From: Squalus acanthias
Lineage: Eukaryota
Assembly (NCBI GenBank): GCA_030390025.1
Contig: JASTWF010000033.1
Coordinates: 3,226,001-3,290,000, forward strand
Length of the DNA stretch: 64,000 bases
Direction of reading: 5' to 3'
The position numbers and the translations under genes are program-made. The notes under the pieces are model-generated. The model saw only the letters and a program-made list of their open reading frames with translations. It searched no databases and was not told the origin of the DNA. Position 1 is the stretch's first letter, and every line of letters starts with the position of its first letter. Shown here one piece after another: positions 1 to 64,000 of this stretch.

Positions 1-553
1 GGGAGTGAGTCTGAGAGAGATAGTGTGTGAGAGAGTGACTCTGAGAGAGACAGTGTGTGAGAGAGTGAGTCTGAGAGAGACAGTGTGTGAGAGAGTGAGT
101 CTGAGAGAGACTGTGTGTGAGAGAGTGAGTCTGAAAGACAGTGTGTGAGAGAGTGAGTCTCAGAGAGACAGTGTGTGAGAGAGAGTGAGTCTGAGAGAGA
201 CAATGTGTGAGAGAGAGTGAGTCTGACAGAGACAGTGTGTGTGAGAGAGAGAGTCTGAGAGAGACAGTGTGTGAGAGAGAGAGTCTGGGAGAGGCAGTGT
301 GTGAGAGAGTGAGTCTGAGAGAGACAGTGTGTGAGAGTCTGAGAGAGACAGTGTTTGAGAGAGTGAATCTGAGAGAGACAGTGTTTGAGAGAGTGAATCT
401 GAGAGAGACAGTTTGAGAGAGAATCTGAGAGAGACAGTGTGAGAGAGTCTGAGAGAGACAGTGTGTGAGAGAGTCTGAGAGAGATAGTGTGTGAGTCTGA
501 GAGAGATAGTGTGTGAGTCTGAGCGAGACAGTGTGTGAGAGTCTGAGAGAGAC
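1..553. repeat. GA/GT-rich minisatellite, unit about GAGAGAGTGAGTCTGAGAGAGACAGTGTGT (26-30 bp)
   Basis: Tandem reiteration seen directly; resumes at 3494 after a CR1 insertion. Confidence 0.95.
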
Positions 554-2594
554 ATAGAACATAGATCATAGAACAGTACAGCACAGTACAGGCCCTTCGG
601 CCCACGATGTTGTGCCGAGCATTGTCCGAAACCAAGATCAAGCTATCCCACTCCCTATCACTCTGGTGTGCTCCATGTGCTTATCCAATAACCGCTTGAA
701 AGTTCCTAAAGTGTCCGACTCCACTATCACAGCAGGCAGTCCATTCCACACCCCAACCACTCTCTGATTAAAGAATCTACCTCGGACATCCCTTCTATAT
801 CTCCCCCCATGCACCTTATAGTTATGCCCCCTTGTAACAGCTGCCTCTACCCGAGGAAATAGTCTCTGAACATCCACTCTATCTATCCCCCTCATCATCT
901 TATAAACCTCTATTAAGTCGCCTCTCATCCTCCTCCGCTCTAAAGAGAAAAGCCCTAACTCCCTCAATCTTTCCTCATAAGACCTCCCCCCCAAACCAGG
1001 CAGCATCCTGGTAAATCTCCTTTGCACTCTTTCCAATGCTTCCACGTCCTTCCTATAGTGAGGTGACCAGAACTGCACACAATATTCCAAATGTGGTCTC
1101 ACCAAGGTCCTGTACAGTTGCAGCATAACCTCACGGTTCTTAAACTCAAACCCCCTGTTAATAAACGCCAACACACCATAGGCCTTCTTTACTGCTCTGT
1201 CCACTTGAGTGGCAACCTTCAGAGATCTGTGGATATGAACCCCCAGATCCCTCTGCTCCTCCACGTTCCTCAGAATCCTGCCGTTGACCCTGTAATCCTT
1301 ATTCAAATTTGCCCTACCAAAATGAATCACCTCGCACTTATCAGGGTTAAATTCCATCTGCCATTTTTCGGCCCAGCTCTGCATCCTATCAATGTCTCTT
1401 TGCAGCCTATAACAGCCCTCCACCTCATCCACTACTCCACCAATCTTGGTGTCATCAGCAAATTTACTGATCCACCCTTCAGTCCCCTCCTCCAAGTCAT
1501 TGATAAAAATCACAAACAGCAGAGGACCCTGCACCGACTCCTGTGGCACACCGCTGGTAACTGGTCTCCAGTCCGAAAATTTTCCATCCACCACCACCCT
1601 CTGCCTTCTATGAGATAGCCAGTTACTTATCCAATCGGCCAAATTTCCCTCTATCCCACAACTCCTTACTTTCTTCATGAGCCGACCATTGGGAACCTTA
1701 TCAAACACCTTACTAAAATCCCTGTATACGACATCAACTGCTCTACCTTCATCTACATACTTAGTTACCTCCTCAAAGAGTTCAATCAAATTTGTTAGGC
1801 AAGACTTACCCTTAACGAATCTGTGTTGAGTATCCCTGATTAAGTTGTCTCTTTCCAAATGGTCATAAATCCTATCCCTCAGGACCTTTTCCATTATCTT
1901 ACCAACCACCGAAGTAAGACTAACCGGCCTATAATTACCAGGGTCATTCCTATTTCCTTTCTTGAAGAGAGGAACAACATTCGCCACTCTCCAGTCCTCT
2001 GGCACCATCCCCGTGGACAGTGAGGACCCAATGATCAAAGCCAAAGGCTCTGCAATCTCCTCCCTTGCCTCCCAAAGAATCCTAGGATATATCCAATCTG
2101 GCCCAGGGGACTTATCGACCCTCAGGTTCTTCAAAATTGCTAAAACATCTTCCCTCAGAACATCTACCACCTCCAGCCTATCCACCTTTATCACACTCTC
2201 ATCCTCAATAACATGGCCTCTCTCCTCGGTGAACACTGACGAAAAGTATTCATTCATCACCTCTCCTATCTCTTCTGACTCCATGCACAAGTTCCCACTA
2301 CTTCCTTGACCGGCCCTACCCTCACCCTGGTCTTTATTTTATTTCTCACATAAGAGTAAAAAGCCTTGGGGTTTTTCTTGATCCGACCCGCCAAGGACAT
2401 CTCATGCCCCCTCCTAGCTCTCCTAAGCTCTTTTTTTAGCTCATTCCTTGCTACCTTATACCCCTCAATCGACCCAACTGAACCTTGTTTTCTCATCCTT
2501 ATTTACGCTTCCTTCTTCCTCTTGACGAGACATTCAACCTCTTTTGTGAACCATGGTTCTCTCACTCGGCCATTTCCTCCCTGCCTGACAGGGA
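554..2594 (-). mobile_element. CR1 LINE, 3' portion with (TTCTATG)n-type tail
   Basis: catagaacatagatcatagaa tail at 554; minus-strand ORF with CR1 RT motifs. Confidence 0.95.
638..2290 (-). CDS. CR1 ORF2 reverse transcriptase (open segment, 550 aa)
   Basis: KSPGPD, NYRPVSLTS, SGVPQ, FADD, RPHLEYCVQFWSP motifs. Confidence 0.9.
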   Translation of the reverse strand: MCMESEEIGEVMNEYFSSVFTEERGHVIEDESVIKVDRLEVVDVLREDVLAILKNLRVDKSPGPDWIYPRILWEAREEIAEPLALIIGSSLSTGMVPEDWRVANVVPLFKKGNRNDPGNYRPVSLTSVVGKIMEKVLRDRIYDHLERDNLIRDTQHRFVKGKSCLTNLIELFEEVTKYVDEGRAVDVVYRDFSKVFDKVPNGRLMKKVRSCGIEGNLADWISNWLSHRRQRVVVDGKFSDWRPVTSGVPQESVQGPLLFVIFINDLEEGTEGWISKFADDTKIGGVVDEVEGCYRLQRDIDRMQSWAEKWQMEFNPDKCEVIHFGRANLNKDYRVNGRILRNVEEQRDLGVHIHRSLKVATQVDRAVKKAYGVLAFINRGFEFKNREVMLQLYRTLVRPHLEYCVQFWSPHYRKDVEALERVQRRFTRMLPGLGGRSYEERLRELGLFSLERRRMRGDLIEVYKMMRGIDRVDVQRLFPRVEAAVTRGHNYKVHGGRYRRDVRGRFFNQRVVGVWNGLPAVIVESDTLGTFKRLLDKHMEHTRVIGSGIA

Positions 2595-3493
2595 GGAGGG
2601 TATCAGGGTCGCAGGAATGTACCGGCAGACAGGAAGATGGCTTGAAGTGTGTCTACTTCAATGCAAGGAGCATATGGAATAAGGTAGGAGAACTTGGAGC
2701 GTGGATTGGTACTTGGGACTACGATGTGGTGGCCATTACGTAGACATGGTTAGAACAGGGACAGGAATGGTTGTTGGAAGTTCCGGGGTATAGATGTTTC
2801 AGTAAGAGTAGAGAAGGTGGTAAGAAAGGTGGAGGAGTAGCATTGTTAATCAACGATAGTTTAACAGCGGCAGAAAGGCAGTTCGAGGGGGATCTGCCGT
2901 CTGAGGTAATATGGGCTGAAGTTAGAAATAGGAAAGGAGCGGTCACGTTGTTAGGAGTTTTTGCAGGCCCCCTAATAGTAATAGAGATGTGGAGGAAAAA
3001 ATTGCAAAGCAGATTATGAATAGGTGTGGAGGTCACAGAGTAGTTGTCATGGGTCACTTCAACTTTCCAAATATTGATTGGAACCTTTATAGGTCAAACA
3101 GTTCGGATGGGATAGTTTTTGCACAGTGTGTGCAGGAGGGTTTCCTGACACAATATGTGGATAGGCCGACAAGAGGTGGGGCCACATTGGATTTGGTTCT
3201 GGGTAATGAACCGGGCCAAGTGTTTGATTTGTATGTGGGAGAGCACTTTGGAGATAGTGACCACAATTCGGTAACTTTCACTATTGCAATGGAGAGGGTT
3301 GGGTCATACGGCAGGGCAGGGTTTATAATTGGTGAAGGGGTAATTATGATGCGATTAGACAGAATTAGGGAGCATAAGATGGGAACAGAAACTATTAGGG
3401 AATGGCAGAAATGAAAAGTGGAGCTATTTCATGGAGCAATTACTGCGTGTCCTTGATAGGTATGTCCCTGTCAGGTAGGGAGGAAATGGCCGA
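2595..3493 (+). mobile_element. Inverted 5' segment of the same CR1 (APE endonuclease region, frameshifted)
   Basis: LKCVYFNARS, GGGVALL, FNFPNIDW, SDHNSV motifs on + strand; 3465-3493 is the reverse complement of 2566-2594. Confidence 0.9.
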
Positions 3494-3780
3494 GACAGTG
3501 TGTGAGAGAGAGTGAATCTGAGAGAGACAGTTTGAGAGAGAGTCTGAGAGAGACAGTTTGAGAGAGTCTGAGAGAGACAGTGTGTGAGAGAGAGTCTGAG
3601 AGAGACAGTGTGAGAGAGAGTCTGAGAAAGACAGTATGTGAGAGAGAGTCTGAGAGAGAGAGTGTGTGAGAGAGAGTCTGAGAGAGACAGTGTGAGAGAG
3701 AGTCTGAGAAAGACAGTATGTGAGAGAGTGAGACTCAGAGAGACAGTGTGAGAGCCAGTGAGCCTCAGAGGCAGTGTGTG
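3494..3780. repeat. Continuation of the GA/GT-rich minisatellite
   Basis: Same unit as 1-553. Confidence 0.9.
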
Positions 3781-4059
3781 AAAATGAGCATGGGAATGAG
3801 GGAGGGTCGGAAAGGGAGGGAGCGAGTGAAAGAGGGAGGGAGAGAGAAGGTGTGCATACAAGAGTGAGAAGAACAGAGACTGTGGGCGACAAAGGGGAGA
3901 AACACTTTTTAATGATAAGGAGGGAGAAAAGGGGTAAAGAGACTGTTTGTGTTCGAGTACTGAGGGATAAAGAACATGAGTGGTTGGAAAGGGAAAAGAG
4001 AGAGAGCGAGACTCAGAGAGAGAGCGAGAGAGAGAGAGAGACAGGATGGGAGAATCACA

Positions 4060-4830
4060 AAAAAACTGAGAGTTGTGGTTAACAGCTGTTTCTTGCACTG
4101 GAAGGATTTAAACAGTGGTGATCCCCAGGGGTCAGTGTGGGCACCATTGCTTTTCTCAATATATGTGGTTATGATTGACCTGAATTTGGGTGTTGAGGTC
4201 ACAATAACAAACATTGAAGCTTCCACAAAGATAAGGAGTGAGGTTAGCCATGAAGAGGACTGTAGAGAACTTCAGGAGGAGATAGACAGATGAGCAGATT
4301 GGACAGTTAGATGTCAGATGGAAATTAATGCAGAGAGATGTGAGGTGAGAAGAATAAGGAGAGGAAATTGACACTATACGATAAAACTGTAAAAGGAGAG
4401 GAGGAGCAGAGAGATTCAGGTATTCAGATAGACAAATCTTTAAATGTGGGAGGCAAGTTGATAAAGCCGTTTTACAAAATTCCACATGGGATCCGAGGAA
4501 TTATAAATAAGGACATAGAGTATAAAAGCAGAGTTAAAGCTACACCTGGACAAATCATTGGTTCGGCCACAGTCAGAATATTGTCTCCAGTTTTTGGTGC
4601 ATTATTTTAGTAAGAATGTCAAGGCCATGGAGAGGTGCAGAAGAGATTCACTAAGATGATCCCAAGGAGGGGAGTCTTCACATAACTTTTCTTAAGAGTA
4701 GAGAAGTTGAAAAGGAGATCAGATAGAGGGGTTCAACATTATGAGGGGTTTTTTAATGAAGTAACAGAAAACAACTATCCCCACTGGTTCGTGAGTCGGT
4801 AACTAGATGATATCAATTTAAGACCAAAAT
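4060..4830 (+). mobile_element. Old degraded CR1 RT fragment
   Basis: RVVVNSCF..SGDPQGSVWAPLLF remnant with many stops. Confidence 0.75.
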
Positions 4831-5173
4831 AATTGAGTGACAGGTTGATTTTTCCTTTCTGCACAATGTCTTCCTGAACACATTTACAGTCTCATTACTG
4901 TTTGTCAAACCTCCTACTTTTGTGCCATCAGCAAATGTTCAGATTGTGCTCCCGATTCCTAAATCCGAACAGTCTCTGTATACGGAGAAGAAAGGTGGGC
5001 CCAGCACTGACCCCTGGGGTAACCACTTCCAACCCTTCACCAATCTGAGCAACTCCCATTAACACTGACCCTCTGTTTCCTGTCCTCCGCAAACTTTCTC
5101 CCCGCATGTTCCACTTCCTTTTAAACTGCCCTCCTGAACAGAGTGGCCATTAGCCCGGGGATTCCCCAGTTAC

Positions 5174-5364
5174 CTTCAGACCGTTGCTCGCCAAGTCCCT
5201 GATTTCACTTGACGTCCTTCACAGACTCATCGAATTGTCTCGATGTCTCCCGGCCATGTGATCATCCAAAGCGGTTTCCAGTCGGAATGAAGTATTCTCC
5301 GGAACATTTCATCTCCGGTCAAAATTCCTTCTCAAAATTCCTGGAAGTTCCGGCATGACTTCTC
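5174..5364 (-). other. Candidate non-coding exon
   Basis: Minus strand tcttttttccacag acceptor and AAG|gtaact donor flank 191 nt of unique sequence; all three frames closed. Confidence 0.3.
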
Positions 5365-5432
5365 CTGTGGAAAAAAGACACATCAGGTTAGGGGACGGAA
5401 GAATTAAGGACCATTCTGAAGTACTCAGTGTC

Positions 5433-5586
5433 GGCCTTGGCTCATTGGTAACTCTCGCTTCTAGAATCATAAAGGTTGTGTGTTCAAGCCCCCCTCCAGA
5501 GAGTTAAGCACAAAATGCAGGCTGACACTGCAGTGTGGTGCTGAGGGAGTGCCGCACTGTCGCAGGTGCCGTCTTTTGGATGAGAC
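5433..5586 (+). mobile_element. tRNA-headed Deu-domain SINE (SacSINE1/AmnSINE1-like), 5' part
   Basis: A/B-box-like head followed by gcactgtcgcaggtgccgtcttttggatgagac, matching the remembered DeuSINE core. Confidence 0.7.
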
Positions 5587-5589
5587 AAA

Positions 5590-6921
5590 TGGTTTGGTCC
5601 TCTGTCATAAATAGCCTGGCTGACATAGAATTACAGACACAGATAAATGTTTCAAAAACCCAGTTAAGGAAGAACCTGAAGGATGGGAACACAGTGGTAG
5701 GCTCAGAGCTACATGAGGACCAAGCTATGACGGTTCATTTAAAGGAAATTATTGCAGAATTGGAAAGGCATGCCAAAACAGTAAATGCACTCATATGGGA
5801 GGATAGGAATGCAACGGATCAGGCTGCACAGAATGAGGTGTGTGTGCTGTACGGGGCATGGTTGCAGGGCGAGGGCCGTAGCCACCTGGAGGATTTAAAG
5901 CAAGGTTTAGTCCCCTCCTGGATCAGCAACAAACACCTCGCAGCCCTCCACCCGTTTAGTAAGTCGCTGAGCCCATGCCAATTTCGTCTAGCCTCTGAAG
6001 CCTACCCTGTCCCAATAGATTGTGGGCGTTCAAATCACACTATCATGGGGATAGTATGAGAATGCCGGTCATGAGTGGGACAGCCCGACCCGTACCGGTA
6101 TACAGGGTGGAGAACATTGGAGTCATTCAAGGGGGTGCACACATCCGTTTTACAGCGGTCCCACATTATGTCATAAAGTGGGATCACACCATGACAGGTA
6201 CTGACCTGTCCGGGTGCCGGTGCCGGGGTTCACACATAATAATGTGTCCCCAGCACTTGAACGCCTAATGGAAACTGCAATGCGGGTTCAGAGCTGCTGG
6301 CGCACGACCTTCAATTGTACCATGGAGGTGATGGCACACGGCCATGTTTCCCCACAGGTAGCATATATAGGGGGCGGAACATATTGTGTCACCACAGGTG
6401 CGTCCCACTACCAGCATGGACACTTCTGGTGTCCGGTAAGTGACAGCAGTTTCTGCTTTAAACCCGAGGCAGAATTTCAAGTGGCCCAGGAACGGATTGT
6501 CCCCATTCCTGAACCCTCCACTGTTCACCTCACTGTAACAGAAAACATCACCAACCTGCAAAAGTATGTGACTTACTTTGGATATAAAATTCCCCCTCTA
6601 CCCGAACATCTTACCATCCTACTTAAAGCTGTAGTGATTTCACAAAAACATTTCTACACCCTGGAACAGAAAACAGTTGAAATAAGGGCAGAGATTTTGG
6701 ATATAGTAGTTCCACCCTGGTCGGATATTTTCGAGAATATAGAGGTGCCTTCCTGGATCAGGATGGCTTCCCATCTTTTGGTGGTCTGCCAGCTCGGGAT
6801 AGTTCTCTACCTGCTGTGTACAAAGTGCAGGGGAAGGGACCGGGAGCTCCGCTCCAGACACAAAGGGACTTGGGAAGTGCATCAAAATAAAGGCTTTGGC
6901 CAGGGATGGAACGAACCTTGA
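5590..6921 (+). pseudogene. env: Decayed viral envelope gene, F-protein-like (lokiretrovirus/errantivirus-type env)
   Basis: ORFs 5535-6059, 6020-6268 and 6214-6921 join via two frameshifts and one stop; heptad-like N-part, Cys-rich middle (DLSGCRC..MCP..QCG..NCT..YC..WCP..FCF), several N-glycan sequons, C-terminal hydrophobic TM (HLLVVCQLGIVLYLLC) and basic tail. Confidence 0.65.
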
Positions 6922-6940
6922 ATTTTTGTCTTTTGATCAG

Positions 6941-7345
6941 GGCTGTGTGTGGGATCTTGCTGTGCCCACAGTGCTGTGTGTGGGATCTTGCTGTGTCCAC
7001 AGTGCTGTTTGTGGGATCTTGCTGTGTCCACAGTGCTGTGTATGGGATCTTGCTGTGCCCACAGTGCTGTGTGAGGGATCTTGCTGTGCCCACAGTGCTG
7101 TGTGTGGGATCTTGCTGTGTCCACAGTGCTGTGTGTGGGATCTTGCTGTGCCCACAGTGCTGTGTGTGGGATCTTGCTGTGCCCACAGTGCTGTGTGTGG
7201 GATCTTGCTGTGCCCACAGTGCTGTGTGTGGGATCTTGCTGTGCCCACAGTGCTGTGTGTGGGATCTTGCTGTGCCCACAGTGCTGTGTGTGGGATCTTG
7301 CTGTGCCCACAGTGCAGTATTTGGGATCTTGCTGTGCCCACAGTG
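6941..7345 (+). repeat. 31-bp minisatellite, 13 copies (GTGCTGTGTGTGGGATCTTGCTGTGCCCACA)
   Basis: gggatcttgctgtg recurs every 31 bp from 6951 to 7323. Confidence 0.97.
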
Positions 7346-7379
7346 CCTGCCGCTTTTCTTGGAGTGAGCTCCCTTCACA

Positions 7380-7900
7380 AGCCCCCCATTGTGTGTGAGG
7401 CTCTGGGCCGGGCTGAGGCTGTGAAAGGCGCTGGGGAAATGCAGGTTGCCCCCGGGCTCGCTCTAATCTCAGCGCCCGCCCGCTCTCTCTGACCGGAGGC
7501 TGGAGCCGCCCCCTGATCCCTGACCCTTGGCCCCGGGTCAAACCGCCAATCAGCGGCCCTCTGACGTCATCGCGGATTTAAGCGTCACCGGCCGCCCGAC
7601 CGCCATCTTGGTGTGACCAAGCTCACTGAGCATGCGCGCTTTTTACGTCCATGAAACCGCGCAATTAAAAAGAAAAGTGACGTCAGTTTCCAGCAAAATC
7701 ACCGCTCGCTCTGAACCGAGAGACTGAAGTTTGTCCCGCGCCGCAGAGAGAAAGCCTCGGCTCATCGGGTGGGTGAGGTGCGCATGTGCGAACTCTGCGC
7801 CCTGAGTGCAGCGCGGCCTGTGTCACAGAGATAGGGGCCTTTCCCTGCCGCCCTGCATTGTGGGAGCTGCAGGCCGCAATGGCGGCCCGGCTACAAATAT
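7380..7900. promoter_or_regulatory. CpG-island promoter-like region
   Basis: CpG-rich; CCAAT 7546, TGACGTCA 7562 and 7678, YY1-type CCGCCATCTT 7600, NRF1-like GCATGCGC 7630 and TGCGCATGTGCG 7779. Confidence 0.65.
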
Positions 7901-7903
7901 TCC

Positions 7904-7956
7904 GAGTGAGTTTGACTGAAGTTCTTAAAGACCCTGGTTCAATCCCGGGTTTCGCA
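7904..7956 (+). pseudogene. tRNA-Phe(GAA) 3' remnant
   Basis: gactgaagttcttaaagaccctggttcaatcccgggtttcgca matches the 3' two-thirds of tRNA-Phe. Confidence 0.75.
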
Positions 7957-8060
7957 AATTTTGTTTAATTTGTTTCTCCTTCACTGTAAGGGGAGAAAAT
8001 CAGGAGAGATTTTCCGCTCTTGAACCCACGCCTCCCAGACCAATAACAGTGAACTTGGTC

Positions 8061-9140
8061 CCCTCATCTATGATTTGGGAGAGGGGACCAAATGTAATAT
8101 ATCCAAGTTTGCTGACGATAAAAAGCTGGGTTGTAATTTAACTTGTGATTAGGATGCAAGGAGGCTTCAAGGGGATATAGACGGGCTAAGTGAGTGGGCA
8201 AGAACATGGCAAATGGAATATAATGCAGAGAAATGTGAAGTTATCCACTTTGGTAGGAAAAACAGAAAAACAGAGTAATTTTGAAATCGTGAGAGATTGG
8301 GAAATGTTGGTGTTCAGAGGGACCTGGGTGTCCTTGTACACGAATCATTGAAAGTTAACATGCAGGTACAGCAAGCAATTAGGAAAGCAAATGGTATGAA
8401 AGCATGTTCAGCCATGAACGCATTGAATGGCGGTGCAGGCTCGAAGGACCGAATGGTCTACTCCTGTACCTATTTTCTATGTTTCTATGTTTATTACCTT
8501 TATTACAAGATGATTTGCGTATAAGAGTAAAGACTTCTTACTGCAATTATATGGGGCCCTGGTGAGACCACACCTGGAGAATTGTGCACAGTTTTGGTCT
8601 CCTTATCTAAGGAAGGATATACTTGCCATAGATGGAGTGCAACGAAGGTTCACCAGCCTGGTTCCTGGGCTGGGTTGATTGTCCCATGAGGAGAGATTGA
8701 GTAGACTAGGACTATATTCTCTAGAATTTATAAGAACGAGAGGTCATCTCATTGAAACATACAACATTCTTACAGGGTTTGACAGGTTGGATGCAGGGAT
8801 AATGTTTCCCCTGGCTGGGGAGTCTAGAACCAGGGGTAAAAGTCTCAGAATAAGGGGTTGGCCATTTAGTACTGAGATGAGAAGAAATTTATTCACTCAA
8901 AGGATGGTGAATCTTTGGAATTCTCTATTCCAGAGGGCTGTGGAAGCTAAGTCCTTGAGTATATTCAAGACAGAGATCGATAGATTTTTCAATATTAAAT
9001 GAATCAATTATGTTCTTATGTTATGGGGATAGTGCAGGAAAGTGGAGATGAGGTAGAAGATCAGCCATGATTGTATTGAATGGAGGAGCAGGTTTGTCGG
9101 GCCAAATGGACTACTCCTGCTTATGTTCTTATATTCCTTT
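8061..9140 (+). mobile_element. 5'-truncated CR1 containing a nested 91-bp CR1 3' end (8401-8491)
   Basis: FADD..QRDLGVLVH..RLGLYSLE remnants and 3' UTR; absent from the paralogous block near 15975. Confidence 0.9.
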
Positions 9141-9155
9141 GTGTAAACCACATCT

Positions 9156-9210
9156 GACCCTTTGGATCCAACTCCAGCCGCCCGCTGCGGGTTCGAGTCC
9201 GGTCGTGGTG
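9156..9210 (+). pseudogene. D-armless tRNA-Trp-like element, copy 1
   Basis: gaccc..ctccag..gctgcgggttcgagtccggtcgtggt; B box retained. Confidence 0.4.
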
Positions 9211-9495
9211 ACAGCGGCTCAGGGTCGCACCACCTGTTTTTTTATCGGGACAGTGTTTGAGGGAGGGGCTGTTCAGCGGTGTTGTGAGAATAATTTTTAG
9301 AATGAGGTTTGTTAGATTAAATAACTCTTTTTCTGTTACTTTCGCTTTACGCTCTGCCCAGTTATATGTATGAACAGTTCACAATGTTTAAGCGATGTGA
9401 TGTGTTCAATGTTTGTGCAGTAACTCTGTAACCCAGTGTGAGCCTGAAAGACAATCCCCCAGCCTGTGTCCGAACCTATCCAACGGCTGCTTTGT

Positions 9496-9569
9496 GGCCA
9501 ATTACCTCAGTTGGTGAGAGCGTGGTGCGAATAACGCCAGGGTCACGGGTTTGATCCCCATACGAGCCA
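9496..9569 (+). pseudogene. tRNA-Ile(AAT), degenerate
   Basis: Colinear with vertebrate tRNA-Ile(AAT); substitutions in acceptor stem, D stem and B box (gtttgat). Confidence 0.85.
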
Positions 9570-9707
9570 TCCGAATATTTTCTTAATTTTAAGTCTATCG
9601 TCTATTTAAAATACAAACTTTATAAGGAAACAATTCCACACCGAATCTCACGGGGGAATTATTTGGATTAAAATCCATTGCACCTTTGACACCGGGGCGG
9701 AGAGACA

Positions 9708-10175
9708 CATAGACCATAGAATCATAGATTGATACGGCACAGAAGGAGGCCATTCGGCCCATCAAGTCTGCGCTGGCACTTTGAAAGAGCTATCCTATTA
9801 GTCCCACTCCCCTGCTCTTTCCCCACAGCCCTGCAAATTTCTCCTATTCAATTATTTATCCAATTCTCTTTTGAAAGTTACTATTGAATCTGCTTCCACC
9901 GCCCTTTCAGGCAGCGCATTCCCAATCACAGCAACTCGCAGCGTAAAACATGTTTCCTCATCTCCCCTCTCGTTCTTTTGCCGGTTATCTTCAATCGGTG
10001 TCCTTTGGTTACCGAACCTCCTGCCACTGGAAAAAGTTTCTGCTTATTTACTCTATCAAAACCCCTTTTAATTTTGAAAACCTCTATTAAATTTCCTTTT
10101 AACCTTCTGAGGAAAACAATCCCAGCTTCTGCAGTCTCTCCACATAACTGAAGTCCCTCATCCCTGGGACCACTC
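9708..10175 (-). mobile_element. CR1 3' end fragment
   Basis: catagaccatagaatcataga tail plus CR1 3' UTR and C-terminal ORF2 sequence. Confidence 0.85.
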
Positions 10176-10377
10176 TGTGATACGTCAAACTGAGGCTCTC
10201 GCTCTGTGTGTCTGTCTCTCTTTCTGTGTCGCTATCTGTCTCTCTCTTTGCCTCTGTCTCTCTCTTTGCCTCTGTCTCTCTCTTTGTCTCTGTCTCTCTC
10301 TATGTCCTTCTCTACTCTCTCTTTCGCACTCTGTTCACAGCTCGACTGTTCCTCTGACAGATTCTACATCTGTTAGT

Positions 10378-10443
10378 TCATCGTTAGTATATTATCCCCG
10401 CCTGGTCACGCGGGTGACCGGGGTTCAATTCCCCGACGGGGAG
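10378..10443 (+). pseudogene. tRNA-Asp(GTC), D-loop deleted
   Basis: tcatcgttagtata[del]tatccccgcctggtcacgcggg..ggggttcaattccccgacggggag. Confidence 0.85.
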
Positions 10444-10907
10444 GACGCTTTTTAACATCCCCAATTTTAAACCTTTGGGCAGCTCCTTAAAATGCTTCTT
10501 GGAAAAGGTGAACAGAAAAAAAGTAACTAAAACAATGTTAAAAGATGTACTGGCATATGAAGATATGTAAAACAACTTCCTGCACCAATTCCTCGTTTTT
10601 ATAGTGTCCCCTCTCTGTTTCCCTCTCCCTTTTATGTGGGGCGCGGAGGAGGGAGAGAGTGACAGAGAAAATGAGATTAACAGGGTTACGCACAAAAAGC
10701 TGTGGTTTGGGACTAAGCACGACTGCTCTTTCAAAGAGACAGCACAGGTATGACGGGCCGAATGGCCTCCCACTGTGCTGCATGAATCCATGAAACTCAG
10801 ATGGATATCTGAGACATACACACACAAAGAGAGCACACACACATGTCTGTCTCTTTGTGTGTTTGAGCATTTGTCTCAAGCACTGCATAACGACTTCCTG
10901 AACCAGG

Positions 10908-10947
10908 TCCTTGATAGTATAGTGGTGAGTATTCAATTCCCCGACGG
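10908..10947 (+). pseudogene. tRNA-Asp with internal deletion of the anticodon arm
   Basis: tccttgatagtatagtggtgagtat joined directly to tcaattccccgacgg. Confidence 0.8.
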
Positions 10948-11619
10948 CTACTCTCTGTCTGTCTCGCTCTGTCTCTGAGAAAAGCACAGAAGGAAACAGA
11001 TTTCAAGTGGATGCCTACCCGCACTTGTTGCTGTGGTTTCGCAAACATGTCTTTTGTGTTCTCACCTTAAAAATGTCATTTTGTACGATAAGTTTGCCTG
11101 GCGTGAAAATTATCTTAATTTCACAAATGCTCATCCTTGCCTTCTGTAAAATTCCTGCTGTTTCAAAGTTAGCAGGAAATGACTCAACCTTTCTGTCAAC
11201 ATTTGGAACTAGACACTTTAGATGTTGCCCACATTTAACTGTAGCTCACAGTGTCAGAACAGTCATAGTTATCAATAGTCTTTCATGTATCTTCTTGCCA
11301 AGTACATCTACCTAAAAAAAATAGCTTATCACAGCACGGCTATCAAACAATTCTTTGCCAGTGTGAAAAATGCAACATTTGAAACTTAGCAACGTGTGCA
11401 AGACTGGAATCAGAGAATCCGTGGGCAGTGATAACTTATCCTGAGCATTAAGATATTCATTAGGCTTGAGCCCTTCCTGTATTGCTCAGTAGCCCAATAA
11501 CTGAGGAACTAAGAGACCACAGGCCGGGGTGGAGGCTGGCCATTTTCATTTCTGTGTTGGGCTCAGCACCATACCTGCTGCTGAATAATGAACATAACAT
11601 AATTTCAGCTTGGCTGGAG

Positions 11620-12520
11620 ATCATAGAGACATAACGGCACAGAAGGAGCCGTGCCGGCTCTCTGCAGAGCAATCCAGTCAGTCCCATTCTCCCGCTCTAT
11701 CCCCGTAGCCCTGCAAGTTTACTTCCCTCAAGTGACTATCCAGTCTCTCCTTGAGAACATTGAGTGTCTCCGCTTCCACCAATTCTGTCGGTAGCGACTT
11801 CCCGTTCCTCAGCACTCGCTGCGTAAAATAGTTTTTTCTCACATCTCCCCTGTATCTCTTGCCCAAATCCTTAAATCTGTGTCCCCTAGTCCTTGTACAA
11901 AAACTAGTGGGAAAAGCCTTTCCCCGTCTAGCCTGTCCAAACCCGTCATAATCTTGTACACATCTAACAAATCACCCCTCACCTTCCTTTCCTCTAATGA
12001 AAACAAATCCAGCTTCTCCAACCTGTCCTTTTAGCTAAGATCCCCGGAACCATTCTGGTAAATCTCCTCTACACCCTCTCAAGGGCCTTCACATCCTTCC
12101 TAAAGTGTGGTGACCAGAGCTGGACGCAATACACCAGTTGTGGCCTAACCAGCACTTTTTAAAGGTTCAGCATAACTTCTCTACTTTTGTACTCAATACT
12201 TCTATTTATGAAGCCCAAGGTCCCATATGCATTGTTAACCAATCTCTCAATATGTCCTGCCACCTTCAGGGACCTATACACATTAACTCCCAGGTCCCTC
12301 TGTCCCTGCACACTCTTTAAAACTGTGCCATTAAGTGTTTATTGCCTCTCCTTGTTCCTTCTGCCAAAACGCATCACCTCACACTTCTTGCATTAAATTC
12401 CGTCTGCCCATTCTGCTAGCTTTTCTATGTCCTGTTGCAGTCGATTGGTATCATCCTCACTGTTTGCCACACCCCCAGGTTTGGTGACATTGGCAAATTT
12501 CGAAATTCTACTCTGTATTC
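11620..12520 (-). mobile_element. CR1 3' fragment
   Basis: EKLDLFSLE..FTQRV..LQGYG remnants. Confidence 0.85.
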
Positions 12521-12559
12521 CTCAAACCTTGAATCTCTGTCCCCTATTCCTTGTACCAT

Positions 12560-13165
12560 CAACAATTACAAATGTAGAAAAGTTATGCTGAACCTTTATA
12601 AAGTGCTTGTTAGGCCACAAATGGAGTATTGCGTCCAGTTCTGCTCATCACACTTTAGGAAGGATGTGAAGGCCATTGAGAGGATGCAGAGGAGAACTAC
12701 CAGAATGGTTCCGATTTTAAGGGACCTTAGCTACAAGGACAGGTTGGAGAAGCTGGATTTGTTTTCATTGGAGCAAAGGAGGTTGAGGGGTGATTTGATG
12801 GTGGTGTAAAATATTATGAAGTGTTTGGTTAGGCTAGACGGGAAAGGCTGTTGCCACTCATTGATGGTACAAGGAACAGGGGACACAGATATAAGGTTTT
12901 GGGCAAAGGGTCCAGGGGGGAACGAGAGGAAAAACTTGTTTACGCAGCGATTGGTGATGACCTGGAACTCGCTGCCAACAGAAGTGGTGGAAGCGGAGAC
13001 ACTCAATGTGCTCAAGGAGAGACTGGATAGGCACTTGAGGGAAATAAACTTGCAGGGCTACGGGGATTGAGCGGGGGAATGGGACTGACTGGATTGCTCT
13101 ACAGAGAGCCGGAAAGGACTCGAAGGGCCGAATGGCCTCTGTCTGTGCCGTTATGACTCTATGAC
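12560..13165 (+). mobile_element. CR1 3' fragment, head-to-head with the preceding copy
   Basis: LYKVLVRPQMEYCVQF..FTQR..LQGYG and 3' UTR. Confidence 0.85.
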
Positions 13166-13215
13166 CTGCATTTGTAGACCGCGGTTCCCTTCTGTACTGC
13201 AGCTCACGGAGCAGA

Positions 13216-13288
13216 GTTTCCGTAGTGTAGTGGTTATCACGTTCGCCTAACACGCGAATGGTCCTCTGTTAGAAGCCGAGCGGAAACA
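13216..13288 (+). tRNA. tRNA-Val(AAC), T-arm degenerate (probable pseudogene)
   Basis: 5' half matches vertebrate tRNA-Val; B box reads tgttagaagcc. Confidence 0.85.
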
Positions 13289-13394
13289 TTTTTTAAAAAA
13301 TTTCCAATTAAAATTGAATTAATATGATAAAGTTGAATTAATTTTGTGGTTAAATATGAATAAAATATCTCATAATACACGTGTATTTTCTCTG

Positions 13395-13590
13395 TGCAAT
13401 TCTGGGCCATCAGCAGCAGCAGAATTGTATTCAACCACAATCTGTTGCCTCCTAGCCCGGCATATCTCTCACTCTACCCTGACCATCAAGCCAGGGGACC
13501 AAACCTGGTTCAATGAGATGTATAGAAGAGCAGGCCAGGAGCGGCTCCAGGCACACCTAAAAATGAGACCATTCCAAAATGGTGAAGCTA
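13395..13590 (+). mobile_element. Fragment of a divergent LINE ORF2
   Basis: IKPGDQTWFNE motif typical of the linker between endonuclease and RT. Confidence 0.5.
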
Positions 13591-13841
13591 GATATGGAAC
13601 CAAAGCGGGCCAATGCAGTTGAGATACAGATTATCCCGGATCTAATTGAATGACGGAACAGGGCTGAGGGGCCTCCTCCTGTTCCTATTAGTCTGTCACC
13701 ATTAAGAAAATGTTATGAAATGGCTTTCTCGGATCCCAGTGGATGATCTCATACTTACCGACATTGTACCCGGTGCCACAGTTCATCCCATGATCTTGCA
13801 GCCAAAATACACATTTTGAAAACCTGGAAAAGTTAAAGCAC

Positions 13842-13916
13842 CGTCCCTGGGTGGGTTCTGAATCACCAACCTTTCAGTTAACAGCCGAACGCGCTAACCG
13901 ATTGTGCCACAGAGAC
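13842..13916 (-). tRNA. tRNA-Asn(GTT), T-loop altered (probable pseudogene)
   Basis: Reverse complement gtctctgtggcacaatcggttagcgcgttcggctgttaactgaaagg..cccacccagggacg. Confidence 0.88.
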
Positions 13917-14329
13917 CTTTTGAAAGCCAGTTGACAACATATGCTAAAGCGGGAAGTTACCAAGATAAAACCTCAGGTCACAGAGAGCAAGACAGCAACT
14001 GTCCAGTCTCTGTTCACTTGTCGAAATTAAAGAATGTAACATTCATTGTCGGAATAGGAAATAGTCGCTGAAAGAAAATCCGTTCAACAAATTGATTTGA
14101 AAACACGCTTTGAGCCATTAGATCGATTCATCAACCAATGGTGACGGTGAGATATTAACATGGTATCTGGGTTTCTCACAATTGTTGGAATCTTCCCACG
14201 AGTTCTTTTGCTGTTGTATTTGTTCATCAATGTGGAGATCAGATATACACGTGGTCGCTTCACTGGGAGGCCTGGGAACCAGATACACCAGAGCACAGGC
14301 CAATGATGGGACTCTGCCCTTTCTGCTCT

Positions 14330-15200
14330 ATATGGGGGTCAGTAGCAACTGAATGAGAACAACGAACCTACCACAGGCCTGGAATGGAGCCTTGACCCAT
14401 CCATCTGTGTGGGGCTCAGTTACATGCTGGATGAGATCAGCAAACTGAGCGCTGTCCGGGAACGGAGCCTGATCACACCCTGCTCTGAGTGGCTCCACTG
14501 GGTGAGAACATCAGCACTGGTCAGATATGGAGCCTGGGCCCTTCCTACTCTGTGGGGCTCAGTAACACATTGCTTGAGATGGAGTAACACACCACAGGCC
14601 GGGGATGGAGCCTGGGCCCTTCCTAATCTGTGGGGCTCAGTAATACACTGCTTGAGATGGAGTAACACACCACAGGCCGGGGATGGAGCCTGGGCCCTTC
14701 CTACTCTGTGGGGCTCAGTAACACACAGCTTGAGATGGAGTAACACACCACAGGCCGGGGATGGAGCCTGGGCTTTCCCTGTTCTTTGTGGGGCTCAGTA
14801 ACACACTGCTTGAGATGGAGTAACACACCACAGGCCGGGGATGGAGCCTGGGCTTTCCCTGTTCTTTGTGGGGCTCAGTAACACACTGCTTGAGATGGAG
14901 TAACACACCACAGGCCGGGGATGGAGCCTGGGCTCTTCCTACTCTGTGGGGCTCAGTAACTCATTGCGTGAGATGGAGTAACACACCTCAGGCCGGGGAT
15001 GGAGCCTGGGCTCTTCCTACTCTGTGGGGCTCAGTAACACACTGCTTGAGATGGGGTAACACACCAAACGCCGGGGATGGAGCCTGGGCTTTCCCTGTTC
15101 TTTGTGGTGCTCAGTACCACACCGCCTGCAATAAACTAACAGGCCTAAGGCCGAGTATGGAACCTGATTACATTCTGTTGTGTGGGGCTCAGTACCACAC
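14330..15200 (+). repeat. 78-80 bp minisatellite, about 8 homogeneous plus 3 diverged units
   Basis: tgtggggctcagta recurs at 14551, 14629, 14707, 14787, 14867, 14945, 15023, 15103, 15181. Confidence 0.95.
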
Positions 15201-15827
15201 CGGGTGAGGTCTGCTGCATCTGCACTCAAGCGGAGCCCCTGGGGCGGAGCCATCAGCTGCCTCCCTGCAAGAACAGACATGGTGAATGGACAGAGGCTGT
15301 TGTATCAATGTTTTTAAACTGATTTCACAGGCGATCCCCAGCTCTGAATCCCCCAGCAGAGAATTCAAGGAGAGTTTGATGTAAATGAGATTCAACATCA
15401 GTATCAGAACATTACTCTCTGATTCGGGACTCTGATCTCTCTCCAGCATCTCGCTGCTGCAGATTGAACTTGACATAATTGCAGCTTGGCTCGGGATCAG
15501 TGCGGCTCAGCGGGACTTCGGCCCGTCTCTCCCTTCACAACCCAGCAGTGCCGAGAAAAGAACGGGGAATTTTACACATGTGTTTTGTTCTGTAACTTTA
15601 TTTAAACATTTCAGTGCATTTCACGCTGTGTTCAACACGGTGAGGTCCCCCCTGGTGTATCAGCTTTGTATCTGCATCAACACTCCAGCTTTACATTAAC
15701 ACAACCTGAGCTCCGAGATCTGGTCCGGTCTCATTGCCCCGAAAGTGAGGATTGAGCGGGAGGGGCAATGCCACCAGGGGTTAGATTTTCCTCCAAGCGG
15801 GTGATACAACATTTAATTTACTGTGAA

Positions 15828-15888
15828 GCCCAAATAGCTCAGTTGGGCGAGCGTTAAACTGAAGATCTAAAGATCCCAGCTTTCGGCA
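15828..15888 (+). pseudogene. tRNA-Phe(GAA), T-arm deleted
   Basis: gcccaaatagctcagttgggcgagcgttaaactgaagatctaaagatccc joined to agctttcggca. Confidence 0.85.
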
Positions 15889-15998
15889 TTTGTTGGTTGG
15901 TTAGTTTGTGTCTCCTTCACTATAAGAGGATAGAATCAGAAGCGGTTTTCTCCTCGTGTACCCGCGTCCACCAAATGAATGGGAGTGAAACCACATCT

Positions 15999-16054
15999 GA
16001 CCCGCGGGATCCGGCTCCAGCCGCCCGCTGCGGGTTCGAATCCAGTCGGGGTCC
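15999..16054 (+). pseudogene. D-armless tRNA-Trp-like element, copy 2
   Basis: gaccc/gggtc termini, cggc-tcca-gccg hairpin, perfect B box ggttcgaatcc. Confidence 0.45.
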
Positions 16055-16321
16055 CGCCGCCTGGTTTTATACCGGGACAGTGTTTGAGGGAGGGTCTGTT
16101 CAGCGGTGGTGCGATGATAATTTTTAGAATGAGGTTTGTGAGATTAAAGAGCTCTTTTCGTGTTACTTTCGATTGACACTCTGCCCAGTTGTATATACGA
16201 ACAGTTGACAATGTTTAAGCGATGTGGTGTGTTCAATGTTTATGCAATAACTCGGTCACCCAGTGTGAGCCTGAAAGACAATCCCCCAGCCTGGGCTCGA
16301 ATCTTTCAACAGGCACTTTGT

Positions 16322-16395
16322 GGCCGGTTAGCTCAGCTGGTGCGAGCGTGATGCTCATAAAGTCAAAGCCGCGGGTTCGATCCCCGTAAGGACCA
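16322..16395 (+). pseudogene. tRNA-Ile body with CAT anticodon
   Basis: ggccggttagctcagctgg..tgatg-ct-CAT-aa-agtca..gcgggttcgatccccgt. Confidence 0.8.
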
Positions 16396-16882
16396 TCAGA
16401 ATTTGTTCATGCTTTTTCGAAATACTTAAAATACAATCTTTATAAAGAAACAAATCCACACAGAATCTCACGAGGGAATTCTTTGGATTAACATCCATTG
16501 CATCTTTGTCAGCGGGGCGGAGAGACACATCTTTCTGTTTATTTGTGTTTCTGGGTTTGCTGATGAACGTTGAACTGCGGCCTGTTCCAGTTAATGGTCA
16601 CAAGCGGGTAAGAGACAGACAGAGCGGCTCTGACCCTGCGAGATGGGCAAAAGGCTTCAGTTCAGGACAAATACATCAATGAAATGTTCGCCCGGCCCCG
16701 AGAGAGACAACATCCAGAGAAAAGCACAGAAGGAAATAGATCAATCTAAAACGTTATAAATATTTCCCATTCTTGATGTCTCTTTATTCAATCGCCAACC
16801 CTTCAGTGCCGGAGAAATAATTCCAGTTTAAGTCGTTCAGTTCGAGAATGGCAGCGGAAAGAAACTCAAATGAATTGAAAAA

Positions 16883-17126
16883 TGCCGAATCCCGGGATTG
16901 AATCAGGGACCATTATTAAATCTGTAGCGAGAAAAACAGAGTTAACGTTTCAGGTCGATGACCGTTCGTCTGACGTTAACTGTTTCTCTCTCTACAGATG
17001 CTGCCTGATCTGCTGAGTATTTCCAGCATTTTCTGTTTTTATTTCAAATTTCCAGCATCCGCCAGTATTTTGCTTTTGTACCTTTATAAATCTTCAAGTC
17101 GCTCATCCCAACTGAGCTATTACGGC
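16883..17126 (-). pseudogene. tRNA-Phe split by a 156-bp insertion
   Basis: 3' part at 16883-16923, 5' part at 17080-17126. Confidence 0.8.
16924..17079. mobile_element. Penelope-associated palindromic repeat with degenerate hammerhead core
   Basis: Internal inverted repeat; minus strand cagacga-acggtc-atc-gacct-gaaacgtt; imperfect 14-15 bp target duplication. Confidence 0.6.
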
Positions 17127-17910
17127 TACGGTGCAACCTACAGTGCGTCATCCTCTCGGAGGGAAAGGGAAGGGTTTGTGTCATGAATCCGCTGGATTTG
17201 CATCAAGCATCTAATTCACCTGCAGGCTGGAGGAGCAGAGGAGGCTGGAGGGAAAGAAGTGATCGGAGCAGAAGGAGAAGCCATTTGAAACTGTCAGAAT
17301 CTTGTGTCTGACTGTTGTTTCAAGTGATGCAGGACAGCCCTGCCTGGATTGGCAGTTTTCCCAGGAGCTGCATTGTTCGGTGCCTGCATTTTAGACATGG
17401 AAACATGTACATCAGGAGCTTGTTGTAATATTTCACATCACTGTACATTTCAAGTGGATGCCGACCCGCACTTGGTGCTGTGGTTGCGCGAACATGTCTT
17501 TTGTGTTCTCACCTAAAATGTCATTTTGTACAAACAGTTTGCCAGGGGCGAAAGAGTTAAAAAGGGGACTTAGACTGAAATGGACGGGGTTGCTGCGGTG
17601 TGTGAAACATGGTGGCGATCTAGGGTTATTATCCGAGGCGACGCTGCAGGATCCGTTAAAGATCTCCCGCGGATCCACTGAAACCAGTCGTATGTGGAGC
17701 TTTGAGAGGAGCGTTCTGCACCGTCAGGGCAGGAAACGGGAGTGAGGGAGGGACACTGTCGGTATCTGTGCTGAGTTTGAGTCTGTGAATAATTGTACAA
17801 AGAAAATATACGGGTTCTTTGAGATTTTTAACTTTATTGATATTTAACCACAAAATGAATTCTTCCATTTTTTTATATTAATTCAATTTTAATGGGGAAG
17901 CTTTTCAAAA

Positions 17911-17983
17911 TGTTTCTGTCCTGTTTTGAACCGGGGACTTTTCACGTGTTAGACGAACCTGATAACCACTACACTACGGAAAC
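17911..17983 (-). pseudogene. tRNA-Val(AAC), degenerate
   Basis: Reverse complement gtttccgtagtgtagtggttatcagg..ctaacac..ccggttcaaaacagg. Confidence 0.85.
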
Positions 17984-18526
17984 TCTGCCGGGCTCAGCTG
18001 CCGGAAGAACAGCACAGAAGAGAACTGCGATTTGCAAATGCAGGTCTGGGATTAAATCGGCCAACAAAAGCCCGACAGAACCTTATTACTGATACTTTTG
18101 CCAATCACTTTAATATGTGTTTTCTGGTGAGCAACAATTCTGCCACTGGAAAATGTTCTCCTTATTTACTTTATTAAAACTCTTCATGATATTGAACACG
18201 TCTACAAAATCTCCCCTTATCTTCTCTGCTCTGAGGAGATCAACCTCTTCTTCTCGACTACTCCACATCACTGAAGTCTCGCATCCGTCCAAAAGCGGAG
18301 TGCCCGAATTGCACACAATACTCCAAAGGTTTGGCATAACTTCCTTCCTTTTGCCCTCATTGCCTCTGTTTATAAAGCCAAGGATCCCGTTAGCTTTTCT
18401 AACACAAGACAAAATGCTGCGGATGCTGGAAGTTTGAAATAAAAACAGAATTTACTGGAAATACTCAGCAGCTGTGAATGGTAGGTGAGTTGGAGAAATA
18501 AATTTGGCCACAAATTAGAGCATGCG

Positions 18527-18597
18527 GGTTCCATGGTGTAATGCTGAGCACTCTAGACTTTGAATCCCGCGATCTGAGTTCAAATCTCGTTGAACCT
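18527..18597 (+). pseudogene. tRNA-Gln(TTG), degenerate
   Basis: ggttccatggtgtaatgctgagcactctagactttgaatcc..gagttcaaatctc. Confidence 0.85.
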
Positions 18598-18919
18598 GGT
18601 TCCTTCTTGTCCCAGCTGTTGTAACATTTGGGGCAAACAAACAAACGTCATTTTGATGGCAGCTGTGTGATTGGCTGCTCAGCAGCGGGAAAATGTAGAC
18701 TCTGAAGGTTTGGATGAGAAAAGGTGGGTCCAAAATGGAATGGTGGAGTTAAAATTGTCCAGTTCTTCCAATATTGCTGCTGGGCGAGGTTTGCAAGTAG
18801 CCTTGAGGGGGCAGCGATGTATTGCCATTACAGTGCTGGTCCCCGCCACAAACTCCGCTCCCGAGCCACCGACTTCATCCCTATCGCTGGCCACTGAGGC
18901 TGAACCAGGCAGCTTGCAA

Positions 18920-19375
18920 CATGGGTGCCGTATTTGAGCTTCCGACCAGAGCTTCCGACCAAGACAGTCTACTTCCACCTCCGGAACATCGCCCGACTCC
19001 GCCTCTACCTCAGCTTATCTGCTGCTGAAACCCTCATCCTTGCCTTTGTCACCTCTAGACTTGAGAATACTAATGTACTCCTGGAAGGCCTCCCATCTTC
19101 CTCTCTCCATAAACTTGAGCTCATCCAATCCTCTGCTGCCCGTATCCTAACTCGCACCATGTCCTGTTCACCCATCACCCCGGTTCTCAGTCACCTACAT
19201 TGGCTCCCCATCAGGCGACAACCCAATTTTCAAATTATCTTCCTTGTTTTCAAATCCCTCCATGGATTCGCCCCTCCCTATCTCTGTAACCTTCTCCAGC
19301 CCTACACCCTCTGAGATCTCTTCACTCCTCCAATTCTGGGCTCTTACACATCCCCGATTTTAATCCTTCCACCAT
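18920..19375 (+). mobile_element. L2-clade LINE 3' fragment
   Basis: YFHLRNIARLR..AETLILAFVTSRL..ITPVLSHLHWLPI is the L2 ORF2 C-terminus. Confidence 0.85.
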
Positions 19376-20260
19376 CTGCCGTGGTGGGATTGTGAACTCA
19401 GGTCTCCAGATCATCATGAAGTCGGTGGTTGAGGAACAGAGCTTTTGGCGGGGACCAGCACTGCAATGGCGATTCATCGCTGCCCCCTCAAGGCAAACCT
19501 TTCTCACCAGCGAGCACTGGACAATTTTCTCCCCACCATTCCAATTTTACCCTGGATTACTAGTCGAGTAACACAATCACTGTGCCGCCAATCCCCGTAT
19601 TTAATTGATTGAAGAATCGTTAATGAGCAGCGCAGTCTGAACCAGGAAGAGTCAGTTCGAACATTAAATTCAATGTCCAATCAGGCACAGAAAGCGAGAT
19701 AAAGAGAGGAAAATAAAGGTTGGATTAAGATAGAGAAAAAAGAAAGAGAAAAATGTAAAAACATTTTTATTGTTAAAAAAAATATTCAACAATAATTTAT
19801 ATCTGAAGGAATGTGATTCCACAATTATAAAAGTTTATTTTCATGCCAGAGAGGTTATTTGGCAGTAATTAAGACAGTTAAAAAATGGGACTTAGATTGA
19901 AATGGACGGGGTTGCTGCGGTGTGTGAAATATGGTGACGATCTCTCGTTATTAGCCGAGGTGACGCTACAGGATCCTTTAAAGATCTCCCGCGGATCCAC
20001 TGAAACCAGTCGAATGTGGAGCTGTGAGAGGAGCTTTCTGCACCGTCAGGGCAGGAAACGGGAGTGAGTGAGGGACAATGTCGGTATCTGTGCTGAGTTT
20101 GAGTCTGTGAAGAATGGTATGGCTCAGATAATATACGGAATCTATGAGATATTTTATTGATATTTAATTACAATATGAATTCTTCAATTTTTCATATTTG
20201 TTCAATTTTAATGGGGAAGGTTTCTTTCCCGTTTCCAACCGGGGACCATTTCTCGAACAT

Positions 20261-20326
20261 AGTTTCCCGCCCGGGATTGAATCGGGGCTTGTGAGGGGAA
20301 CTTGATAAACACTACACTACGGAAAC
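20261..20326 (-). pseudogene. tRNA-Val remnant with internal deletion (second Val 3' remnant at about 20222-20250)
   Basis: Reverse complement gtttccgtagtgtagtgtttatcaagttcccctcacaag. Confidence 0.7.
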
Positions 20327-20620
20327 CTCTGCTTAGCTGAATATCCAGAAAGATCTGTTCAGCGAGAAGGTGAAATGCTGAATCCCAGATTCTGGATTAA
20401 TTTCCTTTCACTAACATTTCTCCGACCGAACCTGCACAAGTCAAAAATGTTCCTTTCAAAGTCATTAAACTCTCGAATTTCCGCGTCGCCACCCAAATCT
20501 TCTGAATCAGATGCCTCCAGTTTTGCCACTCAATCAATGTCCCTTTGCAATTCCCTGCTCCCATCCACACTAATTACTGCGCCACTGTCGATCAGCGATA
20601 ATAGACATTCAAAGTGATCA

Positions 20621-20674
20621 GGCCGGCGAGTTCAGTCGGCAGCAGGTTCGTGGGTTCGGACCCCAAGTTAGGCG
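20621..20674 (+). pseudogene. tRNA-Lys, anticodon arm deleted
   Basis: ggccggcgagttcagtcggcag joined to caggttcgtgggttcggaccccaagttaggcg; paralog of 31192. Confidence 0.75.
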
Positions 20675-21139
20675 AAGGTTATTGTTAAACTTTTTGTTTG
20701 TTGCTTTCACGGCAAATCATCATGAATTCACCGGTAATTTTCTTTGGCACAATGAAAGAAATGCTAACTGAGGGAGAGTCGATACTTCAATCATTTTATT
20801 TGTGCTTTGCACGTTAACTGTTACCCAGATCTCCTTTTACACACGGTACTTCAGGAGTCTGGTTTAAAGTGTTCATTGCTGATGACACCAGGAATCTGGG
20901 GCAATATTTGTCAAATTGAACAGCACCGGTTATTTCCACCGTGCTCAGAAAATAGAATCAGCAGTGAACATGAAATCCCATTGTGCTGACATTCAGATTC
21001 AACGCAGTCAGCTTTGAAATAAAGTGAAAGAATTTTACACTGAAAAGATTTGTAAGTAAGTATTTGGGCCTTTAAAAAAGTTTGTAGGAGCTGATTCCTG
21101 TTCATGTCACTTCTTCCTCTGTTGAATAAGAAAGGAGGG

Positions 21140-21200
21140 GTTTGACGTTGTCCAGACTGCACTGCGCCTGATGTTTGTGAGCTCATCCTTTATATTGAGC
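21140..21200 (+). promoter_or_regulatory. Upstream promoter of vault-RNA-like gene 1
   Basis: TGACGT half-CRE, TGCGCCTG, TATATT 30 bp before the RNA start; conserved at 31740-31795. Confidence 0.55.
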
Positions 21201-21220
21201 GGTTTCTCGCACTTTGACCG

Positions 21221-21314
21221 ACGTCATCTTTAGCTCAGCGGTTACCTCGCAGCACCAACTTAATTCTAATTTCGACGCCTGTCTCACCGCGGGCGCTGCC
21301 TGGCGTGTTTTTTT
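21221..21314 (+). ncRNA. vtRNA: Vault RNA-like gene, copy 1
   Basis: 5' CTTTAGCTCAGCGGTTACcTCG and 3' CCGCGGGCGCTGCCTGGC match the conserved vault RNA ends; terminal stem; T7 terminator. Confidence 0.8.
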
Positions 21315-21412
21315 GTCCTTTTCAATCCCCTTATTTTACACTGAAACAAATTGTAGCCGTGATTTTAATTTAGCACCTTTAACTGATTCAATAACCTATT
21401 CTTATCAGTAAG

Positions 21413-21443
21413 TGTAACCCGTGTTCGATTCCCGGTTAGGGAA
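21413..21443 (+). pseudogene. tRNA-Glu 3' remnant
   Basis: cccgtgttcgattcccggttagggaa; paralog at about 32027-32057. Confidence 0.6.
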
Positions 21444-23011
21444 GTAACTTTGACATCACCGTTTTTAATTAATTAAAGCGAATAAATAACATGCAACTAA
21501 TGTGAAAAAATTAAGAAATGTTTGAATCACCATTAATTAACTGATAACCTTCTTTTGCAGAATGATAAATAATATAATATGGTGACTGAGGGACAGTCGA
21601 GACTTCAGTCATTTAGTTTGCTCTTTGCATGTGCTGAACTGTTAACCCATATCTAATTTTACACATTGTAATTTAGGAGAATGGTTTAAAATGTTCATTG
21701 CTTGTGAGAGCAGGACTCTGGGGCAACTTTTGTTAAATTTAACAGGATCGGCTATTTCACAGAACAAAAATGCTCTGACATAATGTTTTCAGACCACACA
21801 CTGACCGAGTTTCTTAGGCCCAAAGTGGATGATCTGAATCTTGCCCACGTTAAACTCCATTAATCACAGTTCAGGGGAGATTTAATAGAACTGTTCAAAA
21901 TTATGGGGGAAACTGTTTCCACTGGCAGGAGGGTCAGTAGGGCTGTGGGGGAAGAGCAGCGGAGTGGAACTAATTGGATAGCGCTTTCAAAGATGCTGCA
22001 TCAATTGTTCATTTAAATCTGCGATTGATAGTTTTTTTTTAACCACAGGTATTAAGGAATAATTCAAGTCTGTGAGACATTTTATAATTGTTTCAATCAT
22101 CATTAATCAACCAACAACATTGTGTTGCTCACTGCAGGAATTGCTAACAAGTTTACTGGGTGACAGCCAAACTGCAATAAATTATTATAGAATCACAGAA
22201 TCATACAGCACAGAAGGAGGCCATTCGCCACATCGTGCCTGTGCCGGCTCTTTGAAAGAGCGAGCCAATTATTCCCACTCCCCAGCTCTTTTCCCGAAGC
22301 GCTGCAAGAGTTTCTTTTTCAACTTATTTCCCTTTTGAAAGTTAATATTGAATCTGCTTCCACTACCATGTCAGGCAGAAATATATTTACATCAATGTTA
22401 TCCAAGTCCCATTTCACACATTGATTTCCCTGCTTTGCATGTCATAAAATGTTATCCCTTCTCATTTTACACACTCTATTTTCGGAGTTTGCTTAAAATG
22501 TTCGATGCTTGTGACATCCACCCTTGTTAGATTTAAAAAGATTGCAGCCCCTTTCCTTGTTAATCTCTGCCCCAAAGTGCTGTTGATGCTCATTCGTTGA
22601 GTATATTCAAGGCTGAGATCGATGATTTTTGGACTGCAGTTGAATCAAGGGATATGGGGATAGGCAGGAAAGTGGAGTTGAGGTCGAAGATCAGCCATTA
22701 TCTGATTGAATGGCGGTACAGGCTCGGGGGGCCATAAGGCCGACTCCTGCTCCTAATTCTTTCGTTCTTATGTCCTTTCACAGCAGAGCAAACTCGCCCC
22801 TGGACATGTATAAGGAGCAAGTTCCAACAAAATGTTTCCGTGAACGTGATAGCTCCTGCACTGCAGAAACGTCTCCACTTTCAGTATCAGGTCTGAAGGA
22901 AATGTTCAGCGAGGAGGTGAAACGCTGAATCCCACTTTTCAGGGATGTCCCAAAGCGCTTCACAGTGGCGTGAAAAGAAATGACTTGCACTTAGTAATTA
23001 AATATAGGGAA

Positions 23012-23096
23012 TGTCAGTAAGAATGATTCGAAACCACGCCTCTCAAATGAAACTGCGAGGTGAACGCAGCGCCTTCGACCACTCGGCCAGCCTGAC
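23012..23096 (-). pseudogene. tRNA-Leu(CAG)-derived, anticodon loop mutated to tt-CAC-ct
   Basis: Reverse complement gtcaggctggccgagtggtcgaaggcgctgcgttcacctcgcag.. with long variable arm. Confidence 0.85.
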
Positions 23097-23741
23097 AGCT
23101 CCCAAACTAAATTGCAAGTTATCACTTCCACATTTAGAAAGTTTCAGTCCGGATGCTTGTTCAATGCTGCTTGAAGGCTCGGTGACCGGGATATCATCTC
23201 CCCCGGGGTGCTTCTGAGCCTGTGCTCGGTGTATGGGGAGGTTTGGCCCGGGTCCCTGGTATCTTGCAGCCCAGGATGGACAATAACCCTCTGAGCTCTG
23301 GAGCTGGGGAAGAGCGATAATTAACGGGTTTGTTTCCGCGTCTGAAATGCGGCTTAGATCTGATGATATTAACCGAGGCCGGGGCTGCGAGATGTTGCAT
23401 TTTGTTTCGGTTTAATCAGAGGAATATCCGCAGTCAGGAGCTGAAAAGGACTAAGAGCTGAAAAAACACAAGAACATTGATAAGAAATGTAAGCAATTGT
23501 GATAAACTCGAAAAGTGTTTTCTGGTAGTTTAGTGGTTTAATTGTTTTAATCACCATTCATTAACCGATAGAGTTGTTTTTGCAGAATGAAAGAGATGCT
23601 CACACTGAGGGACAGTCGAAACTTCAATAACTTAAATTGAATAATTTGCGAAACTTTATTCATTGATGAAGTTTTATCACCGATCTGATTTTACACACTG
23701 TGTATTAATTTATTTCACAGAAATAATACTCTCGAACATAA

Positions 23742-23815
23742 TGGTTCCGCCCGGGATCAAGCCGGGTGCTTTTTCGAGTGCAAGGTTAACGTGATAACCG
23801 CTACACTACGGAAAC
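23742..23815 (-). pseudogene. tRNA-Val-derived, degenerate
   Basis: Reverse complement gtttccgtagtgtagcggttatcacg..ggcggaacca. Confidence 0.8.
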
Positions 23816-24274
23816 CATTGGTTCACACTGCCTCCGGAAAGATCTGTTCAGCGAGAAGGTGAAATGCTGAATCCCAGATTCAGGATTAATTTCCCATCAC
23901 TAACATTTCTCTGATAAAAACTGCACAAGTCAAAAATGTTCCTTTCAAACTCATTAAAGTTCCGAAATTCCTTCTCCCGAATCTTCTGAATCAGATGCCT
24001 CTGATTTTGTCCACTCAATCTATGTCCCTTTGCAATTTCTGCTCCCATCCACACGACTTACTGTGTAACTAATTAGTGTCGTTAAACTTGGGAATATACG
24101 CATATAGAAGACTCTTGGATTACCTTTTATGTCAGCAGCCATTCTATTCTCATACACTCTCTTTCCCCTCTTATTTTCCTTTTCACATCTCAAATGAACT
24201 TTCTATATTTAGCCTGATTCTCAGATATATTAGGACAGTTGAAGTCTCCCATTATCACTGCTCTATAGTTCATA

Positions 24275-25815
24275 GTCATAGAGTCAAAACAGCATAGAAT
24301 GAGGCCATTCGGCCCATCGAGTTCGTGCTGGCTCTCTGTAGAGCAATCCAGTCAGTCCCATTCCCCCGCTCTCCCCGCAGCCCATCGAGTCCGTGCTGGC
24401 TCTCTGTAGAGCAATCCTGTCAGTCCCATTCCCCCTCTCTCCCCGCAGCCCATCGAGTCCGTGCCGGCTCTCTGTAGAGCAATCGGGTCAGTCCCATTCC
24501 CCCTCTCTCCCCGCAGCCCATCGAGTCCGTGCCGGCTCTCTGTAGAGCAATCCGGTCAGTCCCATTCCCCCGCTCTATCCCCGCAGCCCATCGAGTTCGT
24601 GCCGGCTCTCTGTAGAGCAATCCAGTCAGTCAAATTCCCCCGCTCTGTCCCCGCAGCCCTGCAGGTTTATTTCCCTCAAGTGCCTATCCAGTCTACACTT
24701 GAAAACATTGAGTGTCTCCGTTTCCACCACATCCGTCAGCAGCGAATTCCAGGTCCTCACCACTCGCTGCGTATTTTTTTTTCCTAACGACCCTCCTGTA
24801 TCTCTTGCCCAATAACTTAAATATGTGTCCCCTAGACCTTTTAACATCAACTAGTGGGAACATCCTTTCCCCGTTTAGCCTATCCAAACTCATTATAATG
24901 TTTTACACCTGTATCAGATCACCCCTCAACCTCCTTTGTCTTAAAATACTCCTGTGCCGCGCCTTGGGGCGTTTTATTATGTCAAAGGCGCTATATAAAT
25001 GCAAGTTGTTGTGGTTGTAATGAAAACAAATGCAGCTTCTCCAGCCTGTCCTTGTAGCTAAGATCCGCCATCACCGCGACCATTCTGGTAAATCTCCACT
25101 GCACCCTCTCAAGGGCCTTCACATCCGTCCTAAAATGTGGTGACCAGATCAGGACGCAGTACTCCAGTTGCGGCCTAACCATAACTTTATAAAGGTTCAG
25201 CATCACTTCTCTACTTTTGTACTCCATACCTCTATTTATGAAGCCCAAGATCCGATATGTTTTGTTAACAACTCCCTCCATATGTCCTGCCACCTTCTAG
25301 GACCTATGCACATTAAATCCCCGGTTCCTCTTTCCCTGCACACTCTTTAAAACTGTGCCATTATGTGTATATTGCGTCTCACTGTTCCTTCTGCCAAAAT
25401 GCATCACTTCATACTTCTCTGTATTAAATTCCATCTGCCACTTGTCTGCCCATTCTGCTAGCCTTTCTCTGTCCTGCTGCAGTCGATTGATATCATCCTC
25501 ACTGTTTGTTACACCCCCAAGTTTGGTGTCGTCTGCAAATTTAGAAATTCTACTCTGTATTACAATATCCAGGTCATTTATAAATATCACAAAAGCAATG
25601 GCCCCAGCACTGACCCTTGGGGAGCAACACTGTCTACCATCCTCCAGTGTGAAAAACAGCCATTTACCACAACTCGCTGTTTTCTATCCTTCAGCCAATT
25701 CCTGATCCAAGATGCCACTGACCCTGCTATTCCATCAGCCTCAATATTGTAAACCAGCCTTCTATGTGGTACTTTGTCAAACACCTTTCTAAAATCCATG
25801 TAGGCAACATCCATT
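24275..25815 (-). mobile_element. CR1 3' portion with a small L2/SINE-tail insert at about 24945-25020
   Basis: [16 protein letters not shown] motifs on minus strand. Confidence 0.88.
24312..24659. repeat. 68-70 bp tandem repeat, 5 copies, derived from CR1 3' UTR
   Basis: gcccatcgag at 24312, 24380, 24448, 24516, 24586. Confidence 0.95.
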
Positions 25816-28675
25816 TGCATCAATTAGCTGCGCAAATAGATGTAAACAGATATGATATAATTGGGATTACGGAGGCATGGCTCCAGGGTGACCAAGGCTG
25901 GGAATTCAACATCCAGGGGTATTCAATATTCAGGAAGGACAGACAAAAAGGAAAAGGAGGTGGTGTAGCATTGCTGGTTAAAGAGGAGATTAACACAATA
26001 GTAAGCAAGGATATTAGCTCTGATGATGTGGAATCTGTATGATTAGAGCTGAGAAATACCAAGGGGCAGAAAAAGTTAGTGGGAGTTGTATACAGACCCC
26101 CAAACAGTAATGCTGAGGTTGGGGATGGCATTAAATGGGAAATGAGAGATACGTGCAATAAGGGCACAGCAGTTATCATGAGTGACTTTAATCTACATAT
26201 AGATTGAGCTAACCAAATTAGTAACAATACTGTGGAGGAGGAATTCCTAGAGTGTATACGGGATGGTTTCCTGGACCAATATGTCGAGGAACCAACAAGA
26301 GATCAGGCCATCTTCGACTGGGTATTATGTAATGAGAAAGGATTAATTAGCAATCTTGTTGTGTGAGGTCCCTTGGGGAGGAGCGATCATGATATGATAG
26401 AATTCTTCATTAAGCTGGAGAGTGAAGTAGTTGACTCAGAGACTGGGGTCCTGAATTTAAATAAAGGAAACTATGATGGTATGAGGCGCGAGTTAGCTAG
26501 GGTGGATTGGGGAGCGTTACTTAAAGGGTTGACGGTGAATAGGCAATGGCAAACATTTAAAGATCGCATGGATGAACGACAGAAATTGTTCATCCCTGTT
26601 TGGCTTAAAAATAAAAGAAAAAGGTGACTCAAACGTGGCTAACAAGGGAAATTAGGGATAGCATAAGACCCAAGGAGAGGACATATAAATTGGCCAGAAA
26701 AAGCAGCAAACCTGAGGATTGGGAGCAGTTTAGGATTCAGCAAAGGAGGACAAAGGGATTAATTAAGAGGGGGGGAAAAGAATATGAGAGTAAGCTTACA
26801 GGGAACATAAAAACTGACTATAAACGCTTCTATAAATATGTGAAGAGAAAAAGATTGGTGAAGTCAAGCGTAGGTCCGTTGCAGTCAGAATCAGGGCAAT
26901 GTATAATGGGGAGCAAAGAAATGGCAGACCAATTAAATACTTACTTTGGTTCTGTCTTCAAAAAGGAGGACACAAATAAACTGCCAGAGATGTATTGGAA
27001 CATAGGGTCTAATGAGAGGGAGGAATTGAATGAAATCAGTATTTGTAGGGAAATGGTGTTCGGGAAATTGACAGGATTGAAGGCTGATAAATCCCCAGGG
27101 CCTGATATTCTACATCCTAGGGTACCTAAGGAAGTGGCCTAGAAAAAGTAGATGCATTGCTGCTCACCTTACAAAATCTATAGTTCTGGAACAGTTCCCA
27201 TGGATTGGAGGGTAGCTAATGTAATCGCACTATTTAAAAAAGGTGGTAAAGAAAAAACGGGGAATTTTCGACCGGTAAGACTGACATCGGTAGTGGGCAA
27301 AATGCTAGAGTCCATTATAAAAGATGAAATAGCAGAGCACTTGGAAAACAGTGACAGGTTCGGACAAAGTCAACATGGATTTACAAAAGGTAAATCATGC
27401 TTGACTAATCTACTGGAATTTTTTGAGGATGTAACTGGTAGAATAGATAAGGGAGAAACAGTGGATGTGGTGTATTTGGACTTTCAGAAGGCTTTCGATA
27501 AGGTCCCGCATAAGAGATTGGCGTGCAAAGTTAAAGCACATGGGATTGGGGGTAAGGTATTGATTTGGATAGAGAACTGGTTTGCAGACAGGAAGCAAAG
27601 AGTTGAAATAAATGGGTCTTTTTCTGAGTTGCAGGCAGTGACTAGTAGGGAACTGCAGGGATCGGTGCTAGGACCCCAGCCATTCACAATATATATTAAT
27701 GATCTAGACGAGGGAATTAGATGTAATATTTCTAAGTTTGCAGACGACACAAAGCTGGGTGGGCGTGTGTGCTGTGAGGAGGACGCAGAGAAACTCCAGT
27801 ATGATTTGGACAGGTTGGGTGATTGGGCAGATGCATGGCAGATGCAGTATAATGTGGATAAATGCGAGGTTATCCACTTTGGTGGCAAAAACAGGAAGAC
27901 AGATTATTATCTGATCGGCAATAGATTGGGAAAAGGGGAAGTGCAACGAGATCTTGGAGTCCTTGTGCACCAGTTGCTGAAGGTAAGCATGCAGGTGCAG
28001 CAGGCGGTTAAGAAGGCAAATGGTATGTTGGCCTTCATAACGAGAGGATTCGAGTACAGGAGCAAGGATGTCTTGCTGCAGTTGTACAAGGCCTTGGTGA
28101 GACCGCACCTTGAGTATTGTGTGCAGTTTTGGTTGCCTTATCTGAGGAAGGATGTTCTTGCCATGGAGGGAGTGCAGCGAAGATTCACCAGACTGATACC
28201 TGGGATGGCAGGAATGACGTATGAAGAGATATTGGGTCGATTAGGCTTATATTCGCTAGAGTTTAGAAGAATGAGAGGGGATCTCATTGAAACTTATAAA
28301 ATTCTAACAGGACTAGACAGACTAGATGCAGGAAGGCTGTTTCAGATGGTGGTGAGTCCAGAAGCAGAGGTCACTGTCTAAGGATAAGGGGTAAGTCATT
28401 TAGGACTGAGATGAGGAGGAATTTCTTCACCCAGAGAGTGGTGAACCTGTGGAATTCTCTGCCACAGAAGGCAGTTGAGGCCAATTCATTAAATATATTC
28501 AAGAAGGTGATAGATATATTTCTTAAGGCTAAAGGGATTCAGGGATATGTGGAGAATGCAGGGACAGGGTACTGAATTTGGATGATCTGCCATGATCTCA
28601 TTAAATGGCGATGCAGGCTCGAGGAGCCGAATAGCCTGCTCCTGCTCCTATCTTCTATGCTTCTATGCTTCTGTG
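25816..28675 (+). mobile_element. Long CR1 (endonuclease plus RT, several stops/frameshifts) with (CTTCTATG)n tail
   Basis: YDIIGITE, GGGVALL, SDH, KSPGPD, FADD motifs; ORF 27152-28381. Confidence 0.95.
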
Positions 28676-28769
28676 CAGACTTCAGCGAACATCCCCATTT
28701 CTGAACTTATTTTGGAGGGAAGGTAATTGATGAATCAACTGAAGATGGTTGGGCCTCGGACACTGCCCT

Positions 28770-29690
28770 GTCTAGGACCCTCGTGATTTTGAACACCTTT
28801 ATCAGATCTCCTCGCAAACTTCTCTGCTCTAAGCAGAACAACGACAGCTTCTCCAGTCTATCCACGTAAATAAAGTTCCTCATCCCCCGAAACATGCTTG
28901 TGAAACTTTTCTGCCTTCACATCCTTCCTAAAATGTTGTGCCCAGAATCCTCCACCTGAGGCCGAACCAATGATGTATAAATGTTTAGCATTACTTCCTT
29001 GCTTTTGTAATCTATGACTCTATTAATAAAGATGATGTGGAGATGCAGGTTTTGGACTGGGGTGGACAAATGTGAGAATTCGCACAACACCAGGTTATAG
29101 TCCAACAGCTTTATTTGAAATCAAAAACTTTCGAAGCGCTGCTCCCTCGTCAGGTGAAGTGAAGAAGGTCATCTGTCGAAGGAGCAGCGCTCCGAAAGCT
29201 TGTGGTTTCAAATAAAGCTGTTGGACTATAACCTGGTGTTGTGCGACTTCTCCCATCTATTAATAAAGCCAAGGATCCCATATGCCTTTTAACAGCCTTC
29301 TCAACTTGTCCCACCACCTTCAAAGATAGATCAATCTTTGGTAAATCCAGGTCACTCTGTTCCTGCACACGATTTAAAATTGTAGCATTTAGTTTATATC
29401 GCCTCAGTTCAATCTTCCGCCCAAAATGGATCACTTCACACTTCTCTGTTAAATTTCATCTGCTATTTCTCTGCCCATTTCACCACTCTGTAGATGTCCT
29501 CATGAAGTCTGTTACGTTCTGTCTCATTATTTAGTACATTTCTGAGTTTCCTGCTCTGCAAACTTTGAAATGATGCCCAGTATTCCCAAGTCCAGGTCAT
29601 TAATATATATCAAAAAGAGCAGTGATCCTAAAACCGACCCCTGGGGAACACCACTGTATAATTCCTTCCTGTCTGAAAACTAACCGTTCA
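28770..29690 (-). mobile_element. Old CR1 fragment, paralogous to 40207-40857
   Basis: IHFGRK..YVDRLEKLSLF remnants. Confidence 0.8.
29032..29255. mobile_element. Penelope-type inverted pseudo-LTR insertion with paired hammerhead cores
   Basis: About 75-bp inverted arms 29082-29157 and 29169-29245; 13-bp TSD TCTATTAATAAAG at 29019 and 29256; empty site at about 40455. Confidence 0.75.
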
Positions 29691-29774
29691 CCCCTATTTA
29701 CAATTAATACACGTGCACAGCATCGCACTCATTCTATAAACACCCATTTTACATGTAAACACCACACCCATATA

Positions 29775-30000
29775 CACAACAACAAAAACAACTTGCATTT
29801 ATATAGCGCCTTTAAAGTAGTAAATCGTCCCAAGGTGCTTCACAGGAGCGATTATCAGACAGAATTTGACACCGAGCCACATAAGGAGATATTAGGACAG
29901 ATGACTGAAAGCTTGATCCACGTGAAAGATTTTAAGGAGAGTCTTAAAGGAGGAAAGAGAGGCGGAGAGCTTTAGGGAGGAAATACCAGAGCTTAAGTCC
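29775..30000 (-). mobile_element. L2-type 3' end
   Basis: aacaacttgcatttatatagcgccttt tail signature. Confidence 0.65.
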
Positions 30001-30379
30001 TTGGCTCATACACCAACAGTTTATATTTGTACACGGCCTTGTTAGCAGTCCTGAATATTGTTTCCCGCCGCAAGTTTAATTGTTTTTCAGAAGCTGCTCG
30101 GCCTGTTGTGTATTTTGAGCAGTTTCCCAGTTTATTTCCCTGTGATGTGATGGTTGTGGGGGCTCGGTGCGTGTAATTGGATTTTCTGCAGTCCGCCGGC
30201 AGCAGGTGGTGAAAGCGGGCGTGAGACGGTGAGTGACAGGTGAGCGCTGCTTCTGATGCTGTCTGACACCCGCTGGGAGTGGGCGGGGATTTTAAAGCCC
30301 TTTCATTTGTCCAAGCCAGGAGAAATGAAACAGTGTTTGAGGAAGGTGCATATATACAAACATCCCCGTTTCCACTGTG

Positions 30380-30451
30380 GACCTCGTGTCGCAACGGTAG
30401 CGCGTCTGACTCCCGATTAGAAGGCTGCGGGTTCAAATCACGGCGGGGTCA
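30380..30451 (+). pseudogene. tRNA-Trp body with CCC anticodon
   Basis: gacctcgtgtcgcaacggtagcgcgtctga-ct-CCC-ga-ttagaaggctgcgggttcaaatcacggcggggtca. Confidence 0.88.
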
Positions 30452-31191
30452 CTGTTCTATTGGATAGTCCCGGAGTTAATATTTTCTTTGCTGTTTCACA
30501 ATAATCAGATCCTTGCTCTAAAGTCTGTCTCGCTGTTTCCCCAATGTCAGGGAGAGAAGCGCCTGATGCCCTCATGTATTTAATTTTACTATTCACAAAT
30601 ACAGTTATTCGTTCAAAATCAACCTGCAGGTGGCCACACATAGAATAAACAGAGCCAGAGAGACAGACAGAATCGGGAAACACCGGGAAATAGGCAAGAG
30701 ATGTTGACAAGCAGATGTTTCCGAGACCAGAACCTGTCATCATTGATGAAGAACTGGAGCCTGTCCCAAAAACTATCAACACAGAGCTGGATATACTGTG
30801 GTTTATAAAGATTGTTGATATTGCCAGCCCACCTGTCCTCTCTCGGCACTTGCTTCTACCCAAAGCCCTGAATAAAGTACATGATGTGGAGATGCCGGCG
30901 GATAAAGTAGGTAATGGCCTGGGGAGTGGATTACCTGAAGAAACTGAAGATAGGAACTCTGCTTCTCAGATTGCTGGAAAGATGCCGTAGTTTTGTGTCT
31001 AAAAGCGCTTTGCGATCAGAACATTGTCTGAAGCCCTGTGGTTAATGAAAGGGCTTTTGATGCTTGATTTTCTTACACACCTTGGAATACAGGAAAACCT
31101 GGTTCGTGGTTTGCAGAACAAGTTAAACCCCTGGAGCGGATCAAACAGGCGCCTGGCTGCAACCAGCGACACAGACGTTCAAAGTAATGAG

Positions 31192-31264
31192 GCCCGGCGA
31201 GTTCAGTCGGCAGAGTATGAGACTCTTAATTTCAGAGTCGTTGGTTCGAGCCCTAGGTTGGATG
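31192..31264 (+). pseudogene. tRNA-Lys(CTT), degenerate
   Basis: gcccggcgagttcagtcggcagagtatgagactcttaatttcag.. Confidence 0.85.
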
Positions 31265-31817
31265 ATAGCATTTTGTTAAAATTTTATGTTGCTTTCACGG
31301 GAAAGCTTCGTTAATTAACCGATAATCTTCTTTTGCACAATGAAAGAAATGCTTACTGAGGGAGAGTCGATAGTTCAATAATTTGTTTTGCACTTTGCAT
31401 GTTAACTGTTGCCCATATCTCATTTTACACACTGTACTTCAGGAGTCTGGCTTAAAAATGTGCATTGCTGATGACACCAGGAATCTGGGGCAACTATTGT
31501 CAAATTTAACAGGACCGGTTATTTCTACCGTGTACAGAAAATAGAATCAGTACTGAACATAAATCCCCATTGTGCTGAATTTCAGATTCAACGCAGTCAC
31601 CTTTGAAATAAAGGGAAATTATTTTACAATGAAAAGATTGGGAAGTAAGTGTTACTGGTATTTGTGCCTTTAATTAAAGGTTGTGGCATCTGACTCCCGT
31701 TCATGTTTCTTCTTCCTCTGTTGAATAAGAAAGTGGGAATGACGTTGACCAGACTGCACTGCGCCTGATGTGTGTGAGCTCATCCTTTATATTGAGCGGT
31801 TTCTCAGCATTTGACCG

Positions 31818-31908
31818 ACGTCAGCTTTAGCTCAGCGGTTACTTCGTGATACCCATTTAAAATTCTAAGCTCGAACCCTGTCTCACCGCAGGCGCTGCCT
31901 GGCGTTTT
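31818..31908 (+). ncRNA. vtRNA: Vault RNA-like gene, copy 2
   Basis: GCTTTAGCTCAGCGGTTACTTCG matches the remembered human vault RNA 5' motif; ACGTCAG/CTGGCGT terminal stem; TTTT terminator; TATATT at 31788. Confidence 0.85.
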
Positions 31909-32410
31909 ATTGTCATTTTCAACCCCCTTTTACACCGAAACAAATTGTAACGGTGATTTCAATTTTGCTGTTTGAGATTTTTAGAGGGCAACTTTAAACG
32001 ATTCATTGCCGATTCCTGTCAGCATTGCGACCCGTGTTCGATTCCCGGTTGTGGAATTAACTTTGATATCAACGTTTTTAATTAATTAATGCGAAGTAAT
32101 TTTATTAAATTACTAACATGCATCTAATGTGAAAAATAAGAATTGTTTTAATGAACATTATTGAACCAATAACTTCCTTTTGCAGAATGAAATATATTAT
32201 AATATGGTTACTGAGGGACAGTCAAAACTTCAGTCATTTAATTTGCTCTTTGCCTGTGCTGAACTGTTAACCTATATCTCATTGTATACATTGGATTTTA
32301 GGAGAATGGTTCAAAATGTTTATTGCTTGTGAGAGCAGGGATCTGGGGCAACTTTTGTTAATTTAACAGGACCGGCTATTTCACAGAAAAAAAAAATTCT
32401 CTGACATAAC

Positions 32411-33883
32411 ATGCATCCTAGGGTACTGAAGGAGGTGGCCCTAGAGATAGCGGATGCACTAAGTATGATTTTTCAGAATTCATTAGACTCGGGAACAGTG
32501 CCCATGGATTGGAGGGTAGCTAACGTTACCCCACTATTCAAAAAGGGGGATAGGGAAAAAGCAGGTAATTACAGACCTGAAAGCCTTACATCAGTTGTGG
32601 GCAAAATGCTGGAGTCCATCATTAAGGATGAAATAGCGGAGCACTTAGCAAATGGGGACAGGATAGGACAGAGTCAACATGGATTTACAAAGGCTAAATC
32701 GTGCTTGACTAATCTATTGGAATTTTTTGAGGGAGTAACTGGTAAAATAGATGGGGGAGAGCCAGTAGATGTGGTGTACCTGGACTTCCAAAAGGACTTC
32801 GACAAGGTCCCACATAAAAGATTAGCATGGAAAATTGAAGCTCTTGGGATAAAGGGGAAAGTATTGACGTGGATAGAGAACTGGCTGTCAGGTAGAAAAC
32901 AGAGAGTTGGAATAAACGGCTCATTTTCTGAATGGCAGGCAGTAACAAGTGGGGTACCACAGGGATTTGTCCTGGGTCCCCAGCTGTTCACAATTTACAT
33001 TAATGACCTGGATCAGGGAGTCGTTTGCAGCATTTCCAAATTTGCAGACGACACTAAACTAGGAGGGGGGGGGGTGGGCTCAGAGGAGGAGACCAGGAAG
33101 CTCCAGAGCGATTTGGACAGACTGGGTGATTGGGCGGATAAATGGCAGATGCACTATAATGTGGACAAGTGCGAAGTTATCCACCTTGGGTGCAGGAACG
33201 GGAGGGGAAATTATTATTTAAATGACAATAAATTGGGAGAGGGGGAAGTACAGAGAGACCTGGGTGTTCTTGTACACCAGTCACTGAAGGCGAGCATGCA
33301 GGTGCAACAGGCGGTCAAGAAGGCAAACAGTATGCTGGCCTTCATAGCAAAAGGGTTGGAATACAGGAACAGGGATACCTTGCTGCAGCTGTACAGGGCA
33401 CTGGTGAGGCCACACCTCGAGTACTGTGTACAGTTTTGGTCGCCTCATCTGAGGAAAGATGTTCTTGCCATGGAGGGGGTGCAGCGGCGATTCACCAGGC
33501 TGATACCAGGAATGGCGGGATTGACCTATGAGGAGAGACTATGTAGTTTAGGGATGTACACACTGGAGTTTAGAAGATTGAGAGGGGACCTCATAGAAGT
33601 GTATAAAATTCTGACAGGTCTAGACAGACTAGATGCAGAAGGAATGTTTCCCTTGGCGGGTGAGAACAGAACTAGAGGACATAATTTAAGGATAAGGGCT
33701 AAACCATTTAGGACAGAAATGAGGGGGAATTTCTTCACTCAGAGGGTGGTGAACCTGTGGAACTCATTGCCACAGAGGGCAGTGTACGCCAGCTCATTAA
33801 ATATATTTAAGAGGGAATTAGATATATTTCTACAGGCAAAAGGGGTTAAGGGTTACGGAGAGAAGGCGGGGACGGGATACTGA
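32411..33883 (+). CDS. CR1 ORF2 RT, uninterrupted 490 aa in a young 5'-truncated copy (element about 32410-33985)
   Basis: Complete RT motifs, 3' UTR and (TATCTATG)n tail; empty site at about 21780. Confidence 0.92.
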   Translation: MHPRVLKEVALEIADALSMIFQNSLDSGTVPMDWRVANVTPLFKKGDREKAGNYRPESLTSVVGKMLESIIKDEIAEHLANGDRIGQSQHGFTKAKSCLTNLLEFFEGVTGKIDGGEPVDVVYLDFQKDFDKVPHKRLAWKIEALGIKGKVLTWIENWLSGRKQRVGINGSFSEWQAVTSGVPQGFVLGPQLFTIYINDLDQGVVCSISKFADDTKLGGGGVGSEEETRKLQSDLDRLGDWADKWQMHYNVDKCEVIHLGCRNGRGNYYLNDNKLGEGEVQRDLGVLVHQSLKASMQVQQAVKKANSMLAFIAKGLEYRNRDTLLQLYRALVRPHLEYCVQFWSPHLRKDVLAMEGVQRRFTRLIPGMAGLTYEERLCSLGMYTLEFRRLRGDLIEVYKILTGLDRLDAEGMFPLAGENRTRGHNLRIRAKPFRTEMRGNFFTQRVVNLWNSLPQRAVYASSLNIFKRELDIFLQAKGVKGYGEKAGTGY

Positions 33884-35180
33884 ATTGGATGATCAGCCAT
33901 GATCTCATTAAATGGCGGAGCAGGCTCAAAGGGCCGGATGGCCTACTCCTGCTCCTATCTTCTATGTATCTATGTATCTATATGTATAATGTTTTCAAAC
34001 CATACACTGACCGATCATTCTTAGGCCCCAAGTGGTTGATCTGACACTTGCCCACGTTGAACTCCATTAATCGCTGTTCAGGGGAGATTTAATAGAACTG
34101 TTCAAAGTTATGGGGGAAATTGTTTCCACTGGCAGGAGGGTCAGTAGGGCTGTGGGGGAAGAGCAGCGGAGTGGGACTAATTGGATAGCTCTTTCAACGA
34201 TGCTGCATCAATTGTTCATTTTAATCTGCGATTGATAGATTTTTGTTAGCGAAAGGTATTAAAGGATAATTCAAGTCTGTGAGACTCCTTATAACTGTTT
34301 CAATCATCATTAATCAACACACAACATTGTGTTGCTCACTGCAGGAATTGCTAACAAGTTTACTGAGTGACAGCCAAACTTGAATATCCTTTTATAGAAT
34401 CATAGAATCATACAGCACAGAAGGAGGCCAATCGGAAAATTATTCCCACTCCCCAACTCTTTTACAAAGCCCTGCAAGTGTTTCTTTTTCAATTTCTTTC
34501 CCTTTTGAAAGTTAATATTGAATCTGCTTTTACCACCCTGTCAGGCAGAAAAATGTGTACATCAATGTTATCCAAGTCCCATTTCACACAGTGATTTCCC
34601 TGCTTTGCATGTCATGAACTTTCATCCCTTCTCATTTTGCACACTCTATTTTAGGAGTTTGTTTAAAAATGTTCGATGCTTGTGACGTCAGCCATTGCTA
34701 GATTGAAAAGGATTGTAGCTCCTTTCCTTGGAAATCTCTACCCCAAAGTGCTGTTGATGCTCATTCGTTGAGTATATTCGAGGCTGAGATCGATAGATTT
34801 TTGGACTGCAGTGGAATCAAGGGAGTTGGGGATAGGCAGGAAAGTGGAGTTGAGGTCGAAGATCAGCCATTATCTGATTGAATGGCGGTGCAGGCTCGGG
34901 GGGCCATAGGGCCTACTCCTGCTCCTAATTCTTTCGTTCTTATGTTCTTATGTCCTTTCACAGGAGAGCAAACTCGCCCCTGGACCTGCATGAGGAGCAA
35001 GTGCCAACAAAATGTTTCCGAGAAAGTGATACCTCCTACACTGCAGAAACGTCTCCACTTTCAGTACCAGGTCTGATGGAAATGTTCAGCGAGCAGGTGA
35101 ACCGCTGAATCGCACTTTTGAGGGACTTCCCAAAGCGCATCACAAGAAATGTGTTGCCCTTAGTAATTAAATATAAGCAA

Positions 35181-35263
35181 CGTCAGAATTGGGATTCGAG
35201 CACACGCCTTCAGCGAAGGCTGTGACCTGAACGCTGCGTCTTAGACCGCGCCGCCAACCTGAC
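35181..35263 (-). pseudogene. tRNA-Leu(CAG), degenerate
   Basis: Reverse complement gtcaggttggcggcgcggtctaagacgcagcgttcaggtcacag..; paralog of 23012. Confidence 0.85.
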
Positions 35264-35908
35264 TGTTAGAACATGGACTTGTAACTTGTCACTTCCGCAT
35301 TTAGAAAGTTTCAGTCCGGGTGCTTGTTCAATGCTGCTCGAAGGCTCAGTGACCGGGATATCATCTCCCCCGGGGTGTTTCTGAGACTGTGCTCGGTGTA
35401 TGGGGAGGTTTGGCCCGGGCCCGTGGTATCTTGCAGCCCAGGGATGGACAATAACCCTGTGAGCTCTGGAGTTGGGGAAGAGCGAGTAATTAATGGGTTT
35501 GTTTCCGCGTCTGAAATGCGGCTTCGATCTGCTGGTATTAACCGAGGCCGGGGCTGCGAGATGTTGCATTTTGTTTAGGTTTATTCAGAGGAATATCCTT
35601 GTCAGGAGCTGAAAAGGACCAAGAGCTGAAAAAACACAAGACAAAAGATAAGAAATGTAAGCAATTGTGATAAACTGTTTAAAGTGTTTTCTGGTAGTTT
35701 CGTGTTTTAATTGTTTTAATCACCATTCATTAACCGATAGCGTTGTTTTTGCAGAATGAAGGAAATGCTCACACTGAGGGACAGTCGAAACTTCAATAAC
35801 TTAACTTTAACAATGTGCTCAACTTTATTCATTGATGAAGTTTTATCCCCATCTCAATTTACACTTTGTGTATTAATTTCTTTCACAAAAAATATGCTCT
35901 CGGAAATT

Positions 35909-36522
35909 GGGCTGAATATTCCGATCCCTTCGGGTGAGTAGGCGCTGTGTACACACAGCAGGGACATCAAAAAATGTCGGGGTCAGGCATGCGAATCGCA
36001 TGCGCTGAAAACCGGCATTTCCGATCTGATCACTTAACAATACTTTAAAAAAAATTAAGTTTATTTTTAGCCGCGTAAAAAACTTTAATTATTTTGTTCA
36101 AAAAATTAAATTTTTGTTAAAATATTTAATTTATTGTAATTTCAAATAATTTAAAAAAATTGGTTTTAAAAAAATATATTTAACGTGATTTAAAAAAAAA
36201 TAACGTGATTTAAAAAAAATATTTAACTTTTTACTGTGTTTTTGGTCTGATCTCCATACCTATATTTGTCAGGTCTATCTGTCACGTGCATGAAGGGAGA
36301 TTCTCTTCTTTGATGAGTTCCCCAAGATCCCAGGGTCGCTTGGAAACCGCAAGAACCTCAGGGATACATGGGCCCTGCACATTTCGAGTTGGCAGAGGCC
36401 CAGGAGCGGAAATGTCCGGACCTCCGGAGCTCTGAGGTAAGTCTGTAGATTTGATTTCCCGATTGGCGTTCTCCACACGCAGGAACTCTCCGATCGGAAA
36501 ATTGGGCTCAATGTTTCGGCCC
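35909..36522. mobile_element. MITE-like non-autonomous DNA transposon
   Basis: Imperfect TIRs GGGCTGAATATT / AATGTTTCGGCCC, AT-rich core, absent from paralog at about 23735. Confidence 0.6.
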
Positions 36523-36584
36523 AGCATTGAACCGTGGACTTTTTGCGTGTAAGGTAAACGTGATAACCGCTACATTACGTAAAC
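36519..36584 (-). pseudogene. tRNA-Val(TAC), 3' end disrupted by the MITE
   Basis: Reverse complement gtttacgtaatgtagcggttatcacgtttaccttacacgcaaaaagtccacggttcaat. Confidence 0.8.
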
Positions 36585-37107
36585 CTCTGATGCACATAGC
36601 ATCCAGAAAGATATGTTAAACGACAAGGTGAAATGCTGCATCCCAGTTTCTGGATTAATTTCCTATCACTAACATTTCTCTGACCGAAACTGCGCAAGAC
36701 AAAAATGTTCCTATCAAACTCATTAAACTCCCGAATTTCCTTCTCCCGAATCTTCTGAATCAGATGCCTCTAGTTTTGACCACGGAATCTATGTGCCTTT
36801 GCAATTTTCTGCTCCCAGTCACACTACTTACTGTGCCACTAACTTAGTGTCGTTAAACTTGGTAATATACACCTATAGAAGACTTTTGGATTACCTTTTA
36901 TGTTAGCAGCCATTCTATTCTCTTACCCTCTCTTTCCCCTCTTATTTTCCTTTTCAATTCTCCTCTGAGCTTTCTATATTTAGACTGATTATCAGATATA
37001 TTAGGATAGCTGAAGTCCCCGATTATCACTGCTCTATAGTTCATAGTCATAGATTCATAACGGCACAGAAGGAGGCCATTCGGCCCATCGAGTCCATGCT
37101 GGCGTTC

Positions 37108-38355
37108 TAAGAACATAAGAACATAAGAAATAGTAGCAAGAGTAGGCCAATCGGCCCCTCGAGCCTGCTCCGCCATTCAATAAGATCATAGCTGATCTGA
37201 TCCTAACTTCAAATCTAAAGGACACAAGAAGTAGGAGCAGGATCCGAACTCAGCCCCTGGGCCCGCTCCGCCATCCACAGGACTTTGACCGATCCGAACT
37301 CAGCCTCATGTCCAATTTCCTGCCCGCTCCCCGTAACCCCTAATTCCCTTTACTTCCAGGAAACTGTCTATTTCTGTTTTAAATTTATTTAATGAGGTAG
37401 CTTCCACAGCTTCCTGGGGCAGTAAATTCCACAGACCTACTACCCTCTGAGTGAAGAAGTTTCTCCTCATCTCAGTTTTGAAAGAGGAGCCCCTTATTCT
37501 AAGATTATGCCGCCTAGTTCTAGTTTCACCCATCCTTGGGAACATCCTTACCGCATCCACCCGATCAAGCCCCTTCACAATCTTATATGTTTCAATAAGA
37601 TCGCCTCTCAATCTTCTGAACTCCAATGAGTAGAGTCCCAATCTACTCCAGCTCTCCTCATATGTCCACCCCCTCATCCCTGGGATTAACCGAGTGAACC
37701 TTCTTTGTACTGCCTCGAGAGCAAGTATGTCTTTTCTTAATTATGGACACCAAAACAGTATGCAGTATTCCAGGTGCGGTCTCACCAATACCTTATATAA
37801 CTGCAGCAATACCTCCCTGTTTTTATCATCTATCCCCCTAGCAATAAAAGCCAACATTCCGTTGGCCTTCTTGATAGCCTGCTGCACCTGCATACTAACT
37901 TTTTGATTTTCTTGCACTAGGACCCCCAGATCCCTTTGTACTGCAGTACTTTCCAGTTTCTCGCCATTAAGTTAATAACTTGCTCTCTGATTTTTCCTGC
38001 CAAAGTGCATAACCTCACATTTTCCAATATTGTATTGCATCTGCCAAATCTCCACCCACTCACCCAGCCTATCTATATCCCCTTGTAGGTTTTTTTGCCC
38101 TCTTCACATTCTACTTTCCCTCCCATCTTTGTATCATCTGCAAACTTTGATATGTTACACTGGGTCCCCTCCTCCAAATCGTTAATATAGATTGTAAAGA
38201 GTTGGGGACCCAGCTTGACACCTGTGGAACACCACTGACTACTGGTTGCCCGTCCGAGAATGAACCATTTATCCCAACTCGCTGCTTCCTGTTAGATAAC
38301 CTATCCTCCACCCGTGCCAGAATATTACCCCCAATCCAGCGATTTTTTATCTTGA
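37108..38355 (-). mobile_element. Younger CR1 nested in an older CR1 3' UTR
   Basis: (TAAGAACA)n tail at 37108; older CR1 resumes at 38356. Confidence 0.88.
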
Positions 38356-39072
38356 GCAATCCAGTCAGTCCCATTCCCCCCGCTCTGTCCCCGTAGCCCA
38401 GCAAGTTTATTTCCCTCAAGTGCCCATCGACTCTCCAGTTGAAAACTTTGAGCGTCTCCGTTTCCACCACTTCCGTCGGCAGCGAGTTCCAGGTCCTCAC
38501 CACTCGCTGCGTAAAATAGTTTTGCTCACATTCCCCCTGTATCTCTTGCCCCAAAACCTTAAATCTGTGTCCCCCAGTCCTTGTACCATCAACTAGTGGC
38601 AACAGCCTTTCCCCGTCTTGCCTATCCAAACTCATCAGAATCTTGTCCACCTCTATCAAATCACCCCTCAACCTCCTTTTTCTTAAAATACTCCTATGCA
38701 GCGCATTGGGACGTTTTACTACGTTAAAGGCGCTATATAAATAAATGTTGTTGTTGTAATGAAAACAAATGCAGCTTCTCCAACCTGTCCTTGTAGCTAA
38801 GATCCCCCATCCCCGGAAACAATCCGGTAAATCTCCACTGCACCCTCTCAGGGGCCTGCACATCCTTCCTAAAGTGTGGTGACCAGAACTGGACGCAGGT
38901 GGTGAAAGCGGGCGTGAGACGGTGACTGACACGTGAGCGCTGCTTCTGATGCTGGCTGACACCCGGTGGGAGTGGGCGGGGATTTTAAAGCCCTTTAATT
39001 ACTCCAAGTCAGGAGAAATCAAACAGTGCTTGAGAAACTTGCATATATACAAACATCGCCGCTTGCATTGTG

Positions 39073-39144
39073 GACCTCGTGGCGCAACGGTAGCGCGTCT
39101 GACTGCAGATCAAAAGGCTGCGTGTTCAAATCACGGCGGGGTCA
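39073..39144 (+). tRNA. tRNA-Trp body with GCA (Cys) anticodon
   Basis: gacctcgtggcgcaacggtagcgcgtctga-ct-GCA-ga-tcaaaaggctgcgtgttcaaatcacggcggggtca; A and B boxes intact. Confidence 0.88.
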
Positions 39145-39598
39145 TTGTTCTATTGGATAATCCCGGAATTAATATTTTCTTTGCTATTTCACAATAATCA
39201 GAAACTTGCACCAAAGACTATCTCACTGTTTCCCCAGTGTAAGGGAAAGAATCGCCTGAATGCCTCATTTATTTAATGTGACAAGACACAAGCACAGGTA
39301 TTCGTTCAAAATCAACCTGCAGGTGGCCACACACAGAGTAAACAGAGCCAGCGAGACAGACAAAATCGGGAAACACCGGGAAATAGACAAGAGACATTGA
39401 CAAGGAATAAAAGCTCTTTGCGATCAGAAAATGCCTGAAACCCTGTGGTTAATGAAAGGGTTTTTGATGCTTGATTTCCTTACACACCTTGGAATTCAGG
39501 AGAACCTGGTTCGTGGTTTGCAGAACAAGCTGAAACCCTAGGGCGGAGCCAACAGGCGCCTGGCTGCAATCAGAGACAAGGACGCGCTAATTTATCAG

Positions 39599-39673
39599 GC
39601 CCGGCTTGCTCAGTCGGTAGAGCCTGAGACTCTTAATCTCAGCGTCGTGGGTTCGAGCCCCAATAATTGGGCG
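39599..39673 (+). tRNA. tRNA-Lys(CTT), 2-nt insertion near 3' end (probable pseudogene)
   Basis: gcccggcttgctcagtcggtagagcctgagactcttaatctcag..gggttcgagcccc. Confidence 0.88.
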
Positions 39674-39889
39674 AATGCTGTTTGTTAAACATGTATGCTG
39701 CTTCCACGGGAAAGCGTCATTAATTAACCGATAACCTTATTTTGCCCAATGAAAGAAATGCTAACTGAGGGAGAGTCGATATACAATAATTTAATTTGTG
39801 CTTTGCATGTTACCCATATCTCATTTTGTCAAATTGAACATGATCGGTTATTTCTACAGTGCACAGAAAATAGAATCAGCAGTGAACAT

Positions 39890-40857
39890 CAAAAGCAGAG
39901 AAGGAGGCCATCCGGCCCATCGAGCCCATGCCTGCTCGCTGCAAAACACTTCAGCAAGTCCCAATCCCCCGCCCTTAGCCCTGCAATATATTTTCTCATC
40001 GGGTACTTATCCAATTCCCTTCTGAGAGCCACGATTGAATCGGTCTCCACCACGCTTTCAGTCAGTGCATTCCAGATCCTTATCACTCGCTACGCAACGT
40101 TTTTTTTCGTCATGTCGCCTTTGCTTCTTCTGCCAATCACCTTAAATCTTGATCCTCTGGTTTTCGACCCTTCCACCAATGGGAACAGTTTCTCTCTATC
40201 GACCCTGTCTAGAACCCTCGTGATTTTGCGCACCTCTATCAAATCATCTCGCAATCTTCTCTGCTCTAAGGAGAACAACGACAGCTTCTCCAGCCTATCC
40301 ACGTAACTGAAGTCCCTCATCCCCGAAACAAGCTTGTGAATCTTTTCTGCCTTCACATCCTTTCAAAAATGTTGTGCCCAGAATCCTCCACCTGAGGCCT
40401 AACTAATAATGTATAAAGGCTGAGCATTACTTCCTTGCTTTTGTAATCTATGACTCTATTAATAAAGCCAAGGATTCCGTATGCTTTTTAACAGCCTTTT
40501 CAACTTATCCCGCCACCTTCAAAGATGGATAAATACACCCCCAGGTCTCTTTGTTCCTGCACCCGATTTAAAATTGTACCATTTAGTTTGTGTTGCATCT
40601 CCTCAATCTTCCTACCAAAATGGATCACTTCACACTTCTCTGTGTTAAATTGCATCTGCTGTGTCTCTGCCCATTTCACCACTCGGTAGATGTCCTCATG
40701 AAGTCTGTTACTTTCCGTATCATTGTTTACTACATTTCTGAGTCTCCTGTCATCTGCAAACTTGGAGATTCAGCCCAGTATACCCAAGTCCAGGTCATTA
40801 ATATATATGAAAAAGAGCAGTGGTCCTAATACAGACTCCTGGGGAACACCACTGCAT
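39890..40857 (-). mobile_element. CR1 3' fragment
   Basis: YVDRLEKLSLFSLEQRRLR..IRIWNAL remnants. Confidence 0.85.
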
Positions 40858-41005
40858 CCTCCTATCCCCTGTTCCCTTGCCTCTGTACTTGCTTAAAACC
40901 TGTTACATCTCTAACTTTTTTCAGTTCTGACGAGAGGTCAGCGACCTGAAACGTTATCTGTGTTTCTCTCTCCACAGATGCTGCCTGACCTGCTGAGTAT
41001 TTCCT
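40858..41005 (+). mobile_element. Penelope-associated repeat with hammerhead-like core at 40923-40959
   Basis: agtt-CTGACGA-g-aggtc-agc-gacct-GAA-acgt-t-atct followed by gatgctgcctgacctgctgagt. Confidence 0.6.
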
Positions 41006-41426
41006 CTTTTTAATTAAGACACAAACACATTCGTTCAAAATCAAAATCAACCTGCAGGTGGCTACACACAGATTAAACAGAGCCAGAGAGACAAACAGAA
41101 TCGGGAACCATCGGGAAATAGACAAGAGATATTGACAAGGACTAAAAACGCTTTGCTTTCTGAAAATTGCCTGACCGCCTGTAGTTAATTTGATGGTTGA
41201 TTTCCTTACACACCTTGGACTTCAGGAGAACCTGGTTCTAGGGGATAGATGGCCTCCTCCTGTTGCTATGTTCCCATGTGTAAAGTCTGGATCAATTTCT
41301 GCCAATCTCACAGCCTTCCTAAATATAGCACCGTAATTCTATTCTTATAAAACAAGCCCCTGAAGTATCCGCCAGCTGTGCAAGTTCATACTCTAGTTAT
41401 GTTCGAAATCTAACGAGCAGCTCAGC

Positions 41427-41497
41427 GTTTCCGTGGTGTGGTGATTATCACGTTCACCTAATGTGAAAAGATCCCGGATTGAAACTGGGCGGAAGCA
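41427..41497 (+). pseudogene. tRNA-Val, anticodon loop deletion
   Basis: gtttccgtggtgtggtgattatcacgttcacctaatgtgaaa.. Confidence 0.8.
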
Positions 41498-41619
41498 TTG
41501 TTAAAAACATGTTAAACAAAATATTCGATAGAATATTAGAATAATACACATTTGTGGTTCAATATTAACAACTATTACATTTGCTGTTCCTCTGTACAGT
41601 TCTGTTCACACTCACAGGG

Positions 41620-43875
41620 TCAAAGAGATGGTATGGAAATGGAATGGCAGCCAACATAAAAGGTAATCCAAAAGCCTTCTCCAGGCATTTAAATAGAAAA
41701 CGTGTCGTAAGAGGAGGGGTGGGGCCGAATGGGACCAAAATGGAGACCGACGCATGGAGGCAGAGGGCATGGCTGAGCTACGAAATGAGTACTTTGCATC
41801 TGCCTGCACCAAGGAAGAGGATGCTGCCACAGACATAGTGAAGGAGGAGGTAGTGGAGACACTTGATACTATAATAATTGATAAAGAAGAGGAATTAGTA
41901 AGGCTGGCTGTGCTTAAAGTAGATAAATCACCAGGAGCGGATGGGATGCATCCTTGGAAACTGAGGGAAGTAAATGTGGAAATCGTGGAACAACTGGCCA
42001 TAATATTCCAATCCTCCATAGATACGGGGATGGTGCCAGAGGACTGGAGAATTGCAAATGTTACACCATTGTTCAAAAAAGGGTATAACGATAAACTCAG
42101 CAACTACAGGCCAGTCAGGTTAACCTCGGTATATGGAAGCTTTTAAAACAGCAATCAGGGTCAAAATTTACAGTCACTTGGATAGGTGCGGATTAATAAA
42201 AGAAAGCCAGCACGGTTTTGTGAAAGGTTAATCGTGCTTAACCATCGTGTTTTTCGCTGCCGAACGGCCTACACCTGCTCTTGTTTCTCTTTTAGTGATG
42301 TTAAGATTGGGTCCCACTTGAGAAATCTTAAAAGAAGTGGCTTGTGAGATAGTTGATGCGTTAGTTTTAATTTTCCAAAATTCCCTAGATTCGGGGAAGG
42401 TTCCATTAGATTGGAAAATAGCGAATGTAACTCCTTTATTCAAAAAGGGAGGGAGACAGAAAGCAGGAAACTACAGGCCAGTTAGCTTAACATCTGTCAT
42501 AGGGAAGATGTTAGAAGCTATTATTAAAGACGTTACAGCAGGGCACTTAGAAAAGTTCAAAGTAATCAGGCAGACTCAACATGGTTTTGTGCAAGGGAAA
42601 TCATGTTTTACCAATTTATTGGAGTTCTTTGAGGAAGTAACATATGCTGTGCATAAATGGAAATCGGTGGATCTACTGTTCTTAGATTTCCAGAAGGCAT
42701 TTGATAAGGTGCCACATCAAAGGTTATTGCGGAAAATAAAAGTTCATGGTGTAGGGGGTAACATATTGGCATGGATAGAAGATTGGCTAGCTAACAGGAA
42801 ACAGAGAGTAGGCATAAATGGGTCATTTTCTCATTGGCAAAATGTAACAAGTGGTGTGCCACAGGAATCAGTGCTGGGGTCTCAACTTTTTACAATTTAT
42901 ATCAATGACTTGGATGAAGGGACCGAAGGTATGGTTGCTAAATTTGCTGATGACACAAAGATTGGTAGGAAAGTAAATTGTGAAGAGGACCTAAGGAGGC
43001 TACAGATGGGATATATATAGGTTAAGTGAGTGGGCAATGAACTGGCAAATGGAGTATAATATGGGAAAATGTGAAGTCGTCCATTTTGGCAGGAAGAATA
43101 AAAAAGAAGCATATTATCTAAATGGTGAGAGATTGCAGAGCTCTGAGATGCAGAAGGATCTGTGTATCCTAGTGCATGAATCGTAAAAGGTTACTATGCA
43201 GGTACAGCAAGTAATTAGGAAATCTAATAAAATGTTCTCGTTTATTTAGAGGGGAATTGAATACAGAAGTAGGGAGGTTATGTTGCAGTTATACAGGGCA
43301 TTGGTGAAACCACACCTGGAGTACTGTGTACTGTATTGGTCTCCTTATTTAAGGAAGTATGTAAATGCGTTGGAAGCAGTTCAGAGAAGGTTTACTAGAC
43401 TAATACCTGGAATGGGCGGGTTGTCTTATGAGGAAAGGTTGGACAGGCTAGGTTTGTATCCGCTTGAGTTTAGCAGAGAAAGAGGTGACTTGATTGAAAC
43501 ATATAAGATCCTAAGGGGTCTGGACAGGGTGGATGTGGAGAGGATGATTCCTCTTGTGGGAGAATCTAGAACTAGGGGTTACAGATTAAAAATAATGGGT
43601 CGCCCATTTAAAACAGAGATGAAGAGAATTTTTCTCACAGAGGGTCGTGAGTCTTTGGAACTCTCTTCCTCAGAGGGAGGTAGAAGCAGAGTCTTTGAAT
43701 ATTTTTAAGGCAGAGGTAGATAGATTCTTGGTAAGCAAGAGGGTGAAAAGTTATCGGGGGTAGGCGGGAATGTGGAGTAATCGGATCAGCCATGATCTTA
43801 TTGAATGGCAGAGCAGGCTCGAAGGGCCGAGTGGCCTACTCCTGCTCCTAATTCGTATGTTCGGATGTTCGTAAT
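41620..43875 (+). mobile_element. Two adjacent CR1 pieces (41620-42245 and 42320-43875)
   Basis: KSPGADG, NYRPVSLTS (twice), FADD motifs, 3' tail at about 43855. Confidence 0.9.
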
Positions 43876-44023
43876 AACCATACTTGGCACAATAACAACA
43901 AGTGGGTCAGGTTATCCATATCAGTCAGATGGAATACCTGTGAGGTAAAAAGTTGTGTTTGATTCTTACGTTATATTTGCTTCAATTATTTCCTTTTATT
44001 TCTAGTTTTAAACCGGGACAACC

Positions 44024-45550
44024 ATAGAGTCATAGAGTCATAGAGTTATACAGCACAGAAAGAGGCCCTTCGGCCCATCGTGTCTGCGCCGGCCATCAAG
44101 CCCTGTCTATTCTAATCCCATTTTCCAGCACTTGGTCCGTAGCCTTGTATGCTATGGCGTTTCAAGTGCTCATCTAAATGCTTCTTGAATGTTGTGAGGG
44201 TTCCTGCCTCTACCACCCTTTCAGGCAGTGAGTTCCAGATTCCAACCACCCTCTGGGTGAAAAATGTTTTCCTCAAATCCCCTCTAAACCTCCTGCCCCT
44301 TACCTTGAAACTATGCACCCTGGTGATTGACCCCTCTACTAAGGGGAAAAGTTCCTCTCTATCTACCCTATCTATGCCCCTCATAATTTTGTACACCTCA
44401 ATCAGGACCCCCTCAGCCTTCGCTGCTCCAAGGAAAACAACCCCAGCCTGTCCAGTCTCCCTTCATAGCTGAAACGCTCCAGCCCAGGTAACATCCTGGT
44501 GAATCTTCTCTGCACCCTCTCGAATGCAATCACATCCTTCCTATAGTGTGGCGACCAGAACTGCACACAGTATTCCAGCTGTGGCCTAACTAGCATTTTG
44601 TACAGCTCCATCATAACCTTCCTGCTCTTATATTCTATGCCTTGGCTAATGAAGGCAAGTATCCCATATGCCTTCTTAACCACCTTATCTACCTGTCCTG
44701 CTGCCTTCAGGGATCTATGTACATGCACACCAAGGTCCCTCTGAATCCCTGTCCTTCCTAGGGTCCTACCATTCATTGTGTATTCCCTTGCCTTGTTAGT
44801 CTTCCCAAAATGCGCTCACAATTTTCAGGGTTAAATTCCATTTGCCATTGTTCTGCCCATCTGACCAACCCGTCTATATCGTCCTGTAGACTGAGGCTTC
44901 CCTCCTCGCTATTAACCACTCTACCAATTTTCGTGTCGTCTGCGAACTTACTGATCATACCTCCTACATTCATATCTAAATCATTAATGTACACTACAAA
45001 CAGCAACTGACCCAGCACCGATCCCTGCGGTACACCACTGGACAAAGGCTTCCAGTCACAAAAACAACCTTTGACCATCACCTTCTGCCTCCTGCCACTA
45101 AGCCAATTTTGGATCCAATGTGCCAAATTGCCCTGGATCCCATGGGCTCTTACCTTCTTGACCAGTCTCCCATGCGGGACTTAGTGAAAAGCCTTACTGA
45201 AGTCCATGTAGACTACATCAACTGCACTACTCTCATGCACACACCTAGTCACCCCCTCAAAAAATTCAATCAAATTGGTTAGACATGATCTCCCCCTGAC
45301 AAAGCCATGCTTACTATTCTTGATTAATCCTTGCCTCTCCAAGTGGAGACTATTTTGGTCCCTCAGATTTTTTTCCAATTATTTCCCTACCACTGACGTT
45401 GGGCTCACTGGCCTGTAATTCCCTGGTTTATCCCTACTACCCTTGTTGAATAATGGTACTACGTTAGCTGTCCGCCAGTCCTCTGGCACCTCCCCTGTGG
45501 CCAGAGAGGTTCTGAAAATGTGTGTCAGAGCCCCTGCAATCTTCTCCCTT
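44024..45550 (-). mobile_element. CR1, 5'-truncated
   Basis: (CATAGAGT)n tail; [27 protein letters not shown]. Confidence 0.92.
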
Positions 45551-46174
45551 GCCAGAATAACGTCATCTCCTACACAAAGCCATGGGAAAATTACAAATTG
45601 ATTTGGTAACTTTTCTTGCATTGCATAGGAGTACATAGGATTACATAGGATATACAGCACATAAACAGGCATTTCGGCCCAACCAGTCCATGCTGGCGTT
45701 TATGCTCCACTAGAGCCTCCTCCCGTCTTTCGACATCTAACTCTGTCAGCAGAACCCACTATTCCCTTCTCCCTCATATGACTATCAACCAGCTCTCCCG
45801 CAACCGGTGCGGTCTCCCTTCAAGCCTTTTGGTGCCTTGTCTGTGAGGAAGTATTCTGATTGTCCCGAATCCGGTATTAGGTTTATATTCCTGATCTGCA
45901 GTAACGAGAATCTTTCACTTGGCTCCGATCAGTTAAATACACCGGTAACATCAGAGTAAATGTCTCATTGTCTTAAACCAGGGAAAGGTGCCTTGATCGC
46001 CCCCGGTCAGTCGGGCAGTTCAGCTCTTCATTCTCCGCTCATTCCGTTTCCAAAAGCGTTTCTAAAGATTCACAAAACTGTTCACTGTATTTTCTTTTTG
46101 GGCTCTTTTCGATTTTTCCCGCTCCCAACTGGCAATATTTTCCAAATGTTGTCGCAATCCTCCGCCTTACATCA

Positions 46175-46636
46175 TGTCCAGGGATGAGGGACTTCAGTGA
46201 TGTGGAGAGTCTGGAGAAGCTGGGATTGTTCTCCTTATGGCAGAGAAGGTTAACGGGAGATTTAATAGAGGTGTTCACCATTATGGGGCGGGTGGGGGCG
46301 TTGATGGAGCAGACAGGGAGAAACTGATTCCACTGGCAGGAGGATCGGTTACCAGAGGACACAGATTTAAGATAATCGGTAAAACAAAAAGCCAGGGAGG
46401 AGGCGAGGCGATTTTTTTTTACGCAGCGAGTTGTTATGATCTGGAATGCACTCCTTGAAAGGTCGGTGGAAGCTGATTCAATAGTATCTTTCAAAAGGGA
46501 ATGTAAAAAGTAAAACATTGCAGGGCTAAGGGAAGAGCAGGAGAGTGGGACTAATTGGAAAGCTCTTTCAAAGAGCCGGCACAGCCACGATGGGCCGAAT
46601 AGCCTCCTTTAGTGCTGTATGATTCTATGATTCTAT
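46175..46636 (+). mobile_element. CR1 3' fragment
   Basis: 3' UTR and (ATTCTATG)n tail. Confidence 0.82.
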
Positions 46637-46748
46637 GTCCCATCCTTGACAGCAGCCCCTACCCACCTGAAGCGTTTCCCCACCTCTCCCGTGTGTGAGC
46701 TGTAAAATGTAGTGGAGGAGAAGGATTGTGAGCTTTTAGTGTGGGACA

Positions 46749-49700
46749 CATAGAAATATAGAAACATAGAAAATAGGTGCAGGAGTAGACCATTCGGTCC
46801 TTCGAGCCTGCACCGCCATTCAATGCGTTCATGGCTGAACATGCTACCTCAGTACCCGATTCCTGCTTTCTCGCCATACCCCTTGATCTCCCTAGTTGTG
46901 AGTATTATATCTAACTCCCTTTTGAATATATTTAGCGAACTGGCCTCAACAACCTTCTGTTGTAGAGAATTCCACAGATTCACCACTCTCTGGCTGAAGA
47001 AGTTCCTCCTCATCTCAGTCTTAAATGGCTTCCTCTTTATCCTTAGACTGTGACCCCTGGTTTTAGTTTTCCCTAAAATTGGAAACATTCTGCCCGCATC
47101 TAATTTGTCTAAACCAGTCAGGATTTTAGACGTCTCTATAAGATCCCCCCTCATTCTTCTGAACTCCAGAGGATACAAGTTCAGTTGATCCAATCTTTCT
47201 TGATATGTCAGTCTGGCCATCCCAGGAATCAATCTAGTGAACCTTCGTTGCACTCCCTCAATAGCAAGAATGTCCTTCCTTAAGTTAGGAGACCAAAACA
47301 GCACACAATACTCCAGGTGTGGCCTCACCAAGGCCCTGTACAACTGTAGCATCACCTCCCTACTCCTGTACTCAAATCCCCTTGCTATGAAGGCCATCAT
47401 GCCATTTGCTTTCTTGACTGCCTGCTGCACTTGCCTTCCCACCTTCAGTGAATGATGTACCATGACGCCCAGGTCTCGTTGCACCTCCCCTTTCCCTAAT
47501 CTGCAAACATTCAGGTAATAGTCTGCCTCCCTATTTTTACCACCAAAGTGGATAACCTCACATTTATCCACATTGTACTTCATCTGCCATACATTTGCCC
47601 ATTCACCCAACCTGTCCAAGTCACTCTGTAGCCTCCTAGCATCCTCTTCATTGTTCACACTGCCTCCCAATTTAGTGTCATCCGCAAATTTGGAGATATT
47701 ACAATTAATCCCTTCGTCCAAATCATTAATATATAATGTAAACAGCTGGGGCCCCAGCACAGAACCCTGCGGTACCCCGCTGGTCACTGCCTGCCATTCT
47801 GAAAAGTACCCATTTACTCCTACTCTTTGTTTCCTGTGTGCCAACCAGTTCTCAATCCACATCAACACATTAACCCCAATCCCATGTGCTTTAACTTTGC
47901 ACACCAATCTCTTGTGTGGGACCTTGTCGAAGGCCTTCTGAAAGTCCAAATACACCACATCTACTGGTTCCCGCCCCCCCCCGTCCACCCTATTGGAAAC
48001 ATCCTCAAAAAATTCCAGAAGATTTGTCAAGCATGATTTCCCTTTCACAAATCCATGCTGACTTGGACCTATCATGTCGCCACTTTCCAAATGGTCTGTT
48101 ATGACATCTTTAATAATTGATTCCATCATTTTACCCACCACCGATGTCAGGCTGACCAGTCTATAATTCCCTGCTTTCTCCCTCCCTCCTTTTTTAAAAA
48201 GAAGGGTTACATTAGCCACCCTCCACTCCTTCGGAACTGATCCAGAGTCTAAGGAATGTTGGAAAATGATCGTCAATGCATCCACTATTTCCAAGGCCAC
48301 CTCCTTAAGTACTCTGGGATGAAGACCATCAGGCCCTGGGGATTTATCAGCCTTCAGTCCCATCAATTTCCCCAACACCTTTTCCCGACTGATAAGGAAT
48401 TCCCTCAGCTCCTCCCTCTTACCAGATCCTTTGATCTCTTTTATTTCCGGAAGGTTGTTTGTGTCCTCCACAGTAAACACCGAACCAAAGTACTTGTTCA
48501 ATTGATCTGCCATTTCTTTGTTCCCCATTATGACTTCCCCTGCTTCTGACTGCAGGGGACCTACGTTTGTTTTTACTAACCTCTTTCTTTTTACATATTT
48601 ATAGAAGCTTTAGCAGTCCGTTTTAATGTTCTCCGCAAGCTTCCTTTCATATTTTATTTTCCCTGCCCTAATCAAACCCTTCGTCCTCCTCTGCTGAGTT
48701 TTAAAGTTCACCCAGTCCCCGGGTTTGCTGCTACTTCTGGCCAATTTGTATGCCACTTCCTTGCTTTTAATACTATCCCTGATTTCCCTTGTTAGCCATG
48801 GTTGAGCCACCTTCCCTTTTTTATTTTTACGCCAGACAGAGATGTACAATTGCTATAGTTCATCCATGCGATCTCTAAATGTCTGCCATTGCCCTTCCAC
48901 TGATAACCCCTTAAATATCGCTTGCCAATCTAACCTCGCCAATTCACGCCTCATACCCTCAAAGTTGCCCTTATTTAAGTTCTGGACCATGGTCTCTGAA
49001 TTAACTGTTTCCTTCTCCATCCTAATGTAGAACTCCACCATACAATGGTCACTCTTCCCCAATTTGCCTCGCACCACAAGATTGCTGATTAGTCCTTCCT
49101 CATTACACAACAACCAGTCCAGGATGGCCTCCCCTCTAGTTGGTTCCTCAACATATTGGTTTTGGAAACCATCCCTTAAACACTCCAGGAAATCCTCCTC
49201 CACCATGGTGCCTTCCCCTGGTAGGTCATTTCCCCCAACAGTATCCAAAACGGTATATCTGTTTTGGAGGGAGATGACCGCAGGGGACTCCTGCACTACC
49301 TTCCTGATATTGCCCTGCCTCTTGGTCACCCGTTTACTGTCTGACCTAGCCTTTACCCGTGGTATGTTCAACTCACTAAATGAGTAATCCACAAAGTTCT
49401 CGGCATCGTGGATGCTCCAGAGTGAGTCCATCCACAGCTCCAGCTGGACGCACTTCCTACACACTGGAAGTGTCCCTGATTTCCCACATAGCACAGGAGG
49501 AGCACGACACGGTTCCGAGATTTCCTGCCATGACTTAACCCTTATATTACTTTATTAAGTTAAGTCCCTGAAAACAAAATATAAATCGAACCTACCTTTT
49601 AAATTCCCTCTACCCCTAAAGGTTAGAGGAGGTGGGAGGGTGGGAGACACTACTAGTGTAGTGTCTCGGGTTTAGCAACAGCTCCACCTATATACGGGTG

Positions 49701-49950
49701 ATTGATTAGAAAACTGGTTTCCATTGCCTGCTGTGCCAATTTACTGCTACTGCAGTGTAACATTGTTTTACTCTTCTTAAACCAACAGAATCCCCAATAG
49801 TTAACTTTTCCCCTTCACTTAAACTGCTTAAGTACTCTTATCAAGAATGATTTAAAGAGAACTAACAATTAAAGAACTACTCCCACTTACCCAAACTCAC
49901 AGCACTCTCTGCTGACTTGCACTCAGTGCTGGCTCGCACTCACACTGGTC
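46749..49950 (-). mobile_element. Near full-span CR1 with 5' UTR, ORF1 start and an internal ORF1/endonuclease deletion
   Basis: ORF1 start MAGNLGTVSCSSCAMWE at about 49531; junction GNDLPGEG|TMVEEDFLEC at about 49205; tail at 46749. Confidence 0.92.
46849..48528 (-). CDS. CR1 ORF2 reverse transcriptase (open segment, 559 aa)
   Basis: All RT motifs present with no stops. Confidence 0.92.
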   Translation of the reverse strand: MGNKEMADQLNKYFGSVFTVEDTNNLPEIKEIKGSGKREELREFLISREKVLGKLMGLKADKSPGPDGLHPRVLKEVALEIVDALTIIFQHSLDSGSVPKEWRVANVTLLFKKGGREKAGNYRLVSLTSVVGKMMESIIKDVITDHLESGDMIGPSQHGFVKGKSCLTNLLEFFEDVSNRVDGGGREPVDVVYLDFQKAFDKVPHKRLVCKVKAHGIGVNVLMWIENWLAHRKQRVGVNGYFSEWQAVTSGVPQGSVLGPQLFTLYINDLDEGINCNISKFADDTKLGGSVNNEEDARRLQSDLDRLGEWANVWQMKYNVDKCEVIHFGGKNREADYYLNVCRLGKGEVQRDLGVMVHHSLKVGRQVQQAVKKANGMMAFIARGFEYRSREVMLQLYRALVRPHLEYCVLFWSPNLRKDILAIEGVQRRFTRLIPGMARLTYQERLDQLNLYPLEFRRMRGDLIETSKILTGLDKLDAGRMFPILGKTKTRGHSLRIKRKPFKTEMRRNFFSQRVVNLWNSLQQKVVEASSLNIFKRELDIILTTREIKGYGEKAGIGY

Positions 49951-50046
49951 TTTTTTGATGTTGTTTAAGTTGAACCAACACATTCCCGATCAGTACGGAG
50001 GGAGTTCACTGATCAGTTCCCCTCTGTTGTAGCTGGCTCGCCAGCG

Positions 50047-50119
50047 GTTTCCGTGGTGTGGTGGTTATCACGTTCGCTTTACACGTGAAAGGTCTCCGGT
50101 TCAATCCCAGGTGGATTCA
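50047..50119 (+). pseudogene. tRNA-Val(TAC), acceptor and T stems degenerate
   Basis: gtttccgtggtgtggtggttatcacgttcgctttacacgtgaaagg..ggttcaatcc. Confidence 0.85.
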
Positions 50120-50604
50120 TCTTGTTTTAACTTGTTGTGGATGAACATCTCGAGGCGAGTTTATTCTCCTGTCAAAAGGGCTACATTGGCTGCTCCCTTA
50201 TTCATTTATTGCTCTTTCTTTCACTTCACTATATAGATAACTTTGAGTGAGAGAATACTGATCAACAGTGACGCCCATTTCATCTTTTGATCGCTTTGGG
50301 AATCTGCGAATCCCTCCCCGGTAAAGTTCAGAAATGTAATTCATTAATCTGCACGGTGGCCGTCAGTAAGAAGCCTTTTCTGTCTGGATCCGGGAGCGGA
50401 GCTGGTTTGAGGCTGAAGATTGCCGCTACTGTCGATAGATTTTTGTTGGGTAAGGGTATTAAGGGTATTACTGAACTTAAGTGGGTAGATGGAGTTCAGA
50501 TACAGATCAGCCCGTGATCTAATTGAATGGCGGGACAGGCTCGAGGGGCTGAATGGCCTCCTCCTCTTCCTATTGAGTCGCTGCAATGCACCCGAGTGCT
50601 GAGA

Positions 50605-50677
50605 GTTTCCGGTGTGTAGTGAGTATCGCAGTCCGCTAACACACGACAACTCAGCGGTTCGAAAGTGGGTAGAGGCA
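50605..50677 (+). pseudogene. tRNA-Val(AAC), heavily degenerate
   Basis: gtttccggtgtgtagtgagtatcgc..ctaacac..ggttcgaaa. Confidence 0.65.
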
Positions 50678-51856
50678 ACCTGATGGCTTGTCTCCTTTCA
50701 AGTTTAGTAAATATGAAAACTGGCACAATTTACATGTTTGGTTAAGTATGAATAAAATAGGCTTTGACAGGCGAATTATGCCACTGAAATTGCATAGTTA
50801 CAGTGAGCGAAGTAATTCTCAATGATATTTCCCATATAGGACACAGTTTTGGTTGCATACTATAAGGTTTTTTGGGGAAAGTTGGCGCTGATTTAGGGAA
50901 TCTCATCCTCGCGTGTCGTTACTGAAGATGTGGACATATTTTATTTAAAAATTGAGGCTCGGAACCTTCTCATTGAGAATGTGGGAGCAGAACAACACAG
51001 ATTAATAGGAAAACACAGGGTCAGCGATAGGATTAAAATTGCAGTTTCAATCGGTCTGTATCTCTATTTTTTTAATAAGTTGGTCTCGGGTTGTGATTCT
51101 CGCTTCGGGGTTGTTGGTTTATTTTGCAAGAGTTCCCGGATTCAAAGTACGCGTTTTGACCTTGCAGTTGAACCTTTTGCAAGAAAGACTTGTCTTTCTA
51201 CAGCGCCTTTCATGCCACTCAGGACATCCCACCTGGTTCGCGTCGAAATTGATCCCAACGAGAGTGATGTGATTCGGCTAGGGAAATCACGGAGCTTTTC
51301 AGGAGGTTACTCACTTTGGAATGAAATATGATCTCATAAATTCGATTGGGGAAATATTAGTGAAAGAGAGTCAGCAGAGAGAGAGAGAGAATTAGCAGTT
51401 CAATTTCTCGTTTGACACGTTCATTCCTGCTTGTGGCTGGCGATGCAACAGCTCCACCTATATACCGGTACCAATGAATTGGCCCCGCCCTCTGACATTG
51501 ACCCCTGCTGATTGATTAGAAAACTGGTTTCCACTGCCTGCTGTGCCAATTTACTGCTACTGCAGTGTAACATTGTTTTACTCTTCTTAAACCAACAGAA
51601 TCTCCAATAGTTAACTTTTCCCCTTCACTTAAACTGCTTAAGTACTCTTATCAAGAATGATTTAAAGAGAACTAACAATTAAAGAACTACTCCCACTTAC
51701 CCAAACTCACAGCACTCTCTGCTGACTTGCACTCAGTGCTGGCTCGCACTCACACTGGTCTTTTTTGATGTTGTTTAAGTTGAACCAACACATTCCCGAT
51801 CAGTACGGAGGGAGTTCACTGATCAGTTCCCCTCTGTTGTAACTGCCCCGCCAGCG

Positions 51857-51929
51857 ATTTCCGTGCTGTGGTGGTTATCACGTTCGCTTTACACGTGAAA
51901 AGTCTCCGGTTCAATCCCAGGTGGATTCA
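51857..51929 (+). pseudogene. tRNA-Val(TAC), duplicate of 50047
   Basis: Near-identical copy at offset 1810. Confidence 0.85.
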
Positions 51930-52739
51930 TCTTGTTTTAACGTGTTGTGGATGAACATCTCGAGGCGAGTTTATTCTCCTGTCAAAAGGGCTACATTGGC
52001 TGCTCCCTTATTCATTTATTGCTCTTTCTTTCACTTCACTATATAGATAACTTTGAGTGAGAGAATACTGATCAACAGTGACGCCCATTTCATCTTTTGA
52101 TCGCTTTGGGAATCTGCGAATCCCTCCCCGGTAAAGTTCAGAAATGTAATTCATTAATCTGCACGGTGGCCGTCAGTAAGAAGCCTTTTCTGTCTGGATC
52201 CGGGAGCGGAGCTGGTTTGAGGCTGAAGATTGCCGCTACTGTCGATAGATTTTTGTTGGGTAAGGGTATAACAACACAGATTAATAGGAAACCACAGGGT
52301 CAGCGATAGGATTAAAATTGCAGTTTCAATCGGTCTGTATCTCTATTTTTTTAATAAGTTGGTCTCGGGTTGTGATTCTCGTTTCTGGGTTGTTGGTTTA
52401 TTTTGCAAGAGTTCCCGGATTCAAAGTCCGCGTTTTGACCTTGCAGTTGAACCTTTTGCAAGAAAGACTTGTCTTTCTACAGCGCCTTTCATGCCACTCA
52501 GGACATCACACCTGGTTCGCGTCGAAATTGATCCCAACGAGAGTGATGTGATTCGGCTACGGAAATCACGGAGCTTTTCAGGAGGTTACTCACTTTGGAA
52601 TGAACTATGATCTCATAAATTCGATTGGGGAAATATTAGTGAATAAGAGTCAGCGGAGAGAGAGAGAATTAGCAGTTCAATTTCTCGTTTGACACGATCT
52701 TTCCTGATTGTGGCTGGCGATGTAACTGAAGGCAGTGTG

Positions 52740-52797
52740 GGTCCCACGGTGTAATGGTGAGCACTCTGGACTCTGAGTTCAAATCTCAGTGGAAAAT
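52740..52797 (+). pseudogene. tRNA-Gln(CTG) with internal deletion
   Basis: ggtcccacggtgtaatggtgagcactctggactctga joined to gttcaaatctc. Confidence 0.82.
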
Positions 52798-53105
52798 GTT
52801 TTGTATCAATCTCGATAATTCCCAGGTAAATTGCGACACTTTTTAAAAACTGCAGACAGATCGATTCTAGAAAATAAAATTCCACAAGCCTCCAATATGA
52901 GCTGCTATTGCAATCCATGTTACTGGAGCTCTGAGTCCAGCTCCTGCCACAATGACAGAATGCTGTTCTTGGCGGAGATTGTTGAAACGGTACGTCACTT
53001 TGCGTCAGACCACAAGTCCCACTGAGCAGGAGTTAGGAAAGATTCCAATGGCTGTGAATGGGAGGAGAGATTGAGAAAACATAGTTGGCTCAAGCAGCGG
53101 GTGTG

Positions 53106-53177
53106 TGTTCCTTGGTGTAATGCTGAGCACTCTGGACTTTGAATCCAGTGATCTGAGTTTAAATCTCGGTGGAACCT
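53106..53177 (+). pseudogene. tRNA-Gln(TTG), degenerate; paralog of 18527
   Basis: Shares the D-loop change aatgctgagc with 18527; B box gtttaaatc. Confidence 0.85.
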
Positions 53178-55341
53178 GATTTCTTCTTGTCCCAGCTGTT
53201 GGAAAATTTAGAACAAAGAAGTAAAAGGCAGCTGAGCCAATCGCTGCTCTGGGCAGTTCGCTGCCTGAATCAATGAGGATTGATCTCGTTACAAATCATT
53301 GGAAGAGAAAATTTGTTGTCCAATGCAGGGCTTGACTGCTCAACAGAATGCTGTTTGATGAAATGGTCATTTCCATCTGCATTCAGCTGGTAGACATGAA
53401 GAACTTCAAAGCAGTGCTTCCTGAAATGCAGACATTGCATGTATTGTGTTCTCGCCCTCGAGCAAATTTTACATTGTCTTTTCAAGATTTGTGCATCAGT
53501 TCCTTGCAATGCTTATACACTTTCTATCTGGTAAGACTGTAATATAAGCTGTGTTGTGCAGTGTGATTTGCTCAGCATCGACACTTAGCGGAGTGTTAAG
53601 TCTTGTATCTATAGCTATGGATGAGAAAAGGCCGAGTCAAAGTGGAATAGTGGAGATAACCTTGTCCACTATTTGCAATTTTGCTGGGCGGAAAGGTTTG
53701 CAAGTAGCCTTGAGGGGGCAGCGATGTATCGTCATTGAGTGCTGGTCCCCGCCACAAACTCCGTTCCCTGGCCACCGACTCCATCCATATCCCTGGCCAC
53801 TGTCTGAGGCTGAACCAGTCTGTTCGCGACCTTGGTGTCGTATTTCACCCAGCTGGCGCAGTGGGATTTAAACTCACGGCCCCGGATCATTAGTCCAGGC
53901 CTCTGGATTACTGGTCGAGTAACAGAACCACTGTGACGCCATACCACGTCATTAATCGTTAAACACAGAAAACATGGTAAAATAGGAGCAGGAGTGGGCC
54001 ATTCGGCCCTTCGAGCCTGCTCCACCATTCAATATGATCATGGCTGATCCTCTAACTCAATACCATATTCGCGCTCTCTCCCCATTCCCCGTGATACTTT
54101 TTGTGTCTAGAAATGTATGTCATACTTAAATATATTCTCGTGAACCTTCGCTGCACTCCATCTATGGCAAGTATGTCCTTTCTTAGGTAAGGAGACCAAA
54201 ACTGCACACTGTAATCCAGGTGTGGTCTCACCAAGGCCCTTTATAACTGTAGTAAGGCATCCTTGCTCCTGTATTCAAATCCTTTTGCAATGAAGGCCAA
54301 CATACCATTTTCCTTCCTAACTGCTTGCTACATGTTTGCTTTCAGTGACTGGTGAGCAAGGACACCCAAGTCCCTTTGTGCATCAACATTTCCCAATCTA
54401 TCACAATTTATATAAAACTCTGCCTTTCTGTTTTTCCTACCGATTTGGATAACTTCACAGTTATCCACGTTATACTGCATCTGCCATGTATTTGCTCACT
54501 CACTCAACTTGTCTAAATCGCCTTGAAGCCTCGTTGCATCCTCCTCACAACTCACAATCCCACCTAGTTTCGTGTCGTCAGCAAATTGGAATATTACATT
54601 TGGTTCCCTCATCCAAATCATTGATATATATTGTGAATAGCTGGGGCCCAAGCACTGATCCCTGCGGTACCCCACTAGTCACCGCCTGCCACCTCGAAAA
54701 AGTCCCATTTATTCCTATTCTCTGTTTCCTGTCTGTTAACCAATTTTCAATCCATGCCAGTATATTACCCCAATCCCATGTGCTTTAATTTTGCACACTA
54801 ACCACTTATGTGGGACTTTATCTGAAAATCCAAATACACATATCCACTGGTTCTCCCTTATCTATTCTACCAGTTATATCCTCAAAAAACTCCAGTCGGT
54901 TTGTCAAAAACGATTTCCCTTTCATAAATCCGTGTTGACTTTGTCTAATCCCGTTGATATTTTCTAAGTGTCCTGCTATCACATCCTTTATAATAGACTC
55001 TAGCATGTTCCCTACTGCTGAATTTAGGTTATCCGGTCTGTAGTTCCCTGTTTACTCTCTCCCTCCTTTTTTAAATAGTGGGGTTGCATTTGCCACCATC
55101 CAATCTTCAGGATCTTTTCCATAATCTATAGAATTTTGGAAGATGACAACCAAGGCATCCACTAGTCCCATGGCTACCTCTTTTAGTACTCTGGGATGCA
55201 GAGTATCAGGCCCTGGGGATTAATCGGCTTTCAGTCCCATTCAATTCTCCAGCACTATTGTTTTACTAATTCTGATTTCCTTTAATTTCTCCTTCTCACT
55301 AGACCCTTGGTTCACTAGCATTTCTGAAAAGTTATTTGTGT

Positions 55342-55819
55342 TGTTGGTGAAAAATGAATTCACTCGAGTCTGTGTCAAAGGAGAAGATCACAGTTTATTT
55401 AACAGTTCACACTGGGAGAAGAGCCATAGACTCCGCGGTCTAGTTAATTCACTTCTCGACCTTACAGTGATACCGGAAATTCTTTTATACTATATAGGGC
55501 CGGTTAAGCAGTTCATTACATACAAATGTCTTCACCCAATCACGTTCCCTCAGCAACAGACTTCTAATTATAAACTGGACTTTAAGATAAAAAATGTTAC
55601 TTCCCTATCGAAACTATAAACATCGAAATGTCGTGTCAGCTTTGTCTAGTCGGACTGGCTGGTCATGCGGTGATTGGTTCTCAAGTGTAAACATTGTACC
55701 TTGCACGTACGCATGTTGACCACAGACATTACTCATCGCACTGTCAGCGAAACAATTCTGTATTTACGAATGTACTTTTTATATTACAATCTTTATGCCC
55801 TATAATTAATACTCCAACA
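55342..55819 (-). repeat. 3' LTR
   Basis: Direct repeat of 58736-59214; minus-strand TATAAAA and AATAAA; purine tract aacaggagggac immediately upstream. Confidence 0.95.
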
Positions 55820-55961
55820 GTCCCTCCTGTTGGTCCCTGATCAAAACTCCTTTTGTGACAGGGAACCAGCATCATACGGATTTTTGGTAATGTAAGTAGA
55901 TATGTTTACATTCAGGGGCTCACAGTCCGTTAGTCAGACTGTGGCATCCTTGTATAGGGAC

Positions 55962-57170
55962 TCATATCCACACATCTCTCTCTCCGGGTGTCATTTGATT
56001 AACCATCATGGCACTTACAGCAGGCCGTGACATTTGAGCGCAACAACATTTTAACAATAGGGCCAGACCATACATCACTAATATTATAACAAAGAACAAA
56101 ATCAATCCTTGTACTACTGATGTCCCGAGTGAACTCAACCATCCAGTTGCCCAGCCCCAAAGGGTGGATGCCGGAGGTTGTTTTAATTTCTTTACTTCTT
56201 CATGTATGTGTTCTGCCAAGTTAGTTATTGCTTCCGAGTTACCTGGTATATAGGTACAACATTCTGTACCTATCAGGGCACAGGTTCCCCCTTTCTCTGC
56301 CAACACATAGTCAAGGGCCATCCGATTTTGTAGAGCTACTGTGCGGAGGGCTACCATCTCTGCATTAAACATTACTAGGGCTTCAGCTGTATCGTTGGCC
56401 ACCTGCTCCAAGACGGAGGCCAGGTTAATGGATTCCCTTGCCAATTTAGCCGTTCCATACCAGGGGAACGCAATTGCCCAGAATCTTTCAGTCTCCGTGA
56501 TGGTTCATCTGGTTCTCCCATGGAGGTCCTTCAGTGAACCCATGTGATGTATGTAGGGTACGACATAAGCCAGATTACAAGAACCCGTCCATTCTCGGGG
56601 CAACCAGGGATAGGCCCTATGACCGCACACGAAATGAGTCCCGTTGTAGGGGGTATACTTATTTACCTCTGGGGGGTCCCATTGTACTGAGAAGTCACTG
56701 CTTCTGTTTAGTGATGGGAGTGTCACACTAACCGTTTCACCAGGCCAAGCAATGTTATATGTGCAGTTACTGTAGCCCACAATAGGATCTGTCGGTCGTC
56801 CCCTCTTTACGAGACGTAGTCTCCCCTCTTGTCCGTTCTAACTCTTTGTTCTCAGGAACGGTGGTAGATAGAAATCGTTATATGTTGACCGTGTCCGCCC
56901 ACTACAATATTCTGGGTTGTAACCATGACGTTGCAGCTTTGCTATAGTTCTGCCGTCTGTCTTGGCTTCATAACAGCCCACACTTGTGCATACTGCTCTA
57001 ACTCCAAACATCCAACTGACCGTCTCATCATCACTAAGTGGGATTGGTTGTAGGGGGACTCCTTCCTCCGAGTGTGTGGGGACATGGGCGCAGACCCAAC
57101 AGCTGGCAACATCAACTCTCTTGGCATATGTGTATGACATATATAAAAAGGTGTTCACCCGTAACCCTAT
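55962..57170 (-). pseudogene. env: Gamma-type retroviral env (SU+TM), disrupted
   Basis: CWVC in SU; immunosuppressive domain LQNRMALDYVLAEKGGTC; CX6CC; hydrophobic TM; stops/frameshifts between ORFs. Confidence 0.93.
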
Positions 57171-57183
57171 TTTGGCCACCGCA

Positions 57184-58221
57184 TCATATGTATTCGCCGC
57201 CACTATTCACCATCCCGTTTTTCCGCCATATAGCTTCCTTGTCTGATCCACCTCCTGTGCGGTACCATTCCTGTTTCTCCCCTTCTTGGGTCTCTTTGTG
57301 TAATTTCCTAATAGCTATTTTTTCCAACTGTGCAATGGCTATGTTTTCTGCGACCACTTCTTGTTCAAGAGCTTGCTGTGCTGCTAAATCAGTGGCATGG
57401 TTCCTTTTTGTTCCTGATTTTGTATTTTCTGGTGCGCCTTTATTTTTATTACTGCTGCGAGTTTTGGGGCCTTTGCGGCTTCCAAGAGGGCCTCTATCCT
57501 CTACTGGTGTTTTATACGATCCCCTCTTTAGCATCTATATGGCACGCCCACTGGACCACCGCATCATATGTATTCGACGCCACTATTCACATTTTTAATA
57601 TCGCTTGGTGGGATTGGGACAACCCTTCCTTAAACATTTGATTAAAGGGCTGGTCTGTCATCTGGGGATCTGCTTGTCCCGATGATTCCTGGTATACGAC
57701 GAACAATCGTTCGCCATAATCACTACTGCTGCCCACTTTCCGCTGTTTTATCTTCATTATACATGCCCAATTGGGTGAGGATCCTCCAAAGGCCGCCTCG
57801 ACCGCTGTTTTAAAGGGGTTGTGGGCCGCGAGTTGGGCCGTCTTGTCCGCAATTAAGGCGATATGGCAGGACTTTTACCGAGGCGCACAAATGTGCCCGA
57901 CTTTCGTTCCATAGTTCCGTTTTGTCCATCAAGGACCATCTGGCCTCCTTTGTATAATACTGACACTTGTTCTAATTCCAGAATTCTTTCACCTTTACTT
58001 GCAAGTCTAGTGTGGAGTCGCGGCACCTTGTTAGTTAATGCGACTAATTGGTTTCCTAGTATCACCCCCGCCTTTTTTGTCTTTTTCTGTTTTTGACCCT
58101 CCCACCACTCTCTTTGTACTTTCGGATTCTGGAGCGGGTCCCACCCCTCCTTCGTCATCTTATCAACTAAACCTTTCCGGTTGTCTGCATAGAACGTAGT
58201 AAGGGCCCTATTGGTCCCCAT
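57184..58221 (-). pseudogene. gag: gag-like remnant
   Basis: MG start with basic patch; my minus-strand translation of 57870-57530 gives IKQRKVGSSSDYGERL..FKEGL (MHR/capsid CTD-like); basic C-terminal segment. Confidence 0.6.
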
Positions 58222-58715
58222 TCTATTTATTTCCCTGAAGCCATTTGTAGTCCAACTTACAGTCTTACCAAATGCTGAGTTCCTCTACTCGGGCTTGTTC
58301 TTGATAATTTAAAGACCTTCAAGTGGTTAGTCAGTCACAACACGCATATATATTTGCTGACTTCACAATCCCAGGGTGTTTTGGAGCCTCTACCCCTACT
58401 TGATCCTGGCCGTCACGTGGGACTATGTCCTCTTAAGTCAGACTCAGGCTAGGTGTTAGAGACCGGCACCCACCTTGTCCGAGTCGTTCCGTCACTCACT
58501 CATTCCTTCGCGACATTTATCGCTACACAGTGTTCCCTTTAGTACTTGCGATCCGCACTCTCACAACTGTGTTCTCCTACCTCTCGCAGACTTTACTTGA
58601 TTCGTGATGCTACGGCACTGTCACTCCGCCTTTCCAGGTGACTCAATTTCTGGATGGTCAAAATTGACTTCTCGTCCGGGTTCACCGGTGCGGGTAGGTC
58701 TTTCAGTTCCAGAGC

Positions 58716-58733
58716 ATCCTGCCGACTACGCCA
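58716..58733 (-). promoter_or_regulatory. Primer binding site, tRNA-Ser
   Basis: TGGCGTAGTCGGCAGGAT is complementary to the 3' 18 nt of vertebrate tRNA-Ser(AGA/TGA); 2 nt from the LTR. Confidence 0.93.
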
Positions 58734-58735
58734 AT

Positions 58736-64000: not shown

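Follow-up and report, generated by a model that had tools for sequence, protein, structure and literature searches.

Two damaged vault RNA genes in a Squalus acanthias tRNA cassette belong to a large family probably derived from the protocadherin cluster

RESULTS

Two vault RNA genes within decayed tRNA cassettes

The window, a 64,000-nucleotide stretch of the Squalus acanthias genome, carries two vault RNA genes, each lying in one of two related cassette units (Table 1). Both matched the whole Rfam Vault model (RF00006, gathering score 34), copy 1 with 45.8 bits (E = 5.3e-7) and copy 2 with 58.9 bits (E = 1.1e-10). This covariance-model check supported the original prediction that the two sequences are vault RNA genes, and the coordinates and motifs that it had assigned to them were reproduced in the sequence. 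The full-length match, the A box, the paired ends, the variable loop, the T run and the CRE-like and TATA-like motifs are features shared with vault RNA genes as described for RF00006; a B box is present in altered form. Copy 2 closes with a 7-bp terminal stem and a T4 at 31905-31908, the first T doubling as the last stem base; in copy 1, one G stands between the stem and a T7 at 21308-21314.

Table 1. Vault RNA genes, their elements and neighboring tRNA-derived sequences in the window
Feature	Position	Strand	Basis or remarks
tRNA-Val-derived relic upstream of copy 1	20264..20326	-	
Cassette unit 1	20593..24332	+	Self-BLAST; 81-87% to unit 2 in blocks
tRNA-Lys 3' stub (32 bp) upstream of copy 1	20643..20674	+	
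Upstream region of copy 1	21120..21220	+	Sequence, alignment; common to protocadherin-locus copies
Upstream motifs of copy 1	TGACGT 21143-21148; TGAGCTCA 21178-21185; TTTATA 21189-21194	+	
Vault RNA gene copy 1	21221..21314	+	Rfam RF00006, alignment
A box of copy 1, intact	21231..21241	+	Sequence, motif test
B box of copy 1, TTTCGACGC	21270..21278	+	3 differences vs intact relative, first G lost
tRNA-Glu-like 3' remnant behind copy 1	21416..21444	+	Limits approximate; by-eye comparison
tRNA-Leu(CAG)-derived relic, unit 1	23012..23096	-	84%
tRNA-Val-derived relic, unit 1	23742..23815	-	
tRNA-Trp(CCA)-derived gene, unit 2	30380..30452	+	Anticodon now CCC; 93% to intact Trp gene
Cassette unit 2, part homologous to unit 1	31164..37103	+	Self-BLAST; Trp-derived gene further upstream
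Decayed tRNA-Lys(CTT), unit 2	31192..31264	+	87% to intact gene; 24 bits
Upstream region of copy 2	31720..31817	+	Sequence
Upstream motifs of copy 2	TGACGT 31740-31745; TGAGCTCA 31775-31782; TTTATA 31786-31791	+	
Vault RNA gene copy 2	31818..31908	+	Rfam RF00006, alignment
A box of copy 2, intact	31828..31838	+	Sequence, motif test
B box of copy 2, GCTCGAACC	31869..31877	+	One change, T>C at position 2
tRNA-Glu-like 3' remnant (T arm) behind copy 2	32029..32057	+	Limits approximate; by-eye comparison with genuine Glu(CTC) gene
tRNA-Leu(CAG)-derived gene, unit 2	35182..35263	-	
tRNA-Val-derived relic, unit 2	36512..36584	-	

The predicted order Trp-Lys-vtRNA-Glu-Leu-Val was found around copy 2; it did not hold for copy 1, which has a Val relic and a Lys stub upstream and no Trp. 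The tRNA neighbors in the window are mostly decayed: the "Glu" is only a 3' remnant of ~30 nt, and the Lys of unit 2 falls below the tRNA cut-off of 29 bits. Self-BLAST against unit 1 also revealed an extra repeat of ~1.6 kb in unit 2, at 32410-33985.

Both window copies contain the upstream motifs and a T-run terminator; by their resemblance to those named in PMC7058938, the motifs are likely CRE-like and TATA-like promoter elements. The family B-box motif, GTTCGAACC, is mutated in both. Alignment showed one or two broken stem pairs in each: G7>T disrupts the terminal stem of copy 1, whose T7 terminator is shifted by 2 nt, and a G>A in the 3' core of copy 2 disrupts one inner-stem pair, its loop being rewritten as well. 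The two copies differ from each other at 2/29 sites in the 5' arm, 2/29 in the 3' arm, 6/20 (plus a gap) in the loop and 4/9 in the B box, with 41/397 and 41/305 sites different in the flanks. They fold no better than shuffled sequences (z of -0.26 and -0.31 for copies 1 and 2, respectively), compared with -2.4 and -2.1 for two intact relatives. The window copies are members of the damaged majority of their family, not intact members. With their altered B boxes and poor folding, they are probably decaying and likely weak or silent.

A family of about 240 copies next to tRNA-like sequences

A genome search with the 5' 21-mer returned 126 exact matches and 241 matches with up to two mismatches (control, 0), which bore out the suggestion of a large multicopy family. 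All 49 candidates scored were above the Rfam cut-off, and 93 genome copies retain the B box and the 3' core (control, 0). The vault RNA family of Squalus acanthias comprises about 240 copies. An upstream 23-mer gave 393 matches; since a vault gene followed in only 47 of the 73 checked, this number is not a vault gene count. A metagenome scan produced a single match to vault sequence, in GC-rich, bacterial-looking DNA, which was discarded as a chance match.

The copies are confined to a few regions. tRNA-like sequence was present within 2.4 kb of 132 of 136 dispersed copies examined outside scaffolds C1 and C3 and in none of 47 control tiles, in agreement with the proposed capture of vault RNA genes in an amplified tRNA cassette. 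The flank from -430 to +440 is common to 94 copies, the window copies among them, and another 30 share up to -250..+190.

Relation to the ZMAT2-protocadherin locus

Most protocadherin-domain matches (95/106) fell on scaffold C3 at 196.65-198.68 Mb. Three vault genes adjoin ZMAT2 exons at C3 198.718-198.724 Mb, between ZMAT2 and the protocadherin cluster, the position reported for the VTRNA1 locus (PMC7058938, PMC7904556), and eight further copies lie within the cluster (C3 197.477-197.495 Mb). The usual locus thus survives, and the tRNA-cassette copies are an addition and not a relocation. Its three genes fold well (z of -3.8, -3.0 and -1.8), and all three miss the strict B-box pattern, or tRNA consensus, as well. 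Failing this pattern is therefore no sure sign that a gene is dead, and transcription of the window copies may still occur. An earlier idea, that the cassettes had taken over the function of a decaying ancestral locus, came from the finding that none of the eight inside-cluster copies passes all four strict motifs. We have dropped it in view of the three well-folding genes and because the strict B-box test is too narrow, 5/8 of the inside-cluster copies retaining the B-box core. The spacer of 7-8 nt that separates the B box from the 3' core, which had been read as an atypical B-box position, also occurs in the three usual-locus genes; it is thus a lineage-wide trait and not a product of capture.

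The dispersed copies formed one clade, both in a tree of 131 leaves (SH 0.92) and with 7 representatives (bootstrap 97), which grouped nearest the inside-cluster copies of this one genome. About 100 bp of upstream promoter is common to dispersed and inside-cluster copies, five of the eight latter aligning with the former from -98. The single clade and the shared promoter indicate that a single gene was likely transferred at the DNA level and then increased in number along with the tRNA cassettes, the placement of the donor among the inside-cluster copies having supports of 18-61. One inner-stem pair is U-A in the three usual-locus genes and in 4/8 inside-cluster copies, and C-G in 136/155 dispersed copies. 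As read from these alignments and trees, the family probably descends from the ZMAT2-protocadherin locus, the date and direction resting on one genome.

Three flankless copies, two on scaffold C1 and one on C19, start at nt +1, and one of them is joined to a common repeat at the 3' end of that repeat. The two C1 copies match cassette copies at 45/45 and 40/42 nt and are retrocopies of the cassette type. In lacking upstream flank, the three resemble the human processed vault RNA pseudogenes VTRNA2-2P and VTRNA3-1P, as these are described in PMC13404743 and PMC7058938; in contrast to those pseudogenes, promoter and kilobase flanks are retained in the window copies and in most of the family, which are duplicated genes.

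Rates of change and signs of past transcription

We have compared changes per site with composition-matched flanks in 46 distinct copies chosen by promoter and not by gene body. This replaced an earlier analysis of 89 copies chosen via the 5' motif, whose 5' figures were set aside. Rates were 2.3-2.5x background at -20..-1, 2.8-3.0x in the loop and 2.5x in the B box, with the caveat that indels affect loop counts and gene conversion inflates tree parsimony. The A-box arm changed at 0.75x, not significantly under background (P of 0.13-0.14), and the 3' arm at 1.2x; constraint is thus visible only relative to the loop, and folding of the RNA could by itself protect stems from mutation (PMC4691750). 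The upstream CRE-like and TATA-like motifs gave ratios of 0.97-1.06, with no conservation beyond background. In 36 copies with Lys, the inner 5' flank was raised 3.8x for tRNA-Lys (body, 1.39x) and 2.5x for the vault gene (5' arm, 0.82x), and the Glu remnant showed 1.2x in its flank and 2.0x in its body, the latter making the rate test less specific.

The inner-flank and loop rates match the pattern of active Pol III genes described in PMC6130373. Together with the cassette-type retrocopies, these raised rates suggest that the family has been transcribed in the past. Contigs from three sequencing runs, none of them recorded as RNA, spanned gene and flanks alike at a depth of 2-8, both over an intact copy and over window copy 2, and weigh neither for nor against expression.

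All four motifs were retained in 11/47 promoter-picked copies, the B-box core in 16/47 and the A box in 36/47. Stem pairing held in 94.7% of 246 cells in 12 hand-picked copies, versus 29-44% when slid, and covariation in those 12 was not above shuffles. Between two subfamilies, gene arms differed at 1/58 sites and flanks at 10-13%, in a single pair whose members were both picked as intact.

Genome searches for MVP domains, which easily miss a multi-exon gene, gave no match for PF11978 and PF17794 among three candidates each. The six weak matches to PF17795 (E of 0.47-7.4) were rejected, the two examined being unrelated near-identical repeats.

DISCUSSION

The window copies are vault genes whose B boxes are mutated and which are likely weak or silent. 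We consider it probable that their family of ~240 copies goes back to one protocadherin-cluster gene copied as DNA into a tRNA cluster and then multiplied. According to this model, the copied gene would have come from inside the protocadherin cluster and taken along about 100 bp of its promoter, and its amplification would have accompanied that of the tRNA cassettes. RNA polymerase III would have transcribed many of the copies, TFIIIC binding the A and B boxes with help from the upstream CRE-like and TATA-like elements, into predicted RNAs of 74-91 nt that end at the T run. Segmental and tandem duplication would supply new copies, and old ones would die mainly through B-box mutation, sped up by transcription itself, in a birth-and-death turnover. 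Roughly a quarter to two fifths of the copies still look competent and would contribute vault RNA to the cell. Most likely, the expansion is a side effect of the amplification of tRNA clusters, accompanied by moderate constraint on the RNA.

Selection for a high vault RNA dose or a diverse repertoire, with tRNA clusters offering open, Pol III-rich chromatin, seems to us a rather unlikely driver. Such adaptive expansion would be compatible with the 93 copies that keep B box and core, with 63 intact copies representing 37 distinct sequences, with the C-G inner-stem pair of the dispersed copies as opposed to the U-A of the usual locus, and with a 6.26-kb tandem unit in which an intact vault gene stands beside Val and Leu at 75-88%, Lys having been lost. 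However, the tandem-unit copies were found via the gene itself and stem from one recent expansion (14 near-identical), at least one motif failed in 36/47 promoter-picked copies, the B box behaves as a hot spot of mutation and is not protected, and the arm rates are not under background. A Y RNA search gave only 1 match among 51 scored, so that not every Pol III gene has multiplied, but Y RNA may never have entered a tRNA cluster. MVP is known from an electric ray (PMC2150576), which also speaks for this reading. That the family operates on a tRNA scale, with about 90 competent genes bearing subfamily loops (74-91 nt), highly expressed and selected for dose or repertoire beside the three old genes, is conceivable but unlikely. 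The opposite idea, that the dispersed copies are pseudogenes duplicated with the clusters, the intact-looking ones being merely young and only the usual locus working, strikes us as improbable. The well-folding usual-locus genes could indeed supply all function, arm rates are near background, and near-identity is frequent among intact copies (164 copies group into 125 clusters at about 99% over 800 bp). It is countered by the raised rates at -20..-1 and in the loop, which tRNA-Lys also shows and the flank ahead of the Glu remnant does not, by the retrocopies of cassette type and by the contrast between arms and flanks in the one subfamily pair.

Spread by retrotransposition as a vault-derived SINE is very improbable. 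It would explain the three flankless copies, to which it is limited; for the bulk of the family it is ruled out by the shared flanks, which the window copies also have, and it is further opposed by tandem units, 6.26 kb and 16.5 kb long, that are 92-99% alike and by the restriction of copies to few regions. That the copy number reflects mostly uncollapsed haplotypes on unplaced contigs is scarcely credible: 92 of 165 copies examined do lie outside the six large scaffolds, some with near-identical twins, but 63 dispersed copies are on four large scaffolds, the clustering at about 99% still leaves 125 groups, and the mean identity of cassette copies is 86%.

Rfam vault RNA counts are reported as 9 in human and 2 in chicken (PMC4378963) and 12 in a killifish (PMC5584509). 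Unlike known vault RNA genes, those studied here include about 240 additional copies that lie in tRNA clusters and occupy at least four large scaffolds as well as many contigs; they also include eight copies inside the protocadherin cluster and have the 7-8 nt spacer. Expanded tRNA gene clusters are described in sharks and rays, with 37 tRNA-Sec copies in spiny dogfish (bioRxiv 10.1101/2025.06.08.657570). The vault family resembles these clusters, as there described, in its large arrays, its many decayed copies and the multiplication of a normally low-copy Pol III gene; it differs from the multiplied tRNA-Sec in that what is carried along is a Pol III gene other than a tRNA, equipped with an upstream promoter of its own. 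The word "vault" is absent from the main text of that preprint. The literature searched, with the Stadler et al. 2009 survey, the bioRxiv supplements and the genome annotations outside its scope (the latter two may already count copies), contained no report of such a vault RNA expansion.

The RNA family itself is already known. Vault RNA function is still open, and the counts found for other vertebrates do not exceed a dozen genes, most of them linked to the protocadherin locus. Here the steps of the move can still be read, from the usual locus through inside-cluster copies and one escape to amplification. The genome also suggests that, in cartilaginous fishes, other Pol III genes can be drawn into the amplification of tRNA clusters. 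The family amounts to an extensive series of natural mutants of one vault RNA and predicts subfamily-specific RNAs. If a selected, tRNA-scale family proved true, it would be the first system in nature with a high dose and many variants of vault RNA, and would offer a way to probe vault RNA function and which of its parts matter.

Two vault RNA copies in decayed cassette units

The two vault RNA-like sequences of the original prediction were present as described, with both exceeding the Rfam RF00006 gathering score of 34 that served as identity criterion (see table). No third copy was detected in the window with RF00006 or with a profile built from family members. Judged from model score, structure, motifs and descent, the window copies and their relatives are members of the vault RNA family. 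The two cassette units (duplicated tRNA gene clusters carrying a vault gene) are a decayed duplication. The order Trp-Lys-vault-Glu-Leu-Val proposed for them holds in unit 2 (Trp-derived gene, Lys, vault, Glu, Leu on minus, Val on minus), with Glu surviving only as a Glu-like remnant, and fails in unit 1, which is without Trp and has Lys reduced to a stub.

Both window copies failed the B-box tests; the terminal stem of copy 1 and one inner pair of copy 2 were also broken. Their folding was no better than that of shuffles (z -0.26 and -0.31, vs. -2.4 and -2.1 for two intact relatives). Both copies are likely silent, which is not certain because the vault genes of the usual locus, between ZMAT2 and the protocadherin cluster, also fall short of the strict B-box consensus. 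Copy 2 differed from an intact relative at 6/20 loop, 0/29 5' arm and 8/337 downstream sites, as a past period of transcription in its lineage would predict.

Several cassette Trp and Lys genes carry mutated anticodons (now CCC, GCA, CCT, CGT, TCA and CTC), which could make rare tRNA classes look more numerous than they are. The TCA copy (L042) is a Trp gene labeled SeC by ARAGORN and, by its anticodon, a possible UGA suppressor. The window also holds tandem arrays, a recent local duplication and an inverted repeat whose Rfam microRNA matches were far under cut-off; a relative of this repeat stands after the promoter element in an array on contig C354.

Coordinates of the features (bare positions refer to the window; C, contigs or scaffolds; L, individual loci)
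Feature	Location	Remarks
Vault copy 1 (+)	21221-21314	RF00006 match 21221-21310, 45.8 bits, E 5.3e-7
Vault copy 2 (+)	31818-31908	RF00006 match 31818-31909, 58.9 bits, E 1.1e-10
Duplicated units 1 and 2	20593-24332; 31164-37103	81-87% in blocks
Trp-derived gene, unit 2	starts 30380	anticodon now CCC
tRNA-Lys, unit 2	starts 31192	87%
Third partial unit	39009-39827	ends before vault gene
Mutated Trp/Lys anticodons	30380-30452; 39073-39144; L015, L020, L023, L042, L049	
Inverted repeat	29083-29243	~160 bp, near-perfect, MITE-like
Tandem arrays (31, 78, 68 bp) and GA-rich degenerate repeats	6938-7346; 14527-15122; 24312-24659; 3-554	
Local duplication	49699-51449; 51509-52726	96-99%; tRNA-Val(TAC)-like genes
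Short vault subfamily	L038:5000-5074; L045, L206, L211, L217	74-75 nt, most of loop gone
Upstream 23-mer in tRNA-Val arrays	C21:11.04-11.41 Mb (L184-L200); C354 (L181, L182); C526 (L183); C460:954500-964499 (L218)	
Protocadherin cluster	C3:196.65-198.68 Mb	95 domain matches over 2 Mb
Vault genes, usual locus	C3:198.718-198.724 Mb	three; 60.4, 52.5, 51.5 bits
Vault copies inside cluster	C3:197.477-197.495 Mb	eight
Vault fragment in common repeat	L031:4640-5230 (C1:248.9 Mb)	first 45 nt of cassette-type vault RNA

A multicopy family associated with tRNA clusters

In the whole genome (3.71 Gb, 3882 contigs), the 5' 21-mer of the vault gene had 126 exact matches and 241 with up to two mismatches, and its reversed control had none, which bore out the predicted large multicopy family. 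Since 46 of 47 copies chosen independently via their upstream sequence carried this 21-mer within two mismatches, 241 should be near the total for this type. All 49 candidates scored passed the Vault model cut-off. The B box and the 3' core were both intact at 93 places (of about 240), none of them on C3; the control gave 0. Among 47 promoter-picked copies, the A box was kept in 36, the strict B box in 17, the core in 28 and the T run in 46, with all four motifs in 11 and the B-box core in 16. The short subfamily reached 65.7 bits in one case, with A box, B box and core kept in several. We sampled 165 distinct copies on 47 contigs, 73 of them on six large scaffolds, and added four later.

Of the first 146 copies, 136 lay outside C1 and C3, and 132 of these had a tRNA, or the relic of one, no more than 2.4 kb away; the other 10 copies had none, nor did any of 47 control tiles, in agreement with the proposed capture of vault genes in an amplified tRNA cassette. 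C21, C26 and contigs related to them carry the cassette intact, in the order Leu(CAG), Lys(CTT) minus, Trp(CCA), Lys(CTT), vault, Val(AAC) minus, with a repeat period of about 16.5 kb, and another subfamily forms a 6.26-kb repeat with 99% identity. At six loci, the entire vault promoter was fused at +1 to a tRNA-Val-like body, the junction being the shared A-box motif, which suggests that Pol III genes recombined ectopically. Of 73 occurrences of the vault upstream 23-mer that were checked, 26 had no vault gene and stood in tRNA-Val arrays; L182 and L183 are a tandem array of a 2531-bp unit with divergent tRNA-Val(CAC) and Val(TAC) genes.

Probable source at the protocadherin locus

One cluster held 95 of the 106 protocadherin-domain matches, several having stops or short frames. 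The closest full-length matches of a protocadherin exon beside the source locus were from cartilaginous fishes (58-68% identity, 97-100% of query); other named vertebrates reached at most 51% among the matches listed. On this basis the genome was taken to be that of a cartilaginous fish. The three vault genes of the usual locus stand between ZMAT2 exons, about 17 kb away, and the first protocadherin exon, 38 kb away, which is the arrangement given for human VTRNA1 (PMC7058938, PMC7904556). They fold well (z -3.8, -3.0 and -1.8), and their B box is set off from the 3' core by the same spacer, so the B-box spacing originally called atypical is instead lineage-wide. The eight copies inside the cluster have a mean mutual identity of 64%, and for five of them the alignment with the cassette starts at -98. 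Of the roughly 2.2-Mb locus, 600 kb were searched, so further copies there are possible.

The dispersed copies, those away from this locus, formed one clade in a 131-leaf tree (SH 0.92) omitting four copies that lack upstream homology and two C1 copies, and likewise with 7 representatives (bootstrap 97); the clade groups with the inside-cluster copies. We infer that vault copies would have arisen at the usual locus and then inside the protocadherin cluster, from which a single DNA-level escape, promoter included, would have brought one into a tRNA cluster, where it was amplified. Stadler et al. reportedly described in 2009 a vault-protocadherin link throughout jawed vertebrates, in which any expansions were small and local.

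Signs of past transcription

Parsimony changes per site, counts that indels and gene conversion inflate, were compared between 46 distinct promoter-picked copies and base-class-matched flanks with 3000 resamplings. Rates were raised at -20..-1 (2.3-2.5x), in the loop (2.8-3.0x) and in the B box (2.5x), each above all resamplings; the A-box arm was at 0.75x (P low 0.13-0.14), the 3' arm at 1.2x and the upstream motifs at 1.0x. In 36 copies retaining tRNA-Lys, the vault gene had 2.5x in the inner 5' flank, 0.82x in the 5' arm and 1.31x in the spacer and 3' arm, the Lys gene 3.8x in the inner 5' flank and 1.39x in the body, and the Glu remnant 1.2x in the flank and 2.0x in the body. A raised inner 5' flank is reported to mark transcribed Pol III genes (PMC6130373).

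Two flankless C1 copies, both starting with nt +1, agree with cassette copies at 45/45 and 40/42 nt, one of them being fused to a common repeat at the repeat's 3' end, and a flankless C19 copy resembles the inside-cluster type. Such copies look like reverse transcripts and, if so, germline RNA was needed. The L031 fragment, lying between inverted 3' ends of the common repeat, is by its structure a chimeric retro-insertion.

Mode of expansion

Rfam-based vault counts are given as 9 in human, 2 in chicken and a median of 0 in 48 birds (PMC4378963), and as 12 in killifish (PMC5584509); human is credited with four functional genes and two pseudogenes (PMC13404743). A preprint whose main text leaves vault RNA unmentioned describes abundant tRNA loci in clusters, and a multiplied tRNA-Sec, for sharks and rays (bioRxiv 10.1101/2025.06.08.657570). 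A literature search, with most subscription papers outside its coverage, found no report of this vault RNA expansion. Three Pfam domains gave no credible MVP match in the whole genome, probably because split exons limit the sensitivity of such searches; MVP is known from electric ray (PMC2150576).

That the copy number is an assembly artefact is the least probable reading, since clustering 164 copies at about 99% identity across 800 bp still leaves 125 clusters, and assembly redundancy therefore cannot account for the family. A SINE origin is nearly as improbable: flanks are shared over -430..+440 in 94 copies, up to -250..+190 in 30 and partially in 12, and by this extent the copies are duplicated DNA segments, not retrocopies.

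All dispersed copies might be inactive, silent passengers, as arm rates not under background and the possible reduction of stem mutation by RNA folding itself (PMC4691750) would allow; we consider this doubtful, as two indirect lines, the rate pattern and the flankless copies, indicate that family copies have been active. An adaptive expansion of vault RNA genes is somewhat less doubtful, though still unlikely; it is favored by 37 distinct sequences among 63 intact copies, by a compensated U-A to C-G pair that divides old from dispersed copies (136/155) and by Y RNA having a single match among 51 scored. The family is probably one of birth and death riding on tRNA-cluster duplication, part of its copies being transcribed and under moderate constraint.
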